Below the pieces are notes generated by a model. The model made no database searches. It was not told where the DNA came from and worked only from the letters and a program-made list of their open reading frames with translations. DNA of 64,000 nt from the IMG/VR virus record IMGVR_UViG_2862799924_000001, positions 7,607 to 71,606 of that record; one strand, given 5' to 3'. Made by a program: the position numbers and the translations under genes. How positions within the stretch are numbered: the stretch's first letter is position 1; every line of letters starts with the position of its first letter. Source of the DNA: a virus (taxonomy: Duplodnaviria > Caudoviricetes). This document shows, one piece after another, positions 1 through 64,000 of the stretch.

Positions 1-287
1 ATCAGCCCGGCGATGACGATGCCGTTGACCGACGCCACGACGCCATCGGATACGTCGAAGCCGAATGCGGCGACCGTCGATGCGACCACCGCGACCAGGC
101 CCGTGAAGGCAGCCGGGGCGATGGGGCGGGTCAGCGCTGCGGCGATGGCCGCGAACACCGCACTGATGGCGGCGACCACCCATCCGGCCTGCGCACTGGA
201 CAGGCCGACATTGAACGCGACGACCAGCGAGAGGATCGCGCCGACGGAGTTCACGATCAGCGCGGGCTCTCTGCCGAACACCTTCAT
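1..287 (-). CDS. holin-like membrane protein, truncated by the window edge
   Basis: Translated by hand from ATG at 287: MKVFGREPALIVNSVGAILSLVVAFNVGLSSAQAGWVVAAISAVFAAIAAALTRP...; several hydrophobic helices; directly downstream of the endolysin. Confidence 0.75.
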   Translation of the reverse strand, partial: MKVFGREPALIVNSVGAILSLVVAFNVGLSSAQAGWVVAAISAVFAAIAAALTRPIAPAAFTGLVAVVASTVAAFGFDVSDGVVASVNGIVIAGL

Positions 288-294
288 GACTGCC

Positions 295-1038
295 TCACTT
301 CTTAGGGATCTTCAGGACCAGACCCGGGTAGATCCGGTACGGGGTCTTCAAGCCGTTGGCCCTGGCGATCTCGGGCCACCGCACGTCGAGAAGCGCGCCG
401 ATGCTGGACAACGTTTCGCCGGGGCGCACCGTGTGGGTGGAGGGCGACGGAGCGAGGCGGCGCTTGATGCGCTCGCGCATGCCGCCCATCGTGAAGCCAC
501 GCGGGTCGACCTTGCCCGGCTGCCACTCCAGGTGGCCGATCACCGAGCGCTGCGTCCAGCCGTGATGGCGGCAGATCGCCGCGGACACCCGCTCGATCGC
601 GAGCAGCTGCGCCGCCGGCCACGGGTCGCGGCCGTCGCCGAGGTTCTCGCACTCGAAGCCGTAGAAGTGGCGGTTGCCGTCGGTGTTCGCCTCGTTGGCA
701 ACGGGCAGCGCGGTCTCGCTCTTCACGGCGCGCAGCACGTCGTCGTCTCCCGAGCCGGCGTGGTTGGCACGGCCGTAGCCGACCAGGTGGACCGTGCCGC
801 TCTTGGCGATGACGCCATGGCAGAGAGGGCCGGGCAGTCCGGCGTAGCCGCGGCGGCAGATGTCCACCGTGCGGGCACTGCCCGACGTCACCGTGTGATG
901 GATCATCACGCCGTGGACCGGGCCCCACCCACCGACGTGATTGCGGTTGTGCACCTTCCAGTCGCCGACCTGGACGACGGCTACACCCTCGTCCTTCAGG
1001 GCTTCAAGAAAATGCGCAGCAGTCATGGGCGGTGCCAT
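295..1038 (-). CDS. endolysin, N-acetylmuramoyl-L-alanine amidase with C-terminal LysM
   Basis: Amidase_2 motifs VMIHHT, ANHAG, GFECEN, IGHLEWQPGKVDP; LysM HTVRPGETLSSIG...IYPGLVLKIP. Confidence 0.92.
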   Translation of the reverse strand: MAPPMTAAHFLEALKDEGVAVVQVGDWKVHNRNHVGGWGPVHGVMIHHTVTSGSARTVDICRRGYAGLPGPLCHGVIAKSGTVHLVGYGRANHAGSGDDDVLRAVKSETALPVANEANTDGNRHFYGFECENLGDGRDPWPAAQLLAIERVSAAICRHHGWTQRSVIGHLEWQPGKVDPRGFTMGGMRERIKRRLAPSPSTHTVRPGETLSSIGALLDVRWPEIARANGLKTPYRIYPGLVLKIPKK

Positions 1039-1040
1039 CG

Positions 1041-1496
1041 CTACCCCCTATTGAATTCGGCGCAATTCAGCACCTGGTAACCCTCGGTCATTACCTCAAA
1101 GGCGTGGTCGTACTTCTCCGGGTCCGGGGCACGCTCGCGGCCCTGGGGAGACTTCAGGTCAATTAGCACCTGGTAGAGCGGGCACAAAGCTTTCTGCCGC
1201 TGCGTGGTCTGCGCCATATCCAGGCGCTGAGTCAGTGCGTCTATACGAGCCGTGTTGTTATTCACCTGAAGCAGGCCGACCGCCATCGCAGCTGTGAGCG
1301 CCACGTCCAGAAGGAACCCGGCGACGACGACAAGAATCATCCGACGGTTCTGCTGAGACCTTTTCGTCAGAGAAGTGAACTGGCGCCCTGCGTCATCGCC
1401 CAGCTCTTCGAGTTCTTCGAGCAGTGCTGCGGCTGCGGCTGCCAGCCGGTCCACCGGATCCAGCCCGGGGTCCGGGGGCTGTGGGTCACGCGTCAT
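1041..1496 (-). CDS. single-pass membrane protein in the lysis cassette
   Basis: TM segment ILVVVAGFLLDVALTAAMAVGLL followed by a coiled region with two Cys; next to endolysin. Confidence 0.65.
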   Translation of the reverse strand: MTRDPQPPDPGLDPVDRLAAAAAALLEELEELGDDAGRQFTSLTKRSQQNRRMILVVVAGFLLDVALTAAMAVGLLQVNNNTARIDALTQRLDMAQTTQRQKALCPLYQVLIDLKSPQGRERAPDPEKYDHAFEVMTEGYQVLNCAEFNRG

Positions 1497-1665
1497 TGCC
1501 GCTGCCTCCCTCTGCCGGAGGTCTCGCCTCGTCGCGCAGCAGGCGCACTTCGGTGACGAGTTCCTCAGAAAAGTTCCTGAGCCGGGCGGCCGTCCTCAGC
1601 AGTTCTTTGCGCAGCCGCTCCGATTCGGCAATCAGCCGGTCACCCGATAGGTCGTGCCTCGCCAT
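1486..1665 (-). CDS. small hypothetical coiled-coil protein
   Basis: MARHDLSGDRLIAESERLRKELL...; tightly packed with neighbours. Confidence 0.55.
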   Translation of the reverse strand: MARHDLSGDRLIAESERLRKELLRTAARLRNFSEELVTEVRLLRDEARPPAEGGSGNDA

Positions 1666-1669
1666 AAGC

Positions 1670-1939
1670 TCAGCTCCTGCGTACCGCGGCCAGGGCATCA
1701 CCGACGGCACGGTTGGCATCGGCAATGGCCTGAGCCGCGACGGCGATTGTCCCGATGTACTCACTTCGCACCGCCTCGTTTAGTTTGCGCAGCTCCTCCT
1801 CCAGGCGGTCGGCCCGCTCCGCCTCCCTGTCGACCGCCGCCTGAAGCCGTGTGAACAGAACGCGCACCGCGGCGATCGCCATAATGGCGACGCCACCGAC
1901 CGCGCCGTACTGGATAAGCACCCCTGTAACCGGGTCCAT
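1670..1939 (-). CDS. small membrane protein with coiled coil (lysis-associated)
   Basis: MDPVTGVLIQYGAVGGVAIMAIAAVRVLF...; GAGGGGG RBS upstream of ATG 1939. Confidence 0.65.
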   Translation of the reverse strand: MDPVTGVLIQYGAVGGVAIMAIAAVRVLFTRLQAAVDREAERADRLEEELRKLNEAVRSEYIGTIAVAAQAIADANRAVGDALAAVRRS

Positions 1940-1947
1940 CGCACCCC

Positions 1948-2985
1948 TCAGAGGTAATATTCGAGCTGGTTGAAACTGATCCACGCCGGGTCATCGACGG
2001 TCGGCGTGAAGGTGTGGTCGTGCGAGCCGTCGGCCAGGGCGCCGTTCGTGCCGTGGGTGTGCGACGACGTCGGGATCGAGTGCGCGTGGTCGTTCACCGA
2101 CGTCGTACCGCCCGGCTCACCGTCCGCTGCGTTGCCGTGCTTGTGGGTCGTGACCGGGATCGTGTGGCTGTGGCCCGAGGCAGAGTTCGTACCGCCACCG
2201 TGGTTGTGATCGTTATTCGCGATGCCGTGAGTGTGCGAGCCCTCGCTGCTCGTGTCGCCGTGGAAGTGATCGCTGTTGGCGATCTGGTGCGTGTGCTCGG
2301 ACGACGTCGAGGTGTCCCCGCCGTTCGGCGCTGTCGTACCGCCCACCATGAGCACCGCGCCCGACGCCTCGAAGTCGACCCGCACCGACACGGCCCCGCC
2401 GATCGTCGTCCGGCCCGCCGACATGGGGCGCCGCACGGAGGGGATGTACCCGGCAGGCATCGCCGCCACGATCGTCGTTCCTGAAGTGCGCGCCGCGACG
2501 CCCTGCCACTGCACCTTCCAGGACCCGTGATCCCAGATGCGGCGGTACATCACATTGCCGCCGCCGTTGCCGTTGTGCGTGAAGCCTGCGGCGAGCGTCG
2601 CGGTCGTCCAGCCCGACTCGCTGAACTGGCCCGCGATCTCGCCCAGCGCCACCAGGTCCGTGCCCTGCTTGATGACCAGGACGGTGTCGCCGACGACGGG
2701 CGCGTAGGAGTCGACGTACCGGATGCCGGGGATCTCCGTCGTGTCCCCGGAGATCTGCACCCCCAGCGTGGGCGGCGCCGAGGTACTCGCGATGCTGGAC
2801 ACCGTGCCCTTGCGCAAGGTCGCCGGGTCGAAGGCGAGAAGCGTCTGCTTCGCGATCTCGGTGGCCAGCTCGCGGATCGCGTTCAGCTGAGCTGCGGCAG
2901 CCGCCTCGGCTTCTGCGGCGGCGCCCTGCACCGCTGCTTCGTCAGGAAGCACCGGCGGCTCTGCGGGGACGGAAGGCGTGGTCAT
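1948..2985 (-). CDS. minor tail / tail tip protein with HxH repeats
   Basis: N-terminal YAPVVGDTVLV OB-like segment; C-terminal HTH/HFH/HNH/HSH/HKH/HAH/HDH motifs; last tail gene. Confidence 0.75.
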   Translation of the reverse strand: MTTPSVPAEPPVLPDEAAVQGAAAEAEAAAAAQLNAIRELATEIAKQTLLAFDPATLRKGTVSSIASTSAPPTLGVQISGDTTEIPGIRYVDSYAPVVGDTVLVIKQGTDLVALGEIAGQFSESGWTTATLAAGFTHNGNGGGNVMYRRIWDHGSWKVQWQGVAARTSGTTIVAAMPAGYIPSVRRPMSAGRTTIGGAVSVRVDFEASGAVLMVGGTTAPNGGDTSTSSEHTHQIANSDHFHGDTSSEGSHTHGIANNDHNHGGGTNSASGHSHTIPVTTHKHGNAADGEPGGTTSVNDHAHSIPTSSHTHGTNGALADGSHDHTFTPTVDDPAWISFNQLEYYL

Positions 2986-4127
2986 CCGCCCCCCTGCCGC
3001 TTCTGCCGGAGCGTCAGATTCTGGGTGCCTTTGGCGTCCAGCGGAATGTTGAAACTGTCGACTGCGTACAGGCCGCTGACGTGCGCCCGCTCCCGCACCA
3101 CCTCGACCACCGCGCCCGCCTCGAAGCCGGGATTGACGATGCCGCTGACCGAGAGCTGCGAGGAGAAGCCCAGCAGATTGCGGAGCAGCTGGTCAGCGGT
3201 GGCCTGCGCCTCCTCGGCAGTCTTGATCAGCTGGTCGGTGATGAACTGGGGGACCTGTCCGTACGGACCCAGGTGATACGTCGCTGACGTGGGCTCTTCA
3301 TCCCACGCCACCGCGCGCACCGCGGGCAGCTCATCCCCCGGCGACTCCCCCGTCAGGACGATCCCGTTGAAGCCCGGCTCGTCCGTCAGCACGCGCGAGA
3401 GATCGAGCATCGTGCACTTCTCACCCTCGATGTACTGGAAGTCGGGGCTGGGCAGGGCGTCGATATCCGGCGGCGGCGCGATCACCACCCAGCCCTCGAC
3501 GTCGAAGTAGATGTCACAGCCGAGCGACTGCGCGAGGACGGTGACCGCGTCCCACGGGTCATCGCCGACGTCGTACAGGCGCGGCGCCGTTGTCGTCCTG
3601 GTCGTGCTGATCGCGTCATAGCTGAGGTCATCGAAGGTCCGCGCGAGGATGCTCTTGATCGCGTCGATGATGTTCGTGCCGGTCTCGATGACATACGGCG
3701 AAATGAACTTGTCGCGCGCCACCGTGCGGCTCAGGTCATAGGCCTCCAGCTGGATGTCGGGAGACCCGCCCGTCTGCTCCTGGATCGACACCTTGGCCAG
3801 CCGGAACACACCAAGGGGCAACACTTCGATCTCGCCTTTGGGATGCTCCGGAGTGGGGGCGTACCGAACGCCCCGGTACGGGCGCAGCTCGGTGCCGTAC
3901 GGGGTCAGCAGAGAGGTCGTACCGCTGGGGACCAGGGTGCCCAACGGATCTACGCAGGTGGCTTTGCAGGTCCGCCGGATCGCGGCCGTGCGGTCGCAGC
4001 TGACGTCGCCGCCCGTCGCGGGGAGGCGGGTCCGCTCCTGCGTCGGAGAGATCACGTCCACGTAGCTGTAGACCTGATGGGACCGGCGGATCTCGGAGAG
4101 CAGGCGAGCCGACGCACGCTGCACCAT
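2982..4127 (-). CDS. minor tail protein (DUF5047-like hub)
   Basis: GGDVSCDRTAAIRRTC, LTPYGTELRPYRGVRY, LPLGVFRL, TYHLGPYGQVP; typical actinophage hub protein position. Confidence 0.8.
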   Translation of the reverse strand: MVQRASARLLSEIRRSHQVYSYVDVISPTQERTRLPATGGDVSCDRTAAIRRTCKATCVDPLGTLVPSGTTSLLTPYGTELRPYRGVRYAPTPEHPKGEIEVLPLGVFRLAKVSIQEQTGGSPDIQLEAYDLSRTVARDKFISPYVIETGTNIIDAIKSILARTFDDLSYDAISTTRTTTAPRLYDVGDDPWDAVTVLAQSLGCDIYFDVEGWVVIAPPPDIDALPSPDFQYIEGEKCTMLDLSRVLTDEPGFNGIVLTGESPGDELPAVRAVAWDEEPTSATYHLGPYGQVPQFITDQLIKTAEEAQATADQLLRNLLGFSSQLSVSGIVNPGFEAGAVVEVVRERAHVSGLYAVDSFNIPLDAKGTQNLTLRQKRQGGG

Positions 4128-4143
4128 CGGCCCGCCCCCTTCG

Positions 4144-7100
4144 CTACTCCGGAGCGGCGACCTCGACGAAGGTCAGCTGCACGAACCTCAGGGGATCGAC
4201 GAACCGCTGCCCGCTGACCTGGACCTCGGCAGAGATGTCTCCGACCGGCCTGACCCACCACGCGTGATCAACATTGGTCTGGAGGAACAGCGTCCGGCCG
4301 CTGCGCAGCAGTGCCCGCAGCGGCGCGTACTCCTCCCGCCTGACGATCAGCGTCAGCTCGATGGCGTCGCCCTTGTAGCCCTCGGACACCACCACCGGTC
4401 GGTCCTCGCCCAGCGGCTGGTACATGACGGACGTGCCCGTCGTGCCCACCTGGAGAGGCTCGGCCTTGACCCTCAGCGGGATGCTGCTGTCCGGGTTCGT
4501 GATGTCCTTCAGCCACCAGTTCAGCGCGGTCAGCGAGACCTCATCCGAGGGCGGCCCGAAGCCACTGACGAACCGGTCCCCTGCCAGACCGAAGCTGATC
4601 GTCTGCGCGCGATAGCGCCTGTTGACCAGCGGGATCACCGTGTGGTCCGTGTAGGTCGCGATGCCGGACAGCGGGTCGTAGGCGGGAGGACTCGTATCCA
4701 GACCGGGCAGAACCTGCCAGTCCCCGTAGCCGGTACCGACATCGTCCGCGTACTCAATCACCGGGGCATGCCAGACCGCGTGCGTGCTGCGGCCTGTGCC
4801 GTTGCGCCACACCCCCGACGGACCGAGCATGATGCCGACCCGGTCGAAGTAGACGAGATCGCTCACCGCGCGGTCGGTGACGGACACCTCGCCCTTGATC
4901 CGGGTCGTGCCCTCCGGGATGTCGTACGTCCCCGAGGACTTGGCCCACGTCGCCGTACCGAAGCTCGTGCCCTGGATCGTCTGGCTGCTGATCAGCTGGT
5001 TCGCCCGGTAGAAGTGCAGCGTCAGATACGGAGTGCCGCTGGATGAACCGAGGAACCCTGAGGTGAACGTGACCTTGTTGTCGGCCAGCTGCATGATCTG
5101 CGGATCGATCCCTGAGACCTCGACCGCGTCCGGCATCGTCGCCACCGTGCGGCCGGCGACCAGCGGGACGGCCGGTTTGACCAGACCGACCCAGGACGCA
5201 GCGGAGTTGAATTCGCTGCCCGAGCCAGGCGTGAACGCCGCGGTCACGGACGTCGCACCGACGGGCACCACGCCGTTGGAGTCGTACACCCCAGTCGTCA
5301 GCCACGGATCGCTGCTGCCGACGGTGACGTCGCTGCGTTCGGTCTCATTGGCACCCGCAGCCGGCGCGCTGGGCAGAGGCTTGATGATCCCGATCCAACT
5401 CGCGCCGCCGTAGAAGTTCCGGTTCAGCGACCCGGTACGGGAGTGCGAGCCGGTACCGACCGGCCCGTTGGAGTCGGCCATCATCAGCGCCGCCGTCCGG
5501 TACTGCCAGTACGAGATCTGGTATTCGGCCGCGTTGTCCGAGCGCTCCGCCACCTCCGTCGTGCTGCCCCACTCGGTGTAGTAGTCGCCGCTCGACCCGA
5601 AGGCACTGATCCGCCAGGCGCGCGAGTCGGTGTTCGTGACCGTCGACGTGGCCACGGTGTTGCCGCTCCCGGACTGGCTCGTGTCCTCCGCGATGAACTG
5701 ATTCGCCGCTGAGTCCGCGTTCCGGTAGGCCGACACCTGCGTGACGATGGGCTTGACCGTGGCGCTGAGCGTCCCCGTCCAGCTGCTCGGTTCGCTGCCG
5801 CCCGCCGTCCGTTTCAGGACCGCGAAGCGCAAGCTGGCCGTGCCGTCGGGCTCCGTGATCTGCCGGACCACCGTCCATCCGGTGGGCGCTGTCAGCGTCG
5901 CGATGACCGAGTCCGAGATGGCGACCGTGGCGACCATCAGGTCGCCGGACACCACCCCGGACGGGCGGTTGATGACGTAGCTGGTCGCGTTCGACGCCGT
6001 CGTCCAGGCGGTGCCCTTGCCGACGTAAGCGATGTCCGCCGACGTGGTGGGCGGGGCGATGTTGGCCACCATGGCGCCGCCGGTGACGTTGTCGCTCACC
6101 GCGAAAGCGCTGAGCCGCCACGCGTTGGCGTCGGTGTTGTTGAGTACGGCTGACGTCAGGTAGAGCGGAGTTCCCGTCGCCCTGGTGAGCACGCCTTCTG
6201 CGATGAACTGATCCGCCGCGTCGGCTGCCCCGGTGTACGCGACGACCACGGCGCACCGCCGGGTGCTCGCGGTGCCCAGCGTGCCGTCCGTCCAGGTGGC
6301 CGGATCGGAGCCGCCCGCGGTGCGCTTCAGGATCCACAGAGCTGCGTCCGTGGTGCCGTCGTCGACCGCGGCCGTGTTGACCGCCGCCCAGCCTGCTGGC
6401 GGGGTGATGGTCCCGAACTGGTTCGAGCTGACGAAGGCGACCATGAGGTCGCCGACCACGACGCCTGCGGGCTTGTTCAGGGTGAAGTCGGTGCCGGACG
6501 TCGGCGACGTGAAGGCGGTCCCGGTCGCACGGAATCCGAGGGACGGCGTGATGCCCGTGTACGTCAGACGCTTCGTCAGCGTGCCGTGGGAACCCGTACC
6601 CGTCACCGCCACGCGGGAGATGGTGCTGCCTGCGCCGGCGACCCAGTTGTCCCCGACCGGGTCATCGCCCGTCGCGGAGAAGGCGGGCAGGATGTTCCGG
6701 CTCGTGTGCCCGCCGTCCGACCACGGAGCGCCCGCCCCGTACATCAGCCCGACGTGATCCACGTGGTGTATCTCGGCGAGCGCCGGTGACTCCACTTCGA
6801 CTTCGACCTTGGCGTACACCGTCGCCGCAGGAGATGTCCCGGTTGCGACGGCCTCGGTCCACGTGGAACTGGAGTCGGTGCCGGTGCCGGTGACCGTGCC
6901 CGCCAAGGCGGTAAAGGTGTCGTCGTAGAAGCGGATGCGGACACTGCACGCCCTGGCCGTCACCGCGGCACGCAGCTGCGCCCGCACAGTGACCGGCGAG
7001 CCCGGCGCCAGCTCGACGAAGGGACTGAGCACCGACATCGTCGCAGCACTGGACGCGGTCAGCTTCAGTGAGGCCACGCCCGCGAAGTACGTACTCGTGT

Positions 7101-8106
7101 CCTGCGCTGCGGTGCAGTTCGTCGTCGTGTACTCCGGGGCGTCCGTCAAGGTCTCGAAGTCGGCGCTCTGCACACTGAGCAAGTTGGAGCTGTCGCGCAA
7201 GGTCAGGGCTACCGCAGAGGCGTAGCTGTCCGGGACGACGCTGACGACGCCGATGCCCGGCGTGCCGGACACCGTGTGATCATCACCAGGCACGCCGGGG
7301 CTCGGACCCTGTACCGCGAAGGCCCGGCCCACCCAGATGCTCTTGGCGCCGAAGCTGGAGTACACCCGTACGTACACGGAGTACTGGTCAGGATTAATCG
7401 ACGTCGGCAGGGTGAGCGACGTGATGTCGCCGCCGACCGTCGCCGCATAGACCGGTGGTGTGGTGTTCGGGGCGAAGGTCGACTCGGCGACCTGGATTCC
7501 GGTGAAGACCCGGTACTCGGCTTTCGCCTGCGGATCACCGTCCGCCTGCGCGTACGTCCAGCTGATGACCGGGGACGGCGTGAGTACGGTGCCGGTCGGC
7601 GCCTCCACCGTGACGGTAGGCCTGACCCGGTAGTTGATCTGCACCCACACCTTGTAGACGCGGATGCAGTGCAGCGACGCCGCGTAACTGAACACCTGGC
7701 ACAGCAGCTTGTTCAGACGGTGGATGTCCCATGGATGACCGAGCGGGTCCCGCTGATAGGTCGCCACCTCGTAATCCGTGATCGTCTGAGTCAGCGGGAT
7801 AGTGCGGGACGTGAAGCGGCTCGTGTCGTCCAGGCAGGACACGTTGATGGTGAGGGTGCGGTTCTGGCTGTCCATCTTCCGCGCCCGCACCTTCACCGTG
7901 ACAGACGTGATCACCGCGCCTTCCGGCACGGTGCCGATGTCGACCGGGAACCTGACGCAGGCCCTCCCCTTATGGGGAGGGTTCCAGCAGTACTTGCTGT
8001 CGTCGTCGTTGTTCCAGCAGTGGAAAAGCCTGCTCACCAGCGAGCCGGCCAAGCCCCAGCCCTCGTTGCGGAAATCGTCGTTGCACAGGTGAGACAGGCC
8101 GGTCAC
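4144..8106 (-). CDS. large minor tail protein with carbohydrate-binding-like and repeated domains
   Basis: Start reset to GTG 8106 overlapping the TMP stop (GTGA); Thr/Ser/Trp-rich beta domains; two repeats (KPAGVVVGDLMVA, RPSGVVSGDLMVA). Confidence 0.8.
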   Translation of the reverse strand: MTGLSHLCNDDFRNEGWGLAGSLVSRLFHCWNNDDDSKYCWNPPHKGRACVRFPVDIGTVPEGAVITSVTVKVRARKMDSQNRTLTINVSCLDDTSRFTSRTIPLTQTITDYEVATYQRDPLGHPWDIHRLNKLLCQVFSYAASLHCIRVYKVWVQINYRVRPTVTVEAPTGTVLTPSPVISWTYAQADGDPQAKAEYRVFTGIQVAESTFAPNTTPPVYAATVGGDITSLTLPTSINPDQYSVYVRVYSSFGAKSIWVGRAFAVQGPSPGVPGDDHTVSGTPGIGVVSVVPDSYASAVALTLRDSSNLLSVQSADFETLTDAPEYTTTNCTAAQDTSTYFAGVASLKLTASSAATMSVLSPFVELAPGSPVTVRAQLRAAVTARACSVRIRFYDDTFTALAGTVTGTGTDSSSTWTEAVATGTSPAATVYAKVEVEVESPALAEIHHVDHVGLMYGAGAPWSDGGHTSRNILPAFSATGDDPVGDNWVAGAGSTISRVAVTGTGSHGTLTKRLTYTGITPSLGFRATGTAFTSPTSGTDFTLNKPAGVVVGDLMVAFVSSNQFGTITPPAGWAAVNTAAVDDGTTDAALWILKRTAGGSDPATWTDGTLGTASTRRCAVVVAYTGAADAADQFIAEGVLTRATGTPLYLTSAVLNNTDANAWRLSAFAVSDNVTGGAMVANIAPPTTSADIAYVGKGTAWTTASNATSYVINRPSGVVSGDLMVATVAISDSVIATLTAPTGWTVVRQITEPDGTASLRFAVLKRTAGGSEPSSWTGTLSATVKPIVTQVSAYRNADSAANQFIAEDTSQSGSGNTVATSTVTNTDSRAWRISAFGSSGDYYTEWGSTTEVAERSDNAAEYQISYWQYRTAALMMADSNGPVGTGSHSRTGSLNRNFYGGASWIGIIKPLPSAPAAGANETERSDVTVGSSDPWLTTGVYDSNGVVPVGATSVTAAFTPGSGSEFNSAASWVGLVKPAVPLVAGRTVATMPDAVEVSGIDPQIMQLADNKVTFTSGFLGSSSGTPYLTLHFYRANQLISSQTIQGTSFGTATWAKSSGTYDIPEGTTRIKGEVSVTDRAVSDLVYFDRVGIMLGPSGVWRNGTGRSTHAVWHAPVIEYADDVGTGYGDWQVLPGLDTSPPAYDPLSGIATYTDHTVIPLVNRRYRAQTISFGLAGDRFVSGFGPPSDEVSLTALNWWLKDITNPDSSIPLRVKAEPLQVGTTGTSVMYQPLGEDRPVVVSEGYKGDAIELTLIVRREEYAPLRALLRSGRTLFLQTNVDHAWWVRPVGDISAEVQVSGQRFVDPLRFVQLTFVEVAAPE

Positions 8107-11100
8107 GGTCGCCTCCCCACCCCTTGCTTGATGGCCATGGTCAGCTTCGGGACCAGTTCGCGTTGCAGCTTGTCGACCGTGCCCGGCGTCGCATCGCCCT
8201 GGACGGTGACGGGCACGTTTACCTCGACCGTGGTCGTGCCGCCGTTGCCCACCAGGTCCCGCAGCGCCGTATTCGACTCGACGCGCTCGCCACCCCGGAA
8301 ACCGACCAGCTCGGGGCCGTGCTCTCCCACGATCGCGGGACCGCTGCGAGCGCCCGGAGTGCCAAGGCCATACCAGTTGTTCGACTTCTGGAACGAGTTG
8401 GCCTTGGAGGGATTGCCGTACCGGGACTTGATGTAGCCCAGACCCCACTTGATCTGGGTGGCAGGGTTCGTCTTCCAGTCCGATCCGGCAGACTTCATCT
8501 TCGAACCGGGCAGCGCCTGGGGAATGCCGTATGCGTCGCTGCTCGGGTTGTCGGCATTCCATCGCCATCCGGACTCACGCGTCCACAGGGCTTCCAGGGC
8601 GGACCAGTGAGAGCCCCACCCGCGACCGGCATTCAGGCTCTTGCCAGTCGCCTTGGCCGCCGCCACCGACTTGCCGGAGGTGATCCCGCCCTTGTAGGTG
8701 TCGGGACCATTGTTCGACAGCCCGTTGCGCCCCGCGTGGAACGCCTTCACCTGAGCCTTCGCAGCCGCTGACGCGGTCGGATCGCCGACAGCAATCCCGT
8801 GAATGTGCGGCGCAAAGCCCTCGGCACGAGTACGCCGCCAGGCCGCGAAGCCGGACGACCGCATCGCGCCGACGACGCTGTCCTTGGCAGGGCCGAGGTC
8901 GACTGCGCCGCCACCAGAGTGCGTACCGGCGGACAGCTTTCCGCTGCTGTAACTGCCCTGCGTCATCGAGAAGCTGGTCTTGGCCAGCCTGGACGCGTGA
9001 CCGAGCATTGCCGCGGTACGCCGGTTGACGACAACCCCGCCATAGGTCTGCTTGTTGCCGTCGCCGGACTTCCACTTCGCCCACGGGATGAACCCGCCGC
9101 CGCCCCCGGTGTCCGGGGCGACGTCGTTGTCCGAGACCCAGGCCTTGGCGGTCTTGGCCATCTCGTCGATCATGCCGACGCCCATGTTCTCCAGGGCAGT
9201 TCCATCGCCCGGGACAACCTTGCGGACCGCTCCCTTACCCAGCTTGGCCACGCCGTCGACTGCCGCCCCGAAGGGCCCGCTGATAGCGCCCAGAGCCAAG
9301 TCCTTCAGCTTGCCGACCGCGCCTTTGATGCCGTTCCAGGCGTCTCCGATGATCCCGTCCGGCACCAGGTCGGGACCGGAGTCAGGACCCCAGCCCGTAC
9401 CGAGGACGCCCCCGCCGTCGGCGAACCGGTGGTCAGGGTCCCCCAAGGCGCGCACGTTCGCGCTGCCCATGGCCTGGCGGCGCAGCGCGGCGACAGCCTC
9501 GTGGCCGCCCGCGCCGGCTACCTCCTTCGCGGTCCATACGTGCTCACCTGCGGACAGCCGCGCGACGATCGAGTCCGACGTGCCGGACCCGGGACCATTC
9601 ACTTCGCCGCCCTTGGCGAAACCAGGCAGCTTGAATTCGGGCAGCTCCGAAGCCCCGAATTTTGTCGCTACAACATTCCACAACTTCCGGATTCCAGAGT
9701 TGTACACCACGTTGACGATCGCCTGCACGGGAGCCATGACGACCTTCTTCAGGGCATCCCAGGCCTTGCCGATTGCTTTCACCGCAGAGTCAAACGCATT
9801 CGGGATCGTCTTCGTAAAGAAGTCACGGACCGGATTCCAGAATGTATTCCGGAGCCACGTGGAGCCCGTACTGAAGATTTCACGCAGCTTGTCCCACAAC
9901 GCCCCGGCGGCAGCGGAGATACCGTTGGCCGCCGTCTGGAAGAACGTTCGTATGGCCGTCCAGCCGGTGTTCCAGATCCCGGTCACAGCCGTAATGAACA
10001 CCTGGACTGCGGCCCGTATAAGGTTCCACGCAGATTGCGCAATGGAAACGATCGCGTTGAGGATCGTCTGGAAAATGTTCCGGATGGCCGTCCACGCCGT
10101 GTTCCACAAGTTCTGAAGCGCCGCAAGGAATGCCTGGAACGACGAACGCAATGCATTCCACGCAGCAGTCGCGATGCTCTGAATCGCCGCCCACGTCGCA
10201 CGGAACGCGGCAGTGAAGACACCCGCGAACGCATTGAAGGCCGTGAGGAGGACGTTCAGCAGAGCCTGCCACGCCGTCCTCAGGACATTCCATATGGCAG
10301 AGGCGGCGTCCTTGATGGCGTTCCAGGCTGCACCCCACCGGCCCGTGAATACGGCAGCGAAGGTCAGAAAGATCGCAGTGACTACCGCCCACAGCGCCTG
10401 CCACGCCGCCTTGATGACATTCCAGACACCGGCCGCTATCGCGACGACGACATTCCAGGCTCCGGAGAATACGGCGCTGAACGTCGCATAGAAGACGTTC
10501 CAGATACCGGTGACCGTGGCCCAGACCACCCGCCAGAATCCTACGAGAGTCGACCAGGCTATCTGCGCCGCACCGGTCAGCCAGGCCCACCCGATCTGCC
10601 AGGAACCGGAAAGAATTGCCCAGCCGACCTGATAGGCGCTGACGATGACTGTCCAAAGGAAGTTCCAGGCAGCTACTAGTACCGCCCAGGCTGCGGAAGC
10701 CGTGGCAGCAAGTCCTGTCCAGGCTGCCGTGAAGATTGGCCCAAAAGTAGCCCAGAAGATATCCCAGGTCGCCTGGATTCCCGTCCATGCCATCGCGGTG
10801 ATCGCGATGACCGCGTCAATCGCGATTCTCAGCGGGGCGAGCAGGAAATTAAACCAGTAGATAATCCCGTTGATCAGGTCCGGGATTACCGAGTTCCCTA
10901 CGAGGAAGTTGTACAGCCACTGAAAACCATGACCGATCGGAGTCAAGATCTTGTCGTAGATCCATGTGACCTTGCTAGCTATCCAGCCCCAGATCGTATT
11001 CCAGTTCTGCCAGAGCAGAATCAACCCGCCGACAGGCCCGAGGAAAACGAGAGCAAGCTGGCCGAGACCGTTGGTAAGCCAATTCCAAACGGTCATGGCG

Positions 11101-12374
11101 GTACTTTTGACGGCAGACCATACCGTCTCCCAGTACTTGACCAGGAAGAATATGCCGACGCCAAGAGCAGCGACGCCCGCCACTACGGCAAGAACCGTCA
11201 GCGCCGCTCCTGCCATCAAAAGCAGGAAAGGGGAAGCGGCGACAGCCAAAGCCGTGGTCACAACGGCCGCAGCTCCAGCGGCGATCGCATAGAGAACCAG
11301 CGCCGCACGCCACGCAAGGAATCCCCGAACAAGATTGGCCAGCAGCTCAGGCGGCAGCGAAGCAAGCACCTTCAGCAGCACCGTGAGGACACTGAAGGAA
11401 TCGTCGCTGAGATCGGCAGCCGCCTTCGCAATATTCCCGAGAGCCGTCACCAGCGCCGAAAAGAATTCCTTGACATCCGGCGCCACAGAATGCACCTTGT
11501 CGAGGAAGCGCGTGAAGCCCCCGCCCTCGCCCCACGACTTGAGACTTTTTGCACCTGCGGCCATCGACTGGAACAGCCGGTTCCCGTAGGGGAGGAAGTC
11601 GCGGACACCCTGTCCGAGGACGCCCAGCATGCTCTGGGTCGTCTTGATGAATTTCTCCAGAGCAGGAACACCCTGCGCCACCATGGTGTCGATGAACTGG
11701 TCGAGCCCCGGGCCGTCCATCCACGCCGCGAAGTCCTTGGCGAGCCTCGTGATGACAGGGCTGACAGCCTTGACCAGCGGAGTGAACTTCTCGAAGTTGC
11801 GCGCGAGGGCGCCCATCACGATCGAGACGGGAGTGAGGGTGTCCTTCTCGGTCGTCTTGATGAACTCGCCCCAGGCGCCCTTCATGCCCGAGGTGGCTTT
11901 GACGTACTTCTGCTGGGCCGGCGTCAGCCCGTCGATGATCGTCTTGAGGTTCTTCTTCGCCTCGTTGACCTTCTTGAGCTGCTCCTCGTACGCCTTCGTG
12001 CCCGGTGTCAGACCGGCCAGGGTCTCCTTCTGCTTTTCGAGGGCATCTCTCGCACTCTTCGTGGCGCCGTTCGTCGCCTTGATGGCGCCGAAGAGAGCAC
12101 CTCCGAAAATGCCCGCAGCAAGGCCTGCTGCTGCGCCGGCCGCAGCGAGTCCGCCCGCTACACCCGTAGCCGCGACCGCGATAGGAACGAGGGCGGGAGC
12201 GAAGGCCAGCGCGGCGTTCGTGACGGACGTCAGCTGCTTGCCGATATTCGACGCGGCCTTGTCCATGGCGCGCAGGCCGTTGTCGAAATCCTGGATGTCG
12301 CGGCGGGCCCGGCGTATGCCCGCACCGCTGTAGGTGGACGTGATCCCGAATGTGAGGGACGTGATCGTGGCCAC
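8103..12374 (-). CDS. tape measure protein with C-terminal peptidoglycan hydrolase domains
   Basis: 1423 aa; Trp-periodic helical repeats; GGEVNGPGSGTSDSI motif; SLT-like RESGWRWNADNPSSDAYGIPQALPG...QIKWGLGYIKSRYG. Confidence 0.95.
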   Translation of the reverse strand: MATITSLTFGITSTYSGAGIRRARRDIQDFDNGLRAMDKAASNIGKQLTSVTNAALAFAPALVPIAVAATGVAGGLAAAGAAAGLAAGIFGGALFGAIKATNGATKSARDALEKQKETLAGLTPGTKAYEEQLKKVNEAKKNLKTIIDGLTPAQQKYVKATSGMKGAWGEFIKTTEKDTLTPVSIVMGALARNFEKFTPLVKAVSPVITRLAKDFAAWMDGPGLDQFIDTMVAQGVPALEKFIKTTQSMLGVLGQGVRDFLPYGNRLFQSMAAGAKSLKSWGEGGGFTRFLDKVHSVAPDVKEFFSALVTALGNIAKAAADLSDDSFSVLTVLLKVLASLPPELLANLVRGFLAWRAALVLYAIAAGAAAVVTTALAVAASPFLLLMAGAALTVLAVVAGVAALGVGIFFLVKYWETVWSAVKSTAMTVWNWLTNGLGQLALVFLGPVGGLILLWQNWNTIWGWIASKVTWIYDKILTPIGHGFQWLYNFLVGNSVIPDLINGIIYWFNFLLAPLRIAIDAVIAITAMAWTGIQATWDIFWATFGPIFTAAWTGLAATASAAWAVLVAAWNFLWTVIVSAYQVGWAILSGSWQIGWAWLTGAAQIAWSTLVGFWRVVWATVTGIWNVFYATFSAVFSGAWNVVVAIAAGVWNVIKAAWQALWAVVTAIFLTFAAVFTGRWGAAWNAIKDAASAIWNVLRTAWQALLNVLLTAFNAFAGVFTAAFRATWAAIQSIATAAWNALRSSFQAFLAALQNLWNTAWTAIRNIFQTILNAIVSIAQSAWNLIRAAVQVFITAVTGIWNTGWTAIRTFFQTAANGISAAAGALWDKLREIFSTGSTWLRNTFWNPVRDFFTKTIPNAFDSAVKAIGKAWDALKKVVMAPVQAIVNVVYNSGIRKLWNVVATKFGASELPEFKLPGFAKGGEVNGPGSGTSDSIVARLSAGEHVWTAKEVAGAGGHEAVAALRRQAMGSANVRALGDPDHRFADGGGVLGTGWGPDSGPDLVPDGIIGDAWNGIKGAVGKLKDLALGAISGPFGAAVDGVAKLGKGAVRKVVPGDGTALENMGVGMIDEMAKTAKAWVSDNDVAPDTGGGGGFIPWAKWKSGDGNKQTYGGVVVNRRTAAMLGHASRLAKTSFSMTQGSYSSGKLSAGTHSGGGAVDLGPAKDSVVGAMRSSGFAAWRRTRAEGFAPHIHGIAVGDPTASAAAKAQVKAFHAGRNGLSNNGPDTYKGGITSGKSVAAAKATGKSLNAGRGWGSHWSALEALWTRESGWRWNADNPSSDAYGIPQALPGSKMKSAGSDWKTNPATQIKWGLGYIKSRYGNPSKANSFQKSNNWYGLGTPGARSGPAIVGEHGPELVGFRGGERVESNTALRDLVGNGGTTTVEVNVPVTVQGDATPGTVDKLQRELVPKLTMAIKQGVGRRP

Positions 12375-12393
12375 CGCGCACCGCCCCCGCTAT

Positions 12394-12672
12394 TCAGTTG
12401 TCGTCGTCCTCCTCATCAGAGGAGTCGTCACGTCGGTACAGCTCATGCGGACGGGGATAGTGCTTCGGCTCGGGAGCCGGGTTCTTCCGGTGCTTGCGGT
12501 CCGTGAAGTGCGCCGCGCCCTGCATGCGGTTCAGTGTCTGCACCTGCTCATGCAGCGCGGCCAGGACGCCCGCCAGATAGCTGTCATCGACCGGGCCCGC
12601 GTAGCGCTCGTAAGCCGCCCACTCCGCCAGTTCGCGGGAGTCGATCCGGGCGAGCAGCTCGCGGACCGTCAT
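12394..12672 (-). CDS. tail assembly chaperone, second (-1) frame
   Basis: LALALGMTVRELLARIDSRELAEWAAYER; the -1 frame is open upstream into the chaperone gene. Confidence 0.75.
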   Translation of the reverse strand: MTVRELLARIDSRELAEWAAYERYAGPVDDSYLAGVLAALHEQVQTLNRMQGAAHFTDRKHRKNPAPEPKHYPRPHELYRRDDSSDEEDDDN

Positions 12673-12686
12673 GCCCAGAGCGAGAG

Positions 12687-13109
12687 CTAGCCGGAAGTAG
12701 AGGGCTCGTCCTGGCCTTCGTCGAAATCCTCGGTCAGCTCCTCGACGTCAGCCTCGGTGAAGCCGTTCATCTCCTGGCACTTGTTGAAGACCCGGGACAG
12801 AGCGACGCTCGACTTCATCCCCAGCGCCTTGATGTCGCCTGTGGTGAAGAGCGGCTTGCCCTGGTCATCTACGGCGCACATCGTGATCATTCGTGCACGG
12901 AAATTCTCCAGGTTCTGCTTCTTCTTGCCGCCCGCCTGCCCCTCGGCCATGAAGCGCTCGAACCGGTCACGCTCCTCACCGATGAGCGTGCGCAGCCGGA
13001 CCTCATAGTCGTTGGGGTTCTCCGCCCCCTCCGGCGCCCACTCGGGGACCGGCACGTCCTCGGTCTTAAGATCCTTGGCTTCGAGGATCTGTTCACGGGA
13101 AAGCAGCAT
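12687..13109 (-). CDS. tail assembly chaperone
   Basis: MLLSREQILEAKDLKTEDVPVPEW...; lies between major tail region and TMP. Confidence 0.85.
   Translation of the reverse strand: MLLSREQILEAKDLKTEDVPVPEWAPEGAENPNDYEVRLRTLIGEERDRFERFMAEGQAGGKKKQNLENFRARMITMCAVDDQGKPLFTTGDIKALGMKSSVALSRVFNKCQEMNGFTEADVEELTEDFDEGQDEPSTSG
12723..12729 (-). other. candidate -1 ribosomal slippery site G GAT TTC
   Basis: A shift here gives GFRRRPGRALYFRLALALGMTVRE..., fusing the two chaperone ORFs without a stop. Confidence 0.6.
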
Positions 13110-13181
13110 TGCGGGTACCTTTCGATCACGGGATTTGGAACTCGGGGTTGGCGTCACGGGAATGTGGGGTAGCATCCGGCC

Positions 13182-13520
13182 ATGGCTCAAAAGACTGTGG
13201 TTACCTATATCGATGACCTGACCGGCGAAGAATCTGAAGAGATCGGCACGCACACGATTCTTGTCAATGGCGCAGGCGTGGAGATCGACCTGACGCCCGA
13301 CAATTACGACGACCTTCTCGAAAGGCTCTCGCCCTACCTGACCGCCGACGGCGCCCGCCGCGTACGAGGCACGGCAGGGAAGAGCAAGGGACGCAAGGCC
13401 AGCTCAGACGGCCCCCGCGCTGAGGACGTGCGCACCTGGGCACGGGAGAACGGGTACGAGGTCAATGACAGGGGTCGCGTCCCCGCGTCAGTCCGCGAGG
13501 CATACGACAAGGCGCACTGA
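13182..13520 (+). CDS. lsr2: Lsr2-family nucleoid-associated protein / xenogeneic silencer
   Basis: MAQKTVVTYIDDLTG dimerisation domain; VRTWARENGYEVNDRGRVPASVREAY DNA-binding domain with RGR hook. Confidence 0.93.
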   Translation: MAQKTVVTYIDDLTGEESEEIGTHTILVNGAGVEIDLTPDNYDDLLERLSPYLTADGARRVRGTAGKSKGRKASSDGPRAEDVRTWARENGYEVNDRGRVPASVREAYDKAH

Positions 13521-13531
13521 CCAGACGGAAC

Positions 13532-13560
13532 AAAGCCCCCGGTCCGATGCCGGGGGCTTT
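13532..13560. terminator. bidirectional intrinsic terminator
   Basis: AAAGCCCCCGG-TCCGATG-CCGGGGGCTTT between convergent genes. Confidence 0.75.
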
Positions 13561-13613
13561 GCTGTGCACGGGCCCGGCCGGGGTACCCGCGGACCCCGGC
13601 CGGGCCGCACCGA

Positions 13614-14102
13614 TCAACCGCGGGTAGCCGCGGCGATCGTCTCTGCGGCCTCGCCCAGGACATGTTCCAGCTCCCGGACCATTTCAGGCCGATGCTCTGC
13701 AATCGTCGCCCGGAACCAACTGCCGCCCGTGTGCTGCTGCACCCACTCATGGCGGTTGCCGAACACTGGGTGGCGCCAGCCGCGCGGGTCGTCCAGATAG
13801 CGCGGCAGATTGCGCTCCTGCGGATCCCGCATATTCGTGACGATGCGCACCCCGAGGCCACGCCCCGCGCCCGCCTGGATCGTCACACCGGACGCTACGC
13901 GCCTGCGCAGACCGGAGTGCTTACGGCCGTGGACAGGAAGCGATTTGACCCTGCGCTTCGCGTCCTCGGCAGCCGGCTTCGCCGCGTCGCGCATCGCCTT
14001 CCGCAGCTGCCCGGGAAGCTCCCGGTCGACATGACGCAGAGCAAGGGCAGTGCGGCGCCATTCCTCGCCCAGATGGACGTTGTACGTCGCCCGGCCCGCC
14101 AT
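13614..14102 (-). CDS. HK97 gp10-like tail/neck protein
   Basis: MAGRATYNVHLG...GWRHPVFGNRHEWVQQ; ATG overlaps the major tail stop. Confidence 0.7.
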   Translation of the reverse strand: MAGRATYNVHLGEEWRRTALALRHVDRELPGQLRKAMRDAAKPAAEDAKRRVKSLPVHGRKHSGLRRRVASGVTIQAGAGRGLGVRIVTNMRDPQERNLPRYLDDPRGWRHPVFGNRHEWVQQHTGGSWFRATIAEHRPEMVRELEHVLGEAAETIAAATRG

Positions 14103-14518
14103 CAGACAGTCGCCATCGTGATACCGGTCCGCTGCGTCGGGAAGGTGACCTCTGTTTCGCTGAGGTCGCCGACGTCGCCGGAAAGGGGCTGGTACTCCAG
14201 CAGGATGCATGTACCGGTGAAGGAGGGGTTGTTCACCGAAACCGCAGACGCCGTCGGCTTCACGACGACGGTGAACTCTGTCTCCAGGTCCCACAGGGGG
14301 AAGAGGGTCGCGTTCACTTCGCCGGACGCGAAGTCCTGCTGGAAGTTCAGGACGAAGGAGTCGTCCTTGAGGCCGGCCACGCGCTCGCGGCCCTGACCCG
14401 AGAAGTTGGTGGTCTCGATCTCGTCCTTGACCAGGTTGATCTCGACCGAGGAAATGTGATCGGAGAAGTTCACGCCGTTTACGACAATGTCGCAACTACG
14501 CAGGACTATCTTGGCCAT
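14102..14518 (-). CDS. major tail (tube) protein
   Basis: FSDHISSVEI, IETTNFSG, RVAGLKD, NPSFTG, PLSGDVGDL. Confidence 0.85.
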   Translation of the reverse strand: MAKIVLRSCDIVVNGVNFSDHISSVEINLVKDEIETTNFSGQGRERVAGLKDDSFVLNFQQDFASGEVNATLFPLWDLETEFTVVVKPTASAVSVNNPSFTGTCILLEYQPLSGDVGDLSETEVTFPTQRTGITMATV

Positions 14519-14789
14519 CGCCAGCCTCTTCCTTGTCGGCCAACGGCGGCCGTTCAGTGGCGGGCTTCACGTGCCCGGCTTCGATGAGCGCCCGTTCCTG
14601 GGCATGAGTAAGGGCGAGCGTCACGCGCTCGCCCCGGGTTTTACCGCCTACAACTTTCGGCCCGACAACCTCGTAGTCCCGCTCAGCGGGCACTTCCCTC
14701 GGAATACGCAAAGACCGCCTCGGCTGAGCCGCCGGGCGGTCCTGGATCGGGAGGGGCTGAGGTACCGGGCGATTACTCGCCCTGGCCAT
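14496..14789 (-). CDS. small hypothetical protein of the neck module
   Basis: ORF packed between neck genes; YEVVGPKVVGGK...ALIEAGHV. Confidence 0.5.
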   Translation of the reverse strand: MARASNRPVPQPLPIQDRPAAQPRRSLRIPREVPAERDYEVVGPKVVGGKTRGERVTLALTHAQERALIEAGHVKPATERPPLADKEEAGDGQDSPA

Positions 14790-14793
14790 CAGG

Positions 14794-15132
14794 TCAACGC
14801 CTCACAACAGCCATAGTGATCGTGGCGTCCAGCGGTGAGCACGTGATAGTCGCGAGCCCCGTAGTCGCATCGTGGTAGGACTTGAAAAGCGGAATCCACT
14901 TCTCTTGCATCGTGGTGCTGCCGATGGCCAGTGTGTAGGACTTGTTCGGTGCCACATCACCGTTCTCCAGCACCTGCTCACCAAGCACCGTCACCGTGAC
15001 GGTCGCCGAGTGCGCGCTGCGATAAACGGCAAAGAGACGGTCCCCGACTTCCATCGTGTCGGACGCCGTGGTCGCGGAAAAGGTGGGGGCAGTGCCCGCA
15101 GGCACAATGACTTGGGTTGTCCTGAGGGACAT
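14794..15132 (-). CDS. hypothetical virion protein
   Basis: Thr/Val-rich beta protein with RBS, in the structural operon. Confidence 0.6.
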   Translation of the reverse strand: MSLRTTQVIVPAGTAPTFSATTASDTMEVGDRLFAVYRSAHSATVTVTVLGEQVLENGDVAPNKSYTLAIGSTTMQEKWIPLFKSYHDATTGLATITCSPLDATITMAVVRR

Positions 15133-15143
15133 TGCTTCCTCGC

Positions 15144-15587
15144 TTAAGTACTGGAAGTGCGCACAGTCACCCGGACTACTGCGCCTACGTGCGGGATGCC
15201 CGCAGACTCGAATGCCCCGTCATAGGCGCTCACGCCTTCCGCGTGCGCATCCGTGCCGTCCGCTAGCCCCAGGTCCGGGTTCTCGTATAGGATTCGACGG
15301 ACACTTTTCGGCCCGGTACCGGTGACGTACTGGTCCAATGCCTGCTGCGCCAGGACTGCCTCTGTGCGGGCCACTAGCACGTAAAGCTCCAGATGCCACG
15401 TGTCCAGGCCACGGCCGAACGCGCCGTTGAATTCGCAGACAAGCCCGCTCATGTTCGGACGCGCAGGCATCACGACAACAGCGGGAACCTGCGTAACGTC
15501 CGCAACCTCCGCGTACACGTTGAGGTTCGGAATATTTGCCTTGAGTGTTACCTTGAGCGCAGCCCTTATTTCCGAGAGGGACGCCAT
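15144..15587 (-). CDS. tail terminator / tail completion protein
   Basis: Position after the adaptor; AQQALDQYVTGTGPKSVRRIL. Confidence 0.7.
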   Translation of the reverse strand: MASLSEIRAALKVTLKANIPNLNVYAEVADVTQVPAVVVMPARPNMSGLVCEFNGAFGRGLDTWHLELYVLVARTEAVLAQQALDQYVTGTGPKSVRRILYENPDLGLADGTDAHAEGVSAYDGAFESAGIPHVGAVVRVTVRTSST

Positions 15588-15588
15588 G

Positions 15589-16200
15589 TCACCTCACTCG
15601 GATCGGATCGCGGCAATAGCGGGAGAGCTTCGCGGCGGCCATACGGTTATCGCGGACCCGGATAGCGCCGAACTGGTCCATTCCGGCGACACCGAAAGGT
15701 GCGTCCTTTATCTGGAATGTTTCAGCCGCCATGATCAAGCAGGCTTGTTTCACCGGGGCGGGAACTGCCGCCCAGCCCCACTTCGCGGTGACACTCAGGC
15801 CTGTACTGAAGGAGAGCGAACTCGCGGCGTGTACCTCGTAGTACGGCCAGCCGGGCTGCCCGTCGATGACCCCATTGCGGGGGTGCAGCACGAAGTCATC
15901 GGCCGTCCAGGTCGCGCCCTCGGACTCGATGACCAGGCCGGTCACACTGTGGAAGTCGTCGACCCTCGCCCACTGCGAAACGGCCGGGCCCTCGCGCAGC
16001 GTGAAGACCTCGTCAGGCCCGTAGTCGCGGACCGTTGCCGTGTCCGTGCTGTTGAACTGCCTGCCGCAGTGACTCTCGATTTCACGGCTCACGGAGTCGA
16101 GAGCGCCTTCGAGGAGATCGTCGTACTGAGTCATGTCGTCGAGGTTCGACAGCCGAGTCTTCAGCTCCGCGAGCGTGGCGTACGGATCACCGAGAGCCAT
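15589..16200 (-). CDS. head-to-tail adaptor (gp6/gp15-like)
   Basis: YATLAELKTRL, SREIESHCGRQF, TAKWGWAAVPAPVKQACLI. Confidence 0.85.
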   Translation of the reverse strand: MALGDPYATLAELKTRLSNLDDMTQYDDLLEGALDSVSREIESHCGRQFNSTDTATVRDYGPDEVFTLREGPAVSQWARVDDFHSVTGLVIESEGATWTADDFVLHPRNGVIDGQPGWPYYEVHAASSLSFSTGLSVTAKWGWAAVPAPVKQACLIMAAETFQIKDAPFGVAGMDQFGAIRVRDNRMAAAKLSRYCRDPIRVR

Positions 16201-16205
16201 CCGCC

Positions 16206-16451
16206 TCAGCGGCCCTTGTTGTGAGCAGGACGCGCCTGCTTGTTCGCGGCCGGCGTCGCCTTCTTGGGCTCAGGCCTCGGGGCCGGCTCGCGCTCGACAG
16301 CCCCGAGGCGCTCGGCCTCTTCCCGGGAGACCACGGTGCCCGGTGACCAGTGAAGGAAGCGGGCTTCGGGGTCGGTCTCGCGTACGACGCGGCTGCGGTC
16401 CTCGGTGAGGCACCAGTGCTCTGTGACGGTGACCCAGTCGCGGCCCGTCAT
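16206..16451 (-). CDS. small head-module protein
   Basis: C-terminal PKKATPAANKQARPAHNK, common after actinophage capsid genes. Confidence 0.6.
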   Translation of the reverse strand: MTGRDWVTVTEHWCLTEDRSRVVRETDPEARFLHWSPGTVVSREEAERLGAVEREPAPRPEPKKATPAANKQARPAHNKGR

Positions 16452-16885
16452 CAGGCCAGCTCCAGGTAGGCCACGACGACCGAGCACTTGCCCGCCGTCA
16501 CGGCTCCCGCAGCGACGGCCATAGTGACGGAGCGGGCTGCCGTCGTCTTGACCAGGTCGGCGTCCCCGGCGTCCACCAGAAGCCGCTTGGCGCCCGTAGT
16601 GGAGATGACGGACGGCGAGGCGTTGGTGAGCGCCGCGGCACGCAGGTCACCGGCCGACTGGACGGTGAGCGCCACGGTCGTGGTCGTCACGGGGAGGAAC
16701 GCCGTCGTGACGTCGACGAAGGCGTCCAGCAGGATGGCGCCGCTGGGGAGCGCGTCGCCCCGCAGCGTGATCGTGCCGATCGCACCGCCGTCCACCGCGA
16801 AGTCATAGTTAGCGCGCGCATACTTCACGCGGCCGACGTGGTTCCCGGAACCGATCTTCCCGGTGCCGGGCATGATGTTGCCCAT
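16451..16885 (-). CDS. putative capsid decoration protein
   Basis: Follows the capsid gene; YDFAVDGGAIGTITL...AGKCSVVVAY beta protein. Confidence 0.6.
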   Translation of the reverse strand: MGNIMPGTGKIGSGNHVGRVKYARANYDFAVDGGAIGTITLRGDALPSGAILLDAFVDVTTAFLPVTTTTVALTVQSAGDLRAAALTNASPSVISTTGAKRLLVDAGDADLVKTTAARSVTMAVAAGAVTAGKCSVVVAYLELA

Positions 16886-16906
16886 GGGATTCCCTTCGTG
16901 AGGAAA

Positions 16907-16940
16907 ACCGAAGGGGCGCCAGACAGCGGCCCCTTCGGTC
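16907..16940 (-). terminator. stem-loop after the major capsid gene
   Basis: ACCGAAGGGGC...GCCCCTTCGGT inverted repeat followed by T residues on the minus strand. Confidence 0.6.
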
Positions 16941-16954
16941 AGGTCGGTTCTGGA

Positions 16955-18241
16955 TCAGAGGCCGGTGACGGCCGCGAACGCCAGCGGGCGGTAGTGAAGC
17001 GCGGCGCAGCGCATGTCCGCGCGGATGGCGAGCTTGCCCTTGACGAAGTAGTCGCTGTGCGAGTTCGAGACCTGCACGTCGATTCCGCGGCGCATCGCGA
17101 GTTCGGCGAAGTTCGTGTAGTCACCGAGCACGGCCTTCGTCGCTGTCACCGCCGTGGTCTCCACGACCGGAATCCCCCAGATGGTGAAGGGGCCGACCAT
17201 GCTGGGGTGCCCCCAGATGTACTGGCCGTCAGCGGTCTTCAGCAGCCGCACGCCCTCCCACTTCGAGGGAGCGATGAAGCAGACCGACGGCTCCGCGAAG
17301 CCGGTGTCGCGGATCTTCCGGGCTGCCTTGTAGATGGCGTCCGGGATCGAGTCGCCGCCGAGCGCCTGCGTGTTGATGCCCACCACGTTCTCGGTGCCGC
17401 GCAGGTTCGGCGCGGTGCCGTTGCCGACCAGGAGTTGCGAGTCGAGCCGCTGCTGAATCATGAACGGAAGACGGTTCTCGACATAGCCCTTCGCGCGCGG
17501 CTCGTCCTCGAACTGCTCATCCGTGACAGGCAGGAAGGTGGCGATCTTACGCACCGGCTCCTGCCGCTCGGTGAGCGCGAGCGCCGACTCCGGGTAGGCG
17601 CCCTGACTGTCCGCCTGGTTGGCCTCGAAAGTCTCGGCCGCCGCGTTCGTGTATGTGGTCTCTTCCATGTAGACGACGGCGCTCATGCCGGTCGTGGTGC
17701 TCGGGAAGTACGAAGCCACATGCACCGAGGGCCGCATCGGCATCAGCTCAAGGCGCCCCGTGCGGACGTCCTCTGAGTCCCAGCCGACCGGTGTCTCCAT
17801 CAGCGTCTTCAGGCTGATGTCGAGGTGTGCCGACGGGCCGACGCCAGAGCCCGGCTTGTAGCCCTTGAAGGCTTGCGACTCAGCGAAGCTCTCCCCCAGA
17901 CTGAGGCGACGGCCGCCCTTGCGCTCGGTATCCCGCCCGCCGCCCTTGGCGCCGTCGCCGCGCTCGGCCGCCTCTTCATCCTGCTTGGACGCAGCCGCGG
18001 CACGGCCGACGATCTGAAGCTCATCGAGCTTCTTCTTGCGCTCGATGATCTCGTCGTTCATCTTGCGGATCTCTTCGACCTTCGCGGTCGAGTCACCCTG
18101 GAGGCTCTTGACCTTCGACATGTCGTAATCAGGGCCAGCCTCAGAGAAGACGGTGGCCAGTGCCTTGCGCTTCTCGTCAAGCGCTTCCTGCGCCTGCTTC
18201 AGGGCAGGGAATTCAATGATGCGATCAGAGTCGTTGTACAT
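16955..18241 (-). CDS. major capsid protein, HK97 fold, with N-terminal scaffold domain
   Basis: PVRKIATFLPVTDEQFED, QLLVGNGTAPNLRG, LKTADGQYIWG, FVKGKLAIRADMR. Confidence 0.95.
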   Translation of the reverse strand: MYNDSDRIIEFPALKQAQEALDEKRKALATVFSEAGPDYDMSKVKSLQGDSTAKVEEIRKMNDEIIERKKKLDELQIVGRAAAASKQDEEAAERGDGAKGGGRDTERKGGRRLSLGESFAESQAFKGYKPGSGVGPSAHLDISLKTLMETPVGWDSEDVRTGRLELMPMRPSVHVASYFPSTTTGMSAVVYMEETTYTNAAAETFEANQADSQGAYPESALALTERQEPVRKIATFLPVTDEQFEDEPRAKGYVENRLPFMIQQRLDSQLLVGNGTAPNLRGTENVVGINTQALGGDSIPDAIYKAARKIRDTGFAEPSVCFIAPSKWEGVRLLKTADGQYIWGHPSMVGPFTIWGIPVVETTAVTATKAVLGDYTNFAELAMRRGIDVQVSNSHSDYFVKGKLAIRADMRCAALHYRPLAFAAVTGL

Positions 18242-18301
18242 GACGCTCCGTTTTCGGGCATGAAAAAGCCCCCGAATAGGGGGCCTCAAAGGACGCGACT
18301 G

Positions 18302-19453
18302 CTAGAAGTCGTTGATCAGAGCCAGAGACTGGACGTAGAGCGAGAGCTTCTGTTCATCACTCGGTCCGTCCGGCTCGTCATCCACGACCGGTACCGACAA
18401 GATGGAGTCAAGCCGCTTGAGTTCATCCCTGATCCAGTCCAGGATTTCGGAATTGACCTTTGAGAGCGACTTCCCCTTTTCGGCGCGCAGAGCGACCACC
18501 CGTGACGCGCTGTCAATTACCCCTGCCGTACAGGCAAGAGCGTCAATCAGTTCCTCACTCAAGGTGAGGCCCTTCGCGTGCCCGTCACTGCGGTCCCGCA
18601 GCTTGGGCGGCTCTCGATCGGCGTCGCGAAGATGCGATGCCAAGTGCTTGTAAACGGCCTCGCGGTCAGGCTCGGGGACCCCGGAGTCGCCGCATACGCC
18701 GTTCAGCCGCGCAATGCCCTGAAGGCACGCGCGCAGGTTGGCCGGCCCGTCGACACCGTGGTGGTGAGCCAGCAGATAAGAGCCCTTCAACTCCGGGTCC
18801 CCGTCGGGGTCGACCCATGCGTACACGCTGCGGAGCTGAGAGGGCCGCGCGTCCTTGGGCAGTTCGCGGATCGTCTTGGCGCCGTCCCAGGCGCGCGTGA
18901 GCGTCGCCGTCTCCTGTGCCGGAATCGGCCCGCGGACGGCAGTTCCGCCCCTCACGGTGCGGAGCTGGTCATCGTCCACGGCACGGCCCTTCGTCGACAG
19001 AGTGCGCGTATTGATTCCGGCACCCAGCAGAACGGGTGACACCTCGTGCACAGTCACGGCTTCGAGATAGCGGACCGGCTGATCCTTCTCTTCACCGAAG
19101 GAGTATTTGTTGATGTCAAAGCCGTACGACCACTCACCCAGGCCGTCCTTCGCGAGTTCCTTTACGGTCTCGAAAGTGTCGCGGCCCGCCGTGGTGTTCA
19201 TGAAGAACTGCCCCTCAAGGACGGCCCGCTTCCCCTTCACCCGGATGACGCCCTTTCCCACCGGGGGTGCGCCGTCCCAGGACTTGTGTCCGTAGGCACT
19301 GATAACGACCGGCGCCCCGTCGGTGAAGGCATCCTCACGGGTGTAATCCCCGTCGTGGTCACGGACGTTCATAGTCGAGAAGACTGCCGAGACAATGCCC
19401 TTTTCCGCGTCCTTGATCTCCAGGCCGCCGGACAGGCTCTTACGCTCCATCAT
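18302..19453 (-). CDS. HK97-family prohead protease with C-terminal extension
   Basis: FSTMNVRDHDGD, WSYGF, HEVSPVLLGAG. Confidence 0.9.
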   Translation of the reverse strand: MMERKSLSGGLEIKDAEKGIVSAVFSTMNVRDHDGDYTREDAFTDGAPVVISAYGHKSWDGAPPVGKGVIRVKGKRAVLEGQFFMNTTAGRDTFETVKELAKDGLGEWSYGFDINKYSFGEEKDQPVRYLEAVTVHEVSPVLLGAGINTRTLSTKGRAVDDDQLRTVRGGTAVRGPIPAQETATLTRAWDGAKTIRELPKDARPSQLRSVYAWVDPDGDPELKGSYLLAHHHGVDGPANLRACLQGIARLNGVCGDSGVPEPDREAVYKHLASHLRDADREPPKLRDRSDGHAKGLTLSEELIDALACTAGVIDSASRVVALRAEKGKSLSKVNSEILDWIRDELKRLDSILSVPVVDDEPDGPSDEQKLSLYVQSLALINDF

Positions 19454-20864
19454 CTTGTCCTTCCGGCGTGCCGGATTGTTCCAGTTCAAGGGGTGCGGGA
19501 ATGGGCTCCGCGGGTTCGAGGCTCGCGGGCGGCTGCATCTGCACCGACACGAGACCGGTGTGCTGACCGACGAGCTGAGAGACGTCTTCGGCGAGAATCG
19601 CCTGCACGGCGGCATCAGGCTCGAAGCCCGCCTTGATGAGGGCGTCGATCGTGTTCGCCTGTACGCGCAGGATCTCTGCGCGGTCCTTGGAGTCCTCGCG
19701 CAGAAAGGCAATGTCTCGGTCGTCGTACCAGAGGCTCGCGCCGCTCGGCACCATCACCAGGTTTTCCAGGCACGACGCGGCCACGCGCCACAGCGGGCGC
19801 ATGGTGCCGTCCGCGAAGCGGCGGCGGCTCGCGGTGAAGTTGGAGGCGTTGAGCGCGGATCCCTGAAGGCCCTCGGAGAAGCCGACCCACGAGGGTGGGA
19901 CCCCGGCGGCGCTCGCTATGCGCGCTTCACCCTTGCCGACGGTCGACGTGAAGTCGAGCTGCCGGAAATCGTGGGTGAGCGGCGTGACATCGGCGCCGCC
20001 CTGGAGGAAGAGGGTCTTGTACGCGTTGAACGCACCCTGATGCCCGGCCTTGAAGGCCCGCACGAAGGAGTCGAATTGTTCCTTCTGAACGTCCTTGTCG
20101 AAGCGCACCACCATGTTCGGCACGGCCGCATGCTCGAAGAACGTCTTCTTGTGGACCGTCGCCGCGGTGTCCGCCTCGATCTCCCGCAGCACCGGCGTGA
20201 TCCAGGACATGCCGCGGAAACGGGCCGACGGGTCAGGGATCGGGCTGTAGTGGGCGACCTCATCAGGCATGAGCAAGACGGCGCCGCCGGTCGCCATAGG
20301 CCCGCCCGACGACATGACGCCGAACTGCCGCGGCTCGTAGAGGAACCCAATGATGCGTGCGTCCGCGGCGTACAGATCACCGGAGTGGCTGCCGATCAGC
20401 ATCGACACCCAGTCAGGCCGCAGCCGCGCGAGCCTGAGGCCGGGGCCGCTCGCGGCGTTGCCGTAACCGCCCTGATCGTCAACCTTCGTCCAGTAGCTGT
20501 TCCCGGCCAGCGACGCGTCCTGCTCCATGCGCGCCAGCAGCTCGCCCGTCGTCCCGGAGGCCCACGGGCGTTCGAGCAGGCTCAGTTCGCCCGACCCGAA
20601 GAGGTCACCGGGACGCCCGTTCCTGAACTGACGGAACTGGAACCGCGCCTCGGAGAACACCATCTGCCGCGCCATGACGCAGCTGAAGATGGGCCCGTTC
20701 CTCTTGAAGGCTCCTTCGACGTAGCCCTCGAAGTCGGTCTCGATCCGCTCCTTGTCGGCGGTGCTGCCCATGAAGAACGGGGCAGCGTCGATGTTCCAGA
20801 AGTCGGGCTGCGTGAAGGCCTTCCGGTTACGCCCCCAGGGGATGAGCTTCTTCCACCAGGCCAT
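19440..20864 (-). CDS. portal protein
   Basis: LAGNSYW, LRPDWV, RGMSWITP, IASAAGVPPSWVG. Confidence 0.93.
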   Translation of the reverse strand: MAWWKKLIPWGRNRKAFTQPDFWNIDAAPFFMGSTADKERIETDFEGYVEGAFKRNGPIFSCVMARQMVFSEARFQFRQFRNGRPGDLFGSGELSLLERPWASGTTGELLARMEQDASLAGNSYWTKVDDQGGYGNAASGPGLRLARLRPDWVSMLIGSHSGDLYAADARIIGFLYEPRQFGVMSSGGPMATGGAVLLMPDEVAHYSPIPDPSARFRGMSWITPVLREIEADTAATVHKKTFFEHAAVPNMVVRFDKDVQKEQFDSFVRAFKAGHQGAFNAYKTLFLQGGADVTPLTHDFRQLDFTSTVGKGEARIASAAGVPPSWVGFSEGLQGSALNASNFTASRRRFADGTMRPLWRVAASCLENLVMVPSGASLWYDDRDIAFLREDSKDRAEILRVQANTIDALIKAGFEPDAAVQAILAEDVSQLVGQHTGLVSVQMQPPASLEPAEPIPAPLELEQSGTPEGQDDGA

Positions 20865-20867
20865 CCG

Positions 20868-22442
20868 TCACCCCCATGCGCATCCGGCTTCGACGGGCGG
20901 CTTCTTGGCGCTCTGCTGAAGACCCCAGACCGCGAGCGTCGCGGCCTGGAGAGGAGAGATGTCGATCGCTGCCCCCCGCTGGTCCCAGGCCCACAGGTCG
21001 GCGACGGTGCGCTTGTCGGCGCCGGCGACGGCTGCGGAAAGAGGGACTTGATCGAGGTGTACGAGGGTCGGATGGTTGCCGCGCATCGGAACGACGGCAC
21101 TGCCGAAGCTCCCGCAGGCCTGCGCGAACTCGCGCGCCGTCGGATTGATGACCTCGATGCCCTTGGCTTCGAGCGCCGGTATCAGCGCGCCCGCCTGGCC
21201 GGCACGGTTGATGACGACCGCCTTCGGCCGCCACCGCTCCACCAGTTCCGCGACACGCTGCACGATCCACCGGTCACCGGGACGGTGATCCAGCACGTCG
21301 GACGATGTGATCTCTACGTGAGTCAGGCCGTCCGGATTCAGCCCGGCGACGACGATGCACCCGCTCTTGCGGTCCGGCGCCAGGTCGACCCCGAAGGACA
21401 GATCACCGACCGGCTCGGATGCCGGGTCGACGCAGGCCTTCCAGTAAGCCTCGCCGATGACACGCCACGACTCACCCTCGACCGGCCAGTCGCCGACCCC
21501 GAGGCGTTCGCGGCTGAACTCCTCTGCGGACATGCTGCGGCGCTCGGCTTCGATGTGCTCCACCGAGCGTTCCGGGGAGCGTGTGCCGCCGATGCGGATG
21601 CCGAAGCCGGGGTTCGCCTTCGGGTAGCTCGCGTACAGCCGTGAAAGCTGCCGGTCGTGCTCTCCCTGCGACCATCGCGGGTCGGCTTTGAAGTCCTGCG
21701 CGTCGTGCTCTTCGCACGTGGGAGGACAGAACTGGGAGCAGGGATCAATGCTCCATTCCAGGTAGCACAAGCGAGGATCGGAGCCCGCGATGCCGCGGGT
21801 GCGGACGCGACCGAGCGCGGTCGACTCCTTGGTGCCGGACGATCCCGTGTACCAGACCTGAGGGTCAGGCACGGCGGACAGTGTCGGCAGGATCGCGCCC
21901 ACCGCACGGTCGGTGAGGATCATCGCCTCGTCCAGCACGAGGCAGTCGCAGGAGAACCCGCGGCCACCGCCCGCGGTGCGCGAGCGGAAGCGGAGACGGC
22001 GCAGCGCACCATCGCGGAAGACCTCGATGCCCTCTTCGCCGTGCGAGCGGCTGACTCGCCGGACCATGCGGTCCAGGTCCGGGGTGTTCTCGATCAGCCC
22101 GAGGATGCGCTTGAAGGCTTCGAGAGACGTGTCGAAAAGGTGCGCGGAGTGGATGCACAGCTCTTCGTCCAGGAGGTAGAGGCTGGCCAGCTCGCGGGCT
22201 TCGAGGACGACGCCCTTCCCGTTCTGGCGTCCAACGATCAAACCCACCTCGAAGGCGGACCACGTGCCGTCAGCGCGCTGGCCGAGGGCCTCCTCCAGCA
22301 CCTGGCGCTGCCAAGGATCGAGGGTGAGCCCGGCGATCTCCGCAAGCTCCGCGACGTCTGCGCCCGCGCTGGAGACGCGCGGCGGCGCACTGAGGATCCG
22401 GGGGGCCTGATCGCCGCGCCCCGGTATGACGACACCGCTCAT
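20868..22442 (-). CDS. terL: terminase large subunit
   Basis: LDPWQ, Walker A VGRQNGKG, Walker B LVLDEA, nuclease FGVDLAPDR and DISPLQAATLA. Confidence 0.95.
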   Translation of the reverse strand: MSGVVIPGRGDQAPRILSAPPRVSSAGADVAELAEIAGLTLDPWQRQVLEEALGQRADGTWSAFEVGLIVGRQNGKGVVLEARELASLYLLDEELCIHSAHLFDTSLEAFKRILGLIENTPDLDRMVRRVSRSHGEEGIEVFRDGALRRLRFRSRTAGGGRGFSCDCLVLDEAMILTDRAVGAILPTLSAVPDPQVWYTGSSGTKESTALGRVRTRGIAGSDPRLCYLEWSIDPCSQFCPPTCEEHDAQDFKADPRWSQGEHDRQLSRLYASYPKANPGFGIRIGGTRSPERSVEHIEAERRSMSAEEFSRERLGVGDWPVEGESWRVIGEAYWKACVDPASEPVGDLSFGVDLAPDRKSGCIVVAGLNPDGLTHVEITSSDVLDHRPGDRWIVQRVAELVERWRPKAVVINRAGQAGALIPALEAKGIEVINPTAREFAQACGSFGSAVVPMRGNHPTLVHLDQVPLSAAVAGADKRTVADLWAWDQRGAAIDISPLQAATLAVWGLQQSAKKPPVEAGCAWG

Positions 22443-22744
22443 GCCCCGGTGCCCCTGCGCCTGCCACCCTGACGACGCGCGGCGTTCGTGCTGCCGCCGG
22501 TACGGCGGGCCATCAGCTCATCAACCCGGGACACGGCCGTGCTGTCGGGGATGGACTCCAGAGCTTCCAGGACTTTGACCAGGCGCAGCGCCAGGGCGGC
22601 GGTCTCGGAGCCCGATGAGCGCCTCGGCTTGCCGCACTCGCAGCACTCGGACTCGCCGCTCATCTCCAGCGCAAGCCGGTCGCGGATCGCTTCGAGCTGG
22701 ACGCGCCTGTCGCCCCCGGAGATGGCCTCACCGAAGTCGCTCAT
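22439..22744 (-). CDS. terminase small subunit
   Basis: GDRRVQLEAIRDRLA...AALALRL...SRVDELMARR directly upstream of TerL. Confidence 0.8.
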   Translation of the reverse strand: MSDFGEAISGGDRRVQLEAIRDRLALEMSGESECCECGKPRRSSGSETAALALRLVKVLEALESIPDSTAVSRVDELMARRTGGSTNAARRQGGRRRGTGA

Positions 22745-23994
22745 CCGAAGTCACCCGCCAGTTCCAGGACTCGCGGCGCCGGCTCGATCAGGATCGTGCG
22801 GGCCTCGGGTGTGACGGTCAGGATGCGCGGCTCTTCGCCGACACCGACGTTGCGCGATTCGGCGGACACCACCAGAACACGGGGCTCCGCGAGCACGACG
22901 ACGACGCGGGGGCCGCTGACACGGGTCTCCAGGAATGCCAGGACAACAGGCAGCGGAGCAGTCACTGCGAGCGTGCCGACGCCGGTGGACGCGGCGCCCT
23001 GCAAAGCCACTTGAGCGCCCGGAGCGAGCACCGACAGCGAGCCGGGCGCGGCTACCGTGCCCGCAGCGGAGAACCGTGCGGAGGGCGCCATGGCAGCGAT
23101 GGGCCCGTGTGTAGCCACCTCGCCCGGCAGCACCACCACAGACGCCGGAGCAGCAACAGCTGCCGTACTGAGAACCATCGCCTCAGCGGACATGGACGCG
23201 TGGGGCCCTGGCGCCATCACGACCACCGCCGCTACGGCACCAAGCTCCCCGGACAAGCCGACCACGGGCGCCGGTGCGGTAGCCGATGCAGCACCGGCCA
23301 CCGTCAGTTCGGCGTCGGCCCCGCTGGCCGCGGCGGGTGCCGTCACGGCCAGCGCGACGTACACGGTGGCCATGGCGGCGGCCTGGAACGTGGGGGCAGG
23401 AGCACCCGCTTCGACGTCGCCGGTGACCTTGACGTCCGCGGCGAACGCGACGGCCGCGGCAGGCGCGGTGACGTCCAGCAGATCCGTGGCGCCGCCCACC
23501 ATGAAGGCATGAGCGGAAGGCGCGACGACGCGCAGCGCGTACGGCACCTGCGCCGCCATGTCGACGACCGGGGCCGGTGCGACCACGGGGAGCGTGCTCG
23601 ACGCGGTGATGTCGGCGGTGGCGTCGACTGTGACCGAAGACGCGGTGACGCTCAGGCCAGCCGCTGCCGTGACGACCCCGGCAAGGGCCGCTGTCACCGG
23701 AGGCGCGGTCACGGCCAGCGTGCCCGCTGCGACCGCATCAGCGGCGATGCCGAGGGCGGGCAGGGGCGCGGCGACGGGCAGGTCGCCTGCTGCCTCGACC
23801 GCGCCGACGACAGCCACAGCAACCGAGAGCGCCGTCACCGGCAAGGCGCCGGTGACCTCCAGCTGCCCCGCAGCGGCTACCGTCACGGACGGAGCGGTGA
23901 CCGCGAGGTCGCCGTCGACGTCCAGCGCACTGACGGGCTGCCTGTACCGAGTGGTGTACGCACCTGCCGGGTGTCCGCGGCCGAGACGGGCCAT
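22741..23994 (-). CDS. Ala/Val/Pro-rich repetitive fibre-like protein
   Basis: About 15-aa repeats (LAVTAPSVTVAAAG) and C-terminal 9-aa repeats (EPRILTVTP). Confidence 0.7.
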   Translation of the reverse strand: MARLGRGHPAGAYTTRYRQPVSALDVDGDLAVTAPSVTVAAAGQLEVTGALPVTALSVAVAVVGAVEAAGDLPVAAPLPALGIAADAVAAGTLAVTAPPVTAALAGVVTAAAGLSVTASSVTVDATADITASSTLPVVAPAPVVDMAAQVPYALRVVAPSAHAFMVGGATDLLDVTAPAAAVAFAADVKVTGDVEAGAPAPTFQAAAMATVYVALAVTAPAAASGADAELTVAGAASATAPAPVVGLSGELGAVAAVVVMAPGPHASMSAEAMVLSTAAVAAPASVVVLPGEVATHGPIAAMAPSARFSAAGTVAAPGSLSVLAPGAQVALQGAASTGVGTLAVTAPLPVVLAFLETRVSGPRVVVVLAEPRVLVVSAESRNVGVGEEPRILTVTPEARTILIEPAPRVLELAGDFG

Positions 23995-24011
23995 GGGTCA
24001 CCGCCCTCGGG

Positions 24012-24512
24012 TCAGCACTCCTCGAAGACGATGTACGCGACCGCCGTGAGCGTGGCTGCGGTGTTGATGCGCAGCTGGCAGTACTTCGAGGGGCTCACCA
24101 CGTAGTCGCGCCCCAGAGGGAACTGCTTCTCGTACTGCGTCGTAGGGCCCACGAAAGCGCCCGCGAACTGCCGCTCGGTGGTGTTCGTGACGATGGCCGC
24201 CGCGCCGTAACCGGTGGACCCGGTGCCCATGGTGAGGCTGCTCGCCTTCGCGTTGTCGCCCACCGGCATGACCGTGCTGGTGCTGTGCGCGGTGAGCGAC
24301 GTCGTCGCCGCGCTGGCCTGCGCAAGCGTGCACACCGCAGGAGTTCCTGCCGCTGAGCCGTTGAAGCTGACGCCCCACTCGACCACGCGGATACCGACGG
24401 TCGAGGTGGCGGCCAGCTGGATCGCGCACTTGGCACCGGCGGTGTAGCTGGTGCCCGCCATGACGCCGGTGGTCGTGTCGATCGCGCAGTTGTAGGCGAT
24501 GTAGAGGCTCAC
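24012..24512 (-). CDS. hypothetical virion-like protein
   Basis: GTG start overlapping the upstream stop; SLYIAYNCAIDTTTG...VVEWGVSFNG. Confidence 0.65.
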   Translation of the reverse strand: MSLYIAYNCAIDTTTGVMAGTSYTAGAKCAIQLAATSTVGIRVVEWGVSFNGSAAGTPAVCTLAQASAATTSLTAHSTSTVMPVGDNAKASSLTMGTGSTGYGAAAIVTNTTERQFAGAFVGPTTQYEKQFPLGRDYVVSPSKYCQLRINTAATLTAVAYIVFEEC

Positions 24513-24778
24513 GCGACACCGGCCACGCCGTAGACCAGCAGGTATGCACCGTCCCTGTTGGCACCTGCGGGGATCGTGACGGTCGTCCCGGCGATGGAGG
24601 CGCCCACCGCTGCTGCGACGGTCGTCCCCATGATCACGGCGCGCTTGATGACCGTGAACTGCTGGATCACGTCCAGGGTGTCGGCGGCGGTGATGTCGCG
24701 CAGTGCGTACAGCGCGACACGGTCCGACTCCCCGTTCATCCACATCAGCGGGTATCTGTTGGGATCAAGAGCGGCCAT
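24509..24778 (-). CDS. hypothetical protein
   Basis: ORF with RBS in the operon. Confidence 0.65.
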   Translation of the reverse strand: MAALDPNRYPLMWMNGESDRVALYALRDITAADTLDVIQQFTVIKRAVIMGTTVAAAVGASIAGTTVTIPAGANRDGAYLLVYGVAGVA

Positions 24779-24787
24779 GACGTCCCC

Positions 24788-25519
24788 TCACCACATAGAG
24801 GCACGACGCACTGCCGTGCTGAAGACCTTGCTGTTCGGGCCCGTCGGCGGGGGCTCCGCGATCAGCGCCCCGGCGCAGAAGCACCAGGCGACACCAGCCA
24901 GGGTCGACGTGAAGGCGGGGGATGTACCGGTGCCCAGCTGTTCGGCGAACAGGATGCGGGGGTTGGATGTGGTCGCGGCCGTCATGCCGATCTCACCTCG
25001 CTCCACCCAGGAGCCGCCAGGGCCCGCCACGTCGTACGCCGTTCCGTTCCAGGTGGCCAGCGACGTCCCGGCGCAGTGAATGGACAGGTCCGTGGGCTGA
25101 ACCCCCGTCAGGGCAGCGCTCGTCTTCGAGATGCCGGTGCCGTTCCCGGCCAGCGTTGCTGATGTGCGGAACGGGTCACCTGCCGCGATCACTCCGGTGT
25201 ACCGGAGCATGGTCATCGCGGCGTAGTTGCCATACGTGCCGTCCGGCGTCACGGTGTAGCTGGCCGGTTCCGAGGACGCCCGGCGCCAGAACAGGCTCAC
25301 GGTGTTGTCCTGGTCCCCGACGGGCAGGTCGTTGACCGTCGCCTTCTGGGTGAAGCCCGGAATCGCCGGGACGACCCCGGCGGACTCCGACACCTCGATA
25401 CCGAAGATCAGCATGTCGCCGTTGGCCGTCCCCGCAGGCACGTTGACGGACACCGTGGCGGCGTTGTTCCCGCCCGCGTTGAGCGTCACCGTCGTCGCGC
25501 TCTGAAAGGTGATCGGCAT
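24788..25519 (-). CDS. virion-like protein sharing a domain with the large minor tail protein
   Basis: VNVPAGTANGDMLIF and FWRRASSEPASYT resemble the repeats in 4144-8106. Confidence 0.7.
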   Translation of the reverse strand: MPITFQSATTVTLNAGGNNAATVSVNVPAGTANGDMLIFGIEVSESAGVVPAIPGFTQKATVNDLPVGDQDNTVSLFWRRASSEPASYTVTPDGTYGNYAAMTMLRYTGVIAAGDPFRTSATLAGNGTGISKTSAALTGVQPTDLSIHCAGTSLATWNGTAYDVAGPGGSWVERGEIGMTAATTSNPRILFAEQLGTGTSPAFTSTLAGVAWCFCAGALIAEPPPTGPNSKVFSTAVRRASMW

Positions 25520-25521
25520 GG

Positions 25522-25938
25522 TCAGGCCGCGGGCATCGTGAACGTACCGCTGGTGATCTCCACGGTGACGCCCACACTGATTGTGGTGGTGTTGAGCTGG
25601 AGCTGCCCGCCGCCGCCCGTCGCCGTGACGCTGCCGTCGAAGACCGTGCCCGGCGTGCTGCTCGCGCAGCGGAACCAGGCCGCAGTACCCGCCGCCGCGC
25701 CGGTCGTCGACAGCGGTACTGCGGCCAATGTGCAGACACCGGAGGACGCCGCGCCGAAGGCGGGATCGTCCAGCGTGAACGTGGCGAGCAGCGTTTGACC
25801 GGACACCGCCGTGTTCGCGTTCGCAGGCTGCGACGCCGCGTAAATCTTGATGGTTCCGGCGCCCGCTCCCCCGTCGACCAGGTCGACAGCAGCGTCAGCC
25901 ATCGCGTTCTGAGTTGCAGTAGCAAGCTGGACGGCCAT
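25522..25938 (-). CDS. phage structural protein (fibre-associated)
   Basis: MAVQLATATQNAMADA...GTIKIY...GTAAWFR...VFDGSV...ITSGTFTMP. Confidence 0.7.
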   Translation of the reverse strand: MAVQLATATQNAMADAAVDLVDGGAGAGTIKIYAASQPANANTAVSGQTLLATFTLDDPAFGAASSGVCTLAAVPLSTTGAAAGTAAWFRCASSTPGTVFDGSVTATGGGGQLQLNTTTISVGVTVEITSGTFTMPAA

Positions 25939-25948
25939 CAGATTCCCT

Positions 25949-26428
25949 TCACCATGCGCGGGACCCCGTGGCCGGCCGCGGTGTAGCGCCCTGCGGCGCG
26001 GTGGACTGAGCAGTCGGACGCGGGCGCTTGCGCAGGCCAGAGCCGTACCAGCGCTTCACGCCGTCCATGTACGCCTCGGGCCGCTCGGCAGCGCAGCGCG
26101 CTTCGACGACGTCGCGCCCCGGATCGACCGTGACGACCTCCGCGCCGTATTTGCGATAGCGGTCCATCGCGGCCTGCTTGGGCACCGAGTGGATGATGTA
26201 GACGTCGTGGGTCTCGACGTGACGCAGCGCCTCGTTGATGGCGCCCTCGCGGGCACGGAAGGCGACCGTGGCCAGCGGGCGTTTGTGACCGTGCGGGGCG
26301 GCGCCAACCGCGGTCAGCGCGTTGGCCAGACGGTCGTAGTCGATGACGATGTCACCGCTCTTCGCACGGTCGTTGACCCACGTGGACTTGCCCGCGGCGG
26401 GCGGGCCGATCACGACGAAGAGGGCCAT
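25949..26428 (-). CDS. small P-loop kinase/ATPase (AAA_33-like)
   Basis: VVIGPPAAGKSTWV, DIVIDYDRLA. Confidence 0.85.
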   Translation of the reverse strand: MALFVVIGPPAAGKSTWVNDRAKSGDIVIDYDRLANALTAVGAAPHGHKRPLATVAFRAREGAINEALRHVETHDVYIIHSVPKQAAMDRYRKYGAEVVTVDPGRDVVEARCAAERPEAYMDGVKRWYGSGLRKRPRPTAQSTAPQGATPRPATGSRAW

Positions 26429-26548
26429 CAGCGCCTCCGTCGCAGCAACTTGTGATGCAGGCCACGCACTTTGTGGGTGCGCGGAGCAGAACAAGGGCGC
26501 CTGGCAGGGCAGCCTGTGACAGGTGCCCGGTCAACGGCAGGAGGCCCC

Positions 26549-27070
26549 GTGCAGCCCGTGATCGCAGATGACGTCAAGCAGCTGGTGAAGCGCTGGGTGG
26601 CCCAGGCCCGCGCCGACGCGAAGGCCGAGGGGGAGTTTCCGCCCCCTCCGTACAGCAGGCTGCCCGACCACCAGCGCAGTTTGCTGTTCCGTGAAGCGCA
26701 CTGGTGGCACGCCCTGGCGTCCGGCCGGCTGCTCGCCTCGTGCGTCCCGCCGCGCCCCTCACCGGACAACGTCGCGGCGATGCGAGAGCACCTGACGCGC
26801 TGCTTCGAGCACCTGCACACGAAGATGGGCGGTCATGCGGACTTGTTGCCCGCGGGCACACACGACCAGATCCGCACCGTCCAGCAGCGCGCGGCGGCGG
26901 CACTGGACGTAGTGGAGCAAGCAGGCGCTGCCGCCTGGTCCCGCGAGGCTGACGCGGCGTGGCAGGAGCTGATGCGGTGGGCCGATCGCCTGGACGCTGC
27001 CGAGCGTCCGCGCCCGGCAGGCGGCTGGGTGCCCGACGGGTGGGAGGCCTACCGGGCTACCGGTTCTTGA
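26549..27070 (+). CDS. hypothetical protein in inverted orientation
   Basis: GGAGG RBS before GTG 26549; fills the gap between minus-strand genes. Confidence 0.6.
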   Translation: MQPVIADDVKQLVKRWVAQARADAKAEGEFPPPPYSRLPDHQRSLLFREAHWWHALASGRLLASCVPPRPSPDNVAAMREHLTRCFEHLHTKMGGHADLLPAGTHDQIRTVQQRAAAALDVVEQAGAAAWSREADAAWQELMRWADRLDAAERPRPAGGWVPDGWEAYRATGS

Positions 27071-27332
27071 CCCGGATTGTGATGCTGCGGTCGTCGATGC
27101 GGCCGGCGCTTGTGATGATCCGGTTGGTCACCTGGTAGGGGGTCCCGGGTGTGCCACCGGACACCCAGGCCGTGGCGCTGGTCGCGCTGTGCGCGTCACT
27201 GTTCAGCGTCAGACCGGCCGATACGGTCATGGTCGACGTCGTGATCGTTTCCCCGGGTTCGAGCCAGTCCGACCAGTCCCACACCCAGTCGAGCGTGGCA
27301 TCTGGATCTTTCTCCCAGGTGGAGGTGGTCAT
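27057..27332 (-). CDS. phage fibre adaptor-like protein
   Basis: KDPDATLDWVWDWSDWL...VSGGTPG..YQVTNRIITSAGRIDDRS. Confidence 0.75.
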   Translation of the reverse strand: MTTSTWEKDPDATLDWVWDWSDWLEPGETITTSTMTVSAGLTLNSDAHSATSATAWVSGGTPGTPYQVTNRIITSAGRIDDRSITIRVKNR

Positions 27333-27339
27333 GATCACC

Positions 27340-27740
27340 TCCCGGTGGATCTACGCGCCCCGGTCCACGCGCTGAATCACGCGGCAGGGGTTCGGTGGAT
27401 TAGGAGTGATCACTAAGAGCCTGAATGGAATCTGAATGGATGATCAAGCCTCTGACCTGCGGTTATTCAGGTTGGCGAAATGATCAATGCCACAAGATCC
27501 ATCAGAGGGTTATTGCGGACATAAGGGCGTTTGGGGTCACCGGGAGAATTCCTTACGGACCCACCCCACCCCCCTATGGCCATGGGGATGCAGATCCTCG
27601 ATCAAGTCCGTGACCTGCATGTATGGACTCCGCGCAATCCCCTAAGTGAGCGATCATGGAGGCTGAATTACTGAATGGATTCTGAATAATGATCTATGCA
27701 GAATCCATTCAGGCTCCGGCTTGCGATCAAGCTCGGAAGA
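27340..27740. other. putative cos / packaging region
   Basis: Non-coding and lower GC; just downstream of HNH; G-run GGGGGGTGGGGTGGG on minus; three GCCTGAATGGAWTCTG-type repeats. Confidence 0.55.
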
Positions 27741-28037
27741 TCACCAGCGCTTGGATGCCACGACCGGCCGCTTGGCCTCGCCTGATCCTTTGCGCTGGTT
27801 GCAGAGCCGGTGCGAGGGCCTGAGCCACTGCACATCATCGGGATCATCACCGCGTGCGAGCAGCACCGCGATCGACGGATCGTGATCCGCCTGCCACGCC
27901 ATCGGATCGAGGTAGTGCAAGGTCACGTCGATACCTTGGCCGCACAGGTGGCAGACCGGCGGCGCTTCACGCTTGAGTTGCGCGACAGCGCGGCGCCACC
28001 TGGCACCACTGCGACCAGCACACCTAGTCACCGGCAC
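27741..28037 (-). CDS. HNH endonuclease (packaging-associated)
   Basis: CHLCGQGID...ADHDP...LRPSHRLCNQRKG. Confidence 0.88.
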   Translation of the reverse strand: MPVTRCAGRSGARWRRAVAQLKREAPPVCHLCGQGIDVTLHYLDPMAWQADHDPSIAVLLARGDDPDDVQWLRPSHRLCNQRKGSGEAKRPVVASKRW

Positions 28038-28105
28038 CGCACACCTCCGTGTAGGGGGCACACCGCACCGGTGACGGGTGTTCAGGCAGCACAAGCGAAG
28101 CGGAT

Positions 28106-29269
<1,164 letters not shown>

Positions 29270-29378
29270 TCAGGCCACCCGCCAGGTGCGGGCATAAGGA
29301 AGCGGCCCGCGATGGGGCCGCTGTAACCGCGCATGGCGCGGGTTGTGACTGGCGCTGCCGCTCAGCGGCTTGCGCAGC

Positions 29379-29404
29379 AAAAAAGCCCGCACGCGGCGGG
29401 CTTT
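29379..29404 (-). terminator. intrinsic terminator at the head of the late region
   Basis: Minus strand AAAGCCCGC-CGCGT-GCGGGCTTTTTT. Confidence 0.8.
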
Positions 29405-29465
29405 AACGTCTGGTCAGGCTGCCTCGCGGCATGCCTGGTACGGGTCAATAGTGCACGCGCAAGCG

Positions 29466-29675
29466 CTACATGGCAATCACCCCCTTTCGCAGGTGTTGCG
29501 GGGGCGGCATCGGCAAGGGCTCTCCGGGAGCCCGCGGCGGCATCGCCTCCAGGTTCCACAGGCGGCGCTGCACGGTCCCGTAACGGACCAGGCGGCCCTC
29601 GCTGGCCAGCTTGTACAGGTAGCGGCGCGAGCAGCCCCAGTACAGGCAGGCGGCTTCGGTGTCGGCCAGTCTCAT
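29466..29675 (-). CDS. small HTH protein
   Basis: TEAACLYWGCSRRYLYKLASEGRL. Confidence 0.65.
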   Translation of the reverse strand: MRLADTEAACLYWGCSRRYLYKLASEGRLVRYGTVQRRLWNLEAMPPRAPGEPLPMPPPQHLRKGVIAM

Positions 29676-30028
29676 GCCGCCAGCTCCCGCGTGAGCCGAA
29701 GCACTTCGGCCATCGGGACATCGACGCCCTCAGGTGTGAGCGTCGGCTCCGGCGCTCTGCCGTACGAGACTTCCGAAACATCAACGCCGTCGACCATCTC
29801 CACGCGAATCGGGTTGTGGATCGTCTCAATCTCCACGACCGTCACGGCCTGTTCGATCACCGGCAGCAGATACCGGCGTACGAGATCCACTAGCGGATAG
29901 TCGATCTCGTTGTAGTCGATCCCGCGAGCCTCGCAGTAGTCGAGCCACTCCTCGGGATCATCTCCGTCATTGAAGCCCCACCTGGAGAGCAGGTCTTCGC
30001 TCAGCAACGTGATGCACGGCTCGCTCAC
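29672..30028 (-). CDS. hypothetical protein
   Basis: Overlapping start/stop chain; LLSRWGFNDGD...IETIHNPIR. Confidence 0.65.
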   Translation of the reverse strand: MSEPCITLLSEDLLSRWGFNDGDDPEEWLDYCEARGIDYNEIDYPLVDLVRRYLLPVIEQAVTVVEIETIHNPIRVEMVDGVDVSEVSYGRAPEPTLTPEGVDVPMAEVLRLTRELAA

Positions 30029-30480
30029 GGGCCGAACTCCTCGCGGTAGTCGGGGTGGTCGTCATAGGGCAGGGCGAGCAGGCGCAGCGCCTCGATCTCG
30101 TCAGGGTTCGTCTCCGGGCACAGCCCCGCCTCGATCGCTTCCGCGCCGTGGCAACAGCCCCATTCGCCATCGATCTTTGCTTCGTAGTTGAAGATCGCGG
30201 CAATGATCCGCCGCTTCGCCTCGATCTCCTTGAGGACGCGGGCCGGATCATGGCGGGCGATATGGGCGGCCTGGTGGAAGTCGGCTGCCGCCCGGTCCTG
30301 GGCATGCATCCGCTCCGGGTCGAAACCGAACTCGACGATCGGCCGCTCACCGGAGGCGAATACCACGCCACCGCTGCGGTCGAACATGTCGTAATGCCAG
30401 GCGTCGCGCCCGGCCTTCTCCGCAGCCTCAGCTTCTTCGTCGTACCGCGCCCGCAGGAACGCAGGCAGGTCGGCGGTCAC
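30025..30480 (-). CDS. DUF6221-like protein
   Basis: FLRARYDEE, HIARHDPARVLKEIEAKRRI, LRLLALPYDDHPDYREE. Confidence 0.8.
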   Translation of the reverse strand: MTADLPAFLRARYDEEAEAAEKAGRDAWHYDMFDRSGGVVFASGERPIVEFGFDPERMHAQDRAAADFHQAAHIARHDPARVLKEIEAKRRIIAAIFNYEAKIDGEWGCCHGAEAIEAGLCPETNPDEIEALRLLALPYDDHPDYREEFGP

Positions 30481-30671
30481 TGCACCCCGCCCTTCGGGGC
30501 TTCGCCATCCACGGTGATCTCCATGCTCCGCAGCTGCCCGCCGAAGGTGATCCGCACCTTCGGCGAGCCGGTGCCCGCCGCCCCGGCCGCGCGGACCTGG
30601 CGGCAGAAGGCCTCGATCTCGTCCAGGGTCATGACCTTGTCTGCCGCCGCGTGCTTGATCGTCTGTGTCAT
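30477..30671 (-). CDS. small hypothetical protein
   Basis: GGAGG RBS; MTQTIKHAAADKVMTLDEI. Confidence 0.6.
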   Translation of the reverse strand: MTQTIKHAAADKVMTLDEIEAFCRQVRAAGAAGTGSPKVRITFGGQLRSMEITVDGEAPKGGVQ

Positions 30672-31390
30672 AGGTCCTCCAGCAACTTGATCCAGTCCCA
30701 TCTGAAGTACTTCGTACCGCACGGCGCCGCCTCGGGAGTCCCGATGCAGCGCACATCCGTTGACGCATCACCAGCAACGATCAGCGCGCCCCCGCAGTCG
30801 CCGCAGAGGACATCGGCCAGCATCGCCATCGGCGAGTCGTAGCCGAGGATGATCCGCGCCGTGCGGACGCGCTTGCGCAAGTCCTCCTTGATCCCGTAGA
30901 CGAGATCGTCGTGCCCGGCTTCGCCCGCCATCGCACACCAGTCAGGAATGGCCCGCAGCGCACTGAGCACGGTGACGCCCTTCCGCTCGCCATGCCCGGG
31001 ATAGAGCACCGCGCGAAGGGCGTCGTAATAGTCGTGGGCATCGGCTCTAATGGTCAGCAGCAGCGCCAGCGCCTCACCATTCCCAGGCGGATTGGAGTGC
31101 GGCCTGTCAATGGCTCCTATGCCGTCACCGCCCGCCTTCGATACCGGCTCGGTGACAGCTTCCTGCAACTGGACGATCAGGCTGGGCAATTGCAGGGTCC
31201 GGGCCCGCGCCTCGACAGCAGCAGGGCATTCGCATTCATGATGCCTGCGTCTGCCGGGCGGCATAGACGATCTCCGTATCTGGCACAGCGTCACATGCTG
31301 TGTGACCGGCACCTGGTATTCGATCCGCTCCTCCCAGCCGCTGACGAGCTGCCGAACGAGATCGGCGATGAACTCGGGATCACTCGCCAT
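30668..31390 (-). CDS. putative late-gene regulator with C-terminal Zn ribbon
   Basis: LPSLIVQLQEAV, CGDCGGAL...C....C; last early-gene position. Confidence 0.5.
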   Translation of the reverse strand: MASDPEFIADLVRQLVSGWEERIEYQVPVTQHVTLCQIRRSSMPPGRRRHHECECPAAVEARARTLQLPSLIVQLQEAVTEPVSKAGGDGIGAIDRPHSNPPGNGEALALLLTIRADAHDYYDALRAVLYPGHGERKGVTVLSALRAIPDWCAMAGEAGHDDLVYGIKEDLRKRVRTARIILGYDSPMAMLADVLCGDCGGALIVAGDASTDVRCIGTPEAAPCGTKYFRWDWIKLLEDL

Positions 31391-31769
31391 CAATGCCGCC
31401 CGAGTAGCCGTGCGGCTTGCTGGCGCCGTGCTGGCAGTCGCAGCCGGGGCGGGCGGCATGGCCCTGCTCGGGGAACTCCCGTGCGGCGACGGGGCGGTCG
31501 GCGGCCCATGTGCAGTGCTCGCAGATCATGAGCGCCTGCCGATACCGAGCCTCGCCAGCCGGGTGAGGCGGCGAGCCTCCGCCTCGAACGCCCTGGGCTC
31601 GTGGAACGGGCACTCAGTGACCGCCACCTTCACCTGTGCCGGATGCCGTGAGGAGTGCAGCAGTTCGATCAGTTTCCAGAAGTCCAGCACGGTTCCTCTT
31701 CCTGATCATGAAGGAGCGGCCCCTGAAGGCCGCTGAAGGGTTCAGGGTCGCCGGGGCCCGTCACGCGGC

Positions 31770-32312
31770 CTACAGGCCGTCAGAAGCGCACACAGGCACG
31801 CGCACGGGGCACACGTCGTGAACGGCCCAGTGGTAGCTGTCGTGGTCGATGGCCATGTACGGCTCGCCGCCCTCGATGAGGCGGCGGCAGGTCCGGCAGC
31901 GGTGCGGCCAGCTCCTGGAAGGGCGGGGCGTCACAGCGCTCGCAGGACCCGCCTGAGGCATCGCGGAGGCACAGGGCGGGTCCGGGCGCCCGATAGCGGT
32001 CACACGGGCCCGGGGAGCGTCCACGGCCACCTCGGTGACGCCCATGGCGTCCTGGCCGCGTGCGCCGCACGCATGCGACGCCACGATGTCGCACGGTGTG
32101 GCCGACACGGCGGCGGTCCGCAGCCGCAGCTTCCAGGGCCGGCCGGACCGGGTGATGACGTCGTACGTCCAGCGGCCCGCGATCAGCGCGGCCCGGTAGC
32201 TCTCCGCGTCCAGCGGGATGGGGTCCGCCGCCGCGGCAAGTCCCGAGACCTGAGCGGCCAGCACGACGCTTCCGCAGCGGTTGCAAGTCGCGATCTTGAT
32301 TTCTGTGTCCAT
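31770..32312 (-). CDS. Cys-rich hypothetical protein
   Basis: CNRCG, CRTCRR, HDVCP motifs. Confidence 0.6.
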   Translation of the reverse strand: MDTEIKIATCNRCGSVVLAAQVSGLAAAADPIPLDAESYRAALIAGRWTYDVITRSGRPWKLRLRTAAVSATPCDIVASHACGARGQDAMGVTEVAVDAPRARVTAIGRPDPPCASAMPQAGPASAVTPRPSRSWPHRCRTCRRLIEGGEPYMAIDHDSYHWAVHDVCPVRVPVCASDGL

Positions 32313-32364
32313 GAGGCTTCGCGTAGCCGTAGCAAGATCCTTTCTCTTTTGATCTTCGCAACGT

Positions 32365-32675
32365 GTCCGGAACCGGTCCGTGGCCCCCGTCCTTATAGGA
32401 CGGACGGGGGAGGACCACTAGAGACCAGTCCTGACCTGGGCAAACGTCCGGAGTGGTCCGGGACCACTAAAAGACCGGTCCTGAGCGGTCCGGGACCGGT
32501 CCGGGGACCACTCGAAAAATGTACTGATAAGGGCTCTGACCTGGTCGTATACAAAAATCCGGCCCTCACTGGCCGGTGAGGTGGTCCTGGACGAACACGG
32601 ACCGGTCCTCTGTACAGTGGTCCTCGATCTTGGTCCCCTCGTAGGGGACCGGTCCCGGACCATGGGCGGTCCGAG
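32365..32675. repeat. GGWCC / GGACCACT iteron-like cluster, putative replication origin
   Basis: About 18 GGACC/GGTCC copies in about 300 bp, in both orientations, at the helicase 3' end. Confidence 0.65.
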
Positions 32676-33948
32676 TTCCCGCCTTCGACGCCACGAGATG
32701 GCCCTGCGCAGTCAGCCACTCGATCGTCCACAGAATCCGGTCCGTCGCGCCCGTGACGCCCTGGCGGATCGCCCGCGCACTGCACCCCGGATTGCCCGCC
32801 ACAAACCCCGTGACGGCCTCGCACAGCTTCTGCGGCGGTGCGTCCTCAAAGCCCCGCGCCTCCGCATCGTCGTGGGGCCAGGCAGGCCAGACGTTCGCGG
32901 TCGGCGCCGCCTTGCCCTCGAAGTCGATGACCATGTCCGCGAACCACTGGGGGCGCGGTCCGGGGACCGCGTGGGCGCGCACCCACGCCCCGCGGTCCTT
33001 CTCGACTCTCAGGCGGCTCTTGCCCTTCATGTTCTTGCCGATGGGCTTGATCAGCTCCAGGAGGTAGCTGACCCCGGTGAGCGCGGACCGCTTGTGCTGG
33101 CTGCCGATGGCCCGTTTCTCGCCGTGCGGTACGTGATCGAGGACCACCACAGCCCAGTCGGCAGCAGCGAAAGGTTTCGTCACCTTCGCGTGCCACGCCG
33201 CGACGTCGTTCTCCAGCCGGCCGTCCAGTCCCTCGTGGGACATGGCCTCGGTCATGCCGTCAAACACCGCCAGTGAGCCCCGCACTTCGATCAGCTCTTG
33301 CAGCCCCTCCTCGTCCGCGGCCGTGAGCGGCCCGGTGGGATTGCGGTAGTGGAAGAAGGCCATCACGTCCTCACGTCTGGCTCCGAGCAGCTTCAGGCGC
33401 CGCACGATCGAGGTCGCGTCGTCCTCGAAGTCGATGTAGGCGACGTGGTGGTGAGAGGTGATCTCCTGGACGGCCACGAGGCAGGACAGCCACGATTTGC
33501 CCGCCTCGGATTCGGCGTGGACGCCGTTCAGCTTCCCCCGGTAGAACAGCCCGATGGGCATGTCCCCCGAGAGGTAGCCGACTTCCGTACGGGTTTCGTC
33601 TTCTGCGGCATCCCATGCCGCCGCGATGTCAATGGGCGCCCAGGCACGGGGCATTGCTTCCCGCTGCCGCGCCGCATCGATTTCCGCGCCTTCGCGGCGC
33701 TGCTGGAGTACGTCAGCCCATTCGGCGGCTCCTTTCCTGCGGCGCCCCTCTTCGTCCTGCCGGATTTCCTCACGCCGCCGCTGGACGACTCCGAGGAATT
33801 CCGGCAGCAGTGGCGGGGGTATCTGCGGTTCGACCAGCCGGACCTGGTCGTCAAGGCCGAGCGTGGCTGCGTAGTCGGCGAGCGTATAGAGGATCAAAGG
33901 GAAGGCGGGCGCGTGGCCGTCCTGATCCGCTGTCTCCGTCACGGCCAC
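32566..33948 (-). CDS. RecA-type replicative helicase (AAA_25/RepA-like) with C-terminal wHTH
   Basis: Walker A variant HAESEAGKSW, YIDFED, Walker B AVFDG, VLDH, IGSQHK, EKDRG. Confidence 0.85.
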   Translation of the reverse strand: MAVTETADQDGHAPAFPLILYTLADYAATLGLDDQVRLVEPQIPPPLLPEFLGVVQRRREEIRQDEEGRRRKGAAEWADVLQQRREGAEIDAARQREAMPRAWAPIDIAAAWDAAEDETRTEVGYLSGDMPIGLFYRGKLNGVHAESEAGKSWLSCLVAVQEITSHHHVAYIDFEDDATSIVRRLKLLGARREDVMAFFHYRNPTGPLTAADEEGLQELIEVRGSLAVFDGMTEAMSHEGLDGRLENDVAAWHAKVTKPFAAADWAVVVLDHVPHGEKRAIGSQHKRSALTGVSYLLELIKPIGKNMKGKSRLRVEKDRGAWVRAHAVPGPRPQWFADMVIDFEGKAAPTANVWPAWPHDDAEARGFEDAPPQKLCEAVTGFVAGNPGCSARAIRQGVTGATDRILWTIEWLTAQGHLVASKAGTRTAHGPGPVPYEGTKIEDHCTEDRSVFVQDHLTGQ

Positions 33949-34001
33949 GCGCCTTTCCTGTTGTTGCTGTCACCGGGTGCTGCGATCAATGACGGGTGGT
34001 C

Positions 34002-34613
34002 TCATGCCGCTTCTTCCAGTAGAGGACGTACGTCGTCAGCGGTGATGATCCGGGCTTTCCACAGGACGCTCACGGCATGCGGCTCGCTGAATGCGTACAG
34101 GTCATCCAGCATGCGCTCGTAGGCGGCGCCGTGGCCCCGGGGCGCCCGCTCGCCCCTGAGCAGCCGCAGCAGAGAACGCGCGTGATTGCGCGTCGTGTTG
34201 TTGCGCGGCGGCAGCGGCTGCCCCCTCACCGGGCTGATGTCGCCCGTGGCCAGGGCAACCGCGACCGCCGCCGCGGTGCTGGCGACCCCGTAGCGGCGGC
34301 GCAGCCGCACCAGGCAGCCGTGGACGGCGTCGCGGGTGAGGGCCAGTTGCTCAGCTGCCTCGTCGGCCGTCTCGCCGTCGGCGACGGCCTGGAGGATGCC
34401 CAAACCGCCGCCGCGCCGGGGCCGCCGCACTACCGGCGCAAGCTCCAACGCCGCTTTTCGCTCGCGCCGCCTGTGCTCCTGGCTCCTGCGGTGGCTGCAC
34501 GGCAGGCAGTAGCGCGTCGTGTGGCCGCACTTGCGCTTGTAGAACCCGACGTTGGCAGGGTCGGTGAGGTCGTGCAGGCCTGCCCCGCACACGCTGCGCC
34601 TAGCCGGGGGCAT
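34002..34613 (-). CDS. Zn-finger plus LuxR-like HTH protein
   Basis: CGAGLH...YCLPC; ILQAVADGETADEAAEQLALTRDAVHG. Confidence 0.65.
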   Translation of the reverse strand: MPPARRSVCGAGLHDLTDPANVGFYKRKCGHTTRYCLPCSHRRSQEHRRRERKAALELAPVVRRPRRGGGLGILQAVADGETADEAAEQLALTRDAVHGCLVRLRRRYGVASTAAAVAVALATGDISPVRGQPLPPRNNTTRNHARSLLRLLRGERAPRGHGAAYERMLDDLYAFSEPHAVSVLWKARIITADDVRPLLEEAA

Positions 34614-37205
34614 GGCCCTGAGCCTGACGCGGTATGGCGCCCCGGGCCGCGGTTTCGCCGGGGGCTGCCGTGAAGGAGCCGGGGCAGCGAGTGCGCACGG
34701 CACTCTGCGAGAACAGACGCATCTCGTGTCCGGCGAAGCACGGCCCCCGCCGGGAGACGACGACATCGGGCTGTGCGCCGCAGCGCGGGCAGCGGGTCAT
34801 GAGCCTCCTCCCCATACCGGCCGGACCCAGAGGTAGCTGCCGGTGCCTGATTCGCCCGTCCATCTGCGGCCGCAGGAGCAGCGGTGCGTACCGTCGCATC
34901 CCCTGCGGTGGCAGATGCAGCTGATGTCCGTGGCGTCGCATGCCCCGCCAGGGGACGTCTCCACGGGCATGAAATCCACCTGCGCGAAGGCGCCGCGTCC
35001 TGCTTCGTCGAACTCGCTGAGGCTGTGGCCCGCCTCTTTGCCCGGCGCGACCCATGACCAGTCGCCGCTGTCGTCCGCCGGGGCGCCCGGCGCGGACTGG
35101 CCGCCCCGGCACGGGATCAGCTTGTACCCCTGTTTCACGCCCACGGTGAAGTGCTCCCGCAAAACAAGATCCCCCTGGCTGTCCTTCACCAGGGGGATCT
35201 CCTTGCGGCAGCGCGGGCAGGCGCCCGCTGCTGGATCTTTACTCTTCATCGCCTTCCTCCTCGTCGTCTCCGGGTGCCTGCACCGGCTGGCCGCTCTCGT
35301 CGTAGACGATCGCGGTCTTCGTCTTGGGGTCGGTGACGGGCTCCCATTCGTCCCCGAGTCCGAGCGAGTGGTCGCGCCCCCATCCGCTGCACTGCGCGCA
35401 GATGCCGGGGACGCCCTCCTCGTAGGCGAGATCGAGGATCTTCTCCGGGTCGGTGGAATCCGTCTCGACGGTGACCGTCGCGGACGCGTAGCCGCTGAGC
35501 GGCACGGTGTACTTAGTCATCGCTCTTCTCCTTCTGGGTGTGCGGCCTGGCGTCGCGGATGTGCCACGTCTGGTGGATGTCGCACCCGTCGCTGCCGTCA
35601 CAGGTCTCTGCGACCAGCCCCAGCCCCGCCGCTTCGTCAGCCGTGATGACCCGCCGTTCCATCGGCTGGTAGGGCGAGGCGTCTGCCGGTGCGGCGGGGT
35701 GGCGCAGGCACCACCAGATGTCGCGCCAGAAGGCGGTGATCGCTTTCACGGCCGCTCCTCTCGGTCTGTCGCCTGGACGCGCCAGGCGACCGGGTCGTGC
35801 TTGGCGTCGCGGTGCGGCATGACGATCTGGCTGCCGTGCAGGCCGTAGCCGATGACTGTGCCCGGGGGCAGGTGCGGGTTTCCGGGAGATATCCCGGAGG
35901 GGCAGCCCGCGCAGCCGTCGCCTTCGTGGCGGCCGTGCTCGCAGCGGTCAAGGTCGGCGAGTACCCGGGCCATCTCGTCAGCCCGGCGGCCGTCCGGACC
36001 GGTGACGGTGCCCTGCTCGGTTCGCGTCAGGGTGTGTTCGATGCCCGCGATGGCTGCGGTGACCTTGGCGTGGAGCGGTGAAAAGAACACGTCGGTGGCG
36101 CAGTGAAGGGCGGCGTTCATGTGGGCATGGGCGGACAGGTGGGACTGTGCATCGACCAGGGCGTGGCGGGCTTTCTCCAGCTCCCGCCGCAGGTCTGTGA
36201 TCGCGGACTCGCTCATCCCCGCCCCCCTTCGATCCTCAGCGCCACGTCTTCGAGCACCGCGTTCAGGTACCGCTCCGCTCCATCGACGGGCTCGCGCACC
36301 TTCGCGGCGCGGACGAAGGCGGCGCTGGCGGCGCCAAGGTCACTCGCCAGGTGTTCGGCGAGGTGTTGCCGCGCCTGCGCCCGCCGCAGCACATCCCAGT
36401 GGGCGGCCTTGTTGAAGCTGACCAACGAGTCGTAGATGCGCTCCTGAAACCGATGCCGCGCGCTCATTCCTCACCCCTCTCGACCTTGATCGCGGCCCGT
36501 TCCAGGGCGCGGTTGACCCGTTCGTCGCTGTAGCTGACGACCGTCCTCAGCCGCCTGCCGCGTACGGTCTCGGCTGCCTCGCGGCGCACTTCGTCGCGGT
36601 AGGCGTCGATCAGCTGGGCGATGTCATGCATTGACCAGTCCCAGGGCTTCAGCCAGATGAGCCTGTCGCGTGCGCTGGGCTCAGGCGTCGTGCCTCCCGC
36701 CGGTGGCCTGCCCGAGCCGGGGCACTTGACGCCCCAGTTGTGATCCTGGAGCACGCCCTCCTTGGTGACAGGGGTGGACGGGTGCGTGCACTCGCTGCAC
36801 GCACCCGTCTCCGACGGCGGCCGACGGGAGCCGGGGCACTGTTCGGGCCGGTCGTGGGAGTAGAGGACTCCCTGCTTGGTGACACGGATGCCGCCAGGGT
36901 GTGCGCACTCGGTGCACGGGAAAAGGGCGGGCGTCTGCTCAGGCATCGCGCCTCTCCCCCACGAACCGGGCGTACAGGAGCGCCTTGCCGTTGGCGGTGC
37001 GTGCCAGCGCCTCGAAGGCGCCCGCGGGCTGGTAGACAGCGGTGATGCCCCGCTTGATACGGTACGCGGCGGTGCTGGCGGTGCCGATACGGGCGTGCTC
37101 CGCGATCACGGCCCACTCGCCGGGCCTCGCCTTCAGGCCCTCAGCGATGACGCGGTGGTCCACACCCGTGCCCTGGCGCTGCCGCGGCGGGTCTTCGAAT
37201 CTCAT
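34600..37205 (-). CDS. run of eight small translationally coupled hypothetical genes (34600-34800, 34797-35249, 35239-35520, 35513-35749, 35746-36216, 36213-36467, 36464-36946, 36939-37205)
   Basis: Overlapping ATGA/GTGA junctions; several CxxC...H...CPGS Zn motifs. Confidence 0.6.
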
Positions 37206-37612
37206 CAGGCTGCCTTTCCGAAGATCTTGTCCAGTTCGGCGCCGACGTCAATGCCGTCCAGCTCGCAGCCGAGCGGCACCATCGCGTAGGACAGGGTGAG
37301 GAACGCCTCGATCTGCCCGGCCTCCGCGTGCAGGTGCGCTTCCCCTTCGGGGCTGCACAGCCGGATATGGATACCGCCGTCGCACGGCCAGACGGTGACG
37401 TCGCCGCGTCCGGCGCCCGCGGGGGTGGTAATGCCGTCGGCGAGCGTGTCGCGGGCCAGGGTCCACTCGATGCGCTCGCCGGTGCTCGTGGCGCCGATGT
37501 CGAGCATCACCGCGTAAGGGTCTTCGGGGTCGTAGTGCAGGTACGAGGCGTCCAGCTCGTGCACGCGGCTGTCGTCCAGGATGTGTTCGAGGTTGATGGG
37601 TACGGTTATCAC
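37205..37612 (-). CDS. SsgA-family (SALP) sporulation cell-division regulator
   Basis: LHYDPEDPYAVML, WTLARDTLADG, GRGDVTVWP, LCSPEGEA, FLTLSYAMVPLGCE. Confidence 0.92.
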   Translation of the reverse strand: MITVPINLEHILDDSRVHELDASYLHYDPEDPYAVMLDIGATSTGERIEWTLARDTLADGITTPAGAGRGDVTVWPCDGGIHIRLCSPEGEAHLHAEAGQIEAFLTLSYAMVPLGCELDGIDVGAELDKIFGKAA

Positions 37613-38866
37613 TGCTCCCCCTCGGGGATGCGGACGCCCCCACCGGGGACGGGAATGTGTTCGGTGGGGGCGTCGTCGATGTTCGGATCAAGTCCCGTCA
37701 CCGGGACGTCGGTTGCTTCGCGCGGACCGCGGGGCACCGCCCGCTGCCACAGGCTGCGGTGCTCACCGCGGCGCCGGCCGGTGGGGCGCAGCGCGGACAC
37801 GGTGTAGCCCGCCGCTCCCCCGGTGGCGCCGCACACCGCGACGGCGAGCCAGTCGTTCACGGGCAGATGCAGGGGTAGACGCGGTGGCAGTTCGGGCACG
37901 TCGGGACATTGCCGCTGCGCTCCTGCACCGCCACCAGGGCCATGAGGTGCGAGGCACCTTCACCGGACACCTGGTGCCTGCGCACGACGTGGTCCCACAG
38001 CTCGGAGAAGGACGTGTCTTCGTCGCCCGGCGCCACCCACGCTTCGTGAGTGCACGCCGCGACCGGGCAGGGCATGGTGCGGTCGCTCATAGGCCGTTGT
38101 CCTCCGCTTCGTCACAGCAGTCGCCGCACGAGGCGGCATCGTCGTCGTCGATGTAGCCCGCTTCGTCGCCGTAGTCGATGTTGGTTCCGCAGCGTTCACA
38201 GTCGGAGCCGTACGTGGCCCAGAAACGGCGGACGCCCCCGGGCGGCTGCGCGGGGGCGTCGGGGCGGATGAAGGGACTGGTCATCGCTCACCCCGGAGGT
38301 AGGTCTCGAAGCGGCGGGCGATGTTGAGGACTTCGGACGGCGAGATCTCCATGTCGAGGCTGACCGCCGCCTCCAGCGCCACCGTCCTGATCAGCTGATC
38401 CGCGCTCAGCTGCGCGGCGCTCACCCCGCAGATGCACGGTGCGGTGCCGCCCGGTCCGGACAGGCCGTAGTCGCAGGGCGTTGCGTGGGTGCGGGACCTC
38501 ATGACGGCATCGCCTCCGGAACATCCTCGCCGTGCTCTTCCAGCTCGCGCGCCGCGGCAGCCAGCTCGTGGCGGGCGGCCGGTGAACCGGTGATCTGGTC
38601 TCTGTGCCTGGCCGCGAGGTAGCGGGCCAGGCGGTCTTCGCGCTCGGTCATGACCGGGTCCCCTCGCCCGCCGTGTACGTGTAGGTCCGGCGCTGGTTGA
38701 TCTGCTGCGCCATCTCTTCGGCGCACTCCTCGGCCCTCCGCCGCGCCGCCTCCTCGGATTCCGCCCGCCCGCTGGTCGAGGGGCCGTCCTCCCCCTTCCG
38801 CTCCACGCTCCAGGCCCACCGCCCCGAGGCGGGACGGACCGGGGCGATCGTGATCGTGAACTCCAT
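37609..38866 (-). CDS. run of small hypothetical genes (including 37857-38090, 38087-38284, 38281-38502, 38499-38651, 38648-38866)
   Basis: Coupled ORFs with RBS. Confidence 0.5.
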
Positions 38867-38868
38867 GG

Positions 38869-39786
38869 TCACTTCCTCACGTAGCAGGTAGCCCAGCTGA
38901 CTTCGAGCGTCGCCTTCGCGCCGGGCGCCGCGTAGCCGCCGCCGGTGCGGCTGCGGTCCCGTTCGATCCGCGACTCGTTCTGCCAGATCCACGAGCTGGT
39001 CGTCAGCGACGTGGCGCCGGTGCGCAGCTTCTTGCCCTCCAGGTAGACGCTGACCGTGTCGCCGCGCCGCTCCCATGTGTAGGTGTGCGCCGTGGTCATG
39101 TACGCGGAGGTCTGGACGTTCCACTCGCTGCCGCTGCCGTGGCTGAACGCGGCCACGTTGGTACCCCGGTAGTCGTCGACCTCCGGGTAGTCCAGCTCTG
39201 CGCTGCTGCCCTCGTAGCGCAGCCACGCGGACTTGAACCCGGGGTTGGCGCGGGTGACCTTGATGCGGGCGCTGTACCTTCCGTCGCGCAGGTCCATGCA
39301 GCGCCGGGGCACGACGGTGCCGACCACGTTGTCGCCGCCGCTCGCGGGCCGGTACATGGAGACCTTCAGCGTGCCGGTGCCGTCGTATCCCTTGCCGACC
39401 GAGACGGTCTTCTGCGGCTCGTACGTCCCGCCGTACGGGGCGCCCGTGTTGCCGTCGGCGCCGGACTTCGCGGTGTCCTCCCACCCGGACGGGTAGGCCC
39501 ACAGTGTGTCGCGCCACTTGCCCGTGAGCCCGGAGCAGTAGGCGCGCGGGGTGTCGACGTGATTGTTGCAGCCGCTGAACGAGCCGACCGGGACGGGCGC
39601 GGTGACCGCGCTGTTGAAGTTCTCCGCCCACGCCTGCTTCCACCCCGGCAGGTCGCCCTTGGGCATGGCGTTGGGCGACGGTGCGCCTTCCGCGCCGGGG
39701 GCAAGAAGAAGGGCCGCCATCAAGGCGGCCCCGGAGGTGGTGATGATCAGCGCCTTGCGGCGCCTGCGTTGCTTGTGCTCAGGCAT
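38869..39786 (-). CDS. secreted glycoside hydrolase family 16-like protein
   Basis: Signal peptide; GWKQAWAENF, GRYSARIK, GFKSAWL, catalytic-type ELDYPE, HTYTWE. Confidence 0.7.
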   Translation of the reverse strand: MPEHKQRRRRKALIITTSGAALMAALLLAPGAEGAPSPNAMPKGDLPGWKQAWAENFNSAVTAPVPVGSFSGCNNHVDTPRAYCSGLTGKWRDTLWAYPSGWEDTAKSGADGNTGAPYGGTYEPQKTVSVGKGYDGTGTLKVSMYRPASGGDNVVGTVVPRRCMDLRDGRYSARIKVTRANPGFKSAWLRYEGSSAELDYPEVDDYRGTNVAAFSHGSGSEWNVQTSAYMTTAHTYTWERRGDTVSVYLEGKKLRTGATSLTTSSWIWQNESRIERDRSRTGGGYAAPGAKATLEVSWATCYVRK

Positions 39787-41956
39787 GAGGGTCCTGTTCG
39801 TCCAGTGCGGCGTTGATCCGGATCACGGCCTCGTGCTGCATGGCTGCGCGTTGTGTGTCCGGCTCGGTGCGCATCTCTGTGTCGATCGCGTCGGCTACCG
39901 CTCGGACGCGGGCGCTCTCTTCGGCGTACCTCTCGTTCACACGGAGCAATTCGATGCGCCGTGCCTCGATCTGTCCGTTCGCGCTCTCCAGCTCGGCATC
40001 CGCGAGCGCCATCACGGCGTGGGCGGCGGCGTCGTACTCGGGTCCCCACGGCCCGTACGGAGCTACGGCGTGGCGGACGGCTTCCAGGTAGCAGCCGAGA
40101 CGTTCGGCGTCCCTCACCGCTCCTCCTCGTCCTTGAACGCGTCGGCCAGCGAGCACACGGCGGTGGTCACGGCGGCTGCGGTGCCGGTGACGACGCCGTG
40201 CACGATCACCTCGCCTTCCGCGTCGTCCCGCTGGACGTTGAGCGTCGCCGTGTAGCGGGGCAGGGTCACGGGGTCCATGGTTTTCAGCTCCTGAGCGACC
40301 GACTCCTGGGGGCGGCAGGCATCGTGCACGCACCGGTCCCCCAAGCGCATGTGCGGCTTCCGGCAGTAGTAGGTAGTCATCACGGCGCCCGGTCGGCGAT
40401 CAGGTCCACCGGCCCGCCGCCGCACCGGACCTCTGTCGTCTTCTCTGCCCAGCGCGAACGCGGCGCCGTGTCAGGAACGACCGCGCGCAGGTGCGGGGTG
40501 ACGAGGCCGACGTGCAGTGCGCGCCACGGCCCGTAATTGCGCTGGACTTCCCCGCACCCGGGGCAGTAGGCCCGGCGCCAGTCGGCGCGTGCTGGTTCGG
40601 GCGGGGCGACGGGCAGACGGCGCTTGCGCTTGACTTGCGTGTTCACGCCGCAGCGCCACCCTCCACGATCAGCTCATCGAGCCGGGTCAGGGCGCCGCCG
40701 TTGTCCGTGTCGAAGAGGGCGCACTGTTCGTTGTCGAGACCCAGGACACGCTGCGCATAGTCATCAATCGTTTCAGCCCCGCTGTTCACGGTGTCCGCGC
40801 GCGCCCCGCCCTCGTATTGGTCGGTCCAGTGGTCGCTCCAGTCGAGCCTGGCCCCACTGAGAACGGCCGCCCATCCGGCGATGCAGTACGTAGTGCCGCA
40901 TGAGGTGCGCCTTGCCCAGTGGGCCTGGTCGTGCTGCTCCGGGTGTTCCCGGATCTTGTCTCGGATCTTGATCAGCAGGTCAGTGTTGATCGGCATGTGG
41001 TTCCTCCTTGTGCCGGTGGCATTGCTTCGGGGGTGCGCCCTCGCGGGCGAGGCCGCATACGCAAGCGGGCCCCGGGGCGACTTCCCTTGCCCAGAGGCCC
41101 GCTGACCATCTCGCTATGTCCGCCCGGATCTTGGCGACCTTCTCGTCACTGATCTGCTGGGCTGTCTCGCGCTTGCCCTTAGCCACTGCTCACTGGCCTG
41201 TCTCGGCAAGTTCGATCAGTCGCTTGTAGTCACGGGCGAGGCATTGCAGGCGCTGCCGGTCGCGATAGCGGCGCGAGGCGGTCCCCGTGCTCTCGCCCGG
41301 ATAGCCGATGTCGAGCCGGGCGGCCTTGACCTCCAGCTCGGCCACCCGCATGCGCAGTTCGGCGATGGTCACTGCCATGAACGCCATGGCTCACCGCTCC
41401 ATCGGTGCGGATCCGGGCAGCTCGACAGCTGCCTTGCAGCCGGGGCAGACCCGCCCTTCGGCGTTCATGTCGGCGATCGAGCGCAGGGCGTAGGTGTGGC
41501 CGCAGGCGGTGATGAGCTGCATGACGGAGCAGCTGCTGCGCCAAACACGGGCGAGGTGGGTGAGGTGTCCGCGCACGAGGCGGACACGGTGCGGGTAGCC
41601 GTTCACCGGACGATCCCCAACTGCTGCTCCAGCTCCTTGATGCGGGCCAGCGCTGCCGCCTTCTCCTGCCGGATCTCGTGCATGGAAGGCGGCGGGCTCG
41701 CGGTGACGAAGCACCACACCGCGGATCCGGCCAGGGTCAGCGGCCAGACGAAGGCAAAGAACGTCGCCTTAAGGACGGCATCGGCCTGGCATTGCCGCGT
41801 CCAGGCGGTGACGGGGTCCTTGTACCTGGGCCCGTTGTCGTGAAAGTTGCACTGCGCCGCGAGTGCGTCGATGCCGCGCCGCCGGGCGCGGCCGTACAGG
41901 ATGCGGGACGCGAGCAGCATGGCGGCCAGGTAGGTGGTGACGATGAGAACGGTCAT
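39779..41956 (-). CDS. run of small hypothetical genes (39779-40117, 40114-40380, 40643-40996, 40980-41186, 41190-41387, 41603-41956 and others)
   Basis: Coupled ORFs; 40643-40996 has CGTTYCIAGWA; 41603-41956 has two TM segments. Confidence 0.55.
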
Positions 41957-42254
41957 GGCGGGTTCCTGAATGCGAGGCGCCCCGCTGCCGGTGGCAACGG
42001 GGCGCGGGTGCGGGTGGGCTGGGTCAGAGGCGGGCGATCACTGACGCCGCCTGGTGGTCCGAGGCGTGGCCGTGTTCTCCAGCCCAGTCAGCGACATCCA
42101 GCGGCCACCGCTTGTCGACGTAACCGATGACGATGACGGCACCCTCTTGCCGAACGGTGTGGACGGTGTCGCCGGGGCGGGTCGCTTCGCCGAGGACGGC
42201 GGCCGCGTGAGTCTCGTCCAGGCAGACGAGCCGGGTTTCAGGCATTGCCGATCA

Positions 42255-42605
42255 TTACTCCTTCTCTCGCTGGTAGTCGCGCCACATCGAGCGCAGCACG
42301 AGGACGCAGATCGTCAGCGCGACTGCGGCGAGGCCGATGCACACTGCAACGGCGGCGAGGCCGAGCATCAGGAACACCGCAACGGTGCCGAGAATCGCGA
42401 GCGCGATCACGGCCAGGCAGCCGCCCCCGAGGTAGGCGCCCCACGGCCGCGCAACGATCGGCTGCAACGGCGCAACGCCCCCCGGTGCGGGGGCAGCGGG
42501 AGGCGTGCCGTAGAGAGGCTGGCCGTCCGCGTCGGTGCCCAGGTACTGCGGCGCCTGAACCGGGGGTGCGTGGCACTGGTGCCACGGCTGCAACGGGGAG
42601 TGCAT
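42255..42605 (-). CDS. Spd-like membrane protein of the transfer module
   Basis: Pro-rich N-terminus, two TM helices, SMWRDYQ C-terminus. Confidence 0.55.
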   Translation of the reverse strand: MHSPLQPWHQCHAPPVQAPQYLGTDADGQPLYGTPPAAPAPGGVAPLQPIVARPWGAYLGGGCLAVIALAILGTVAVFLMLGLAAVAVCIGLAAVALTICVLVLRSMWRDYQREKE

Positions 42606-42733
42606 CAGTCGTCGGTTTCGTCAGCGGGCACCGGGAGCTTCATCGGGAAGGTGACGGTGAAGTCGCCGTCTTCTTCGATCTCGACTTCACTTCCGGCACC
42701 GGGGTTGATCAGATTCATGGCGTCCCTCCAGGG

Positions 42734-42886
42734 TCACTTGCGGTAGAACCCGCCGCACTTGGTGACCATGTGGTTCACGCATTGCGGGCAGTCCTCGCGG
42801 GGAGCGAGGCGGCGGTGGATGCTCTTGTCGTAGGCGTGCGTCCAGCACTGCGGGCACTGGCCGGGCGGGCAGGGCGGGATGGGCAC
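42734..42886 (-). CDS. small Cys/His protein of the Streptomyces plasmid pRL2-8 type
   Basis: MPIPPCPPGQCPQCWTHAYDKSIHRRLAPREDCPQCVNHM. Confidence 0.7.
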   Translation of the reverse strand: MPIPPCPPGQCPQCWTHAYDKSIHRRLAPREDCPQCVNHMVTKCGGFYRK

Positions 42887-42888
42887 GG

Positions 42889-43233
42889 TCAGATCCCCGC
42901 TTTGCGGGCGGCGCGCTCGGCCCGCTTCAGCGCCGCCTCCGCGTCGTTCTTGGTGATGCGGGCATGCCGCCTGTCCTTCGGGGCTGCGGCGTCCAGGCGG
43001 ACCTTCGCTGCCGCTGCTGTGCGGCGGGCTTCGTCCAGATGCCGCCTCGCCTCGTACTGGCGGTAGCCGCCCTCTTCTTCTGCGCGACGGTCGATGCGGT
43101 CGACCTCGCGCTGAAACTTCGGGTCGACGCAGGTGTCTTCGCTGTACTCGTCATCGGCCATTGCCTGCTTGGCGATACGGCCGGTGAGCCAGACGCGGCG
43201 GGCGAGCTGGCTCTTGCTGTACACGCGGGTCAT
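42889..43233 (-). CDS. hypothetical helical protein of the transfer module
   Basis: MTRVYSKSQLARRV..., with RBS. Confidence 0.65.
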   Translation of the reverse strand: MTRVYSKSQLARRVWLTGRIAKQAMADDEYSEDTCVDPKFQREVDRIDRRAEEEGGYRQYEARRHLDEARRTAAAAKVRLDAAAPKDRRHARITKNDAEAALKRAERAARKAGI

Positions 43234-43382
43234 GCGGGGTCCTTTCATCGGGTGTCGTCGCGGCGGATACGCAGGGCATATGAGGTGGCGCGGCACAGGG
43301 CCGAAACCCGAAACTTCCGCAGGCCGCGCCAGTGATCGCGTCGATATCGGGCCCGAAACCGGTTTCGGGCCGCGGTGAAACC

Positions 43383-45578
43383 TCAGACCGCTGCCGAAGC
43401 CGGGTCTTCGTCGTCCTCGTCGACGTCTCTGGCGTCGGGAAGATCGGCGTAGCGCACGCCCTTCGCTCCCCCGCAGCAGTCCCGGATGGTGATCTGCCGG
43501 GTCGGAATCTTGTGCACCTTGAGGGCGGCCGACAGCGCCGTGGAACGGACGGCCTGGACGTCGCGTACTTCGTCCGGGCTCATCTCTGCGACAGCCTTCT
43601 CTGTCTCCATCCACGAGCCGTACAGCTCCGGCAGATACAGCGCGAGCGACTCGACCAGCCGGTGGCTGTGCACCGCGTCGGCGCCGTCCGGCCAGATGGC
43701 GTGGACGTGGTCGGCGATGGTCGTGCGGTCGGGCTTCTCGATCTGCTGGCCAGCGGCCTCACCGGACAGCGTTCCGGCCGCGGTCCGCAGGGCAAGTCCG
43801 CGCCGGCCCACATCGCGCACGTCCGCCTGCGGGATGAAGTACGCCCGCACGATCTTCGCGTTGGTCGCGGAGCGGGCGAGCCACCCGGTCCCGGAGTCCT
43901 TCGGGTCGTCTCCTTCGGCGGGCTCGAAGATGTTCGCGCGGATCCCGCGCTTGTACATGCCGGTGCCCAGCACCAGGTCATTCGCGGTGTGCCCGGTGAT
44001 CGCGAGACAGAAGCGCAAGATCGCGTTGTCACTGATCTTCTTGGGGATCGACTTCGCGTCGGGCCGCTGCGTGGTCAGCACCAGGATGATGCCGTACGCC
44101 CGCGCCTTGCGGATCAGCCGGGCGAAGACCGCCTCTGCCTCCTTGCCGTACACGGGGTGCTCGAAGAGCGTGTGCACCTCGTCGAAGATCGCGAGGATGG
44201 GGTGCAGGCGCAGGTGCGGGTACTTGTCCGAGAGCTTGCGCGTCACCTTGCGCCCGGTGGGTACATCCGCGACGGGGAGACCGGCGACGATCTTCTTGCG
44301 CCGCTTCATCTCCTTCTCCAGGGCGTAGCCCCCGTCCAGCGCGGCCTCGCAGTGCTCGTCGTCGTCGCCCTGCACGTAGCGGTGACAGATGGGCCTCAGG
44401 CCCTCCAGGTCACCCGAGCCCTTCAGCTCGAACAGCCACTCCTCGCAGGTGGGATCCAGCGCCCCGGCACATGCGATCGTGCACACCGCGCTGGTCTTCC
44501 CGGAGCCCATCACGCCGCCGATGAGCATGTTGGTCGCGATGACGGCGAGCGGCTCACGGTCGCCCTTGGGGGTGACGCCGAAGGGGATCACCCCGTACAT
44601 GTCCGCCGTGCCCCCGGCGAGCAGCGGCCACGGCCGCAGAATCGTGCGCGGGTCCTTCTTCGCGACCCAGATGTTCGCGCGCCCCGGATGCTCGGAGCCC
44701 ACCGACGGCCAGACGCACTGCAACGGGCGCCGCATCGCGGCGGCCAGCTCCTTGCGCTTGTCGAGCAGCAGTTCCGCGAGCGTCGCGCCGGGCAGGTCCA
44801 CCTGCGCCAGCCATCCGGGGCCGTCGACCGCGATCGGCGCGACGAACCGCGGCGTGCCCTTGACGCCGATCGCCTCGATCGCCTGAGCCAGCTCCTCGGA
44901 GTCCAGCGGACGCTGGAGGTGGATGGACAGGTAGCGGGTGACGATCGGCTTGTCCCCGCGCCGGCCGTACACACCGGCCAGAGCCAGGGCCGCGGTCACC
45001 GCGCCCCCGCACCACAGCGGCACGGCCAGCGCGGCCACGAACAGGATCAGCAACACTGTGCCCGCAAGGGCCAGGGACGCGATGCGCCGCGGCCTCACCC
45101 TGCGCGAGTGCTCACGCGACAGGGCCAGCCACGCCTCGATGTCGGCTGTCGCCGCGGCCCTGGCCGTCACCGGCCGCGCCTCGGTGTCCGCGACCCACTT
45201 GCCCCACCGGACGATGAGCCGCCCGGTGCCGCGCGGGGCGCACAGCAGCAGCCGGATCAGGTAGACCGGCAGGCGCAGCAGGTGGAACGCCCCGAAGTGG
45301 ACGCAGTAGGCCAGCGTCCAGCGCACGTTGACGGCGAACTCCCGCAGGCTGCGCAGCCAGGACGGCAGCACCGCGGGCGCGTCCGTGAGGTCGGCGCGGC
45401 GCTGCTCCGCCCACGTACCCGTGTCGGCTGCGACTTGCGGGGTGTCGACGGGCATTGGCGGCGCATCAGGATCGAGCGCGTACATCTCCCGCTTGTCGTC
45501 CGCTCCGACCTTCTTGAACGTGACCTTCTGCTCGGTCCCGTTGATGACCGTCCCCGTGGCGCCGTCGGGGATGCTCAC
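43383..45578 (-). CDS. traB: FtsK/SpoIIIE-family TraB-like DNA translocase
   Basis: N-terminal TM helices; Walker A GGVMGSGKT; IFDEVH; IRKARAYGIILVLTTQRPD; ANDLVLG. Confidence 0.85.
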   Translation of the reverse strand: MSIPDGATGTVINGTEQKVTFKKVGADDKREMYALDPDAPPMPVDTPQVAADTGTWAEQRRADLTDAPAVLPSWLRSLREFAVNVRWTLAYCVHFGAFHLLRLPVYLIRLLLCAPRGTGRLIVRWGKWVADTEARPVTARAAATADIEAWLALSREHSRRVRPRRIASLALAGTVLLILFVAALAVPLWCGGAVTAALALAGVYGRRGDKPIVTRYLSIHLQRPLDSEELAQAIEAIGVKGTPRFVAPIAVDGPGWLAQVDLPGATLAELLLDKRKELAAAMRRPLQCVWPSVGSEHPGRANIWVAKKDPRTILRPWPLLAGGTADMYGVIPFGVTPKGDREPLAVIATNMLIGGVMGSGKTSAVCTIACAGALDPTCEEWLFELKGSGDLEGLRPICHRYVQGDDDEHCEAALDGGYALEKEMKRRKKIVAGLPVADVPTGRKVTRKLSDKYPHLRLHPILAIFDEVHTLFEHPVYGKEAEAVFARLIRKARAYGIILVLTTQRPDAKSIPKKISDNAILRFCLAITGHTANDLVLGTGMYKRGIRANIFEPAEGDDPKDSGTGWLARSATNAKIVRAYFIPQADVRDVGRRGLALRTAAGTLSGEAAGQQIEKPDRTTIADHVHAIWPDGADAVHSHRLVESLALYLPELYGSWMETEKAVAEMSPDEVRDVQAVRSTALSAALKVHKIPTRQITIRDCCGGAKGVRYADLPDARDVDEDDEDPASAAV

Positions 45579-46384
45579 GGCGTACCCCGCAGCTTCTCCA
45601 CATCCCGGGCGTCGAAGAGGTGCCCGCCCCCGGGATCGGCTGCAACGGGAGTCAGAGTGCCGCGGTGCTTGTAGGACCGGACCGTGTTCGGGCTGACGTT
45701 CAGCCGCTCCGCGACCTCACTGGTCGTCAGCATCTCGCCACGCCCCTGCGGCGGCACCGCCACGGGCGTTGCGCCCGCCGCCACGAGCGGCAGCAGCCGC
45801 ACCCCCGCAGGAACCGCGTCGGCCCACCGGAAGACGGGGCGCAGGGGCGCTGCGCAGATGGCCGCAACGGGGGTGCGTTGCACCGCAACGCCGGGCGTTG
45901 CGACGCGTCGCGCGATGGCTTCGTGGACTTGGCGCATGAGCGCGCCGAAGGCGAGCAGCGCGGCGACGGGAGGCACGGCGGCGACGATGTAGTCCATGGG
46001 TTCGGCTCCGGCGCCCACCCCCGCGACGTTCAAGGCGATGGAGCCGAGCGATCCGGCGACGGCGAGCGCGATGGCCCACCAGTCGATGCGCCGCATGAGC
46101 GAGGCACGCAGGATGAGGACTTCGCCGATGACGATGAAGAGATCGACAGTGCCGGGCCACGCCCACGCCCTGGCGGGCGAGTGCTGAAGCCCCTGAGCCG
46201 CGGCGACATCGTGAAGGTGCTCGTACGAAAGCCAGAAGGCGCCGCCGGTGAGGGCGACGGTGGCGACGGCCGCGATGACGGCGAGCAGGGTCAGGACGCG
46301 CGAGGCGTCAGAAGAGGAAACGGGAAACCTGTCAGAACTCTTGATCACCGCAGGGGGTGCGGCGCTACCTTTCTTGCGGGCCAT
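45575..46384 (-). CDS. DUF2637 (SpdA/SpdB-like) membrane protein with C-terminal HTH
   Basis: AFWLSYEHLHDVA, AWAWPGTVDLFI, AAVPPVAAL; HTH LTTSEVAERLNVSPNTVRSY. Confidence 0.8.
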   Translation of the reverse strand: MARKKGSAAPPAVIKSSDRFPVSSSDASRVLTLLAVIAAVATVALTGGAFWLSYEHLHDVAAAQGLQHSPARAWAWPGTVDLFIVIGEVLILRASLMRRIDWWAIALAVAGSLGSIALNVAGVGAGAEPMDYIVAAVPPVAALLAFGALMRQVHEAIARRVATPGVAVQRTPVAAICAAPLRPVFRWADAVPAGVRLLPLVAAGATPVAVPPQGRGEMLTTSEVAERLNVSPNTVRSYKHRGTLTPVAADPGGGHLFDARDVEKLRGTP

Positions 46385-46532
46385 TGGAGGTACGTCTCCA
46401 GGGGTCAAGAGGTCCCGGCTCGCGGGGTTGCAGCCGCTTGCCGGGGCCCGCCGGTTGATGTGGTTCCGCTCTACGCCCGCCCGTTCGGCGAGCGCAAGCG
46501 GGTCCGGGAATCCGCCACCCCGCACCAGTGCG

Positions 46533-47543
46533 TCAGTCGCGGCGTGGGGCGGGTGGGATGCTCTCCTCCTTCGGGGCGAGCTTCGCGAACCGCTCGATCG
46601 CCATGTCGTGGTACGCGGCGTTCAGATCGATGCCGATGTACTGCCTGCCGAGTTGAAGCGCCGCGAGCCCAGTCGTCCCTGCCCCGCTGCACGGGTCGAG
46701 GACGATGCCGCCCGGCGTGCAGCCCGCCTTGATGCAGCGCAGCGGCAGGTCAACCGGGAAGGTGGCGAAGTGCGCCTGCGGGAACGGGCGGGTGCTGATC
46801 GACCAGACGTCGCCCGGATTGCGGCCCGTCGCGTCGACCTTGTCAACGCTCCACCTGCCGGTCGCTGTATGGGGCTTGTTTGCTGTGGTGTGCGCCCTGC
46901 GCGAGGGTGCCCTGTCTCCGCTGTACTGCTCGCGTATCGCGTCCAGGTTGAAGAAGTACTTTGCCTTCTTGGTGAACAGGAACAGTGACTCGCGCCGGTT
47001 CGACAGGCGGTCGCGCACGGAGGACGGCATGGCATTCGGTTTGTGCCAGATGATCTCGTTGCGGAGGATCCAGCCGTCGTCTTGCAGCGCGAACGCGACG
47101 CGCCAGGGGATGCCGAGCAGATTCTCGGTCGGCATCCCCGTGACGGTGCGCCTGGCGGCCGCCGCTGTCGCCCCGTCCCTGCGGAAGGATGGTCTGCCTC
47201 CCTCCTGCTTACGCTGCCCGCTGTTCCCCGTTCCGTGCCACCGCTCGTTGAAATCCTTATTGGGCGCCCCCATCCCTGAGCTGTAGCTGTCTCCCAGGTT
47301 CAGCCACAGCGTCCCGTCGTCGGCGAGCACGCGCCGCGCCTCAGCAAACAGCGCACGCATCGTCTCGACATACGCAGCGGGCGTCGGCTCCAGCCCGTAC
47401 TGGCCGGGCGCGCCGTAGTCGCGGAGCCCGTAGTACGGGGGGCTGGTGACGATGCAGTTCACCGACCGCTCGGGGGCGGCCGCCAGTACTTCGAGCGCGT
47501 CGCCGACCAGCAGCAGGGCGCCGTCACCGTGGTGGTGAATCAC
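46533..47543 (-). CDS. N4-C/N6-A DNA methyltransferase (beta class)
   Basis: VTSPPYYGLRDY; HFATFP; VLDPCSGAGTTG. Confidence 0.93.
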   Translation of the reverse strand: MIHHHGDGALLLVGDALEVLAAAPERSVNCIVTSPPYYGLRDYGAPGQYGLEPTPAAYVETMRALFAEARRVLADDGTLWLNLGDSYSSGMGAPNKDFNERWHGTGNSGQRKQEGGRPSFRRDGATAAAARRTVTGMPTENLLGIPWRVAFALQDDGWILRNEIIWHKPNAMPSSVRDRLSNRRESLFLFTKKAKYFFNLDAIREQYSGDRAPSRRAHTTANKPHTATGRWSVDKVDATGRNPGDVWSISTRPFPQAHFATFPVDLPLRCIKAGCTPGGIVLDPCSGAGTTGLAALQLGRQYIGIDLNAAYHDMAIERFAKLAPKEESIPPAPRRD

Positions 47544-48454
47544 CTTCCCTCCTTTTTCTGCTGATTGCGGTACGCGCTGCGCACCGTTGCTTCCGCCTGG
47601 CGCTGCCCGCCGTCGCCGCTGTATGCCGCCCCGAGCTGGTCGACGGCGTCCTCGATGGCGATGCCGTCGGAGCACGCGGAACGGGCAGCCCAGTACAGGG
47701 CGTTCGAGCGGTTGCCCGGTGCGGCGTCGCGGACGGTGTCGACCAGCCCGCCGATCGAGCCGCCGCGGCGCGGCTGCGCGAACAGCGGACGTGCGGGGCG
47801 GGGCTTCTCCCGGCACAGCTCGATCAGCCATGGCGGGGCGTCGCGCACGGGCAGGTCGTTCTCCGCGATGTAGGGGCCGGACGTGGTGCGTGAGCCGGCC
47901 GCCAGTACATAGCCGCCCTGCGACCCGCCATTGCCCCGCACGTCGACCAGGCCCTTGACCGGGGACGCCTGCGAGGCGGTCAGGCCCGGCGGCCACCGGA
48001 AGTACAGGTGCAGGCCGAGCCGCCCGGTCTGCACCCGGTGGGTGTCCATCAGCTCTGTCCAGCTGCCGCCGTACAGCTCGCAGAGGTGGCGCAGCACGTC
48101 GGTGCCGTCGACCAGCGGACCGAGCTTCTCGTGCAGCGCCGCGTATGGCGTGCCCTCCAGCTGGCCCGGCCCCTTGCAGACATCGCAGTCGACGACCAGC
48201 AGGCCCGACGGCCCGCACGCGATAGCCGGATTCGCGAGGGGCGAGTACGTCCACGCTTCGATGATCTTGTTCAGGTCGGTGGTCGCCCACTCCCCCCATC
48301 GGATCTTGTAGGGCTGCTGTGGGGTGATGAGGTGCGGCTGCTTGTCGATGACGTCGCCGGACTGAGGGCACGTGGTCCCGGCCGGATTGCAGGGGAAGAC
48401 CGACCAGCCGCGCTGCACTGCGGCGATGGCGTGGGCGATCAGGTTCTCTGTCAT
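47540..48454 (-). CDS. bifunctional primase/polymerase (Prim-Pol)
   Basis: GWSVFPC, ATTD, GLLVVDCD, GLHLYF, VDVRG...GGYVLAAGS, GNRSNALYWAA. Confidence 0.92.
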   Translation of the reverse strand: MTENLIAHAIAAVQRGWSVFPCNPAGTTCPQSGDVIDKQPHLITPQQPYKIRWGEWATTDLNKIIEAWTYSPLANPAIACGPSGLLVVDCDVCKGPGQLEGTPYAALHEKLGPLVDGTDVLRHLCELYGGSWTELMDTHRVQTGRLGLHLYFRWPPGLTASQASPVKGLVDVRGNGGSQGGYVLAAGSRTTSGPYIAENDLPVRDAPPWLIELCREKPRPARPLFAQPRRGGSIGGLVDTVRDAAPGNRSNALYWAARSACSDGIAIEDAVDQLGAAYSGDGGQRQAEATVRSAYRNQQKKEGR

Positions 48455-48580
48455 TTACAGGGCGTGCTGCCACAGCCAGACGGCCAGGCCGAACCCGATC
48501 GCCAGCATGATCAGGCTGCCGACGACGGCCATCACGACGACGACAACGGCGTACGCCTTCGACGCCCGTTCGAAATCCAT
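48455..48580 (-). CDS. small membrane protein
   Basis: MDFERASKAYAVVVVVMAVVGSLIMLAIGFGLAVWLWQHAL. Confidence 0.55.
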   Translation of the reverse strand: MDFERASKAYAVVVVVMAVVGSLIMLAIGFGLAVWLWQHAL

Positions 48581-48638
48581 CGCATCTCCGTTCACGCGAA
48601 GAGGGGCCCCGCTTCCGGAGCCCCTCGGATGGGTCAGC

Positions 48639-49361
48639 TCACCGGATGATCCCGGCGGCGGAAGCGGCGGCCAGCCAGCCCGCGTACTCGTGGGTGATGC
48701 CGTCGTACAGGTCGGCGTCGCTCACGGTGTGCGGGTCGCGGGCGTGGAAGAAGCTGGCGTTGTCGACCTTCCGGCCGCGCAGGTCATCGAGCTTCTCCAG
48801 GAACTCGATGCGCTCCCCGTATCCGACGAACGCCCAGAAGATCGGCAGCGAGGACGCGTCCTGGAGTGCGTGCTTCGCGTCGGGCTTGCTGTCGGGGGCA
48901 CCGTCGCTCTGGAAGATGACCAGCGCTGGGTCGGTGGCGCCGGAGCGCTGGTAGTGCGCGATGACCGACCGCATGGCCGAGCCGTAGTTGGTGGTTCCCC
49001 ACCGCACTGCCGTGTGCGTGGCGTCGATGACCCCGGTGTGACTGTGCAGGCGGACGTCGACCGGGCGCTCGGCAACCGTGCCGAAGTAGATCAGCGGCAC
49101 CGTGCCGTCGTCGTCCAGGTTGGCGGACAGCCCCAGCGCCTGCTCTGCCAGCCGCTGAACGCTGCCGTCCTTGTAGAAGCCGTGCATCGAACCCGAGTGA
49201 TCGAGGACGAGGTATACGGCGGCGCGCTGGCCGGTGAGCCCGGACTTCTCCAGGCTGACGGCGGCCGACTTGGTGAGGCTGACCAGCCCCGGCGGGACCT
49301 TGTCGAGCGTGATCGCCGGACCGGTGCCGGTCGGCGGTGGAACATTCTTGCTGCGGAACAT
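48639..49361 (-). CDS. vWA domain protein (TerF-associated type)
   Basis: AAVYLVLDHSGSM MIDAS, LDDDG, FQSDG, RKVDNASFF. Confidence 0.85.
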   Translation of the reverse strand: MFRSKNVPPPTGTGPAITLDKVPPGLVSLTKSAAVSLEKSGLTGQRAAVYLVLDHSGSMHGFYKDGSVQRLAEQALGLSANLDDDGTVPLIYFGTVAERPVDVRLHSHTGVIDATHTAVRWGTTNYGSAMRSVIAHYQRSGATDPALVIFQSDGAPDSKPDAKHALQDASSLPIFWAFVGYGERIEFLEKLDDLRGRKVDNASFFHARDPHTVSDADLYDGITHEYAGWLAAASAAGIIR

Positions 49362-49479
49362 GCGGGTTCCTTTCGCGGGTGAAGCGCAGCCGGAGCCGCC
49401 CGGATGCAGCGGGCCCCGGCTGCGGGCATGAAAAAGGACGCGACCCCAGGGGCGCGTCCGTCGTGGTGGTGCGGCGGGT

Positions 49480-50319
49480 CTAGAAGGGCGGCGGCTCCTG
49501 CGCCTGGAAGGTCTTCGCGATCATCGTTGCCTGCTCGGCCGTCATCCCTTCCGGGTTGACGCCCTTGCTCTGCAGGAACGCGACCAGCTGCGGGTCAAGG
49601 GCGGCAGACCCAGAGGCAGGGACGGTCTGGGCAGGGGCTGCCTGCGCTGAACCGGCAGGGTTCCCCCACTGAGGGGCCGGGCTACCCGGTGCAGTCGCTG
49701 CCGGGGCACCCGCACCAGTCGGTGCCTGGGCAGGCGTCGCCGTGGCAGCAGGTGTGCCCCATTGCCCCTGCGGAGGGCCCGCCGGTGCCGCTGCTCCGGG
49801 TGTGCCCTGCCACGGGTCGTACGGCAGCTGCTGCGAGACGTGTTGAGGCTGCTGCCCCCACGCCTGCTGCTGGGCAGGCGCCGCCTGCGCGGTCGGCTGG
49901 GTGAAGGCGTTGCGCGGGTGGGCGTTGATGTACTGCGTCGCCATCTGGACGTCGGCGTCGGAGTACTCGGCCAGGTAGAAGGCGCCGGACTTCTGTCCCT
50001 GCGCCGCTGTCTGCGCGAGCCTGCCCAGCACCATGCCGCCGCCGCAGTGCTTCTTGATCTGCGGGACCAGCGCCTTGCCGCCGACGCGTGCGTTGCTCAG
50101 GACGGTCGGCTGTCCCGTCTCCGGGTTGACCAGGTCGATGATCGCCACGTCGGCTTCGACCGCGTCGTACGGCTCAGGCTGGCCGTTCTGCCCGGTGCCC
50201 ATGTGCTGGCTGACGCTGTCCGGGTAGAACAGGAACAGCTTGCCGACCCACTCGGGATGGTCGCGCGGCGTGAACCGGTCGCCGCGGTCAGGCTGCGCGA
50301 AGGGATTAGGGGTTGTCAC
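49480..50319 (-). CDS. putative ssDNA-binding protein
   Basis: Beta N-domain, long Q/P/A-rich tail ending EPPPF; replication module. Confidence 0.6.
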   Translation of the reverse strand: MTTPNPFAQPDRGDRFTPRDHPEWVGKLFLFYPDSVSQHMGTGQNGQPEPYDAVEADVAIIDLVNPETGQPTVLSNARVGGKALVPQIKKHCGGGMVLGRLAQTAAQGQKSGAFYLAEYSDADVQMATQYINAHPRNAFTQPTAQAAPAQQQAWGQQPQHVSQQLPYDPWQGTPGAAAPAGPPQGQWGTPAATATPAQAPTGAGAPAATAPGSPAPQWGNPAGSAQAAPAQTVPASGSAALDPQLVAFLQSKGVNPEGMTAEQATMIAKTFQAQEPPPF

Positions 50320-50459
50320 GAAGATCTCTCTTTCCTGTTACGGGAGTTCGGTTGTCTGCGCGCCGCAGCCGGCGCATATCCAGCGCAGCGGGCCGCGCGC
50401 CGTCTCGGCCCACCAGTGCAGCTGCGGGAAGAGGCGGTGCACCAGTACGCGGAGCCACC

Positions 50460-50663
50460 TCACGCGGCCTGCTTTTCTTGCACGGCATCGAATGCGGCCC
50501 GCACCTCCGAGTCGCGGTAGCGGCGGTGCCCGCCGAGCGTGCGGACCGAAGAGAGCTTCCCGGCCTGCGCCCAGCGGGACACCGTCTTGACGTCCACGCG
50601 GAAGATCTCAGCCACCTCACCCGGGGTGAGCAGCTTCTCGTAATCGAGTTCCATATCTGTCAC
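50460..50663 (-). CDS. bldC: BldC-family MerR-like HTH regulator
   Basis: LLTPGEVAEIFRVDVKTVSRWAQAGKLSSVRTLGGHRRYRDSEVRA. Confidence 0.88.
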   Translation of the reverse strand: MTDMELDYEKLLTPGEVAEIFRVDVKTVSRWAQAGKLSSVRTLGGHRRYRDSEVRAAFDAVQEKQAA

Positions 50664-50666
50664 CTC

Positions 50667-50852
50667 CTATTGGGGCAGCACCTCGAACATGGGGCGCGAG
50701 AATCCGCCGGAATCCTGTCCGGGCGTGATGTCATCTTCGAGTTCCGGGATGTACTTGTTCGGCACCGAATAGCTGATCTCGCAGCGTTCCAGGTTCCCAG
50801 GGCTTTCGGGGTCGTCCTCCCACCACTGCACGGCGGGATTACTGTCGACCAT
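50667..50852 (-). CDS. small hypothetical protein
   Basis: AAGGAGAAGG RBS; MVDSNPAVQWWEDD... Confidence 0.5.
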   Translation of the reverse strand: MVDSNPAVQWWEDDPESPGNLERCEISYSVPNKYIPELEDDITPGQDSGGFSRPMFEVLPQ

Positions 50853-50869
50853 TACGCCGCCTTCTCCTT

Positions 50870-51043
50870 GCCTGCCAAGCCGCGGCTTACCGCGACGCGC
50901 CGGAACTTGCCCTGACATAACCCGCCTGCCTTGCCAGACCGCGCCGCAACCGGACGCGCATTGACATGCCCGGCCTCGCCTCGCCTGCCACGCCGTGCCA
51001 AGCCTGGCCTTGCCACTCCAATCCCGGACCCGCCACGCCTGCC
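50870..51043 (-). ncRNA. 3-unit (NN-GGY)n array delimited by GGCAGGC, putative guide RNA array
   Basis: GCCTGCC at 50870, 50924, 50983, 51037; inserts of 47, 52, 47 nt in exact 5-nt register. Confidence 0.8.
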
Positions 51044-51048
51044 GTGCG

Positions 51049-51471
51049 CTACGCCGCTTCGTCGTTCAGGTCTTCGCGGATCATCTCTGTGAATTCCTCG
51101 AAGTCCTGGTAGCGGCGCTTAAGCGTCTGCCATTCACGCGCCATGTCGGCCAGTACGAGGCGGCGCGTGAAGTCATCGGATACGACCGTTTCGACGGGCT
51201 CGTATACGTGGCCGTGCTCGCGGCGCACCGCGTGGTAGGCGCGCACCGATTTGGCGGGACCGCTCTCGTCCGCCTCGCGGTACACCACCTTCACGGAGCG
51301 GATCAGTTCGTGCGCCTGCTGCTGCCGGTACTTCTCACCGGCCACGCCGTCGTTCCATTCGAAGCGGGAATGCAGCGGATGAGATGCGTCGCGCGCCTCA
51401 TCCACGATCAGTGACGGCGTGAGCTGCCCCCGCTGGTCGTAGATGGATTGCAGCTGGTCGCGCAGGCTCAC
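51049..51471 (-). CDS. partner protein of the RAMP-like gene
   Basis: GTG overlaps the upstream stop; GQLTPSLIVDEARDASHPLHSRFEWND..AGEKYR..QAHELIRSV. Confidence 0.8.
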   Translation of the reverse strand: MSLRDQLQSIYDQRGQLTPSLIVDEARDASHPLHSRFEWNDGVAGEKYRQQQAHELIRSVKVVYREADESGPAKSVRAYHAVRREHGHVYEPVETVVSDDFTRRLVLADMAREWQTLKRRYQDFEEFTEMIREDLNDEAA

Positions 51472-52076
51472 GAGATGACCTCGACTTCCCGCGACTGGTC
51501 GATGTCGTACGTGCCGAAGTCGCCGCCCTTCTCGGGGCGCCACTCCCCCACGCCGACGCCCATTCCGCCCGCCGCGATCAGGGAGATCACGGATTCGCGG
51601 GTCAGCATCGACTTGACGTAGACGACGTCCAGTGCCGTGGTCCACTCCGGGAACTCGGGGCGGTAGCGCAGGTCGTGGCCGCCGCGCCCCACCGTCACGG
51701 TGTCTTCGCGCATGTGCGGGGTGCCGTCGATGCGGGTCATGCCGCGGCCGTCGTCGCCGACCTCGCCACGGAAGAACATGAACTGCCGCAACGCGGTCAT
51801 CGTCACGCCCTGGTAGAACCGGGCGCCGCCGATCGTCGCCGCCTTGAACGCGATAACCGGGAAGCCGTAGCCGCCGTCCTTCAGGTGGTAGAAGGCGGCC
51901 TCGTACTCGGCTTCCGGGTCCTTGCTCTGCTTCGGAGACTTGCGTCCCTGCATGTTGTCGAGCATCTGCCGCTTCGCCTTTTCACTGAAGCGGTGCACGA
52001 TCAGCGGCGACGTTCCCACAATGGGGATACGTATGGTTTCCGCGTCGATCTTTTCGAGCTGAATTTCAGCGGTCAT
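51468..52076 (-). CDS. standalone RAMP/Cas7-like protein (Vipr-like)
   Basis: IPIVGTSPLIVH first strand; GFPVIAFKAA; RYRPEFPEW; G-rich loop GGMGVGVGEWRPEKGGDFGTY. Confidence 0.75.
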   Translation of the reverse strand: MTAEIQLEKIDAETIRIPIVGTSPLIVHRFSEKAKRQMLDNMQGRKSPKQSKDPEAEYEAAFYHLKDGGYGFPVIAFKAATIGGARFYQGVTMTALRQFMFFRGEVGDDGRGMTRIDGTPHMREDTVTVGRGGHDLRYRPEFPEWTTALDVVYVKSMLTRESVISLIAAGGMGVGVGEWRPEKGGDFGTYDIDQSREVEVIS

Positions 52077-52101
52077 CTTCTCTTCCTTCACGGGTAGTTG
52101 T

Positions 52102-52735
52102 TTGCCTTGCCATGCCTGCCATGCCTTACCAGACCTTGCCGGGACGGGACTTGCCAGAGCGTGCCTGCCTTGCCGTAACCGGCCACGTCGGGACGTAACT
52201 TGCCCCGCCATGCCTGCCGCGCCGAACCGCAACGATCCGTGCCATGCCTAAACTCGCCTAGCCTGCCGCGCCTTTCCCTGCCTCGCCCGAACTCGCCGAA
52301 CCATGCCTGCCACGCCTCGCCAGAACTTGCCGGACCGGGACTTGCCAGAGCGCGCCTGCCTCGCCAAAGCCATTTCCCGCCCCGCCTTGCCTGCCATGCC
52401 CCAACTCACTGCGCCGTGCCGAAACCCGCCCAGCCTGCCGCGCCAAAACGCACGTCGCCCAGACGCGCCGCAACTCGCCTCGCCTGCCATGCCCTGCCGG
52501 GCCATTCCGGTCCATGCCCGGCCACGCCTGCCCTGCCGAGTCTTGCCACGCATTACCGAGCCGTGCCATTTCACGCCGCGACCTGACTGCCGAACAGCAC
52601 CCCGCCATGACGGGCCAATCCGCGCCCTGCCTGCCGTGCCGCGCCGAACCGAGCCTGGACAACCCTTGCCTGGCCCCGACTTGCCCAACCGCGCCTGCCT
52701 CGCCAAAACTGAACTCACCGCAACCAACTTGGGCC
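52102..52735 (-). ncRNA. 12-unit (NN-GGY)n array delimited by GGCAGGC, putative guide RNA array
   Basis: 13 delimiters from 52114 to 52693; inserts of 37, 42, 52 or 57 nt (one irregular 28 nt) in 5-nt register. Confidence 0.85.
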
Positions 52736-52747
52736 ACGTCACTTCAT

Positions 52748-54541
52748 CTACCGCCCCGGACACCCCCGCTCCATGTTCGGATCACCGGGCGCATACCAGT
52801 CGCAGAATTTGCAGTCGCTCGGATCGACGGGGAATTGGCGTGCCACTTCAAGCGGCGTGCGCTCTGTCGGGCCTGCTCCGATGTAGTCGTGGATACCGTT
52901 GTCGATCCTGTCCACCCGCGCCAGCGCATCGCGCGCTATCTGCGGGTCGTAGGGTTCGACGACCGCATACAGATCGTCCAGCGAAGACGACTCCATGGGC
53001 CACGACAGCAGCGCCACGAAGTCGACGCGCTCGCCTTGCAACCTCGCGCCGAATCCGTACACGTGCAGCTGTGTTCGCTGCGTCGGCGTCATGCCTTCCG
53101 TGCGCAGCTTGTTCTGTGACCACTTCCCCTGGATCTTGTGGTCATCGACCATGAACAGGACGCGGTCAAGGAGATCCGTCGTGCCGCGCGGTACGAGACC
53201 GCTGGGGAACTTCAGCGGCACCTCGACAGCGAAGCGTCCTGTGTTGCCGCTCGCCCACGTGAACACCTCGGCCAGCTCCTTGTGGATGGCCGTGCCCTTG
53301 AAGGAAGCCCAGCCGTCGCCGCCCGGATTGACCGGCGGTATCCGCAGCAGCGACATGGCAAGGCGCCTGTCGCAGGGGCTGCCGATCTCGGACGGCCCGA
53401 GCGTCGTCTGCGCCGATCGGTTGTCGTTCGTCTTCCGGTTGCCGAACGAGTAGAAGACCTCCCGCATCCTGGCGACCAGCCGTTCAGCCATCATCGTCAT
53501 CGGCACGGCAGGCTCTGCCGCGGGCGTCTTGGCCGGCTGCGAGAACGGCGAACCCGGCTGGGCGAAGAGCGGCTCAGCCGGTGCCGCAGCCGCAGGTTCC
53601 GTCCGGCTTGAGGCAGTCGGGGTGAGAGCCGCATCCGGCGGCGGCACAGGGGCCGGTGACCTTTCCGGGGCATCCGCAGGTGCCGGGGCTGCACTGTCCG
53701 CAGGCGTGGCGTCCGGGGTGGGGGCATCCTTCCGGGAAAGCCTCGTCACCGCCGCGACGCCCAGCTCTCTCTTGCTGGACGCTGCGGTCTTCCCCGGGCA
53801 CTGCGCCTGCCGCCTCTCGTACATCCACAGGTGCGGCCCGTGATCCTTCGTGATGTGGCACGGCTGCTCCTGCTGGCTCGATGCCCCGGCACCAGCACCA
53901 TCCGCAGAGCCCGCACCAGTTGGGTTCGTCGCAGGTGTTGAGGGGCTTGAAGGCGGCGCCTCGGCTGCGTCCGGCCGCGGCGGCGAGTCCTGCTGCGTAG
54001 TCGTCGACTCCGGGCAGGGCGGCGGCAGCTCCCTGTTCTCGATCGCTCTTGCGGCTGCCTCTGCCCATTTGCTGATCATCTCCTCGGACTCGTTGGGGGC
54101 CGCACTGTCGGCAGTCGGCCGGACATCCGTCGCACCGTCCAGGCGGGCAGTAGGCGCAGTCTGGTTCTGACCCGATGTAGGGGACTCCTTCACCGTCGGG
54201 CACGCGCTCTCTCCGCTCTCGTACGGCTTGCCGGACATGGGGCACTTCACGCGCTTCGACGTGGGTGTCTCGCCCTCGCGCATGTGATCGGTGAAGTACC
54301 CTGTCGCGCCGTCCAGTACGGGCGAGCCGGGGCAGGCGGGGCACGGCGCATAGTCACGGCCGATGACGGGCCGCTCGTCGTCGGGCCCCGTCTCGGGGCC
54401 GCGCCGGATCAGCCAGGCGGGGATGTCGCGCTTCGAGCGCGAGCACTCCGTCCCCTTCTCCCGGTCGTGCTTGCGGTAGTGGTTGTCCACCGTCGCGACC
54501 ACGTTCTTGTGGCAGGAGATGCAGTGATACCTATCGGCCAC
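52748..54541 (-). CDS. Cas4/RecB-like PD-(D/E)xK exonuclease with long N-terminal Zn and low-complexity region
   Basis: LGPSEIGSPCDRRL, GTAIH, GTTDL, DDHK, QLHVYG, CKFC...C. Confidence 0.85.
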   Translation of the reverse strand: MADRYHCISCHKNVVATVDNHYRKHDREKGTECSRSKRDIPAWLIRRGPETGPDDERPVIGRDYAPCPACPGSPVLDGATGYFTDHMREGETPTSKRVKCPMSGKPYESGESACPTVKESPTSGQNQTAPTARLDGATDVRPTADSAAPNESEEMISKWAEAAARAIENRELPPPCPESTTTQQDSPPRPDAAEAPPSSPSTPATNPTGAGSADGAGAGASSQQEQPCHITKDHGPHLWMYERRQAQCPGKTAASSKRELGVAAVTRLSRKDAPTPDATPADSAAPAPADAPERSPAPVPPPDAALTPTASSRTEPAAAAPAEPLFAQPGSPFSQPAKTPAAEPAVPMTMMAERLVARMREVFYSFGNRKTNDNRSAQTTLGPSEIGSPCDRRLAMSLLRIPPVNPGGDGWASFKGTAIHKELAEVFTWASGNTGRFAVEVPLKFPSGLVPRGTTDLLDRVLFMVDDHKIQGKWSQNKLRTEGMTPTQRTQLHVYGFGARLQGERVDFVALLSWPMESSSLDDLYAVVEPYDPQIARDALARVDRIDNGIHDYIGAGPTERTPLEVARQFPVDPSDCKFCDWYAPGDPNMERGCPGR

Positions 54542-54628
54542 GGCGGCGCTCCCTCTTGTGCCAGGCCCAGGCGAAGGCGCACAGGAACAGGAAGCAGCCC
54601 CCGTTCAGGCCGATGGTGATCTCCGGAA

Positions 54629-55033
54629 TCACGTTGCGTCTCCTCTCAGCCGTCGTGCAGGCGGGTTGAACAGGTAGTGGTGCGCCCGTATGAAGAAGTC
54701 GAGTTCGTCGCGGGCGTGGCCCAGCATCGAGTTGCAGGGGCGGCAGAGCAGCCCGCGCACCGCGCCGCTGGCGTGGTCGTGGTCGACGCTGAGACGGCGC
54801 GTCGCCCCGGTGGCGCGGCGGCAGATCGCACAGCGGCCGCCCTGAAGGCGGTACAGCTTGGCGTAGTCGCCCGCGGCGAGGCCGTACGTGTTCTGCACGG
54901 CCAGCTCGTGCGCCGCCTCCCTACGCCGCTTCTTCACCGCCCGGTGGCACGTCGCGCAGCGGGGGCCGGGGTAGGGAGCCGGACGCTTGCTGTCCTCCGG
55001 GCAGTCCTTGCAGCGTCTCTTCTTCGGCGGCAT
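54629..55033 (-). CDS. endonuclease VII-like resolvase
   Basis: QGGRCAIC, LSVDHDH, VRGLLCRPCNSMLG. Confidence 0.92.
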   Translation of the reverse strand: MPPKKRRCKDCPEDSKRPAPYPGPRCATCHRAVKKRRREAAHELAVQNTYGLAAGDYAKLYRLQGGRCAICRRATGATRRLSVDHDHASGAVRGLLCRPCNSMLGHARDELDFFIRAHHYLFNPPARRLRGDAT

Positions 55034-55199
55034 CGGCCTCCGCTTTCCATTGGGCTGCCTTCGCAGCGGGGTCCATGAAGCCGGGGCGGGGCGCTGAACA
55101 GATCACGCACCAGTCGCACTCGATGACCTTCGAGGGCACACCGATCGCGGAATTCCACAGGTGTTCGCCGTTGAACAGCGGGCCCCGGCACATGGCGTG

Positions 55200-56552
55200 T
55201 CAGGCCGCCATGGATTCCAGTGCGCAGCCGACCAGGTCGCGGGCCATGTTCACGGGCACCGCCTGTCCGGCGAGGCGGACGCGGTCGCGTTTGCTGAGGC
55301 GGCCGGCCAGCCAGTCGTAGCTGTCGGGGAAGTCCATGAACCGCGCGTACTCCGGGGGTGTGATCATGCGGAAGCCGCAGTCGTTGATGTCCGGCTGCGG
55401 GTTCGGCATCAGCGCCGCCCGGTCCACCGTGGTCACCGTCATGAACGGCTCGTCGGTGGTCCGCACCCGGGTCCGCCCGTAGTACGGGATGACCAGACCG
55501 TGGTGGTTGCCGCTCGCGCACACCGTGCTCAGGGGCTCCGAGACCCGCCGGGTCTTGCTGCTGCCGCCGCGCAGTTCCGCGATGAACGGCGGCACGACCA
55601 GCCCGGTCTCGTTGCGGCCGGTGACCGTGCGCATGGGCACTTCCACGGGGAACGGCCGCTTGCCGTCACGTCCTTCGACGGGCACCAGGGCCGGACCGTA
55701 CTCCCGCAGCCCGTGCTCGATACGGCTCATGGTCTTCGCCGCGAGCGGGGTCTTGCGCTCGCCGATCACCGGCGTCGGCAGTGACCAGTCGATGACGTCG
55801 CCCGCCGGGCGCACGTGCGGCTCCACCGGCGCCGCGCAGGTCCGGCACACGAAGTCGTACTGGCGCCGGTACTTGCCTGCGTCGCGGCCGTTCTTCCACG
55901 TCTGCCGCCCGGTCGTCGGACCGCAGGCGGCGCACAGTGCGGCGGGTGCGATCCACGCGTCGGTGTCCGGGCACGGCGTGCCCTTGGGGTGCATGAGGCA
56001 GAACCAGCGGTCGCGCCACTGGTGCGCCGGATCCCCGAGGCGCCCCGCGTGGGCCGCGTTGAGGAAGACCTCGTGCAGGCATTTCCCGCCGTCCGCCATG
56101 GCGATCTTCCAGGCGCGGAAGCCGACCCAGGTGCGGACTTCGACGACGTTCTCGACGATGATGAAGCGGTACTTGTGGATCTCGTCGAACCGCTGGACGT
56201 CCCACATCGTCGACCGCGCGCGCACCGCGCTCTCGTCCACGGCCATGAAGCGCGCACCCTGGGCGATGCTGTGAGCCGTGCACGACGGGGAGAACCACGC
56301 GCAGTCGGTGCGCGGGTAGCGCCGCGGGTCGACCTGCGAGATGTCCGCGCAGTCGTGATCCGTGTCCGGGTTGTTGGCCTGGTGCACGTCGACCGACGGG
56401 CGCCAGTGGTTGATCGCGACCCGGGTCTTCTGTCCGGGGATCAGGTGGATGCCGCGGGTCGAGCCGCCGCCCCCGCAGAAGCCGTCCAGCCATTCGACGG
56501 GCCCGAGTCTGACGAGCAGCTCGAAGAGCGCCATCCGTTGTGCAAGGTTCAC
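55200..56552 (-). CDS. C5-cytosine DNA methyltransferase
   Basis: DGFCGGGGS (I), FSPSCTAHS (IV), ENVVE (VI), QWRDR (VIII), AGQAVP (X). Confidence 0.92.
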   Translation of the reverse strand: MNLAQRMALFELLVRLGPVEWLDGFCGGGGSTRGIHLIPGQKTRVAINHWRPSVDVHQANNPDTDHDCADISQVDPRRYPRTDCAWFSPSCTAHSIAQGARFMAVDESAVRARSTMWDVQRFDEIHKYRFIIVENVVEVRTWVGFRAWKIAMADGGKCLHEVFLNAAHAGRLGDPAHQWRDRWFCLMHPKGTPCPDTDAWIAPAALCAACGPTTGRQTWKNGRDAGKYRRQYDFVCRTCAAPVEPHVRPAGDVIDWSLPTPVIGERKTPLAAKTMSRIEHGLREYGPALVPVEGRDGKRPFPVEVPMRTVTGRNETGLVVPPFIAELRGGSSKTRRVSEPLSTVCASGNHHGLVIPYYGRTRVRTTDEPFMTVTTVDRAALMPNPQPDINDCGFRMITPPEYARFMDFPDSYDWLAGRLSKRDRVRLAGQAVPVNMARDLVGCALESMAA

Positions 56553-56616
56553 TGCGCCCTCCCGGGCATGAAGAAACCCCGCGGCCGGTGCGGCGGCGGG
56601 GCTCAGGGCGAACGGA

Positions 56617-56940
56617 TCAGGTGGCGGGCTTCAGCGACTTGACCGGGGTCAGCGTCTCGAACTCCGCGTACACCGCCGGATATTTCGTGGCGAGAGACCC
56701 CTTGTCGAAGCCCTTGCGGTAGCTCACCTCCACGGCAAACAGCGGCTTCCCGTCGGCGTCGTGCGCCACACGGGAGGGCGGCTTGTCGTCGCCGGGGTCG
56801 TAGCCCAGCTCCTCAAGGATGCTGGCCGTCAGGCTCTTCGCGTATGCGTTCCACTTCGCCGCGGACTCCTTCGCGCTCTGAAGCTCCGCGAACCGCGCCG
56901 CGAGGCGGTCGTCCACGTCCACCGGGATGGGGTCGGTCAT
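56617..56940 (-). CDS. hypothetical protein
   Basis: MTDPIPVDVDD...FDKGSLATKYPAVYAEF. Confidence 0.65.
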   Translation of the reverse strand: MTDPIPVDVDDRLAARFAELQSAKESAAKWNAYAKSLTASILEELGYDPGDDKPPSRVAHDADGKPLFAVEVSYRKGFDKGSLATKYPAVYAEFETLTPVKSLKPAT

Positions 56941-57425
56941 GGCGGTCCTTCCGTTTCTGAGATAGCGATGTCCCGCCAGCAGCCCGCGCACAGGCGGGCC
57001 GGCGAGCGGAGCGGAGAAAGCGTGCGGCGCGGCACGCAGCGCAGCGGCGCCCCCGCCGTGCCGCACAGGGTGCAGCGGGAGATGTGCTGGCAGCCGTCCC
57101 GCAGGTGGGCGCGGTTCACCGCTCGGCACCGCCGTACTCCGCGTGCAGCGCGTGCGCTTCCGCCACGTCGCCGGGCGCCGGATCGGTCAGGCCGCGCACG
57201 AACGCGCGGTGGTCGACCTCGCGTTGCGACAGGGTACGAGCGGCCCGCAGGTACTCGGCCACGGTCACGGTGCACTCCTCGCAAGGAAGCGGCGTGCCGC
57301 CTGCGTCACCAGCGCGGCGCGCCGCGACGCTGTTCTGCCGCGCGCCCGGTCGGCGCTGCCGCTCCCGCTCTCCACGTCCCGCTTGCGGGTGGCCTTCTGC
57401 TTCGTCCGCTGGACGCGGCGGCGGG

Positions 57426-57799
57426 TCACGGGGTGACCTCGATCTCTCGCACCATCTGTCCGTAGCGGTCAGCGAGTTGCTCAGCCATGTCCGCTCCCGC
57501 GCGGTCATCGCGCTCGTCAGCCGCATCGAACGCCTCCGACGCAACGCCCTCGGCTTCGCGTAGGACCTCAGCGCGATAGGCGTCCAGCAGCTGGTCCGCG
57601 AGGGCGTCCGACGTGAAGTGCGCGGCCAGTTCGTCGCGGGCGCTCATCCCCGCACCCCCTTATCCAGGTCGATGAACGCGGGCACGGTGCTGTCCGGGTC
57701 GGCGTCGTGCAGGAGGTGCCGCATTTCGGCTGCCTCCCCTTCGCGGATCCGCCGCTGGAGTTCTTCCGTCGTGATGTCGAGGTCGGCGATGCTCGCCAT
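57426..57799 (-). CDS. two small hypothetical genes (57426-57647, 57644-57799)
   Basis: Coupled ORFs with RBS. Confidence 0.55.
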
Positions 57800-57896
57800 G
57801 GCGCGCCCCCTTCAGGGCGTTGATGCGGGTGAAGAGCGGCGCTCTCGGTGTGGCGCCTGTGGGTCCCCGGAGGGGACATGACCGGGTGCTTCGAAG

Positions 57897-57983
57897 TGCC
57901 CTCGCCCGGACTCGAACCGGGGTCACTGCGCGCGGGGAGTGGGAGAGGCGCGCGCAGGCTCTTCCTGACTGAGTTACGAGGGC
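57897..57983 (-). ncRNA. tRNA-like RNA with non-canonical anticodon arm
   Basis: Acceptor GCCCTCG/CGAGGGC-A; D arm; T arm CCCGG-TTCGAGT-CCGGG; 9-bp stem with a 14-nt loop CCTCTCCCACTCCC. Confidence 0.7.
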
Positions 57984-58111
57984 GGGGCGGGCGCCCCGGA
58001 GGCGGAGGAGTCGACATCTCCGGGGCGCCCTCATCCCGCGCCGCCACCCAAGGGCGCGGGGACCCCTGCCTGCACCCGCCGTCAACGGGAGTCACGCAGG
58101 CAGGGGAGCTT

Positions 58112-59145
58112 TCAGGTGCCGTATACGGCCACGGCGGCGGCGTAGGCCCAGGATTCGGCGAGCCACGCGGACTCCATGTACGCGGCCGTCGATGACTCCG
58201 CAGGCGTGTCCCACGCGGCCATGAACTCCCGCTCCGCCTGGTGCCGCTCCAGCTGCGCGGCCCGGAACTCCAGGACCACCTCAGGGGCGAACGAGACAGG
58301 CATGACGCTCCAGTGCAGCCTGGTCATGATGTGCATGAGCCGGTCCCTTCAGGAGTGGTGCGGGCAGTAGTCGAGGTCATCACCGGGGATGCGCCGCCAG
58401 CCCTCTTCAGCGGCAGCGCAGCGCAGCGCCTCGATGGACGGCACGTCCGGATCGCCGCCGATCTCGCTGTCACAGACCTCACCGTCATCGATGGCGTCGC
58501 ACGTCACGATGCGGATTACGAGGGCAGTCACGGCGCGTCCGTCCTTGGCATCGGGTTCGCCGCGATCACCTCACGGATCTTCTTGAGCGACGGGGCGTCG
58601 CGCCACTGCGCACTGTCGGGTGTCTTGGCCAGACTCGTGCGGACCCTGGCGCCGCGCGCCCCGGGACCGGGAAACCCCCACGTCATCTGGTACTCCCACC
58701 GCGCGCCCGGGAAGCGTGCCTCGGCAGGGTCGGCCAGGCGCCCGAGGCGCACATCCACATACGCGCCGCCCTCGACGCGCAGCGTCCAGGCGACGGCGGT
58801 CTTCCAGCCGTGCGCCGTGGTGTGTGCCAGCAGATCTGCGACCACCTTCGGCAGCTCGTAGCCGTCCGGCGGGTACGCGGCTAGCTTGCGCTCAGCGGCA
58901 GCGAGTTCGCCCTGAAGCCGCTGCGTCTCCACCCTCCACCGGTCGCGTTCGCGCTGGCAGACGTCGGCGTTCCACTCGGCCACGCGTAGACGCCGCAGAA
59001 TCTCCAGCGGTGACAGGTCCGCGTACTTCGCGAACGCCTTCGTCTCGTCCGCCGTCTGCGGGCGGTCGTAGAAGCGCACGTACGTGGACGTGCCGTCCGG
59101 ACTGATGACCATCTTGCCGCCGGATACCGGGTACTGCTCGCTCAT
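58112..59145 (-). CDS. three early hypothetical genes (58112-58336, 58349-58531, 58528-59145)
   Basis: ORFs with RBS or coupled junctions. Confidence 0.6.
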
Positions 59146-59266
59146 GACGCCCCCTTCCGGGGCAGAGATCGGGTTGAGGTGACAGGCGCCCTCGCCGGGA
59201 GAGGGTGACGAAGGCGCCTGCCGGGGCCCGCCCGGGTGGCGGGGGGATGCGTCCCGGGCGGGGGTC

Positions 59267-59812
59267 TCAGTTCTCGCAGGCCAACAGAGCGTCGTCCTCC
59301 GGAAGTTCACGGAGCGGCCAGGAAGCCACGAGCTTGACCGGGGTGTAGCCGTCGCAGCCGGGGCGGTCAGCGAAACGGCCTGCGCTGTGCGGCTCTTCCT
59401 GGAAGCCCTCGTAGACCTCCAGGACCCGGGCGTCGAGGTCGAGGAGATAGCCCCACTCGCAGAACAGTGAGCTGCCCGGCCAGTCGGGATCATGCTCCGC
59501 ATGGCCAGCCGCCAGGATTGCCGCAGGGTCGCCTTGCGTGCCGCGCAGCAGCTGGTACCAGCCGTCTCCGGCACCCCCGACGTCGGGGTCCTCCCACCTC
59601 TTGAGCAATACCTTCTGCTCCTCGGTCGGAGGCACGTCCGGGTCGATGTGCACGAGCGCTGCTGCCTGCTGCTTCGCGGCATCCCAGTCCGTCACTGACC
59701 GCGCGAAGTGCAGTACGTCCAGGCCCAGCCCGCTCGGGTAGCTGTCCCAGTGGTTGTACACGATGGTTTCGCGCCCTTCGGCGACGAACCCGATGAAGCC
59801 GCGTGTGCCCAT
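59267..59812 (-). CDS. phage early protein with YNHWDSYP motif
   Basis: MGTRGFIGF...YNHWDSYPSGLG...SLFCEWGYLLDLD...LEVY. Confidence 0.75.
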   Translation of the reverse strand: MGTRGFIGFVAEGRETIVYNHWDSYPSGLGLDVLHFARSVTDWDAAKQQAAALVHIDPDVPPTEEQKVLLKRWEDPDVGGAGDGWYQLLRGTQGDPAAILAAGHAEHDPDWPGSSLFCEWGYLLDLDARVLEVYEGFQEEPHSAGRFADRPGCDGYTPVKLVASWPLRELPEDDALLACEN

Positions 59813-59843
59813 GGCTATTCCTTCCGGGGCTCGGTTGCGGAAG

Positions 59844-59918
59844 TGCACCCGGCGGGATTCGAACCCGCACTGCTCAGGGCTTTTAAGGCCCCACCCTCTG
59901 CCGTTGGGGTACGGGTGC
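59844..59918 (-). tRNA. tRNA-Leu(TAA), short variable arm
   Basis: GCACCCG TA CCCCAACGGCAGAGGG T GGGGC CTTAAAA GCCCT GAGCAGT GCGGG TTCGAAT CCCGC CGGGTGC A; anticodon at 59885-59883. Confidence 0.85.
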
Positions 59919-59982
59919 GAGGAGCCCGCCCGGGAAGCGAGTCGATGGTGCGGGTCGCATGTCCCGGGCGGGGGTCAGGGGA

Positions 59983-62045
59983 TCAGTCCGGGAAGCCGGA
60001 CCACGAGGTGACCGGAACTCCGAGGGTGATGAGGTCTGCGTCCTCGTAGTAGGCGACGGGGTCGTACTCCGCGCGGTCGGCGTCGAACCACGGCGCGGGG
60101 TCCCCGAGGCGGCGCGGCGCCCATATGACTTCGACGCCGTCACGGGCCCGGTGGATCTTCACCTGGCGGCGGATGCCGTCCTCCGTAAACGTCCAGGTGT
60201 AGGGCTCAGGTGAACACATACACAGCGCCCTGGTCGGGCTTGCGAGACCGCGAGGGGGCGTCGGTCTGAAGCACTACGCGCACGAGGTTCCCGTCACGGT
60301 CTACGGTCTCGTACTCCTGAACGGTGTCACCCAGTTCGCGGCAGAGGCGTATGTCCCTCTCTCCGTCAGCGGTACTCATGCAGCACCACACTTCATTGAT
60401 CTCGATGTCGTACAGAGTGACGGCGTCCTTGATGAGCGTGATCATCACTTCCCCCTCAGGGCGTGCGGGTGAGATGGAATCGGTGCCCCGGTCTGCCTTG
60501 CGGCGTACGTCCGTGGTGACCGGACCGGGGCTGCGGGTCAGTGCCATTCGATCTCGATGCCGTCAAACCACCAGGCATCAGCGCTGCACAGATCCGGGCG
60601 GAATTTGTGCCAGAGAGCGACGGTTTTTCGGTAGCGCGGCAAGTCGTAGTACTCGCTGAGTCCGATTGATGACGCCCAGTCGCGCCACGATTCGCGCACC
60701 GTCCCGTACGCCCGGTCACTGATGTCGTAGCCCGTTGCCGGGTCGATGTCCTCAGGGGCAACGCCCTTCAACAGGCAGATCTGACGACGCTGTTCAGGCG
60801 TGCACCCTCCGCTGGCGACGACGGTGGCCATGAATGCGTTGAGTCCGCTCACGACGCCCGCCCCCTCGCGGTCGCCGCGACGGCCACCATGACCAGCGCG
60901 GCGGTGAGCAGCAGGTACAGGAACCAGTGGTCCCAGACCCAGACGACGATGGAGAGGATCATGACTGCCCCCTGTACGGGCCGCAGAACTGCGCGGGGAT
61001 CGGGGACATGTCTTCGGTGAGGCCGTCCGGACCGTTCTCGTTGCTGATCCAGAGACACAGGGCGATTTCGTTGGTCGCCGCGTCCCGCTCCTCCCGGGAG
61101 CCGAACGCCTGCACGTCGATGTCGCCTTCCGTGTATGTGGCCAGCCCGTACAGGGGGACACCCGGCAGGTTGCAGTGCGCGATGATCTGGTACGGCCAGC
61201 TGCCGAGGTCCCAGCCCTCTGAACCCCACGCCGAAATGGCGTGCCAGCCGCTTCCGAACAGTTCACCGATCCAGCCGTAGCCTTCGGGCGTACAGCCCCA
61301 GTCGTCTTCCTCGGGCAGTTCCGGCAGCAGATCGATCAGTTCCTTCATCACTCCCCCTCACGGATGTCGTCGGGCTCTTCCAGCGCGGCGGGGATCTCAA
61401 AGTCGCGGGCCCGCAGCAGCTTCCGCGCGATGCGCCGGACGTTCAGGTCGGTCGGCGTCTCGCGCCACCCGCCGCCGCTGCCGGACGGGGAGAGCGTCGC
61501 CCACACGTACACGTACGCCTCGAACTGATCCTGGCCCGTGCGTCCCGCGTAGTAGCGGTCCTCCACCTGCCCAAGGCTCAGGCGGGACAGCGTCTTGACG
61601 TCGCAGTCCTCGCAACGGCCCTCGAAGTGGTAGTTGTCCGGGGCGTCGAGAATCGGGCAGGTGGGCTTCTCGTCGGTGTGCAGCATGGGTTCCCCCGTGG
61701 GCGTGGGCTTTACGGGTGCCGGGTGAGAGGTGCAGAGCTGGGCGTCCACCGCATCGCGCCGCTGATGCGGGCCACGGTGTGACGCGGCGTCGGAACGGCG
61801 TCCGGAGTCGCCGTGCGCGGGTAGATCTCGTACGCGGTGTCGAGCACGTGACGCTCGCTCGCGCGGTAGGCCATCACGCGGCGGAACCTGCCGTTGATGA
61901 GGCGGAACGCCTTGCGGGGCTCGCGGCGGTAGACGCTGCGGTAGGTCTCGGCAGCGATGCGGCCGAACGGCGAGGCATAGCGCCAGTCAGCGGGGAGGCC
62001 CCGGGTGACCAGGTACTCAGCGACGGTGGTCTTCATGGTCCTCAC
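59983..62045 (-). CDS. run of early hypothetical genes (59983-60219, 60206-60445, 60538-60852, 60849-60962, 60959-61351, 61348-61686, 61710-62045)
   Basis: ORFs with RBS or coupled junctions downstream of the 62.1-kb promoter. Confidence 0.6.
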
Positions 62046-62067
62046 CCTTCCGGCTCTATTCCTACTA

Positions 62068-62115
62068 CCAGTATCACCCCAAGTGCTTGGGATGACAATA
62101 CCCCAAACACTTGGA
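62068..62115 (-). promoter_or_regulatory. leftward promoter with two operator palindromes
   Basis: Minus TTGTCA-17-GATACT; CCCAA-N4-TTGGR at 62078 and 62102. Confidence 0.7.
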
Positions 62116-62192
62116 ATGTTGACGGGATATGGAGGCGCACGCTCCGGCCAGGGAGGAGCCCCGGCGCCGCGAGGGCCGACCGGGGCTCGGAG

Positions 62193-62435
62193 TCAGTCCT
62201 GGAAGCAGGCGAAGTCGAAGGTGACATCGACACCGTTCTTGTCGGTGACCTCGATGTCCCAGACGATGCCGCGCTCCGCTCCCCGCGCGGCCAGCGCGCC
62301 GACACGCTCGATGCCGGACGCCGGAAGGGTGCGGACGATGGTTCCGTTGACCGTTCCGTAGCTGAGCGTGAAGGCCTGCACGAACCGCCCCGTCGTCAGG
62401 TCGCGGTTCAGCGTGCCGAGGTCGTGGATCGTCAT
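62193..62435 (-). CDS. hypothetical protein
   Basis: MTIHDLGTLN...DKNGVDVTFDFACF. Confidence 0.65.
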   Translation of the reverse strand: MTIHDLGTLNRDLTTGRFVQAFTLSYGTVNGTIVRTLPASGIERVGALAARGAERGIVWDIEVTDKNGVDVTFDFACFQD

Positions 62436-62622
62436 GACGCCCCCTTCAGGGCTGCGGTGGGATCTTGGGTGGCGCCCCGGCGCCCTGCGACAGGTGGCGG
62501 GCGACTTCCCCCGCCGGGGCTGTGTGCGGTCAGGCGTCCTGAGGTAGACGCGGACGAGGCGTGAGCCCCCTGGGAGGTCGAGGCCAGACTCCCGGAGGCG
62601 CGTCATGAGGCGCTCGCGATGG

Positions 62623-63255
62623 TCATCCGGCGTTCACCGCGTCCCAGATGGCGCGGCCGACGGTGCCGGGCTTCGCGTCGCCATTGGCGGACCGGGTGGC
62701 GCCGAAGGTCTTGCCGTTCCGCTCGGACCAGTAGTCGACGTGCGCCGGAGTGACGCCGGATGTCGCGCCCACGGTCCAGGGCGGGGCCGGGTGGATCGGG
62801 CTGACCGCGTACCGCTTGCCCTTGACGGTGATGATCCGTGTGGGCTCGCCCGTCCACGCCTTGGGACCGGCCTCCGACTCCTCCTCGGTTTCAGCGGGGG
62901 ACACGAAGCGCGTGGGGTGGGTGATTACGTCCCCCCGGCGGTCGTCGCGCACGGCCACGTAACCCGGTGCGGTGTGGATGTGGGCCACGGTGCCCGTAAA
63001 CGACGGCCGGCCGGGGTGCTGGACGACAACCGGCTGACCCTGCGTAAACCCTTCTGGCGCCGGAGCGTCGACGAGGACCAGGCGGACGGAACGGCCGTCC
63101 TTGTACTCGATGTCGTAGTCGGTGCGGGTGATGGAGGACATCGTGTGTACGGCGCGCTTGCCGTCCATCTGCGCGTGGTTGATCTCGTCCAGGCCCTGAC
63201 GCTTGCTGACGAATGCGGTGACGCCGTTCTCGGTGCGCTTGTAGAGCTTGGTCAT
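62623..63255 (-). CDS. hypothetical protein with SH3-like segment
   Basis: MTKLYKRTENG...; first gene after the leftward promoter. Confidence 0.65.
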   Translation of the reverse strand: MTKLYKRTENGVTAFVSKRQGLDEINHAQMDGKRAVHTMSSITRTDYDIEYKDGRSVRLVLVDAPAPEGFTQGQPVVVQHPGRPSFTGTVAHIHTAPGYVAVRDDRRGDVITHPTRFVSPAETEEESEAGPKAWTGEPTRIITVKGKRYAVSPIHPAPPWTVGATSGVTPAHVDYWSERNGKTFGATRSANGDAKPGTVGRAIWDAVNAG

Positions 63256-63287
63256 GACCCCCACCCCTTCGGTTCTTCCTTCTGCTT

Positions 63288-63371
63288 CCACTATCCATCC
63301 CACGTTCTTGGGATGCAATACCCCAAACACTTGGGGTGTGGTGATTCTTTCCGAGAGCCCAAACTCTTGGG
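63288..63371. promoter_or_regulatory. divergent promoter region with three operator palindromes
   Basis: CCCA(A/C)-N4-TTGGG at 63299, 63322, 63358; minus TTGCAT...GATAGT. Confidence 0.7.
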
Positions 63372-63378
63372 CTGTACC

Positions 63379-63663
63379 ATGAGCGGCATGGCCGACGACG
63401 TGACACCCGATGAAGAGATGGCGAAGCGCTTCGAGAAGTACCGGCGCCACCTGAAGGCAGAGCGCGAGATGCGGCCCGGGATCATGGCCGATGCGCTGGA
63501 GATGCTGCGCCGCGGCGCGGGCACGCAGGCGCTCGCGGACTGGACCGGCAAGACCGACGAGACGTTCCGGACCCTCGCCCGCAAGCACGGCATCGAGCCG
63601 CCGCCCGAGTACAAGAGCCGCTCGGAGAAGGCGAAGCGGCGGGCAGCCGGCGAGGGCGTCTGA
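63379..63663 (+). CDS. HTH protein, candidate repressor
   Basis: ALEMLRRGAGTQALADWTGKTDETFRTLARKHGI; divergent from the operators. Confidence 0.65.
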   Translation: MSGMADDVTPDEEMAKRFEKYRRHLKAEREMRPGIMADALEMLRRGAGTQALADWTGKTDETFRTLARKHGIEPPPEYKSRSEKAKRRAAGEGV

Positions 63664-63787
63664 CCCTGGGCCCGCGACGCGTACCGAACCTGCCAGGTAC
63701 GGGCCGCGGGGCATGAGGAAGGCACCCGGCCCGCAGTGGACGAGGCTCCTGTTAGCGTGCTGCACCTACAGCGAAAGGATCTTTGGC

Positions 63788-64000
63788 ATGGCCATCCCGC
63801 TGCGCAATGTCCGTGTGCCGGACGATCTGTGGAAGGCGGCCATGAAGAAGGCTGAAGCCGAGGGCCGGACAGTCACTTACGTGATCAACACGGCCCTGCG
63901 GAACTACATTGCGCAGCCGCCGCAGATTCTCAATGTGTCGGGCGCCGAAGCAGCCGCCACCGTCGACGCAGCGGTTGACCCGCCAGACTCAGGCACATGA
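63788..64000 (+). CDS. ribbon-helix-helix DNA-binding protein
   Basis: LRNVRVPDDLWKAAMKKAEAEGRTVTYVINTALRNYI. Confidence 0.8.
   Translation: MAIPLRNVRVPDDLWKAAMKKAEAEGRTVTYVINTALRNYIAQPPQILNVSGAEAAATVDAAVDPPDSGT

What the first reader, a model, noticed from the sequence alone, without database searches (positions are those of the whole stretch)
50870..52745. Candidate phage RNA-guided system: standalone RAMP/Cas7-like gene and partner between two (NN-GGY)n arrays
Seen: on the minus strand the order is a 12-unit array, a 202-aa gene with a RAMP-like first strand and G-rich loop, a coupled 140-aa gene, and a 3-unit array, all inside the early replication operon. Each unit is GGCAGGC followed by 8-12 variable dinucleotides (one irregular shorter unit) separated by a near-constant triplet (mostly GGC/GGT, sometimes GTT/GTC/GGA). 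There is no cas1/2/3/5/6/8 and no repeat-spacer CRISPR. Known: Cas7 RAMPs polymerise along guide RNA with a fixed nucleotide step. Inference: one protomer binds each 5-nt step, the triplet is the handle, and the NN pairs spell a gapped target. From memory, not checked here, this matches the recently reported VIPR (viral interference programmable repeat) architecture. With no nuclease evident in the cassette, the likely output is silencing of rival phages or host genes.
Basis: partly seen in the sequence, partly recalled or inferred. Interest (0 to 1): 0.97.

Follow-up and report, generated by a model that had tools for sequence, protein, structure and literature searches.

The report
Phage VIPR RNA-guided silencing cassette
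A prophage of a high-GC bacterium carries a small RNA-guided DNA-recognition system of the VIPR kind first described in 2026, and one of its guides matches a rival phage's exonuclease gene perfectly, so it is real and interesting but no longer a new kind of system.

Summary
On the minus strand lie a 12-13-unit array (52704-52102), a 202-aa gene, a translationally coupled 140-aa gene and a 3-unit array (51043-50870). Every unit is built of G-G/T-Y-N-N steps and bounded by GGCAGGC.

The 202-aa protein is a homologue of SUSP1 Vipr (PDB 36pp; family profile E 1.1e-12). Its model has a Cas7/Csm3 fold (Z about 12), and the residues that hold the GGY bases in SUSP1 are conserved.

Same-strand arrays lie beside the gene in 44 of 46 homologue loci, and the partner gene in 43 of 46. 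They include Mycobacterium and Gordonia phages.

The 1.9-kb cassette is absent from two syntenic relatives. Guide content turns over much faster than the protein.

Under the published one-base-skip rule, the first guide matches 24 of 24 positions in the Cas4-family exonuclease gene of a VIPR-less related phage. The skipped bases fall on codon wobble positions. The resident copy matches only 16 of 24. The other 13 guides have no target above chance.

VIPR has been in preprints since April 2026, including "staggered" tail-less arrays. This is therefore a new member of a known kind. RNA expression, RNA ends and silencing were not tested.

The parts
52102..52704 (-). Upstream vrRNA array. It has 12 GGCAGGC boundaries, giving 13 units if the degenerate boundary at 52586 is counted. 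Units are 44-64 nt with 8-12 G-G/T-Y-N-N steps each. It ends in three steps just before the ribosome-binding site of vipr.
52636..52699 (-). First unit of the upstream array (12 NN). Its one-base-skip reading matches 24 of 24 positions in the exonuclease gene of a related VIPR-less phage (L047 827-861 = G001 20565-20600).
51468..52076 (-). vipr: 202-aa RAMP protein, a homologue of SUSP1 Vipr. Model pLDDT 96.5. G-rich loop at residues 170-185.
51049..51471 (-). vap-like partner, 140 aa. Its GTG start overlaps the vipr stop. It belongs to phrog_15946 and has an invariant HPLHxxFEW motif. Its N-terminal domain has no fold match; residues 100-139 form one long helix.
50870..51043 (-). Downstream vrRNA array: 3 units (54, 59, 54 nt) closed by a fourth GGCAGGC. 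It starts 5 nt after the vap stop and ends at the ribosome-binding site of the next gene (ATG at 50852).
52748..54541 (-). Neighbour, not part of the cassette: Cas4-family exonuclease (phrog_1674). It is the resident orthologue of the gene that the first guide matches in the rival phage. Its own site matches only 16 of 24. Homology with the cassette-less relative L054 breaks inside its 3' end, at 52903.

Best explanation
This is a VIPR (Viral Interference Programmable Repeat) system carried as an accessory 1.9-kb cassette in the early replication/recombination region of a temperate actinobacterial phage.

Proposed mechanism, step by step:
1. The arrays are transcribed with the minus-strand operon (inferred).
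2. The transcript yields tail-less guide RNAs of about 45-65 nt, bounded at the GGCAGGC junctions. Successive units overlap by one G, so the spacing is 5n-1 (inferred from the register and from the legend of fig. S18 of the VIPR paper).
3. One Vipr protomer binds each G-G/T-Y-N-N step and builds a helical filament that hides the triplets and presents the NN pairs. This follows by homology with the SUSP1 cryo-EM structures; the contact residues are conserved here.
4. The NN pairs read double-stranded DNA while skipping every third base, so they read codon positions 1 and 2 and ignore the wobble base. This rule is published; here it is fulfilled exactly by one guide.
5. Binding blocks transcription of genes of competing phages. 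The 140-aa partner helps in a way that is not known (inferred).

At least one guide is aimed at the Cas4-family exonuclease gene of a related phage that lacks VIPR.
For: PROTEIN
- phmmer against PDB sequences finds only SUSP1 Vipr 36pp_D (E 3.1e-5; residues 134-184 against 133-183; both proteins are 202 aa).
- A profile of 67 family members hits the same chain at E 1.1e-12 over profile positions 22-199 against chain 5-189. The next hit has E 0.77.
- AlphaFold model: pLDDT 96.5.
- Foldseek against PDB: 63 matches with E <= 0.001; every row among the 32 listed is a RAMP subunit (Csm3, Cmr4, Cmr6, Cmr1 or type VII Cas7).
- VIA-align: Z 12.1-9.7 for all 50 rows shown, all CRISPR Cas7-family chains, with 130-170 residues aligned over model residues 1-202. 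This includes 6ifn_E at Z 10.7, the chain the VIPR authors used as their query (method).
- The SUSP1 contact residues H17, R138, D177, W178 and R179 align with H28, R139, E178, W179 and R180. In 67 family members these are H in 58, R in 67, E or D in 66, W in 56 and R in 67.

ARRAYS
- See the observation check.

ASSOCIATION
- 44 of 46 homologue loci have a same-strand array within about 1.2 kb, and 43 of 46 have the partner gene.
- The two loci without an array are a contig that ends 131 nt after the gene and a spurious 27-residue match.
- The GGCAGGC four-base step and 5n-1 unit lengths recur in all 10 loci examined in detail, down to 41% protein identity.

TURNOVER
- Phages Donkeykong and Saal: vipr 98.9% identical in DNA, 5 and 3 units, none identical.
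- L009 and L010: vipr 89.8% identical, 15 and 14 units, none shared.

ACCESSORY NATURE
- Window 52903..50853 (about 2.05 kb) corresponds to about 156 bases in the syntenic relative L054, which is 87-94% identical around it.
- No vipr, vap or array is present in the L054 and L055 loci.
- None of the 46 VIPR loci has the exonuclease within 4 kb.

TARGET
- The 24-base gapped pattern of unit 52699 has exactly one exact match in IMG/VR.
- The match lies inside the orthologous exonuclease gene (52% identity over 306 aa, E 5e-102; phrog_1674).
- It reads codons V-A-D-D-C-K-F-C-P-F-H-A, with every skipped base on a wobble position.
- The phage is a CheckV-complete record without a Vipr homologue.
- Calibration: the 16-base core of the same pattern gave 15 stretches, of which 14 are unrelated. 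About 14 x 4^-8 = 2e-4 full matches are therefore expected by chance.
- 0 of 401 actinobacterial genomes hold the pattern with up to 3 mismatches.
- No self-target rises above chance. The resident site matches 16/24.
Against: - No RNA data: no RNA run holds the locus. Transcription, RNA ends and binding to the protein are therefore untested.
- 13 of 14 guides have no target above chance in anything searched.
- The single matched phage has 60.8% G+C against 67.8% for the window. It shares only patches of 64-76% identity, so it may not meet this phage in one host.
- The exact pattern was absent from the metagenome collection.
- Only 91 of 138 steps are canonical GGY. Whether GTY, GGA and the other triplets are tolerated by this Vipr is unknown.
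- There is no 3' tail, pseudoknot or ribozyme such as marks the experimentally studied systems. According to the VIPR paper, staggered arrays were not among the architectures confirmed by small-RNA sequencing.
- The partner has no detectable DNA-binding or other family. Its conserved His motif leaves an enzymatic role open, so 'silencing, not cutting' is an inference.
- No promoter-like or terminator-like site was found.
Confidence: 0.88

Rival explanations
1. It is a VIPR member, but its output is not plain transcriptional silencing of rival phages. The conserved partner could be an enzyme, for example a nuclease recruited to the bound site. Alternatively, most guides could be aimed at host genes or at satellites and plasmids that the collections searched do not hold.
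For: - The partner has an invariant HPLHxxFEW motif and no recognisable DNA-binding family.
- 13 of 14 guides have no phage target.
- The VIPR paper reports types whose vap genes are nucleases or helicases.
- The host genome could not be searched: G000 is only the 71.6-kb virus record.
Against: - No nuclease, helicase or other enzyme family was detected in the partner by Pfam, NCBIfam, PADLOC or PDB sequence search.
- The only target found is a phage gene.
- The weak Foldseek rows are winged-helix DNA-binding domains (E 2-3), which fits the DNA-binding vaps of the paper rather than enzymes.
Confidence: 0.15
2. The arrays act as DNA, not RNA. They would be phased G-rich protein-binding repeats, iterons or G-quadruplex-forming DNA of the replication region, and the RAMP-like protein would bind them or something else.
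For: - The cassette lies among replication and recombination genes.
- The arrays are 45% G on one strand.
- No transcript evidence exists.
Against: - Arrays are on the same strand as vipr in all 44 loci that have them. Their position varies (upstream, between the two genes, downstream), and they travel with the gene pair through unrelated neighbourhoods.
- The protein is a homologue of one shown to bind such RNAs.
- The variable pairs of one unit spell an in-frame gene segment of another phage at a 3-base spacing. A DNA-structure role does not predict this.
Confidence: 0.03
3. The arrays are protein-coding: Gly/Arg/Ala-rich open reading frames, as annotators of related phages have called them.
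For: - Open frames of 159-171 aa run through the upstream array.
- Gordonia phage Pipp gene 43 and part of Mycobacterium phage Donkeykong gene 48 are annotated over the homologous arrays.
Against: - The repeat period is 5, not a multiple of 3, and the register slips by one base at each unit. No reading frame therefore sees a repeated peptide.
- Content is not conserved between phages whose vipr is 98.9% identical.
- Open frames are expected by chance in 68% G+C DNA.
Confidence: 0.02
4. It is a decaying or inactive VIPR remnant. The arrays are degenerating, with many non-GGY triplets, one unit with an indel and one lost boundary, and the guides no longer work.
For: - 47 of 138 steps are not GGY.
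- One unit is out of register and one boundary is degenerate.
- Most guides lack targets.
Against: - Both genes are intact and translationally coupled, and all RNA-contact residues are kept.
- The same G-T-Y variants and occasional short units occur in relatives' arrays.
- The VIPR authors note frequent internal degeneracy of vrRNAs.
- One guide is a perfect 24/24 match.
Confidence: 0.05

Closest known systems
VIPR system of Escherichia phage SUSP1 (type II VIPR; Vipr structure PDB 36pp; bioRxiv 10.64898/2026.04.26.720920 and 10.64898/2026.04.26.720927)
   Same: - A Vipr of the same length (202 aa) with detectable sequence homology and conserved GGY-contact residues.
- A two-gene vipr + accessory operon.
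- Arrays both upstream and downstream of the genes.
- GGY/NN pentamer repeats of 8-12 steps.
- A natural target in a competing mobile element, read with a one-base skip on codon wobble positions.
   Different: - Very distant in sequence (single-sequence E only 3e-5).
- No conserved 3' tail or pseudoknot. Units abut directly at GGCAGGC with a one-base register slip.
- The second triplet base is G or T.
- Up to 13 units in one array, against 1 + 3 in SUSP1.
- The accessory protein has no detected similarity to anything solved. Its relation to vap1 could not be tested because no vap1 sequence was at hand.
- The host is an actinobacterium and the carrier is a temperate phage.
'Staggered vrRNA arrays' described in the VIPR paper (legend of fig. 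S18, seen as text only)
   Same: The legend says that individual vrRNAs derive from positions overlapping by 1 nt, the end of one marking the start of the next. That is what a spacing of 5n-1 with the shared G of GGCA|GGC would give.
   Different: The figure, the loci shown and the VIPR type that has these arrays could not be seen, so identity with this clade is inferred. The paper states that the ribozyme-interspersed and single-vrRNA architectures were confirmed by small-RNA sequencing. By implication the staggered one was not.
Cas7-family backbone subunits of class 1 CRISPR effectors (Csm3, Cmr4, type VII Cas7)
   Same: - The same RAMP fold (Z 10-12 over nearly the whole protein), with G-rich loop and thumb hairpin.
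- They polymerise along a guide RNA with a fixed step and flip out bases at regular intervals.
   Different: - No other cas gene, no repeat-spacer array and no adaptation module.
- The step is 5 nt with 3 bases sequestered, instead of 6 nt with 1 flipped.
- It recognises double-stranded DNA through a gapped code.
- Sequence identity is only 7-17%.

Membership tests
VIPR | Vipr protein: a homologue of a characterised Vipr | tested here: met
   Single sequence against PDB: 36pp_D 'SUSP1 Vipr protein', E 3.1e-5. Profile of 67 relatives: E 1.1e-12 over nearly the full length, with the next hit at E 0.77.
VIPR | Minimal RAMP fold: single RRM core, glycine-rich loop and thumb | tested here: met
   Model pLDDT 96.5. 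All listed Foldseek rows (63 matches with E <= 0.001) and all 50 VIA rows (Z 9.7-12.1) are CRISPR RAMP/Cas7-family chains, including 6ifn_E at Z 10.7. The G-rich loop is AAGGMGVGVGEWRPEKGG. Thumb and loop were assigned from the alignment to SUSP1 and the secondary structure, not from a superposition on 36pp, which the fold library does not hold.
VIPR | Residues that hold G1, G2 and Y3 of the repeat (SUSP1 H17, R138, D177, W178, R179) | tested here: met
   They align with H28, R139, E178 (D to E), W179 and R180. Conserved in 58, 67, 66 (E or D), 56 and 67 of 67 family members.
VIPR | Adjacent same-strand tandem YNNGG (GGY/NN) repeats, at least four units | tested here: met
   138 steps in two arrays. 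GGY in 91 and G-G/T-Y in 118 of 138. 34 phased positions against 0.26 in shuffles. 44 of 46 homologue loci have such an array.
VIPR | NN positions hypervariable while the triplet is conserved | tested here: met
   Entropy is 1.89 and 1.96 bits at NN against 0.27-1.13 at the triplet. No unit is shared between phages whose vipr is 98.9% or 89.8% identical.
VIPR | Minimal locus: vipr plus an accessory gene, no cas genes, no CRISPR array | tested here: met
   Gene pair with overlapping stop and start. The partner is conserved in 43 of 46 loci. No PADLOC, Pfam or NCBIfam family for either protein. Only the two proteins and five neighbours were scanned for families, not the whole window.
VIPR | Natural targets found by the one-base-skip rule, with skipped bases on codon wobble positions | tested here: inconclusive
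   Met for 1 of 14 guides: 24/24 in a rival phage's exonuclease gene, with all 11 skipped bases at wobble positions. About 2e-4 such matches are expected by chance. No target above chance was found for the other 13. Two further exact hits lie in 32-48% G+C contigs and are judged chance.
VIPR | No self-targeting at 80% NN match or more | tested here: met
   The best self matches in the 71.6-kb record are no better than with 0- or 2-base skips or with permuted guides. One guide reaches 15/18, which is within the null range.
VIPR | vrRNAs are expressed, processed to under 100 nt and co-purify with Vipr | not testable with these tools
   No RNA run holds the locus. This needs small-RNA sequencing and a pull-down.
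VIPR | Assignment to one of the seven published types (protein phylogeny, vrRNA architecture, vap identity) | not testable with these tools
   The type definitions are in figures and supplementary data that were closed. The main texts seen name no actinobacterial example.
VIPR type II (SUSP1 clade) | Invariant structured 3' tail (pseudoknot) after each repeat tract | tested here: not met
   Units abut directly at GGCAGGC with nothing between them. The arrays are no more structured than shuffles (z +1.85 and -1.0). No Rfam match. The locus is therefore not filed under the SUSP1-type architecture.
CRISPR-Cas class 1 (type III-like) | Repeat-spacer array and further cas genes (cas10 or cas8, cas5, cas6, cas1/2) beside the Cas7 | tested here: not met
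   No such family in the two cassette proteins or in the neighbours scanned. The repeats have a 5-nt period, not a repeat-spacer structure. In related phages the exonuclease neighbour is annotated as Cas4-family, but that is a common phage recombination gene.

The most novel reading that the evidence does not exclude
The cassette may be a mobile, allele-discriminating weapon that brings its own immunity.

- It sits directly behind the exonuclease gene.
- Its first guide is aimed at the 3' end of that same gene in rival phages.
- The recombination breakpoint with the closest cassette-less relative lies inside that 3' end. The resident, non-matching allele (16/24) may therefore have arrived together with the cassette.
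- The tail-less arrays would also work by a mechanism not yet shown for any VIPR. The one-base register slip at GGCAGGC itself would phase and terminate Vipr filaments and define the RNA ends, without a tail, ribozyme or dedicated nuclease.
Probability: 0.12. Interest if true: 0.7.

Novelty: new member of a known kind. Interest (0 to 1): 0.42.

Why it matters
The kind of system is no longer new. It has been in preprints since April 2026, with biochemistry, structures and infection biology for E. coli phage SUSP1. What this locus adds is modest but useful.

1. It places a large actinobacterial clade firmly in the family. The representative search gave 3680 protein clusters for the whole family, and 4951 relatives in the word-index search. 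The clade includes phages that are easy to work with in teaching and research laboratories: Mycobacterium phages of the genus Cheoctovirus on M. smegmatis, and Gordonia phages. In their records the arrays are unannotated or called as genes.

2. It documents the tail-less 'staggered' architecture in detail: GGCAGGC junction, 5n-1 spacing, conserved down to 41% protein identity. According to the paper this architecture lacks experimental confirmation, so the clade is a good place to ask how the RNA ends are made.

3. It gives a concrete natural guide-target pair outside the Enterobacteria and Pseudomonas. The target is an essential-looking Cas4-family exonuclease gene of a related VIPR-less phage, read in codon register.

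4. It shows the cassette as a presence/absence polymorphism between near-identical prophages. That is the raw material for competition experiments.

Tried and rejected
EXPRESSION
- The look-up of sequencing runs listed no RNA holder. It listed only one DNA run, holding 5% of the sampled words.

RNA FAMILIES AND SIGNALS
- No Rfam match at E <= 1 in 50000-53500, so no hammerhead or other ribozyme.
- No sigma-70-like promoter or intrinsic terminator in 50300-53000.

ARRAY STRUCTURE
- The arrays are no more stable than mononucleotide shuffles (z +1.85 and -1.0). Only mononucleotide shuffles were used, 30 each.

TARGETS OF THE OTHER GUIDES
- No match above permuted-guide controls in the following:
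  - the 440 kb of held sequence;
  - the rival record G001 apart from guide 52699;
  - the two closest relatives G004 and G005, scanned whole.
- Exact IMG/VR scans:
  - guide 50989 (22 bases): 0 hits;
  - guide 51043 (20 bases): 0 hits;
  - the shared core of the paralogous guides 52360/52169: 2 hits, in 48% and 35% G+C contigs, judged chance;
  - guide 50930 (20 bases): 1 in-frame hit in a 32% G+C contig, judged chance because of the composition, though it cannot be excluded.
- Metagenome scans of guides 52699 and 50989: 0 hits each.
- 401 genomes of the class of Thermoactinospora: 0 matches to guide 52699 with up to 3 mismatches, and 0 for the reversed control. The same was found for 4 handles.
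- Among the 14 chance hits to the 16-base core, three reach 20/24. The paper's 80% threshold alone is therefore not enough in a collection of this size.
- Streptomyces phage Dagobah, the nearest named relative of the target gene, matches 18/24.

PARTNER PROTEIN
- No PDB sequence match.
- Foldseek best E 1.3, with forkhead/winged-helix rows at E 2-3.
- The VIA wide search was filled by the long C-terminal helix (Z 5.5-5.8).
- The protein atlas gave only unnamed viral clusters.

STRAY HIT AND LITERATURE
- The stray plus-strand hit at 35658-35712 is judged chance.
- A literature search for actinobacterial VIPR was badly framed (any two of six terms) and shows nothing either way.
- The main texts of papers 720920 and 759431 hold none of the words tried: Actino, Streptomyces and Mycobacteri in both, plus Gordonia in 759431 only. 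Their supplements, which list the 667 systems and the types, were closed and may well include this clade.

PAPERS SEEN
- 10.64898/2026.04.26.720920: outline, all of Results, Discussion, four Methods sections, and passages with legends S17-S22.
- 10.64898/2026.04.26.720927: abstract and sections 5 and 6.
- 10.64898/2026.10.15.759431: abstract and passages.
- 10.64898/2026.10.21.760802: passages only.


Full report
WHAT IS THERE

On the minus strand, between a Cas4-family exonuclease gene (54541-52748; phrog_1674, E 8e-44) and a small gene that starts at 50852, lies a 1.9-kb cassette. In order it holds:
- an array at 52704-52102;
- a 202-aa gene at 52076-51468;
- a 140-aa gene at 51471-51049, whose GTG start overlaps the first gene's TGA;
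- a second array at 51043-50870.

GGCAGGC occurs 12 times in the first array and 4 times in the second. Read from each GGCA onward, the sequence falls into 5-nt steps.
- Most units are 5n-1 long (44, 49, 54, 59, 64).
- The 103-nt unit is two units (49 + 54) with a degenerate boundary.
- The 35-nt unit carries a one-base insertion.

Over 138 steps the first three positions are constrained (0.27, 1.04 and 1.13 bits). GGY makes up 91 steps and G-G/T-Y makes up 118. The last two positions are nearly random (1.89 and 1.96 bits), and all 16 dinucleotides occur there. Autocorrelation of G at lag 5 is 0.45 and 0.39 in the arrays, against 0.02 in the adjacent coding sequence.

A phased-GGY scan finds 34 positions at or above threshold in the window, against 0.26 in Markov shuffles. 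The peak score itself (7 of 9) was reached once in the shuffles. All but one weak stray hit lie in the two arrays.

THE PROTEIN

Pfam, NCBIfam and PADLOC have no family for the 202-aa protein. PHROGs places it in phrog_4652, of unknown function.

Against the sequences of all solved structures, the only match is 'SUSP1 Vipr protein', 36pp_D, also 202 aa long (E 3.1e-5). A profile of 67 diverse relatives, taken from the 150 listed of 3680 representative hits, raises this to E 1.1e-12 over almost the whole length. Nothing else falls below E 0.77.

The AlphaFold model is very confident (pLDDT 96.5).
- Foldseek against PDB gives 63 matches with E <= 0.001, and every listed row is a RAMP subunit of a type III or type VII CRISPR effector.
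- VIA-align gives Z 9.7-12.1 for the 50 rows shown, all Cas7-family chains, with 130-170 residues aligned. Among them is 6ifn_E (Z 10.7), the chain the VIPR authors used as their Cas7 query with a cut-off of Z 6.

The SUSP1 cryo-EM paper names H17, D177, R138, W178 and R179 as the residues that hold the two guanines and the pyrimidine of each repeat. In the HMMER alignment these fall on H28, E178, R139, W179 and R180. In the 67-member alignment they are H in 58, E or D in 66, R in 67, W in 56 and R in 67.

THE ASSOCIATION

I collected 46 loci around homologues:
- 4 picked from the 38 phage records found;
- all 4 from the species genomes;
- all 38 from IMG/VR.

Of these, 44 have a GGY array on the same strand within about 1.2 kb, and 43 have a homologue of the 140-aa partner next to vipr. 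The two loci without an array are a contig that ends 131 nt past the gene and a spurious 27-residue match. Several loci are duplicates or near-duplicates of one another (L006/L016, L015/L043, L038-L040), so the counts overstate independence.

The array may lie upstream, between the two genes, or downstream.

The GGCAGGC four-base step and the 5n-1 spacing recur in all 10 loci that I examined in detail out of the 46. These range from 76% down to 41% protein identity and include Mycobacterium phage Donkeykong, Gordonia phage Pipp and a Varibaculum prophage.

Guide content turns over far faster than the gene.
- Donkeykong and Saal have vipr 98.9% identical in DNA, but 5 and 3 units with none identical.
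- L009 and L010 (89.8%) have 15 and 14 units with none shared.
- Only pairs with 99.8-100% identical vipr share their units.

THE CASSETTE IS ACCESSORY

Two proviruses from IMG/VR are syntenic with the window (L054 is 87-94% identical; L055 is more distant). In them the exonuclease gene is followed at once by the small gene. Window 52903..50853 corresponds to about 156 bases of L054, and neither locus has vipr, the partner or an array.

Conversely, none of the 46 VIPR loci has this exonuclease within 4 kb. The neighbours confirm an early replication and recombination region: endonuclease VII, C5 methylase, Prim-Pol and an FtsK-like protein.

WHAT IS KNOWN

VIPR is in print. A full-text search finds three Doudna-laboratory preprints of April to October 2026 and a fourth paper that recovers VIPR arrays by their 5-nt periodicity. 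According to the parts I read:
- VIPR loci have a vipr gene and an accessory vap gene.
- vrRNAs are made of 9-16 YNNGG repeats.
- One protomer binds each repeat.
- The NN pairs read double-stranded DNA while skipping one base in three.
- The skipped base usually falls on the codon wobble position.
- Natural targets are competing phages and satellites.
- The outcome is transcriptional repression.
- There are seven types, with array architectures that include 'staggered arrays with overlapping vrRNAs'.

The legend of fig. S18 says that in staggered arrays the vrRNAs derive from positions overlapping by one nucleotide, the end of one marking the start of the next. A spacing of 5n-1 around GGCA|GGC is what that would give, with the G shared. 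I could not see the figure, so this equation is an inference.

The paper says that the ribozyme-interspersed and single-vrRNA architectures were confirmed by small-RNA sequencing. The staggered one is not said to be.

This locus has no tail and no ribozyme, and its arrays have no excess structure. It is therefore not of the SUSP1 (type II) architecture. Its type cannot be named without the closed supplements.

TARGETS

Following the published method, I turned 14 well-registered units into NN-x-NN patterns.

Self-targeting. Nothing in the phage's own 71.6-kb record exceeds what 0- or 2-base skips and permuted guides give.

The one clear hit. The 24-base pattern of the first unit (52699) has exactly one exact match in IMG/VR. 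It lies in a 67-kb, CheckV-complete phage record without a Vipr homologue. The match sits inside that phage's orthologue of the very exonuclease that precedes the cassette here (52% identity over 306 aa, E 5e-102; phrog_1674). The matched codons are V-A-D-D-C-K-F-C-P-F-H-A, and all eleven skipped bases fall on wobble positions.

Matches at the same site in other copies of the gene:

| Copy | NN match |
|---|---|
| Rival phage (L047/G001) | 24/24 |
| Resident gene | 16/24 |
| L054 | 17/24 |
| L055 | 18/24 |
| Streptomyces phage Dagobah | 18/24 |

Calibration. The 16-base core of the pattern gave 15 stretches, of which 14 are in unrelated contigs of 29-56% G+C. About 2e-4 full matches are therefore expected by chance, or about 1e-3 after allowing for the five patterns that I scanned. 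In addition, 0 of 401 actinobacterial genomes hold the pattern with up to 3 mismatches.

Weaknesses.
- The other 13 guides have no target above chance.
- Three exact hits of shorter patterns lie in low-G+C contigs and look like chance.
- The matched phage has 60.8% G+C and shares only patches of 64-76% identity with this one, so whether the two ever meet is open.
- The host genome itself could not be searched.

THE PARTNER

The 140-aa protein is conserved beside vipr (47% identity in Gordonia phages, 29% in Mycobacterium phages). It has an invariant HPLHxxFEW motif.

Its model (pLDDT 82) shows a small alpha/beta domain followed by a 40-residue helix. No solved relative was found by sequence or by fold:
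- Foldseek best E 1.3, with winged-helix rows at E 2-3.
- VIA rows cover only the long helix.

A DNA-binding role like that of the published type II, VI and VII vaps is plausible but not shown. An enzymatic role is not excluded.

VERDICT

This is a genuine VIPR system with a tail-less, staggered array architecture, carried as a mobile cassette by a temperate actinobacterial phage.

Shown here:
- homology, fold and conserved contact residues;
- array grammar and its association with the gene pair;
- guide turnover;
- the presence/absence polymorphism;
- one exact in-frame natural target.

Inferred:
- transcription and processing at the junctions;
- filament assembly;
- silencing as the output;
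- the role of the partner.

Because the kind has been published and characterised, I rate this a new member of a known kind, with moderate interest. The interest lies in the tractable actinophage clade, the experimentally unconfirmed staggered architecture and the exonuclease target.

Noticed in passing
L001 4617-4886 (Gordonia phage Pipp gene 43); L003 3480-3866 (Mycobacterium phage Donkeykong gene 48); gaps in L002 4612-4838 and L004 3578-3835: In deposited actinophage genomes the vrRNA arrays are either annotated as hypothetical protein genes or left as unannotated gaps. Vipr and its partner are 'hypothetical protein' in all 38 phage records found. These annotations could be corrected.
   Followed up: partly
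window 52903-52748: Nucleotide homology with the close relative L054 breaks inside the last 155 nt of the exonuclease gene, not at its stop. This is the stretch that holds the site matched by the first guide in the rival phage. The resident allele has CDWYA where the relatives have CPFYA, CPFFA or CPFHA.
   Followed up: partly
window 52360-52312 and 52169-52121: Two units are paralogues. They share the NN string CT-AA-CC-CC-AA-CT and the rare GCT and GTC triplets, and differ at both ends. A scan with their shared degenerate pattern found only two hits, in low-G+C contigs, judged chance.
   Followed up: partly
window 43383-46525 (minus strand): An FtsK/SpoIIIE-family protein (731 aa) and a DUF2637 + MerR-type HTH protein lie within the phage's early region, next to Prim-Pol. 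They resemble the transfer genes of actinomycete conjugative elements. Another note of this scan makes the same point.
   Followed up: partly
window 48639-49361 (minus strand): A vWA-TerF-like protein (Pfam PF10138, E 4e-58) is encoded between the Prim-Pol gene and an unassigned 279-aa Pro/Ala/Gln-rich protein.
   Followed up: no
window 50460-50663 (minus strand): A 67-aa MerR/excisionase-type HTH protein (HTH_17, E 2.5e-12) lies just downstream of the cassette. A homologue lies near the VIPR locus in 2 of 46 loci (L001, L005).
   Followed up: no
L056 4436-4464: The 20-base gapped pattern of guide 50930 has one exact, in-frame match. It lies in a 1404-aa open frame of a 32% G+C IMG/VR contig. 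It is judged chance because of the composition, but this is not excluded rigorously.
   Followed up: partly

What the first reader, a model, noticed from the sequence alone, without database searches (positions are those of the whole stretch)
50870..51043. Second array downstream of the gene pair with the same grammar but different content
Four GCCTGCC delimiters enclose three perfect-register units: aa.gc.tt.gc.gc.gg.tt.ct.at.cc; tt.ag.gc.gc.cg.gc.tt.at.cg.tc.tc; ac.gt.aa.tg.tt.ac.aa.cg.cc.ac. None copies a unit of the main array. The same grammar on both sides ties the arrays to the two enclosed genes. The array starts 5 nt after the partner stop and ends at the next gene's RBS, so it is likely co-transcribed.
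Basis: seen in the sequence. Interest (0 to 1): 0.78.

Follow-up and report, generated by a model that had tools for sequence, protein, structure and literature searches.

The report
Extra guides of a phage VIPR
This stretch holds three more guide RNAs of a phage gene-silencing system (VIPR, a CRISPR relative described in 2026), and one of them fits a control gene of a rival mobile element, so it is a good new example of a known system rather than a new kind.

Summary
On the minus strand, 50870-51043 holds three in-register GGY/NN units of 10, 11 and 10 dinucleotides, split by one-base slips (GGC-A-GGC). The enclosed genes are a Vipr (profile E 3.8e-12 to SUSP1 Vipr; Csm3/Cas7-like fold) and a weakly winged-helix-like Vap. 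This is a VIPR locus with a 'staggered' array; that layout and guides on both sides of the genes are both published. The 'second' array is in fact at the usual place: 29 of 37 related loci have an array downstream of vap, only 3 upstream of vipr.

Under the published 1-nt-skip code, unit D3 matches 20/20, wobble-aligned, an XRE-ImmA/IrrE gene in an integrative element. D2 has a weaker 21/22 hit in a phage Cas4-like nuclease. D1 has no target found. The cassette is absent from four syntenic relative phages. Its first upstream guide matches 24/24 the neighbouring exonuclease allele of a cassette-free relative, but its own allele only 16/24: a homing-like layout. Expression and processing were not testable. 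The scan noted a staggered VIPR array before on other DNA (e1-5785305).

The parts
50870..51043 (-). Downstream staggered vrRNA array: three complete guide units between four GGC-A-GGC slips
50986..51039 (-). Guide D1, 10 NN; no credible target found
50927..50985 (-). Guide D2, 11 NN; 21/22 sense, wobble-aligned match in a Cas4-like PD-(D/E)XK nuclease gene of virus record G717 (tentative)
50873..50926 (-). Guide D3, 10 NN; 20/20 antisense, wobble-aligned match in an XRE-HTH/ImmA-IrrE (Peptidase_M78) gene of an integrative element in G471
51049..51471 (-). vap accessory gene, 140 aa, phrog_15946; model has a winged-helix-like N-terminal part (weak, Z about 5-6) and a long C-terminal helix
51468..52076 (-). 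vipr gene, 202 aa RAMP-fold protein, phrog_4652
52104..52724 (-). Upstream staggered array, 11 units of 8-12 NN plus short or broken units
52632..52695 (-). Guide U1, 12 NN; 24/24 match to the exonuclease allele of cassette-free relative G716
52791..52825 (+). The phage's own version of the U1 site in the exonuclease 3' end; only 16/24
52748..54541 (-). Flanking Cas4-like exonuclease gene (phrog_1674); its last ~50 aa differ from closest relative G024 (26/52) although the core is 175/185 identical
50860..50869 (-). RBS of the next gene; cassette boundary (G024 aligns up to window 50867)
50667..50852 (-). Next gene (61 aa, no family); in G024 it follows the exonuclease stop directly

Best explanation
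The segment is the downstream part of the guide-RNA array of a phage VIPR system of the staggered-array kind, in a temperate actinophage (host probably Streptomyces; inferred). Shown here: non-coding GGY/NN units, a Vipr homologue with the GGY-reading residues, a vap gene, and gapped matches that obey the 1-nt-skip rule. Taken from the published SUSP1 work: one Vipr protomer binds each 5-nt repeat, hides the triplet and presents NN, and the complex binds dsDNA and represses transcription. Inferred: the early operon is transcribed through both arrays and cut at the GGC-A slips into ~54-59 nt tail-less guides, so D1-D3 add three specificities to the same Vipr/Vap. D3 most likely silences XRE-ImmA/IrrE switch genes of resident integrative or conjugative elements or prophages by reading the codons of a conserved protease motif. 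D2 may hit a rival actinophage's Cas4-like nuclease. The split into two arrays reflects flexible array placement in this clade, not a second function.
For: Vipr: phmmer E 3.1e-5 and profile E 3.8e-12 to SUSP1 Vipr, the only PDB hit under E 0.1. Model pLDDT 87; top Foldseek rows are CRISPR Csm/Cmr/type VII complex chains. SUSP1 H17, R138, W178 and R179 align to H28, R139, W179 and R180, invariant in 30 homologues; D177 aligns to E178. Architecture in 37 relatives: downstream only 25, between genes only 7, all three places 3, between plus downstream 1, none 1 (contig ends). Code test: 221 guides against 16 records gave 11 strict guide-record hits with 1-nt skip and 0 with skip 0 or 2; 2 of the 11 were preselected, the other 9 come from 5 guides. 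U1 24/24 in G716. D3: 5 of 401 genomes at <=1 mismatch, all five in the same motif; 4 were scanned and all are Peptidase_M78 (L209's site and flanks are near-identical to L208's). One is perfect, inside a ~24 kb island with serine integrase, XRE, Prim-Pol and FtsK/SpoIIIE between comEA- and comEC-like genes. Homologues of that gene occur in 12 of 201 genomes, all 17-20/20. No self-target for D1-D3 (14/20, 16/22, 15/20).
Against: No RNA evidence. D1 has no target: 2 of 401 genomes at 2 mismatches, against 2 in the control, and only low-GC viral hits. The D3 excess over the reversed-pattern control is modest (5 against 2). My independence model expected 0.0026 perfect and 0.17 near-perfect hits, but the control's 2 suggest it runs about tenfold low. 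Chance convergence occurs: 31 of 63 D3 core hits in viral contigs fell in one protein cluster (tape measure for the member scanned), and a 20/20 hit lies in a 32% GC contig. For D2, 2 of the 3 metagenome hits at 21/22 are in unrelated sequence, and 401 genus genomes gave 1 hit at 2 mismatches. 13 of the 37 triplets in the tract are not GGY (GTC 5, GGA 3, GTT 3, TGC 1, GCC 1), and SUSP1 Vipr is reported to exclude purines at Y3.
Confidence: 0.9

Rival explanations
1. The cassette is selfish as well as competitive. Edge guides aim at the cassette-free allele of the adjacent gene in cognate phages, while the carrier holds a swapped, resistant gene end. Silencing or blocking the rival allele in mixed infection favours recombinants that take up the cassette (RNA-guided marker exclusion without a nuclease).
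For: The cassette is absent from G024, G027, G028 and G716. U1 matches the exonuclease 3' end 24/24 in G716, 20/24 in G027, 18/24 in G028, 17/24 in G024 and 16/24 in the phage itself; the own site lies ~40-80 bp from the cassette edge. The own exonuclease tail is 26/52 identical to G024 while the core is 175/185. The last guide of L001 matches a site just past its own array 18/24 and a site ~180 bp past the array in G002 22/24. Imperfect 1-nt-skip matches within 3 kb of the own vipr: 12 of 221 guides, against 1 of 221 for each other skip and 5 of 663 shuffles. Near versus far in 8 records: 5 per 0.62 Mb against 6 per 3.33 Mb.
Against: The evidence rests on the upstream array, not D1-D3, none of which matches flanking genes of the relatives (best 14/20, 17/22, 15/20). 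No nuclease fold was seen in Vap (inconclusive). G024, the closest empty-site relative, is itself only 17/24. The exonuclease tail is variable among all five phages. Counts are small. Guides against related phages will hit homologous genes anyway.
Confidence: 0.2
2. The downstream array is a relic. It is the original array, now unexpressed or obsolete, and only the upstream one works.
For: D1 has no target and D2's is tentative. It is short, and it sits at the position usual for the clade.
Against: All three units keep perfect register, whereas the upstream array has a broken unit near 52388-52361. D3 has a perfect host-matched hit. No terminator-like site lies before it.
Confidence: 0.07
3. 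The units are not cut apart. The long RNA is loaded whole and the GGC-A slips act only as filament stops, or the repeats are DNA sites for Vipr/Vap autoregulation.
For: No tail, ribozyme or stable fold: no Rfam hit, folding z -0.9. No processing enzyme was identified.
Against: Published staggered arrays are described as individual processed vrRNAs (fig. S18 legend). The unit-wise perfect gapped matches (U1, D3) show that the information is read per unit, as guides.
Confidence: 0.08

Closest known systems
VIPR systems with staggered vrRNA arrays (Yoon et al., 10.64898/2026.04.26.720920; whole main text and figure legends read, figures and supplements not seen)
   Same: Phage-borne vipr plus vap; GGY/NN repeats within the 9-16 range; units abutting with a one-base offset; 1-nt-skip, wobble-aligned targets on either strand; no self-target; WH-like Vap among the described kinds.
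   Different: More degenerate triplets (GTC, GTT, GGA). Arrays upstream, between or downstream of the genes within one clade. The text I read reports target searches for SUSP1, P. fulva and types III and V and does not say which type has staggered arrays, so the type number is not assigned here.
Type II VIPR of coliphage SUSP1 (same paper; 10.64898/2026.04.26.720927, part 1 of 6 plus passages; 10.64898/2026.10.15.759431, part 1 of 8 plus passages)
   Same: Guides on both sides of the gene pair (one upstream, three downstream); targets in mobile elements, at codons of conserved residues; some guides of relatives aim at rival vipr genes.
   Different: SUSP1 vrRNAs are ~100 nt with a ~40 nt pseudoknot tail; these are ~54-59 nt without a tail. 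Sequence similarity of Vipr is confined mostly to the C-terminal third.
Free-standing homing endonucleases and marker exclusion in T-even phages (PMC2988022, passages)
   Same: An element absent from relatives whose specificity falls on the rival allele of a nearby gene, with flanking sequence that seems to travel along (guide U1).
   Different: RNA-guided; no nuclease identified; preferential inheritance not shown; does not involve D1-D3.
Class 1 CRISPR-Cas
   Same: RAMP fold (Csm3/Cas7-like) acting on an array of guides.
   Different: No repeat-spacer structure, gapped code, two-gene locus.

Membership tests
VIPR | Vipr: RAMP homologue (RRM core, thumb, G-loop) outside a CRISPR locus | tested here: met
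   E 3.1e-5 and 3.8e-12 to SUSP1 Vipr; fold matches to CRISPR effector chains; H28, R139, W179, R180 invariant
VIPR | Minimal vipr + vap locus in a phage or provirus | tested here: met
   Overlapping two-gene pair in a 71.6 kb virus record with terminase, portal, capsid and tail genes; vap found by tblastn in 39 of 42 loci
VIPR | vrRNA of 9-16 alternating GGY/NN repeats or a related consensus | tested here: met
   10, 11 and 10 NN; 24 of 37 triplets GGY, the rest mostly GTY or GGA
VIPR | 1-nt-skip target code, skip on the wobble base | tested here: met
   11 strict hits against 0 and 0 for skips 0 and 2 (2 preselected); U1 24/24; D3 20/20; D1 none
VIPR | No self-target at 80% or more | tested here: met
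   D1-D3 70-75% at best; three short upstream units reach 81-83%, as the other skips do
VIPR | vrRNAs expressed, bound by Vipr, and repressing transcription | not testable with these tools
   Needs RNA-seq, pull-down and reporter assays
VIPR, staggered array | [quoted passage not shown] | tested here: met
   GGC-A slips with no spacer or tail between units; matched to the fig. S18 legend only, figure not seen
VIPR type II (SUSP1-like vrRNA) | Invariant ~40 nt structured 3' tail after each repeat tract | tested here: not met
   Units abut directly; the last runs into the RBS; folding z -0.9
VIPR ribozyme-interspersed arrays | Hammerhead ribozymes between vrRNAs | tested here: not met
   No sequence between units; no Rfam match in 50300-53000
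VIPR type assignment (I-VII) | Vipr phylogeny and vap class | not tested
   Reference sets are in figures and supplements not seen; Vap is WH-like only at Z 5-6
CRISPR-Cas | Constant direct repeats with contiguous spacers | tested here: not met
   5-nt periodic units, no repeat-spacer alternation
TIGR arrays | 18-nt period (10.64898/2026.10.21.760802, passages) | tested here: not met
   Period is 5
Homing elements (intronless homing) | Target in the element-free allele, resistant own allele | tested here: met
   For upstream guide U1 only: 24/24 against 16/24
Homing elements (intronless homing) | Nuclease that cuts the rival allele; biased inheritance | tested here: inconclusive
   No nuclease fold among the Vap matches; inheritance cannot be tested here

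The most novel reading that the evidence does not exclude
Staggered-array VIPR cassettes are mobile units that spread among cognate phages by RNA-guided, nuclease-free marker exclusion. An edge guide silences the cassette-free allele of the neighbouring gene while the carrier bears a swapped resistant gene end, and other guides such as D3 switch off ImmA/IrrE regulators of resident conjugative elements. This would give VIPR a homing-like mode of spread and a new target class.
Probability: 0.2. Interest if true: 0.7.

Novelty: new member of a known kind. Interest (0 to 1): 0.36.

Why it matters
The array itself is an expected VIPR part. Its value is as a worked example of the little-studied staggered, tail-less kind. 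It supplies named guide-target pairs (U1 with a cognate phage exonuclease, D3 with an XRE-ImmA/IrrE gene of an integrative element) and computational support that the 1-nt-skip code holds for ~55 nt guides. How such arrays are cut and how new guides are written is not answered in the papers I read. Cultured Mycobacterium and Gordonia phages carry the same vipr-vap pair and arrays, so both questions can be tested at the bench. If the homing-like reading holds, it would explain the patchy spread of VIPR among near-identical phages.

Tried and rejected
Protein-coding reading: ORFs cross the segment in several frames, but there is no codon-position bias, and G024 starts the next gene at the ATG matching 50852. 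Rejected.

Chance or low-complexity repeat: rejected. Duplication of upstream units: rejected. Structured RNA or ribozyme: no Rfam hit, z -0.9. Self-targeting: none for D1-D3.

D1 targets: two viral scans, 21 and 24 loci, all at GC 0.54 or lower; best 19/20 in a ribonucleotide reductase small-subunit gene of 34-43% GC contigs, treated as chance. 401 genus genomes gave the control level.

D3 viral core scan: 63 loci, mostly tape-measure clusters, set aside as chance or wrong host. L056 (19/20, GC 0.66, Peptidase_M78) fits the main reading.

D2: 0 of 23 VIPR-bearing records at <=3 mismatches. D3: 0 of 2 records. D1-D3 against G024-G028, G001, G716, Dagobah and six VIPR phages: nothing above background.

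No ImmA-like gene found in the own record or 15 others with one 130-aa query.

Near-cassette self matches in three cultured phages (Donkeykong, Pipp, Ecliptus): none notable. A search for empty-site relatives of Donkeykong was not followed up.

Sequencing runs: no RNA holder listed. One soil DNA run with a small share, laid at 80% likeness, gave only relatives' pieces.

Literature: 'VIPR + vrRNA' listed 4 papers; 'Vipr/staggered/vrRNAs' added none on VIPR; 'VIPR + Streptomyces + phage + RAMP' gave 0. In 10.64898/2026.10.15.759431, 'homing', 'stagger', 'ImmA', 'conjugative' and 'Streptomyces' have 0 occurrences. Supplements of the VIPR preprints (tables S2-S3, data S3-S4) were not seen; they may list this locus, its type or such targets.

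Rows dropped before the count of 37: L031, L032, L035 and L040 (duplicates) and L038 (27-aa match).

Full report
Observation. The four GCCTGCC motifs lie at 50870, 50924, 50983 and 51037. I call the units D1 (51039-50986), D2 (50985-50927) and D3 (50926-50873). The register score is 31, against at most 7.5 in 5000 Markov samples and 4.5 in 1468 other tiles, and no unit resembles an upstream unit beyond background. The segment lacks codon-position bias, has no Rfam match and is not unusually stable as RNA (z -0.9). It begins 5 nt after the vap stop and runs into the RBS of the gene at 50852. No terminator- or promoter-like site was found in 50300-53200, a weak test in a 68% GC phage.

The genes. 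The record is a 71.6 kb virus with head, tail, lysis, FtsK/SpoIIIE and primase genes. Its closest relatives by terminase include four proviruses. The host is probably Streptomyces. This is inferred from the best cultured match of the exonuclease, Streptomyces phage Dagobah, and from the vWA gene; no tool named it. The 202-aa protein at 52076-51468 hits SUSP1 Vipr in the PDB (E 3.1e-5 single, 3.8e-12 as a 30-sequence profile). It folds with pLDDT 87 and matches chains of CRISPR Csm, Cmr and type VII complexes. The residues that read GGY in SUSP1 (H17, R138, D177, W178, R179; 10.64898/2026.04.26.720927) align to H28, R139, E178, W179 and R180, four of them invariant. The 140-aa partner folds as a winged-helix-like domain plus a long helix; Z of 5-6 is weak.

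Known system. Yoon et al. (10.64898/2026.04.26.720920; main text and legends read in full) define VIPR as vipr plus vap with GGY/NN vrRNAs read by a 1-nt-skip code. The figures and supplements were not seen, so the type number is open.

Which array is 'second'. Of 42 related loci I dropped four duplicates and one fragment. Among the 37 left, arrays lie downstream only in 25, between the genes only in 7, in all three places in 3, between and downstream in 1, and nowhere in 1, where the contig ends. Downstream is thus the usual place (29 of 37) and upstream the exception (3 of 37; the upstream flank is missing in one locus). Among three cultured phages, Donkeykong has the array upstream only, and Pipp and Ecliptus between the genes. 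No relative shares a unit with D1-D3 (best 11/20, 13/18, 13/20).

Does the code hold for these tail-less units? 221 guides of 9 or more NN were scanned against 16 phage records. There were 11 strict hits with a 1-nt skip and none with skips 0 or 2. Two hits were preselected; the other nine come from five guides, two of which aim at other phages' vipr genes. The first upstream guide U1 showed partial matches at one homologous site in three relatives (20, 18 and 17 of 24). A scan with its first nine dinucleotides then returned 7 loci, one of them 24/24, antisense and wobble-aligned, in the homologous exonuclease of G716, a syntenic phage without vipr.

Targets of the downstream units. D3 read antisense spells a motif that I recalled as ImmA/IrrE-like and then tested. 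In 401 genomes of the presumed host genus, 5 matched at one mismatch or fewer, all in that motif, against 2 for the reversed control. The four proteins scanned are Peptidase_M78. The perfect match lies in an XRE-HTH/IrrE fusion gene within a ~24 kb lower-GC island between comEA- and comEC-like genes. The island carries a serine integrase, an XRE repressor, Prim-Pol and FtsK/SpoIIIE, and no virion gene among the 29 ORFs scanned, which fits an actinomycete integrative conjugative element (label from my own knowledge). Homologues occur in 12 of 201 genomes and all score 17-20/20, so D3 would cover a family. ImmA is the protease that releases ICEBs1 from repression (PMC5812530, passages); silencing such a gene should keep a rival element shut, but for a repressor-protease fusion the direction of the effect is uncertain. 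Against this: the independence model (0.0026 perfect expected) runs low as judged by the control; 31 of 63 viral core hits converged on one unrelated cluster; and a 20/20 hit lies in a 32% GC contig. I put D3-ImmA at about 0.7. D2 matches 21/22, sense and in frame, a PD-(D/E)XK Cas4-like nuclease in G717, whose cultured homologues are all Gordonia, Rhodococcus or Tsukamurella phages (117 of 117). Two unrelated 21/22 hits among 9 metagenome loci show that chance is not negligible, so about 0.35. D1 has no target. None of the three targets its own genome.

The cassette. G024 (87-90% DNA identity upstream of the site), G027, G028 and G716 lack vipr, vap and both arrays. In G024 the exonuclease stop is followed at once by the RBS of the next gene. 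At the other edge, U1 aims at the last codons of the adjacent exonuclease in relatives, while the phage's own version is 16/24 and its tail is only 26/52 identical to G024 against 175/185 in the core. L001's last guide shows a like pattern (18/24 beside its own array, 22/24 in G002). Imperfect near-cassette matches are enriched: 12 of 221, against 1 of 221 per other skip and 5 of 663 shuffles. This resembles intronless homing and marker exclusion (PMC2988022, passages), and I did not find it in the VIPR texts searched. It rests on small counts, on the upstream array, and on a system with no identified nuclease. Ordinary targeting of related phages explains much of it.

Mechanism. Shown: anatomy, homology, code-consistent matches, cassette boundaries. 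From published work on SUSP1: filament assembly, gapped R-loop, repression. Inferred: co-transcription, cutting at GGC-A, activity of D1-D3, and the biological opponents.

Verdict. A real feature, correctly read; a new member of a known kind. Interest 0.36, carried by the guide-target pairs and the homing-like hint rather than by the array itself.

Noticed in passing
window 52632-52695 and 52791-52825; G716 C1:20566-20600: The first upstream guide matches the adjacent exonuclease's 3' end perfectly in a cassette-free relative but only 16/24 in the own genome; the own gene tail looks swapped relative to G024.
   Followed up: yes
window units starting at 52356 and 52165 (minus): Two upstream units are near-copies (15/18 NN bases). 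Both partly match (15/18, 14/18) a site in G001 whose reading frame looks like a tyrosine integrase (label recalled, not scanned). Possibly re-tuned guides against a rival integrase.
   Followed up: partly
L005:3609 and L039:3618: The first unit after vipr in these loci matches vipr genes of other phages (18-19/20 in five records; 18/20 in one) better than the own copy (L005: 16/20).
   Followed up: partly
L004, L005, L039: Arrays on all three sides of the genes (upstream, between, downstream), as if vipr and vap were embedded in one array; suggests units or genes move by recombination at the slips.
   Followed up: partly
window 43383-46348: FtsK/SpoIIIE gene and a membrane-plus-HTH gene inside a tailed-phage genome, a conjugation-like module that may explain competition with integrative elements.
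   Followed up: no
L219:4117-4386 (Gordonia phage Pipp gp43): An annotated hypothetical CDS coincides with the vrRNA array, so it is likely a mis-annotation.
   Followed up: partly
L218:2995-3342 (Mycobacterium phage Donkeykong): Upstream-only array of almost pure GGC triplets, with an internally repeated dinucleotide series in one unit.
   Followed up: no
window 52361-52388: One upstream unit is out of register (an extra base near 52372), apparently a broken guide.
   Followed up: no
G471 C1:6547600-6572300: In the island that holds the D3 site, upstream unit 52484 reaches 16/18 in the Prim-Pol gene; not above chance for 14 guides.
   Followed up: partly
window 50844-51617, run X1: One 779-nt soil contig appears to span the next gene's start, a diverged array of similar length, vap and vipr: a hint of a relative with the same layout and other guides (80% likeness, weak).
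   Followed up: no
window 46533-47543 and 55200-56552: Two DNA methyltransferase genes flank the region.
   Followed up: no

Follow-up and report, generated by a model that had tools for sequence, protein, structure and literature searches.

A probable VIPR system with staggered vrRNA arrays in a prophage of a high-GC actinobacterium

The DNA analysed here, hereafter the window, is a stretch of 64,000 nucleotides from the virus record IMGVR_UViG_2862799924_000001. It belongs to a siphovirus-like temperate prophage whose host is a high-GC actinobacterium (68% GC DNA). The prophage genes found around the locus under study encode a terminase, a head protease, a tape measure protein, an endonuclease VII, a prim-pol and excisionase-like HTH proteins, and the neighbours of the locus are phage replication and recombination genes. 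The locus itself combines a gene encoding a minimal RAMP protein (vipr), a candidate accessory gene (vap) and two arrays of pentameric repeats. The coordinates of these features are collected in Table 1.

Table 1. Genes, arrays and candidate guides of the locus (positions in the window)
Feature	Position	Strand	Description
vipr	51468..52076	minus	Vipr protein, 202-aa minimal RAMP; intact ORF, from translation
candidate vap	51049..51471	minus	vipr-accessory protein, 140 aa; GTG start overlapping the vipr stop (GTGA)
exonuclease gene	52748..54541	minus	phage gene, outside VIPR; phrog_1674 'exonuclease', E 8e-44
upstream array	52100..52709	minus	staggered vrRNA array; twelve candidate guides, U1-U12
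U1	52695-52631	minus	candidate guide
U2	52631-52587	minus	candidate guide
U3	52577-52528	minus	candidate guide
U4	52528-52484	minus	candidate guide
U5	52484-52435	minus	candidate guide
U6	52435-52391	minus	candidate guide
U7	52391-52356	minus	degenerate candidate guide, 1-nt slip
U8	52356-52307	minus	candidate guide
U9	52307-52263	minus	candidate guide
U10	52263-52214	minus	candidate guide
U11	52214-52165	minus	candidate guide
U12	52165-52116	minus	candidate guide
downstream array	50860..51047	minus	staggered vrRNA array; three candidate guides, D1-D3
D1	51039-50985	minus	candidate guide, 55 nt
D2	50985-50926	minus	candidate guide, 60 nt
D3	50926-50872	minus	candidate guide, 55 nt

The minus-strand translation of 51468-52076 is an unbroken protein of 202 aa with a stop at its end. 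This is the ORF put forward in an initial annotation of the sequence, and the four motifs quoted there are all present: IRIPIVGTSPLIVH (residues 15-28), GFPVIAFKAA (71-80), RYRPEFPEW (137-145) and GGMGVGVGEWRPEKGGDFG (170-188). Their assignment to structural elements also fits the AF2 model, in which beta1 spans residues 12-21, helix 1 residues 74-87, the thumb hairpin residues 133-154 and the glycine loop residues 171-188. The frame remains open further upstream to a TTG at 52232, the added part crossing the repeat array. Since the ATG at 52076 is preceded by the Shine-Dalgarno-like stretch GAAGGAAGAG and homologues are 202-211 aa long, the shorter version is the likely gene. Judging from its sequence matches, this ORF is not a chance frame: relatives at E <= 0.001 were found in 4951 proteins (protein clusters) and, in a second search, in 3680 cluster representatives, and the product matches phrog_4652 (E 3.5e-42).

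The single Vipr sequence is detectably homologous to the Vipr protein of SUSP1 (phmmer E 3.1e-5). A profile of 83 Vipr homologue sequences (A1) matches the same protein in the PDB (36pp_D) with an E-value of 3.3e-13 and over nearly its full length, profile positions 21-199 being aligned with chain residues 4-189 of 202. In SUSP1 Vipr, the GGY triplet is reported to be held by H17, R138, D177, W178 and R179 (bioRxiv 10.64898/2026.04.26.720927). These residues align, in the HMMER alignments, to H28, R139, E178, W179 and R180 of the present protein, and the corresponding columns of the profile contain H in 70/83 sequences, R in 83/83, an acidic residue in 82/83 (63 E and 19 D), W in 70/83 and R in 83/83. 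The residue contacting G1 is thus an Asp in SUSP1 and a Glu (E178) here. The residues of the SUSP1 Y3 pocket align poorly, E71 corresponding to an insertion and M72 to F77.

Confident AF2 models were obtained for Vipr and for the candidate vap. The predicted fold of Vipr is that of Csm3/Cas7, with a sequence identity of 8-16% in structural alignments. The initial annotation, which had described the protein as a Csm3/Cas7-like RAMP and had proposed structure prediction as a check, is supported by the model as well as by the homology to SUSP1 Vipr. With Cas7, Csm3 and Cmr4, the fold alone is shared. No Cas7 sequence model recognises Vipr, which has no significant match in Pfam and none in NCBIfam at E <= 1; PADLOC placed no cas or defence-system model on Vipr, on the candidate vap or on four neighbouring proteins. 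The locus also differs from class 1 CRISPR-Cas systems by the absence of CRISPR repeats and of genes for Cas5, Cas6, the large or small subunit and adaptation, in agreement with the lack of CRISPR context noted initially. A Csm3/Cas7 fold in a phage-borne gene with no cas genes nearby could be that of a solo Cas7-like anti-CRISPR or decoy, binding host crRNAs or Cas complexes and unrelated to the repeats. Such a function is very improbable, because the homology leads to a solved Vipr and to no Cas7 sequence family (0 matches in NCBIfam and in PADLOC), because same-strand GGY/NN arrays accompany the gene in 42/44 related loci, and because one unit of the array (U1) reads a perfect codon-phased site of 24 bases under the Vipr code, as detailed below.

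The product of the candidate vap gene shows a weak likeness to winged-helix proteins. It has no Pfam match at E <= 0.1 recurring in more than 2 of 39 members, no match among PDB sequences and no Foldseek match at E <= 0.001. WH-like or HTH-like vaps are predicted for some VIPR types in bioRxiv 10.64898/2026.04.26.720920. By analogy with vap1 in the SUSP1 system, this 140-aa winged-helix-like protein probably assists Vipr. On the other side of the upstream array, the C-terminal domain of the exonuclease belongs to no Pfam or NCBIfam family and is consequently not called Cas4-like here.

Tracts in which GG recurs with a pentameric phase occupy the minus strand on both sides of vipr (52695-52116 and 51039-50872) and correspond to the flanking arrays of the initial annotation. 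When the whole window was scanned for tracts of at least 6 units, nine were detected on the minus strand, eight of them in the vipr locus, and two short ones on the plus strand elsewhere. The candidate guides measure 45-65 nt and comprise 9-13 GGY/NN pentamers. In both arrays a guide terminates with GGCAG, the last G of which is also the first G of the next guide, producing a one-base overlap. The upstream array ends in a truncated remnant of three units that runs into the ribosome-binding site of vipr, and the truncated remnant of the downstream array overlaps that of the small ORF that follows. Pentamer composition was computed on 143 units from 14 parsed guides, the degenerate U7 being kept separate. 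Position 1 is G in 97% of these units, position 2 is G in 78% and T in 18% (G/T 96%), position 3 is C in 73% and T in 20% (C/T 93%), and positions 4-5 contain mixed bases. T replaces G at position 2 in about one fifth of the units, often interior ones, and at interior positions up to 8 of the 14 guides have a unit other than GGY. No conserved 3' tail or pseudoknot is visible in the guides, whose sole constant element is the terminal GGCAG. In the region 50500-53000, TRF reported only periods of 5, 9, 10 and 49 nt, all originating from the pentamer arrays. Rfam has no match in 50300-53000, so that hammerhead-interspersed arrays are absent from the locus. A consensus scan of the same interval returned no promoter and no terminator, a result that is uninformative for a high-GC actinobacterium.

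Long open frames cross the arrays on the minus strand (52248-52763 and 52258-52737), and homologous tracts have been annotated as CDS, namely gene 43 of Gordonia phage Pipp and gene 48 of Mycobacterium phage Donkeykong. These observations could suggest that the tracts encode Gly/Ala/Arg-rich repeat proteins and that the Cas7-like protein is independent of them. A coding function is nevertheless extremely improbable. The period is 5 nt and not 3, conservation is concentrated on pentamer positions 1-3 while positions 4-5 are near-random, which is the opposite of a codon-wise constraint, and DNA of 68% GC is expected to contain open frames by chance. Moreover, the register moves by one base at each boundary between units, so that a repeated peptide is not encoded in any one reading frame.

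The same organisation was found in a survey of 44 loci containing relatives of vipr. Same-strand pentamer tracts lie beside vipr in 42 of them, opposite-strand tracts in only 4, and the candidate accessory gene is conserved downstream on the same strand in 41. Relatives of vipr were identified in cultured Gordonia phages and in Cluster F mycobacteriophages, which carry the vipr-vap-array module. A logo of 3178 units from 41 distinct related loci, pooled across loci and not built orthologue by orthologue, shows G in 94% at position 1, G in 84% and T in 14% at position 2, C in 72% and T in 20% at position 3, and each base in 18-35% at positions 4 and 5. GGCAG closes 195 of the 258 tracts of these relatives, and in 104 of these 195 the final base also belongs to the tract that follows. 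Interior non-GGY units are likewise present throughout the relatives. The idea that the protein has its own RNAs, already voiced in the initial annotation, is supported by the homology to SUSP1 Vipr and by the GGY/NN arrays flanking vipr here and in 42/44 related loci.

VIPR (Viral Interference Programmable Repeat), a relative of CRISPR, was first published in April 2026 (bioRxiv 10.64898/2026.04.26.720920, 10.64898/2026.04.26.720927), and a further paper deals with it (bioRxiv 10.64898/2026.10.15.759431). According to the first two papers, SUSP1 Vipr polymerises on vrRNAs made of GGY/NN repeats. The first of them (bioRxiv 10.64898/2026.04.26.720920) distinguishes seven types (I-VII), vap1-6 and 667 representatives; the legend of its fig. 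S18 describes a staggered array, in which guides abut with a one-base overlap, and its accessible text contains no description of how staggered arrays are cut. The experiments reported so far come from phages of E. coli and Pseudomonas.

Under the 1-nt-skip code, U1 defines a pattern of 24 specified bases and a target site of 35 bp. Exactly one exact match (24/24) exists in the IMG/VR viral contigs, and none in metagenome contigs. This perfect site (L045:1501-1535) falls within the final 30 codons of an ORF of 397 aa that is homologous to the neighbouring exonuclease gene. All of the skipped bases are codon third positions, and the codons read V A D D C K F C P F H A. The targeted ORF is 52% identical to the exonuclease of the window (52748..54541); the record that contains it is collinear with the present prophage, 100% complete according to CheckV, and devoid of a Vipr homologue. 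In this single target found, the terminal GGCAG unit of U1 is unpaired. At the same site of four further exonuclease homologues, U1 matches 19-20 of the 24 bases, the maximum for shuffled guides being 18. The homologous site of the prophage itself (52791-52825) matches at 16/24, which is the shuffle level; its own allele departs from the guide at 8 of the 24 bases that are read, so that the prophage would escape U1. More generally, no guide scores above shuffled guides on its own 71.6-kb record, in agreement with bioRxiv 10.64898/2026.04.26.720920, which reports the absence of self-targeting.

A target was identified for one of the 14 parsed guides, namely U1. The other 13 remain at the shuffle level on their own record and on the phage targeted by U1, on 17 exonuclease-bearing loci, and over the full length of 10 sibling records (636 kb in all). 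Exact 1-nt-skip scans gave no match for D2 in viral or metagenome contigs and none for D1 in viral contigs. The sole exact match of D3 lies in an AT-rich phage, within an ORF of 860 aa, and that of U8 in a tail-like gene of a phage of 34-39% GC; both were judged to be due to chance, given that only 18-20 bases are specified and that AT-rich phages are implausible in terms of competition or host range. When up to 2 mismatches were allowed for D2 on 401 genomes (the class of a Thermoactinospora relative), 3 matches were obtained against 1 for the reversed control, which is noise. Conversely, the 258 guides of the relatives, run against 325 kb of loci and the present record, gave no convincing match on the window, the best one (13/14, for a guide of 7 dinucleotides) being at about chance level.

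These 13 guides without a target in anything searched, the many interior units that deviate from GGY, the 1-nt slip of U7 and the truncated units ending both arrays are features that a decaying or idle VIPR cassette could display, with most guides degenerate and silencing lost. Decay is an unlikely explanation, since vipr and vap are intact ORFs with confident AF2 models and the GGY-contacting residues are kept. Internal degeneracy of vrRNAs is described as frequent in bioRxiv 10.64898/2026.04.26.720920, and the relatives show the same interior non-GGY pattern. Missing targets are, for their part, to be expected when competitors are unsequenced, and one perfect target of 24 bases is present in the databases.

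The homology, fold, array anatomy, co-occurrence, single codon-phased target and absence of self-targets computed here can be set against the published systems. Like VIPR systems, the locus has one minimal RAMP of about 200 aa with homology to SUSP1 Vipr, same-strand guides of GGY/NN pentamers (9-13 units here), and a phage or prophage setting without CRISPR array or cas genes. Its pair of vipr and candidate vap, the latter without a detectable sequence family, may correspond to the two-gene vipr-vap operon of VIPR. Also shared are a natural target obeying the 1-nt-skip rule, with the skipped bases at codon third positions, and the location of this target in a competing phage, with none in self. 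The one-base overlap between abutting guides is common to this locus and the staggered variant, as defined in the legend of fig. S18. Type II VIPR (SUSP1 and a P. fulva prophage) differs by vrRNAs of about 100 nt, arranged as separate units with an invariant 3' tail or pseudoknot, the latter in the SUSP1 clade, whereas the guides of 45-65 nt abut here and possess no tail, the terminal GGCAG alone being constant. In comparison with the characterised systems, the locus is further distinguished by an actinobacterial host with 68% GC, a main array placed upstream of vipr, and the frequent replacement of G by T at position 2 of interior pentamers. The locus is very probably a VIPR system with the staggered-array layout, a kind that has already been published. 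The idea of the initial annotation was hence right and is no longer new, and the locus leaves the picture of what VIPR is unchanged.

The period separates VIPR from other guide-based systems. VIPR has a period of 5 nt with 3 bases flipped, a Cas7-type backbone one of 6 nt with 1 base flipped, and, according to the VIPR papers, VIPR guides read dsDNA discontinuously, unlike those of class 1 CRISPR-Cas. TIGR-Tas resembles VIPR in that a short-period tandem array supplies guides to an adjacent small effector in mobile elements, but the period of TIGR arrays is 18 nt and their Tas effectors contain a Nop domain, compared with 5 nt and a RAMP effector here. CRISPR, TIGR and VIPR arrays are grouped by period in 10.64898/2026.10.21.760802.

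A staggered VIPR system of this kind could operate as follows. An early-gene transcript covering the exonuclease gene, vipr and vap, together with the arrays on either side of the last two, would give rise to about 15 short vrRNAs of 9-13 pentamers. The limits of each would be set by its final GGCAG unit, one base of which also belongs to the following guide. Expression and processing of these vrRNAs and their assembly into a Vipr-bound RNP filament are predictions by analogy. Vipr protomers (Cas7-like RRM, thumb and G-loop), one per pentamer, would form a helical filament hiding each GGY and exposing each NN. The exposed dinucleotides would pair with dsDNA, reading it as NNxNNx... (the 1-nt-skip code), and transcription of the bound gene or operon would be blocked. 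Filament formation, triplex or R-loop binding and silencing are transposed here from what has been published for the systems of E. coli and Pseudomonas. The role of the cassette would be competition with related phages, U1 being directed against the exonuclease gene of a Vipr-less collinear sibling, at the 3' end of that gene.

The VIPR cassette is situated directly behind the exonuclease gene, and its first guide covers the codons of the C-K-F-C cysteine motif in the sibling's version of this gene. A more specific, rather doubtful proposal is that the cassette serves for allele exclusion, as a weapon that near-identical temperate phages use against one another, and that the tail-less array undergoes a biogenesis unlike that of type II. 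Since U1 reads codon positions 1-2 alone, its site could then not easily change by mutation. If true, this would imply, for instance, a cutting at the GGCAG/G junction defined by the Vipr filament.

Gene 43 of Gordonia phage Pipp and gene 48 of Mycobacterium phage Donkeykong, both recorded as hypothetical-protein CDS, illustrate an annotation error, by which vrRNA arrays appear as hypothetical proteins in public actinophage records. The target of U1 constitutes an independent check of the 1-nt-skip code in a clade distant from the characterised systems, and the tail-less, staggered-array variant of VIPR is widespread in actinobacterial phages.

The minus-strand frame at 51468-52076 is translated without interruption into 202 amino acids and closed by a stop, and all the motifs quoted for it in the initial annotation are present in the product. 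A mechanical ORF list prolongs this frame upstream to 52232, a stretch that is simply the open frame of a GC-rich repeat array. A GAAGGAAGAG stretch precedes the ATG at 52076, and the homologues measure 202-211 aa. The family is large, with 4951 clusters in a 90%-clustered protein collection and 3680 representatives in a 50%-clustered library (both at E <= 0.001), and the protein matches phrog_4652 (function unknown, E 3.5e-42), with nothing significant in Pfam. A sequence search of the PDB returned one significant match, 36pp_D, the "SUSP1 Vipr protein" (E 3.1e-5). The profile of 83 homologues matched the same chain at E 3.3e-13, aligning profile positions 21-199 with chain residues 4-189 of 202.

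Vipr is the protein of VIPR (Viral Interference Programmable Repeat), a very recently described kind of system presented in a discovery preprint (10.64898/2026.04.26.720920), a cryo-EM preprint (10.64898/2026.04.26.720927) and a preprint on phage-satellite competition (10.64898/2026.10.15.759431). These three 2026 preprints come from one group and are cited by a fourth (10.64898/2026.10.21.760802). As described in these preprints, VIPR combines Vipr, which is a minimal Cas7-like RAMP, in most cases a single accessory gene (vap), and guide RNAs of alternating GGY/NN pentamers (vrRNAs). The NN bases of the guides pair with double-stranded DNA as NNxNNx (the "1-nt skip rule"), and transcription is silenced by this binding. 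One protomer is bound per pentamer, with the GGY bases flipped into the protein. As natural targets, the preprints report competing phages, satellites and further VIPR systems. The discovery preprint counts 667 representatives, and its searched main text makes no mention of Mycobacterium, Gordonia, Streptomyces or "Actino".

The AlphaFold2 model of the protein, computed with the alignment of homologues, is confident (mean pLDDT 95.8, pTM 0.89), and Foldseek found 56 PDB matches for it at E <= 0.001. Those listed are all CRISPR RAMP backbone subunits (Csm3, Cmr4/Cmr6, type VII Cas7, type III-D/E), headed by 6xn3_F (E 8.5e-6); Vipr structures are absent from the matches, the library searched ending on 2026-04-08. 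The Cas7-like RAMP fold proposed initially is supported, and the assignment of the quoted motifs to beta1, the thumb and the glycine loop is consistent with the modelled elements. In SUSP1 Vipr, GGY is held by H17, R138, D177, W178 and R179 (10.64898/2026.04.26.720927), which align here to H28, R139, E178, W179 and R180. Among the 83 homologues, the two R columns are invariant (83 each), H and W are each kept by 70, and the column of E178 has E in 63 and D in 19. Membership of a Cas7 sequence family, or a CRISPR locus, was considered and rejected, since only the Cas7 fold is held in common and neither NCBIfam nor PADLOC gives a match.

Elements of the Vipr protein, arrays and neighboring genes (window coordinates unless residues are given)
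Feature	Position	Strand	Remark
beta1	Vipr residues 12-21		AlphaFold2 model
Motif IRIPIVGTSPLIVH	Vipr residues 15-28
Motif GFPVIAFKAA	Vipr residues 71-80
RRM helix 1	Vipr residues 74-87		AlphaFold2 model
"Thumb", long beta-hairpin	Vipr residues 133-154		AlphaFold2 model
Motif RYRPEFPEW	Vipr residues 137-145
Glycine-rich loop	after helix 160-173 of Vipr		AlphaFold2 model
Motif GGMGVGVGEWRPEKGGDFG	Vipr residues 170-188
Upstream array U1-U12	52695-52116	-	twelve units, each 45-65 nt (9-13 pentamers)
Candidate vap	51049-51471	-	140 aa; GTG start overlapping vipr stop
Downstream array D1-D3	51039-50872	-	55, 60, 55 nt; after accessory gene
Tape measure	8103-12374
Head maturation protease	18302-19711
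Terminase large subunit	20868-22442
Lysin-like tail protein	28106-29233
N6/N4 DNA methylase	within 46533-48473	-	one of two DNA methyltransferases
Prim-pol	47540-48454
Exonuclease	52748-54541		phrog_1674
Endonuclease VII	54629-55033
C5 cytosine methylase	55200-56552	-	one of two DNA methyltransferases
FtsK-like ATPase	in the window
DUF2637/HTH and MerR-type excisionase-like proteins	in the window

The flanking arrays claimed for this gene are real. Same-strand pentamer units lie on both sides of vipr. Across the 64-kb window, the minus strand has 9 tracts with 6 or more phased GG units, 8 of them at this locus, and the plus strand has 2 weak ones. From the exonuclease stop (52748) to the vipr start (52076), the minus strand resolves into G-G/T-C/T-N-N pentamers, and candidate guides were delimited by parsing at the recurring junctions of GGCA with GGC. 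U7 contains a one-base slip, and the remnant of a truncated unit after U12 extends into the ribosome-binding site of vipr. GGCAG closes every unit, and its final G doubles as the first G of the following unit, so that the register moves back one base per boundary. Among 143 pentamers from 14 cleanly parsed units, position 1 is G (97%), position 2 is G (78%) or T (18%), position 3 is C (73%) or T (20%), and positions 4-5 are mixed. Non-canonical pentamers, which in the interior are mainly GTY instead of GGY, are found in none of the 14 first or 14 last positions of these units and in 4-8 of 14 at positions 2-8; the 3'-end gradient recurs in relatives, and degeneracy inside vrRNAs is noted as frequent in 10.64898/2026.04.26.720920. 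U8 and U12 are near-duplicates differing in 3 of 9 guide dinucleotides.

The discovery preprint already mentions, in its fig. S18 legend, "staggered vrRNA arrays", to which the one-base overlap between units corresponds. Type II vrRNAs possess a conserved 3' tail in the characterised systems, whereas none is seen here; type II is excluded on this ground and because the units are short and abutting. Interspersed hammerheads are likewise absent, as Rfam gave zero matches over 50300-53000. The locus is a VIPR member with a staggered-array architecture. An 83-aa ORF listed at 50667-50918 (minus strand) has its start within guide D3; a more likely start is the ATG at 50852, which follows AAGGAGAAGG, in which case the truncated last downstream unit would also serve as a ribosome-binding site, as the upstream array does for vipr.

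The candidate vap belongs to phrog_15946 (function unknown) and has a weak winged-helix likeness, which would fit the WH-like or HTH-like DNA binders encoded by some vap genes (10.64898/2026.04.26.720920). Its conservation, and that of the arrays, was examined in 44 loci encoding Vipr relatives (2 GenBank phages, 4 bacterial genomes and 38 IMG/VR contigs, 3 of the 44 being duplicates). A vap homologue follows vipr on the same strand in 41 loci, and a same-strand tract of at least 6 phased GG units adjoins vipr in 42, mostly beginning ~450 nt past its stop. Of the two loci that lack one, the first is truncated 131 nt past vipr and the second is only a weak match of 27 residues; tracts on the opposite strand were seen in 4 loci. 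One IMG/VR relative (L020:4528-4792) carries a 36-unit phased GG tract opposite in strand to vipr, far longer than any vrRNA unit. In 258 tracts of at least 8 units from 41 distinct loci, 195 end in GGCAG, the last base being common to another tract's start in 104 of them. The pooled logo of 3178 units reads G 94%, then G 84% and T 14%, then C 72% and T 20%, followed by two near-uniform positions. At another locus, the guide L011:3609-3663 fits vipr itself, at 19/20 in 1 locus and 18/20 in 9, with 16/20 on its own vipr and on that of the window (homologous site ~51562-51590); it resembles the anti-VIPR guides mentioned in the VIPR papers.

Among named organisms, Thermoactinospora and Streptomyces supply the closest relatives of the two VIPR proteins, and the module is also present in cultured Gordonia phages and Cluster F-type mycobacteriophages (Cheoctovirus). 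In GenBank, the pentamer arrays of Gordonia phage Pipp (L001, 3123-3338) and Mycobacterium phage Donkeykong (L002, 2031-2320) are annotated as hypothetical-protein CDSs (gene 43, 3117-3386, and gene 48, 1980-2366, respectively), and their Vipr and vap homologues are likewise labelled "hypothetical protein".

Targets were sought with a pattern comprising the NN of each unit, without the constant terminal AG, the dinucleotides being joined by one free base. U1, the longest guide (12 dinucleotides, 24 specified bases), matches exactly at a single site in the IMG/VR viral contigs, L045:1501-1535, and at none in the metagenome contigs. Exact scans came back empty for two guides with 20-22 specified bases, and two with 18-20 yielded one implausible match each; these near-empty scans make a chance 24-base match of U1 unlikely. 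The site covers codons 371-382 of a 397-aa ORF that shares 52% identity with the exonuclease of the window. In the coding-strand reading, pairing falls on positions 1-2 of the codons for V-A-D-D-C-K-F-C-P-F-H-A, and all skipped bases are third positions. The terminal AG is predicted to be unpaired at this target, consistent with a boundary role of the terminal unit.

The record bearing this site (67 kb, rated 100% complete) contains no Vipr homologue and is collinear with the prophage, a correspondence that begins in the tail genes, passes through terminase and extends to prim-pol, exonuclease and endonuclease VII. The site lies 33-67 nt upstream of the next gene's start; directly after the exonuclease, a 256-aa gene whose LuxR-type HTH match is weak and below threshold occupies the place of the VIPR cassette. 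On the prophage's own 71.6-kb record, U1 fits best in the homologous part of the prophage's exonuclease gene (52791-52825), with only 16/24, and no guide beats 100 shuffled versions of itself. At the same site of four other exonuclease homologues, U1 reaches 19-20/24 versus a shuffle maximum of 18, while none of the other 13 guides exceeds its shuffles on ten sibling records, the target phage and 17 exonuclease loci. Vipr homologues are found in 0 of 11 sibling records with a homologous exonuclease (the target phage and ten further), and the VIPR cassette (50860-52748) is accessory in this phage group. The prophage also encodes a vWA-TerF-like protein (48639-49361, minus strand); together with the two methylases, it may have an accessory role, for instance in anti-restriction.

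This locus is shown to have a homologue of a solved Vipr, with the RAMP fold and conserved GGY-contact residues, same-strand GGY/NN arrays with conserved punctuation, and a conserved accessory gene. At the level of sequence, one natural target, perfect and wobble-phased, exists in a Vipr-less sibling phage, and the own allele escapes. This target and the arrays of the relatives argue in favor of the initial proposal that this Vipr has RNAs of its own. The arrays would be co-transcribed with the early operon. The preprints on the SUSP1 and P. fulva systems (10.64898/2026.04.26.720920, 10.64898/2026.04.26.720927) describe a helical filament, a triplex or gapped R-loop, silencing of transcription, and enhancement by vap; by analogy, a filament with one protomer per pentamer may act here in the same manner. 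Transcription that met a roadblock where the sibling's exonuclease gene ends would not continue into the downstream early genes, and superinfecting siblings would thereby be excluded or handicapped by the prophage. The U1 target independently confirms the 1-nt-skip code with a natural example from a distant clade, arrays of this sort are entered as proteins in public records, and the cultured actinophages that carry the module offer a tractable set.
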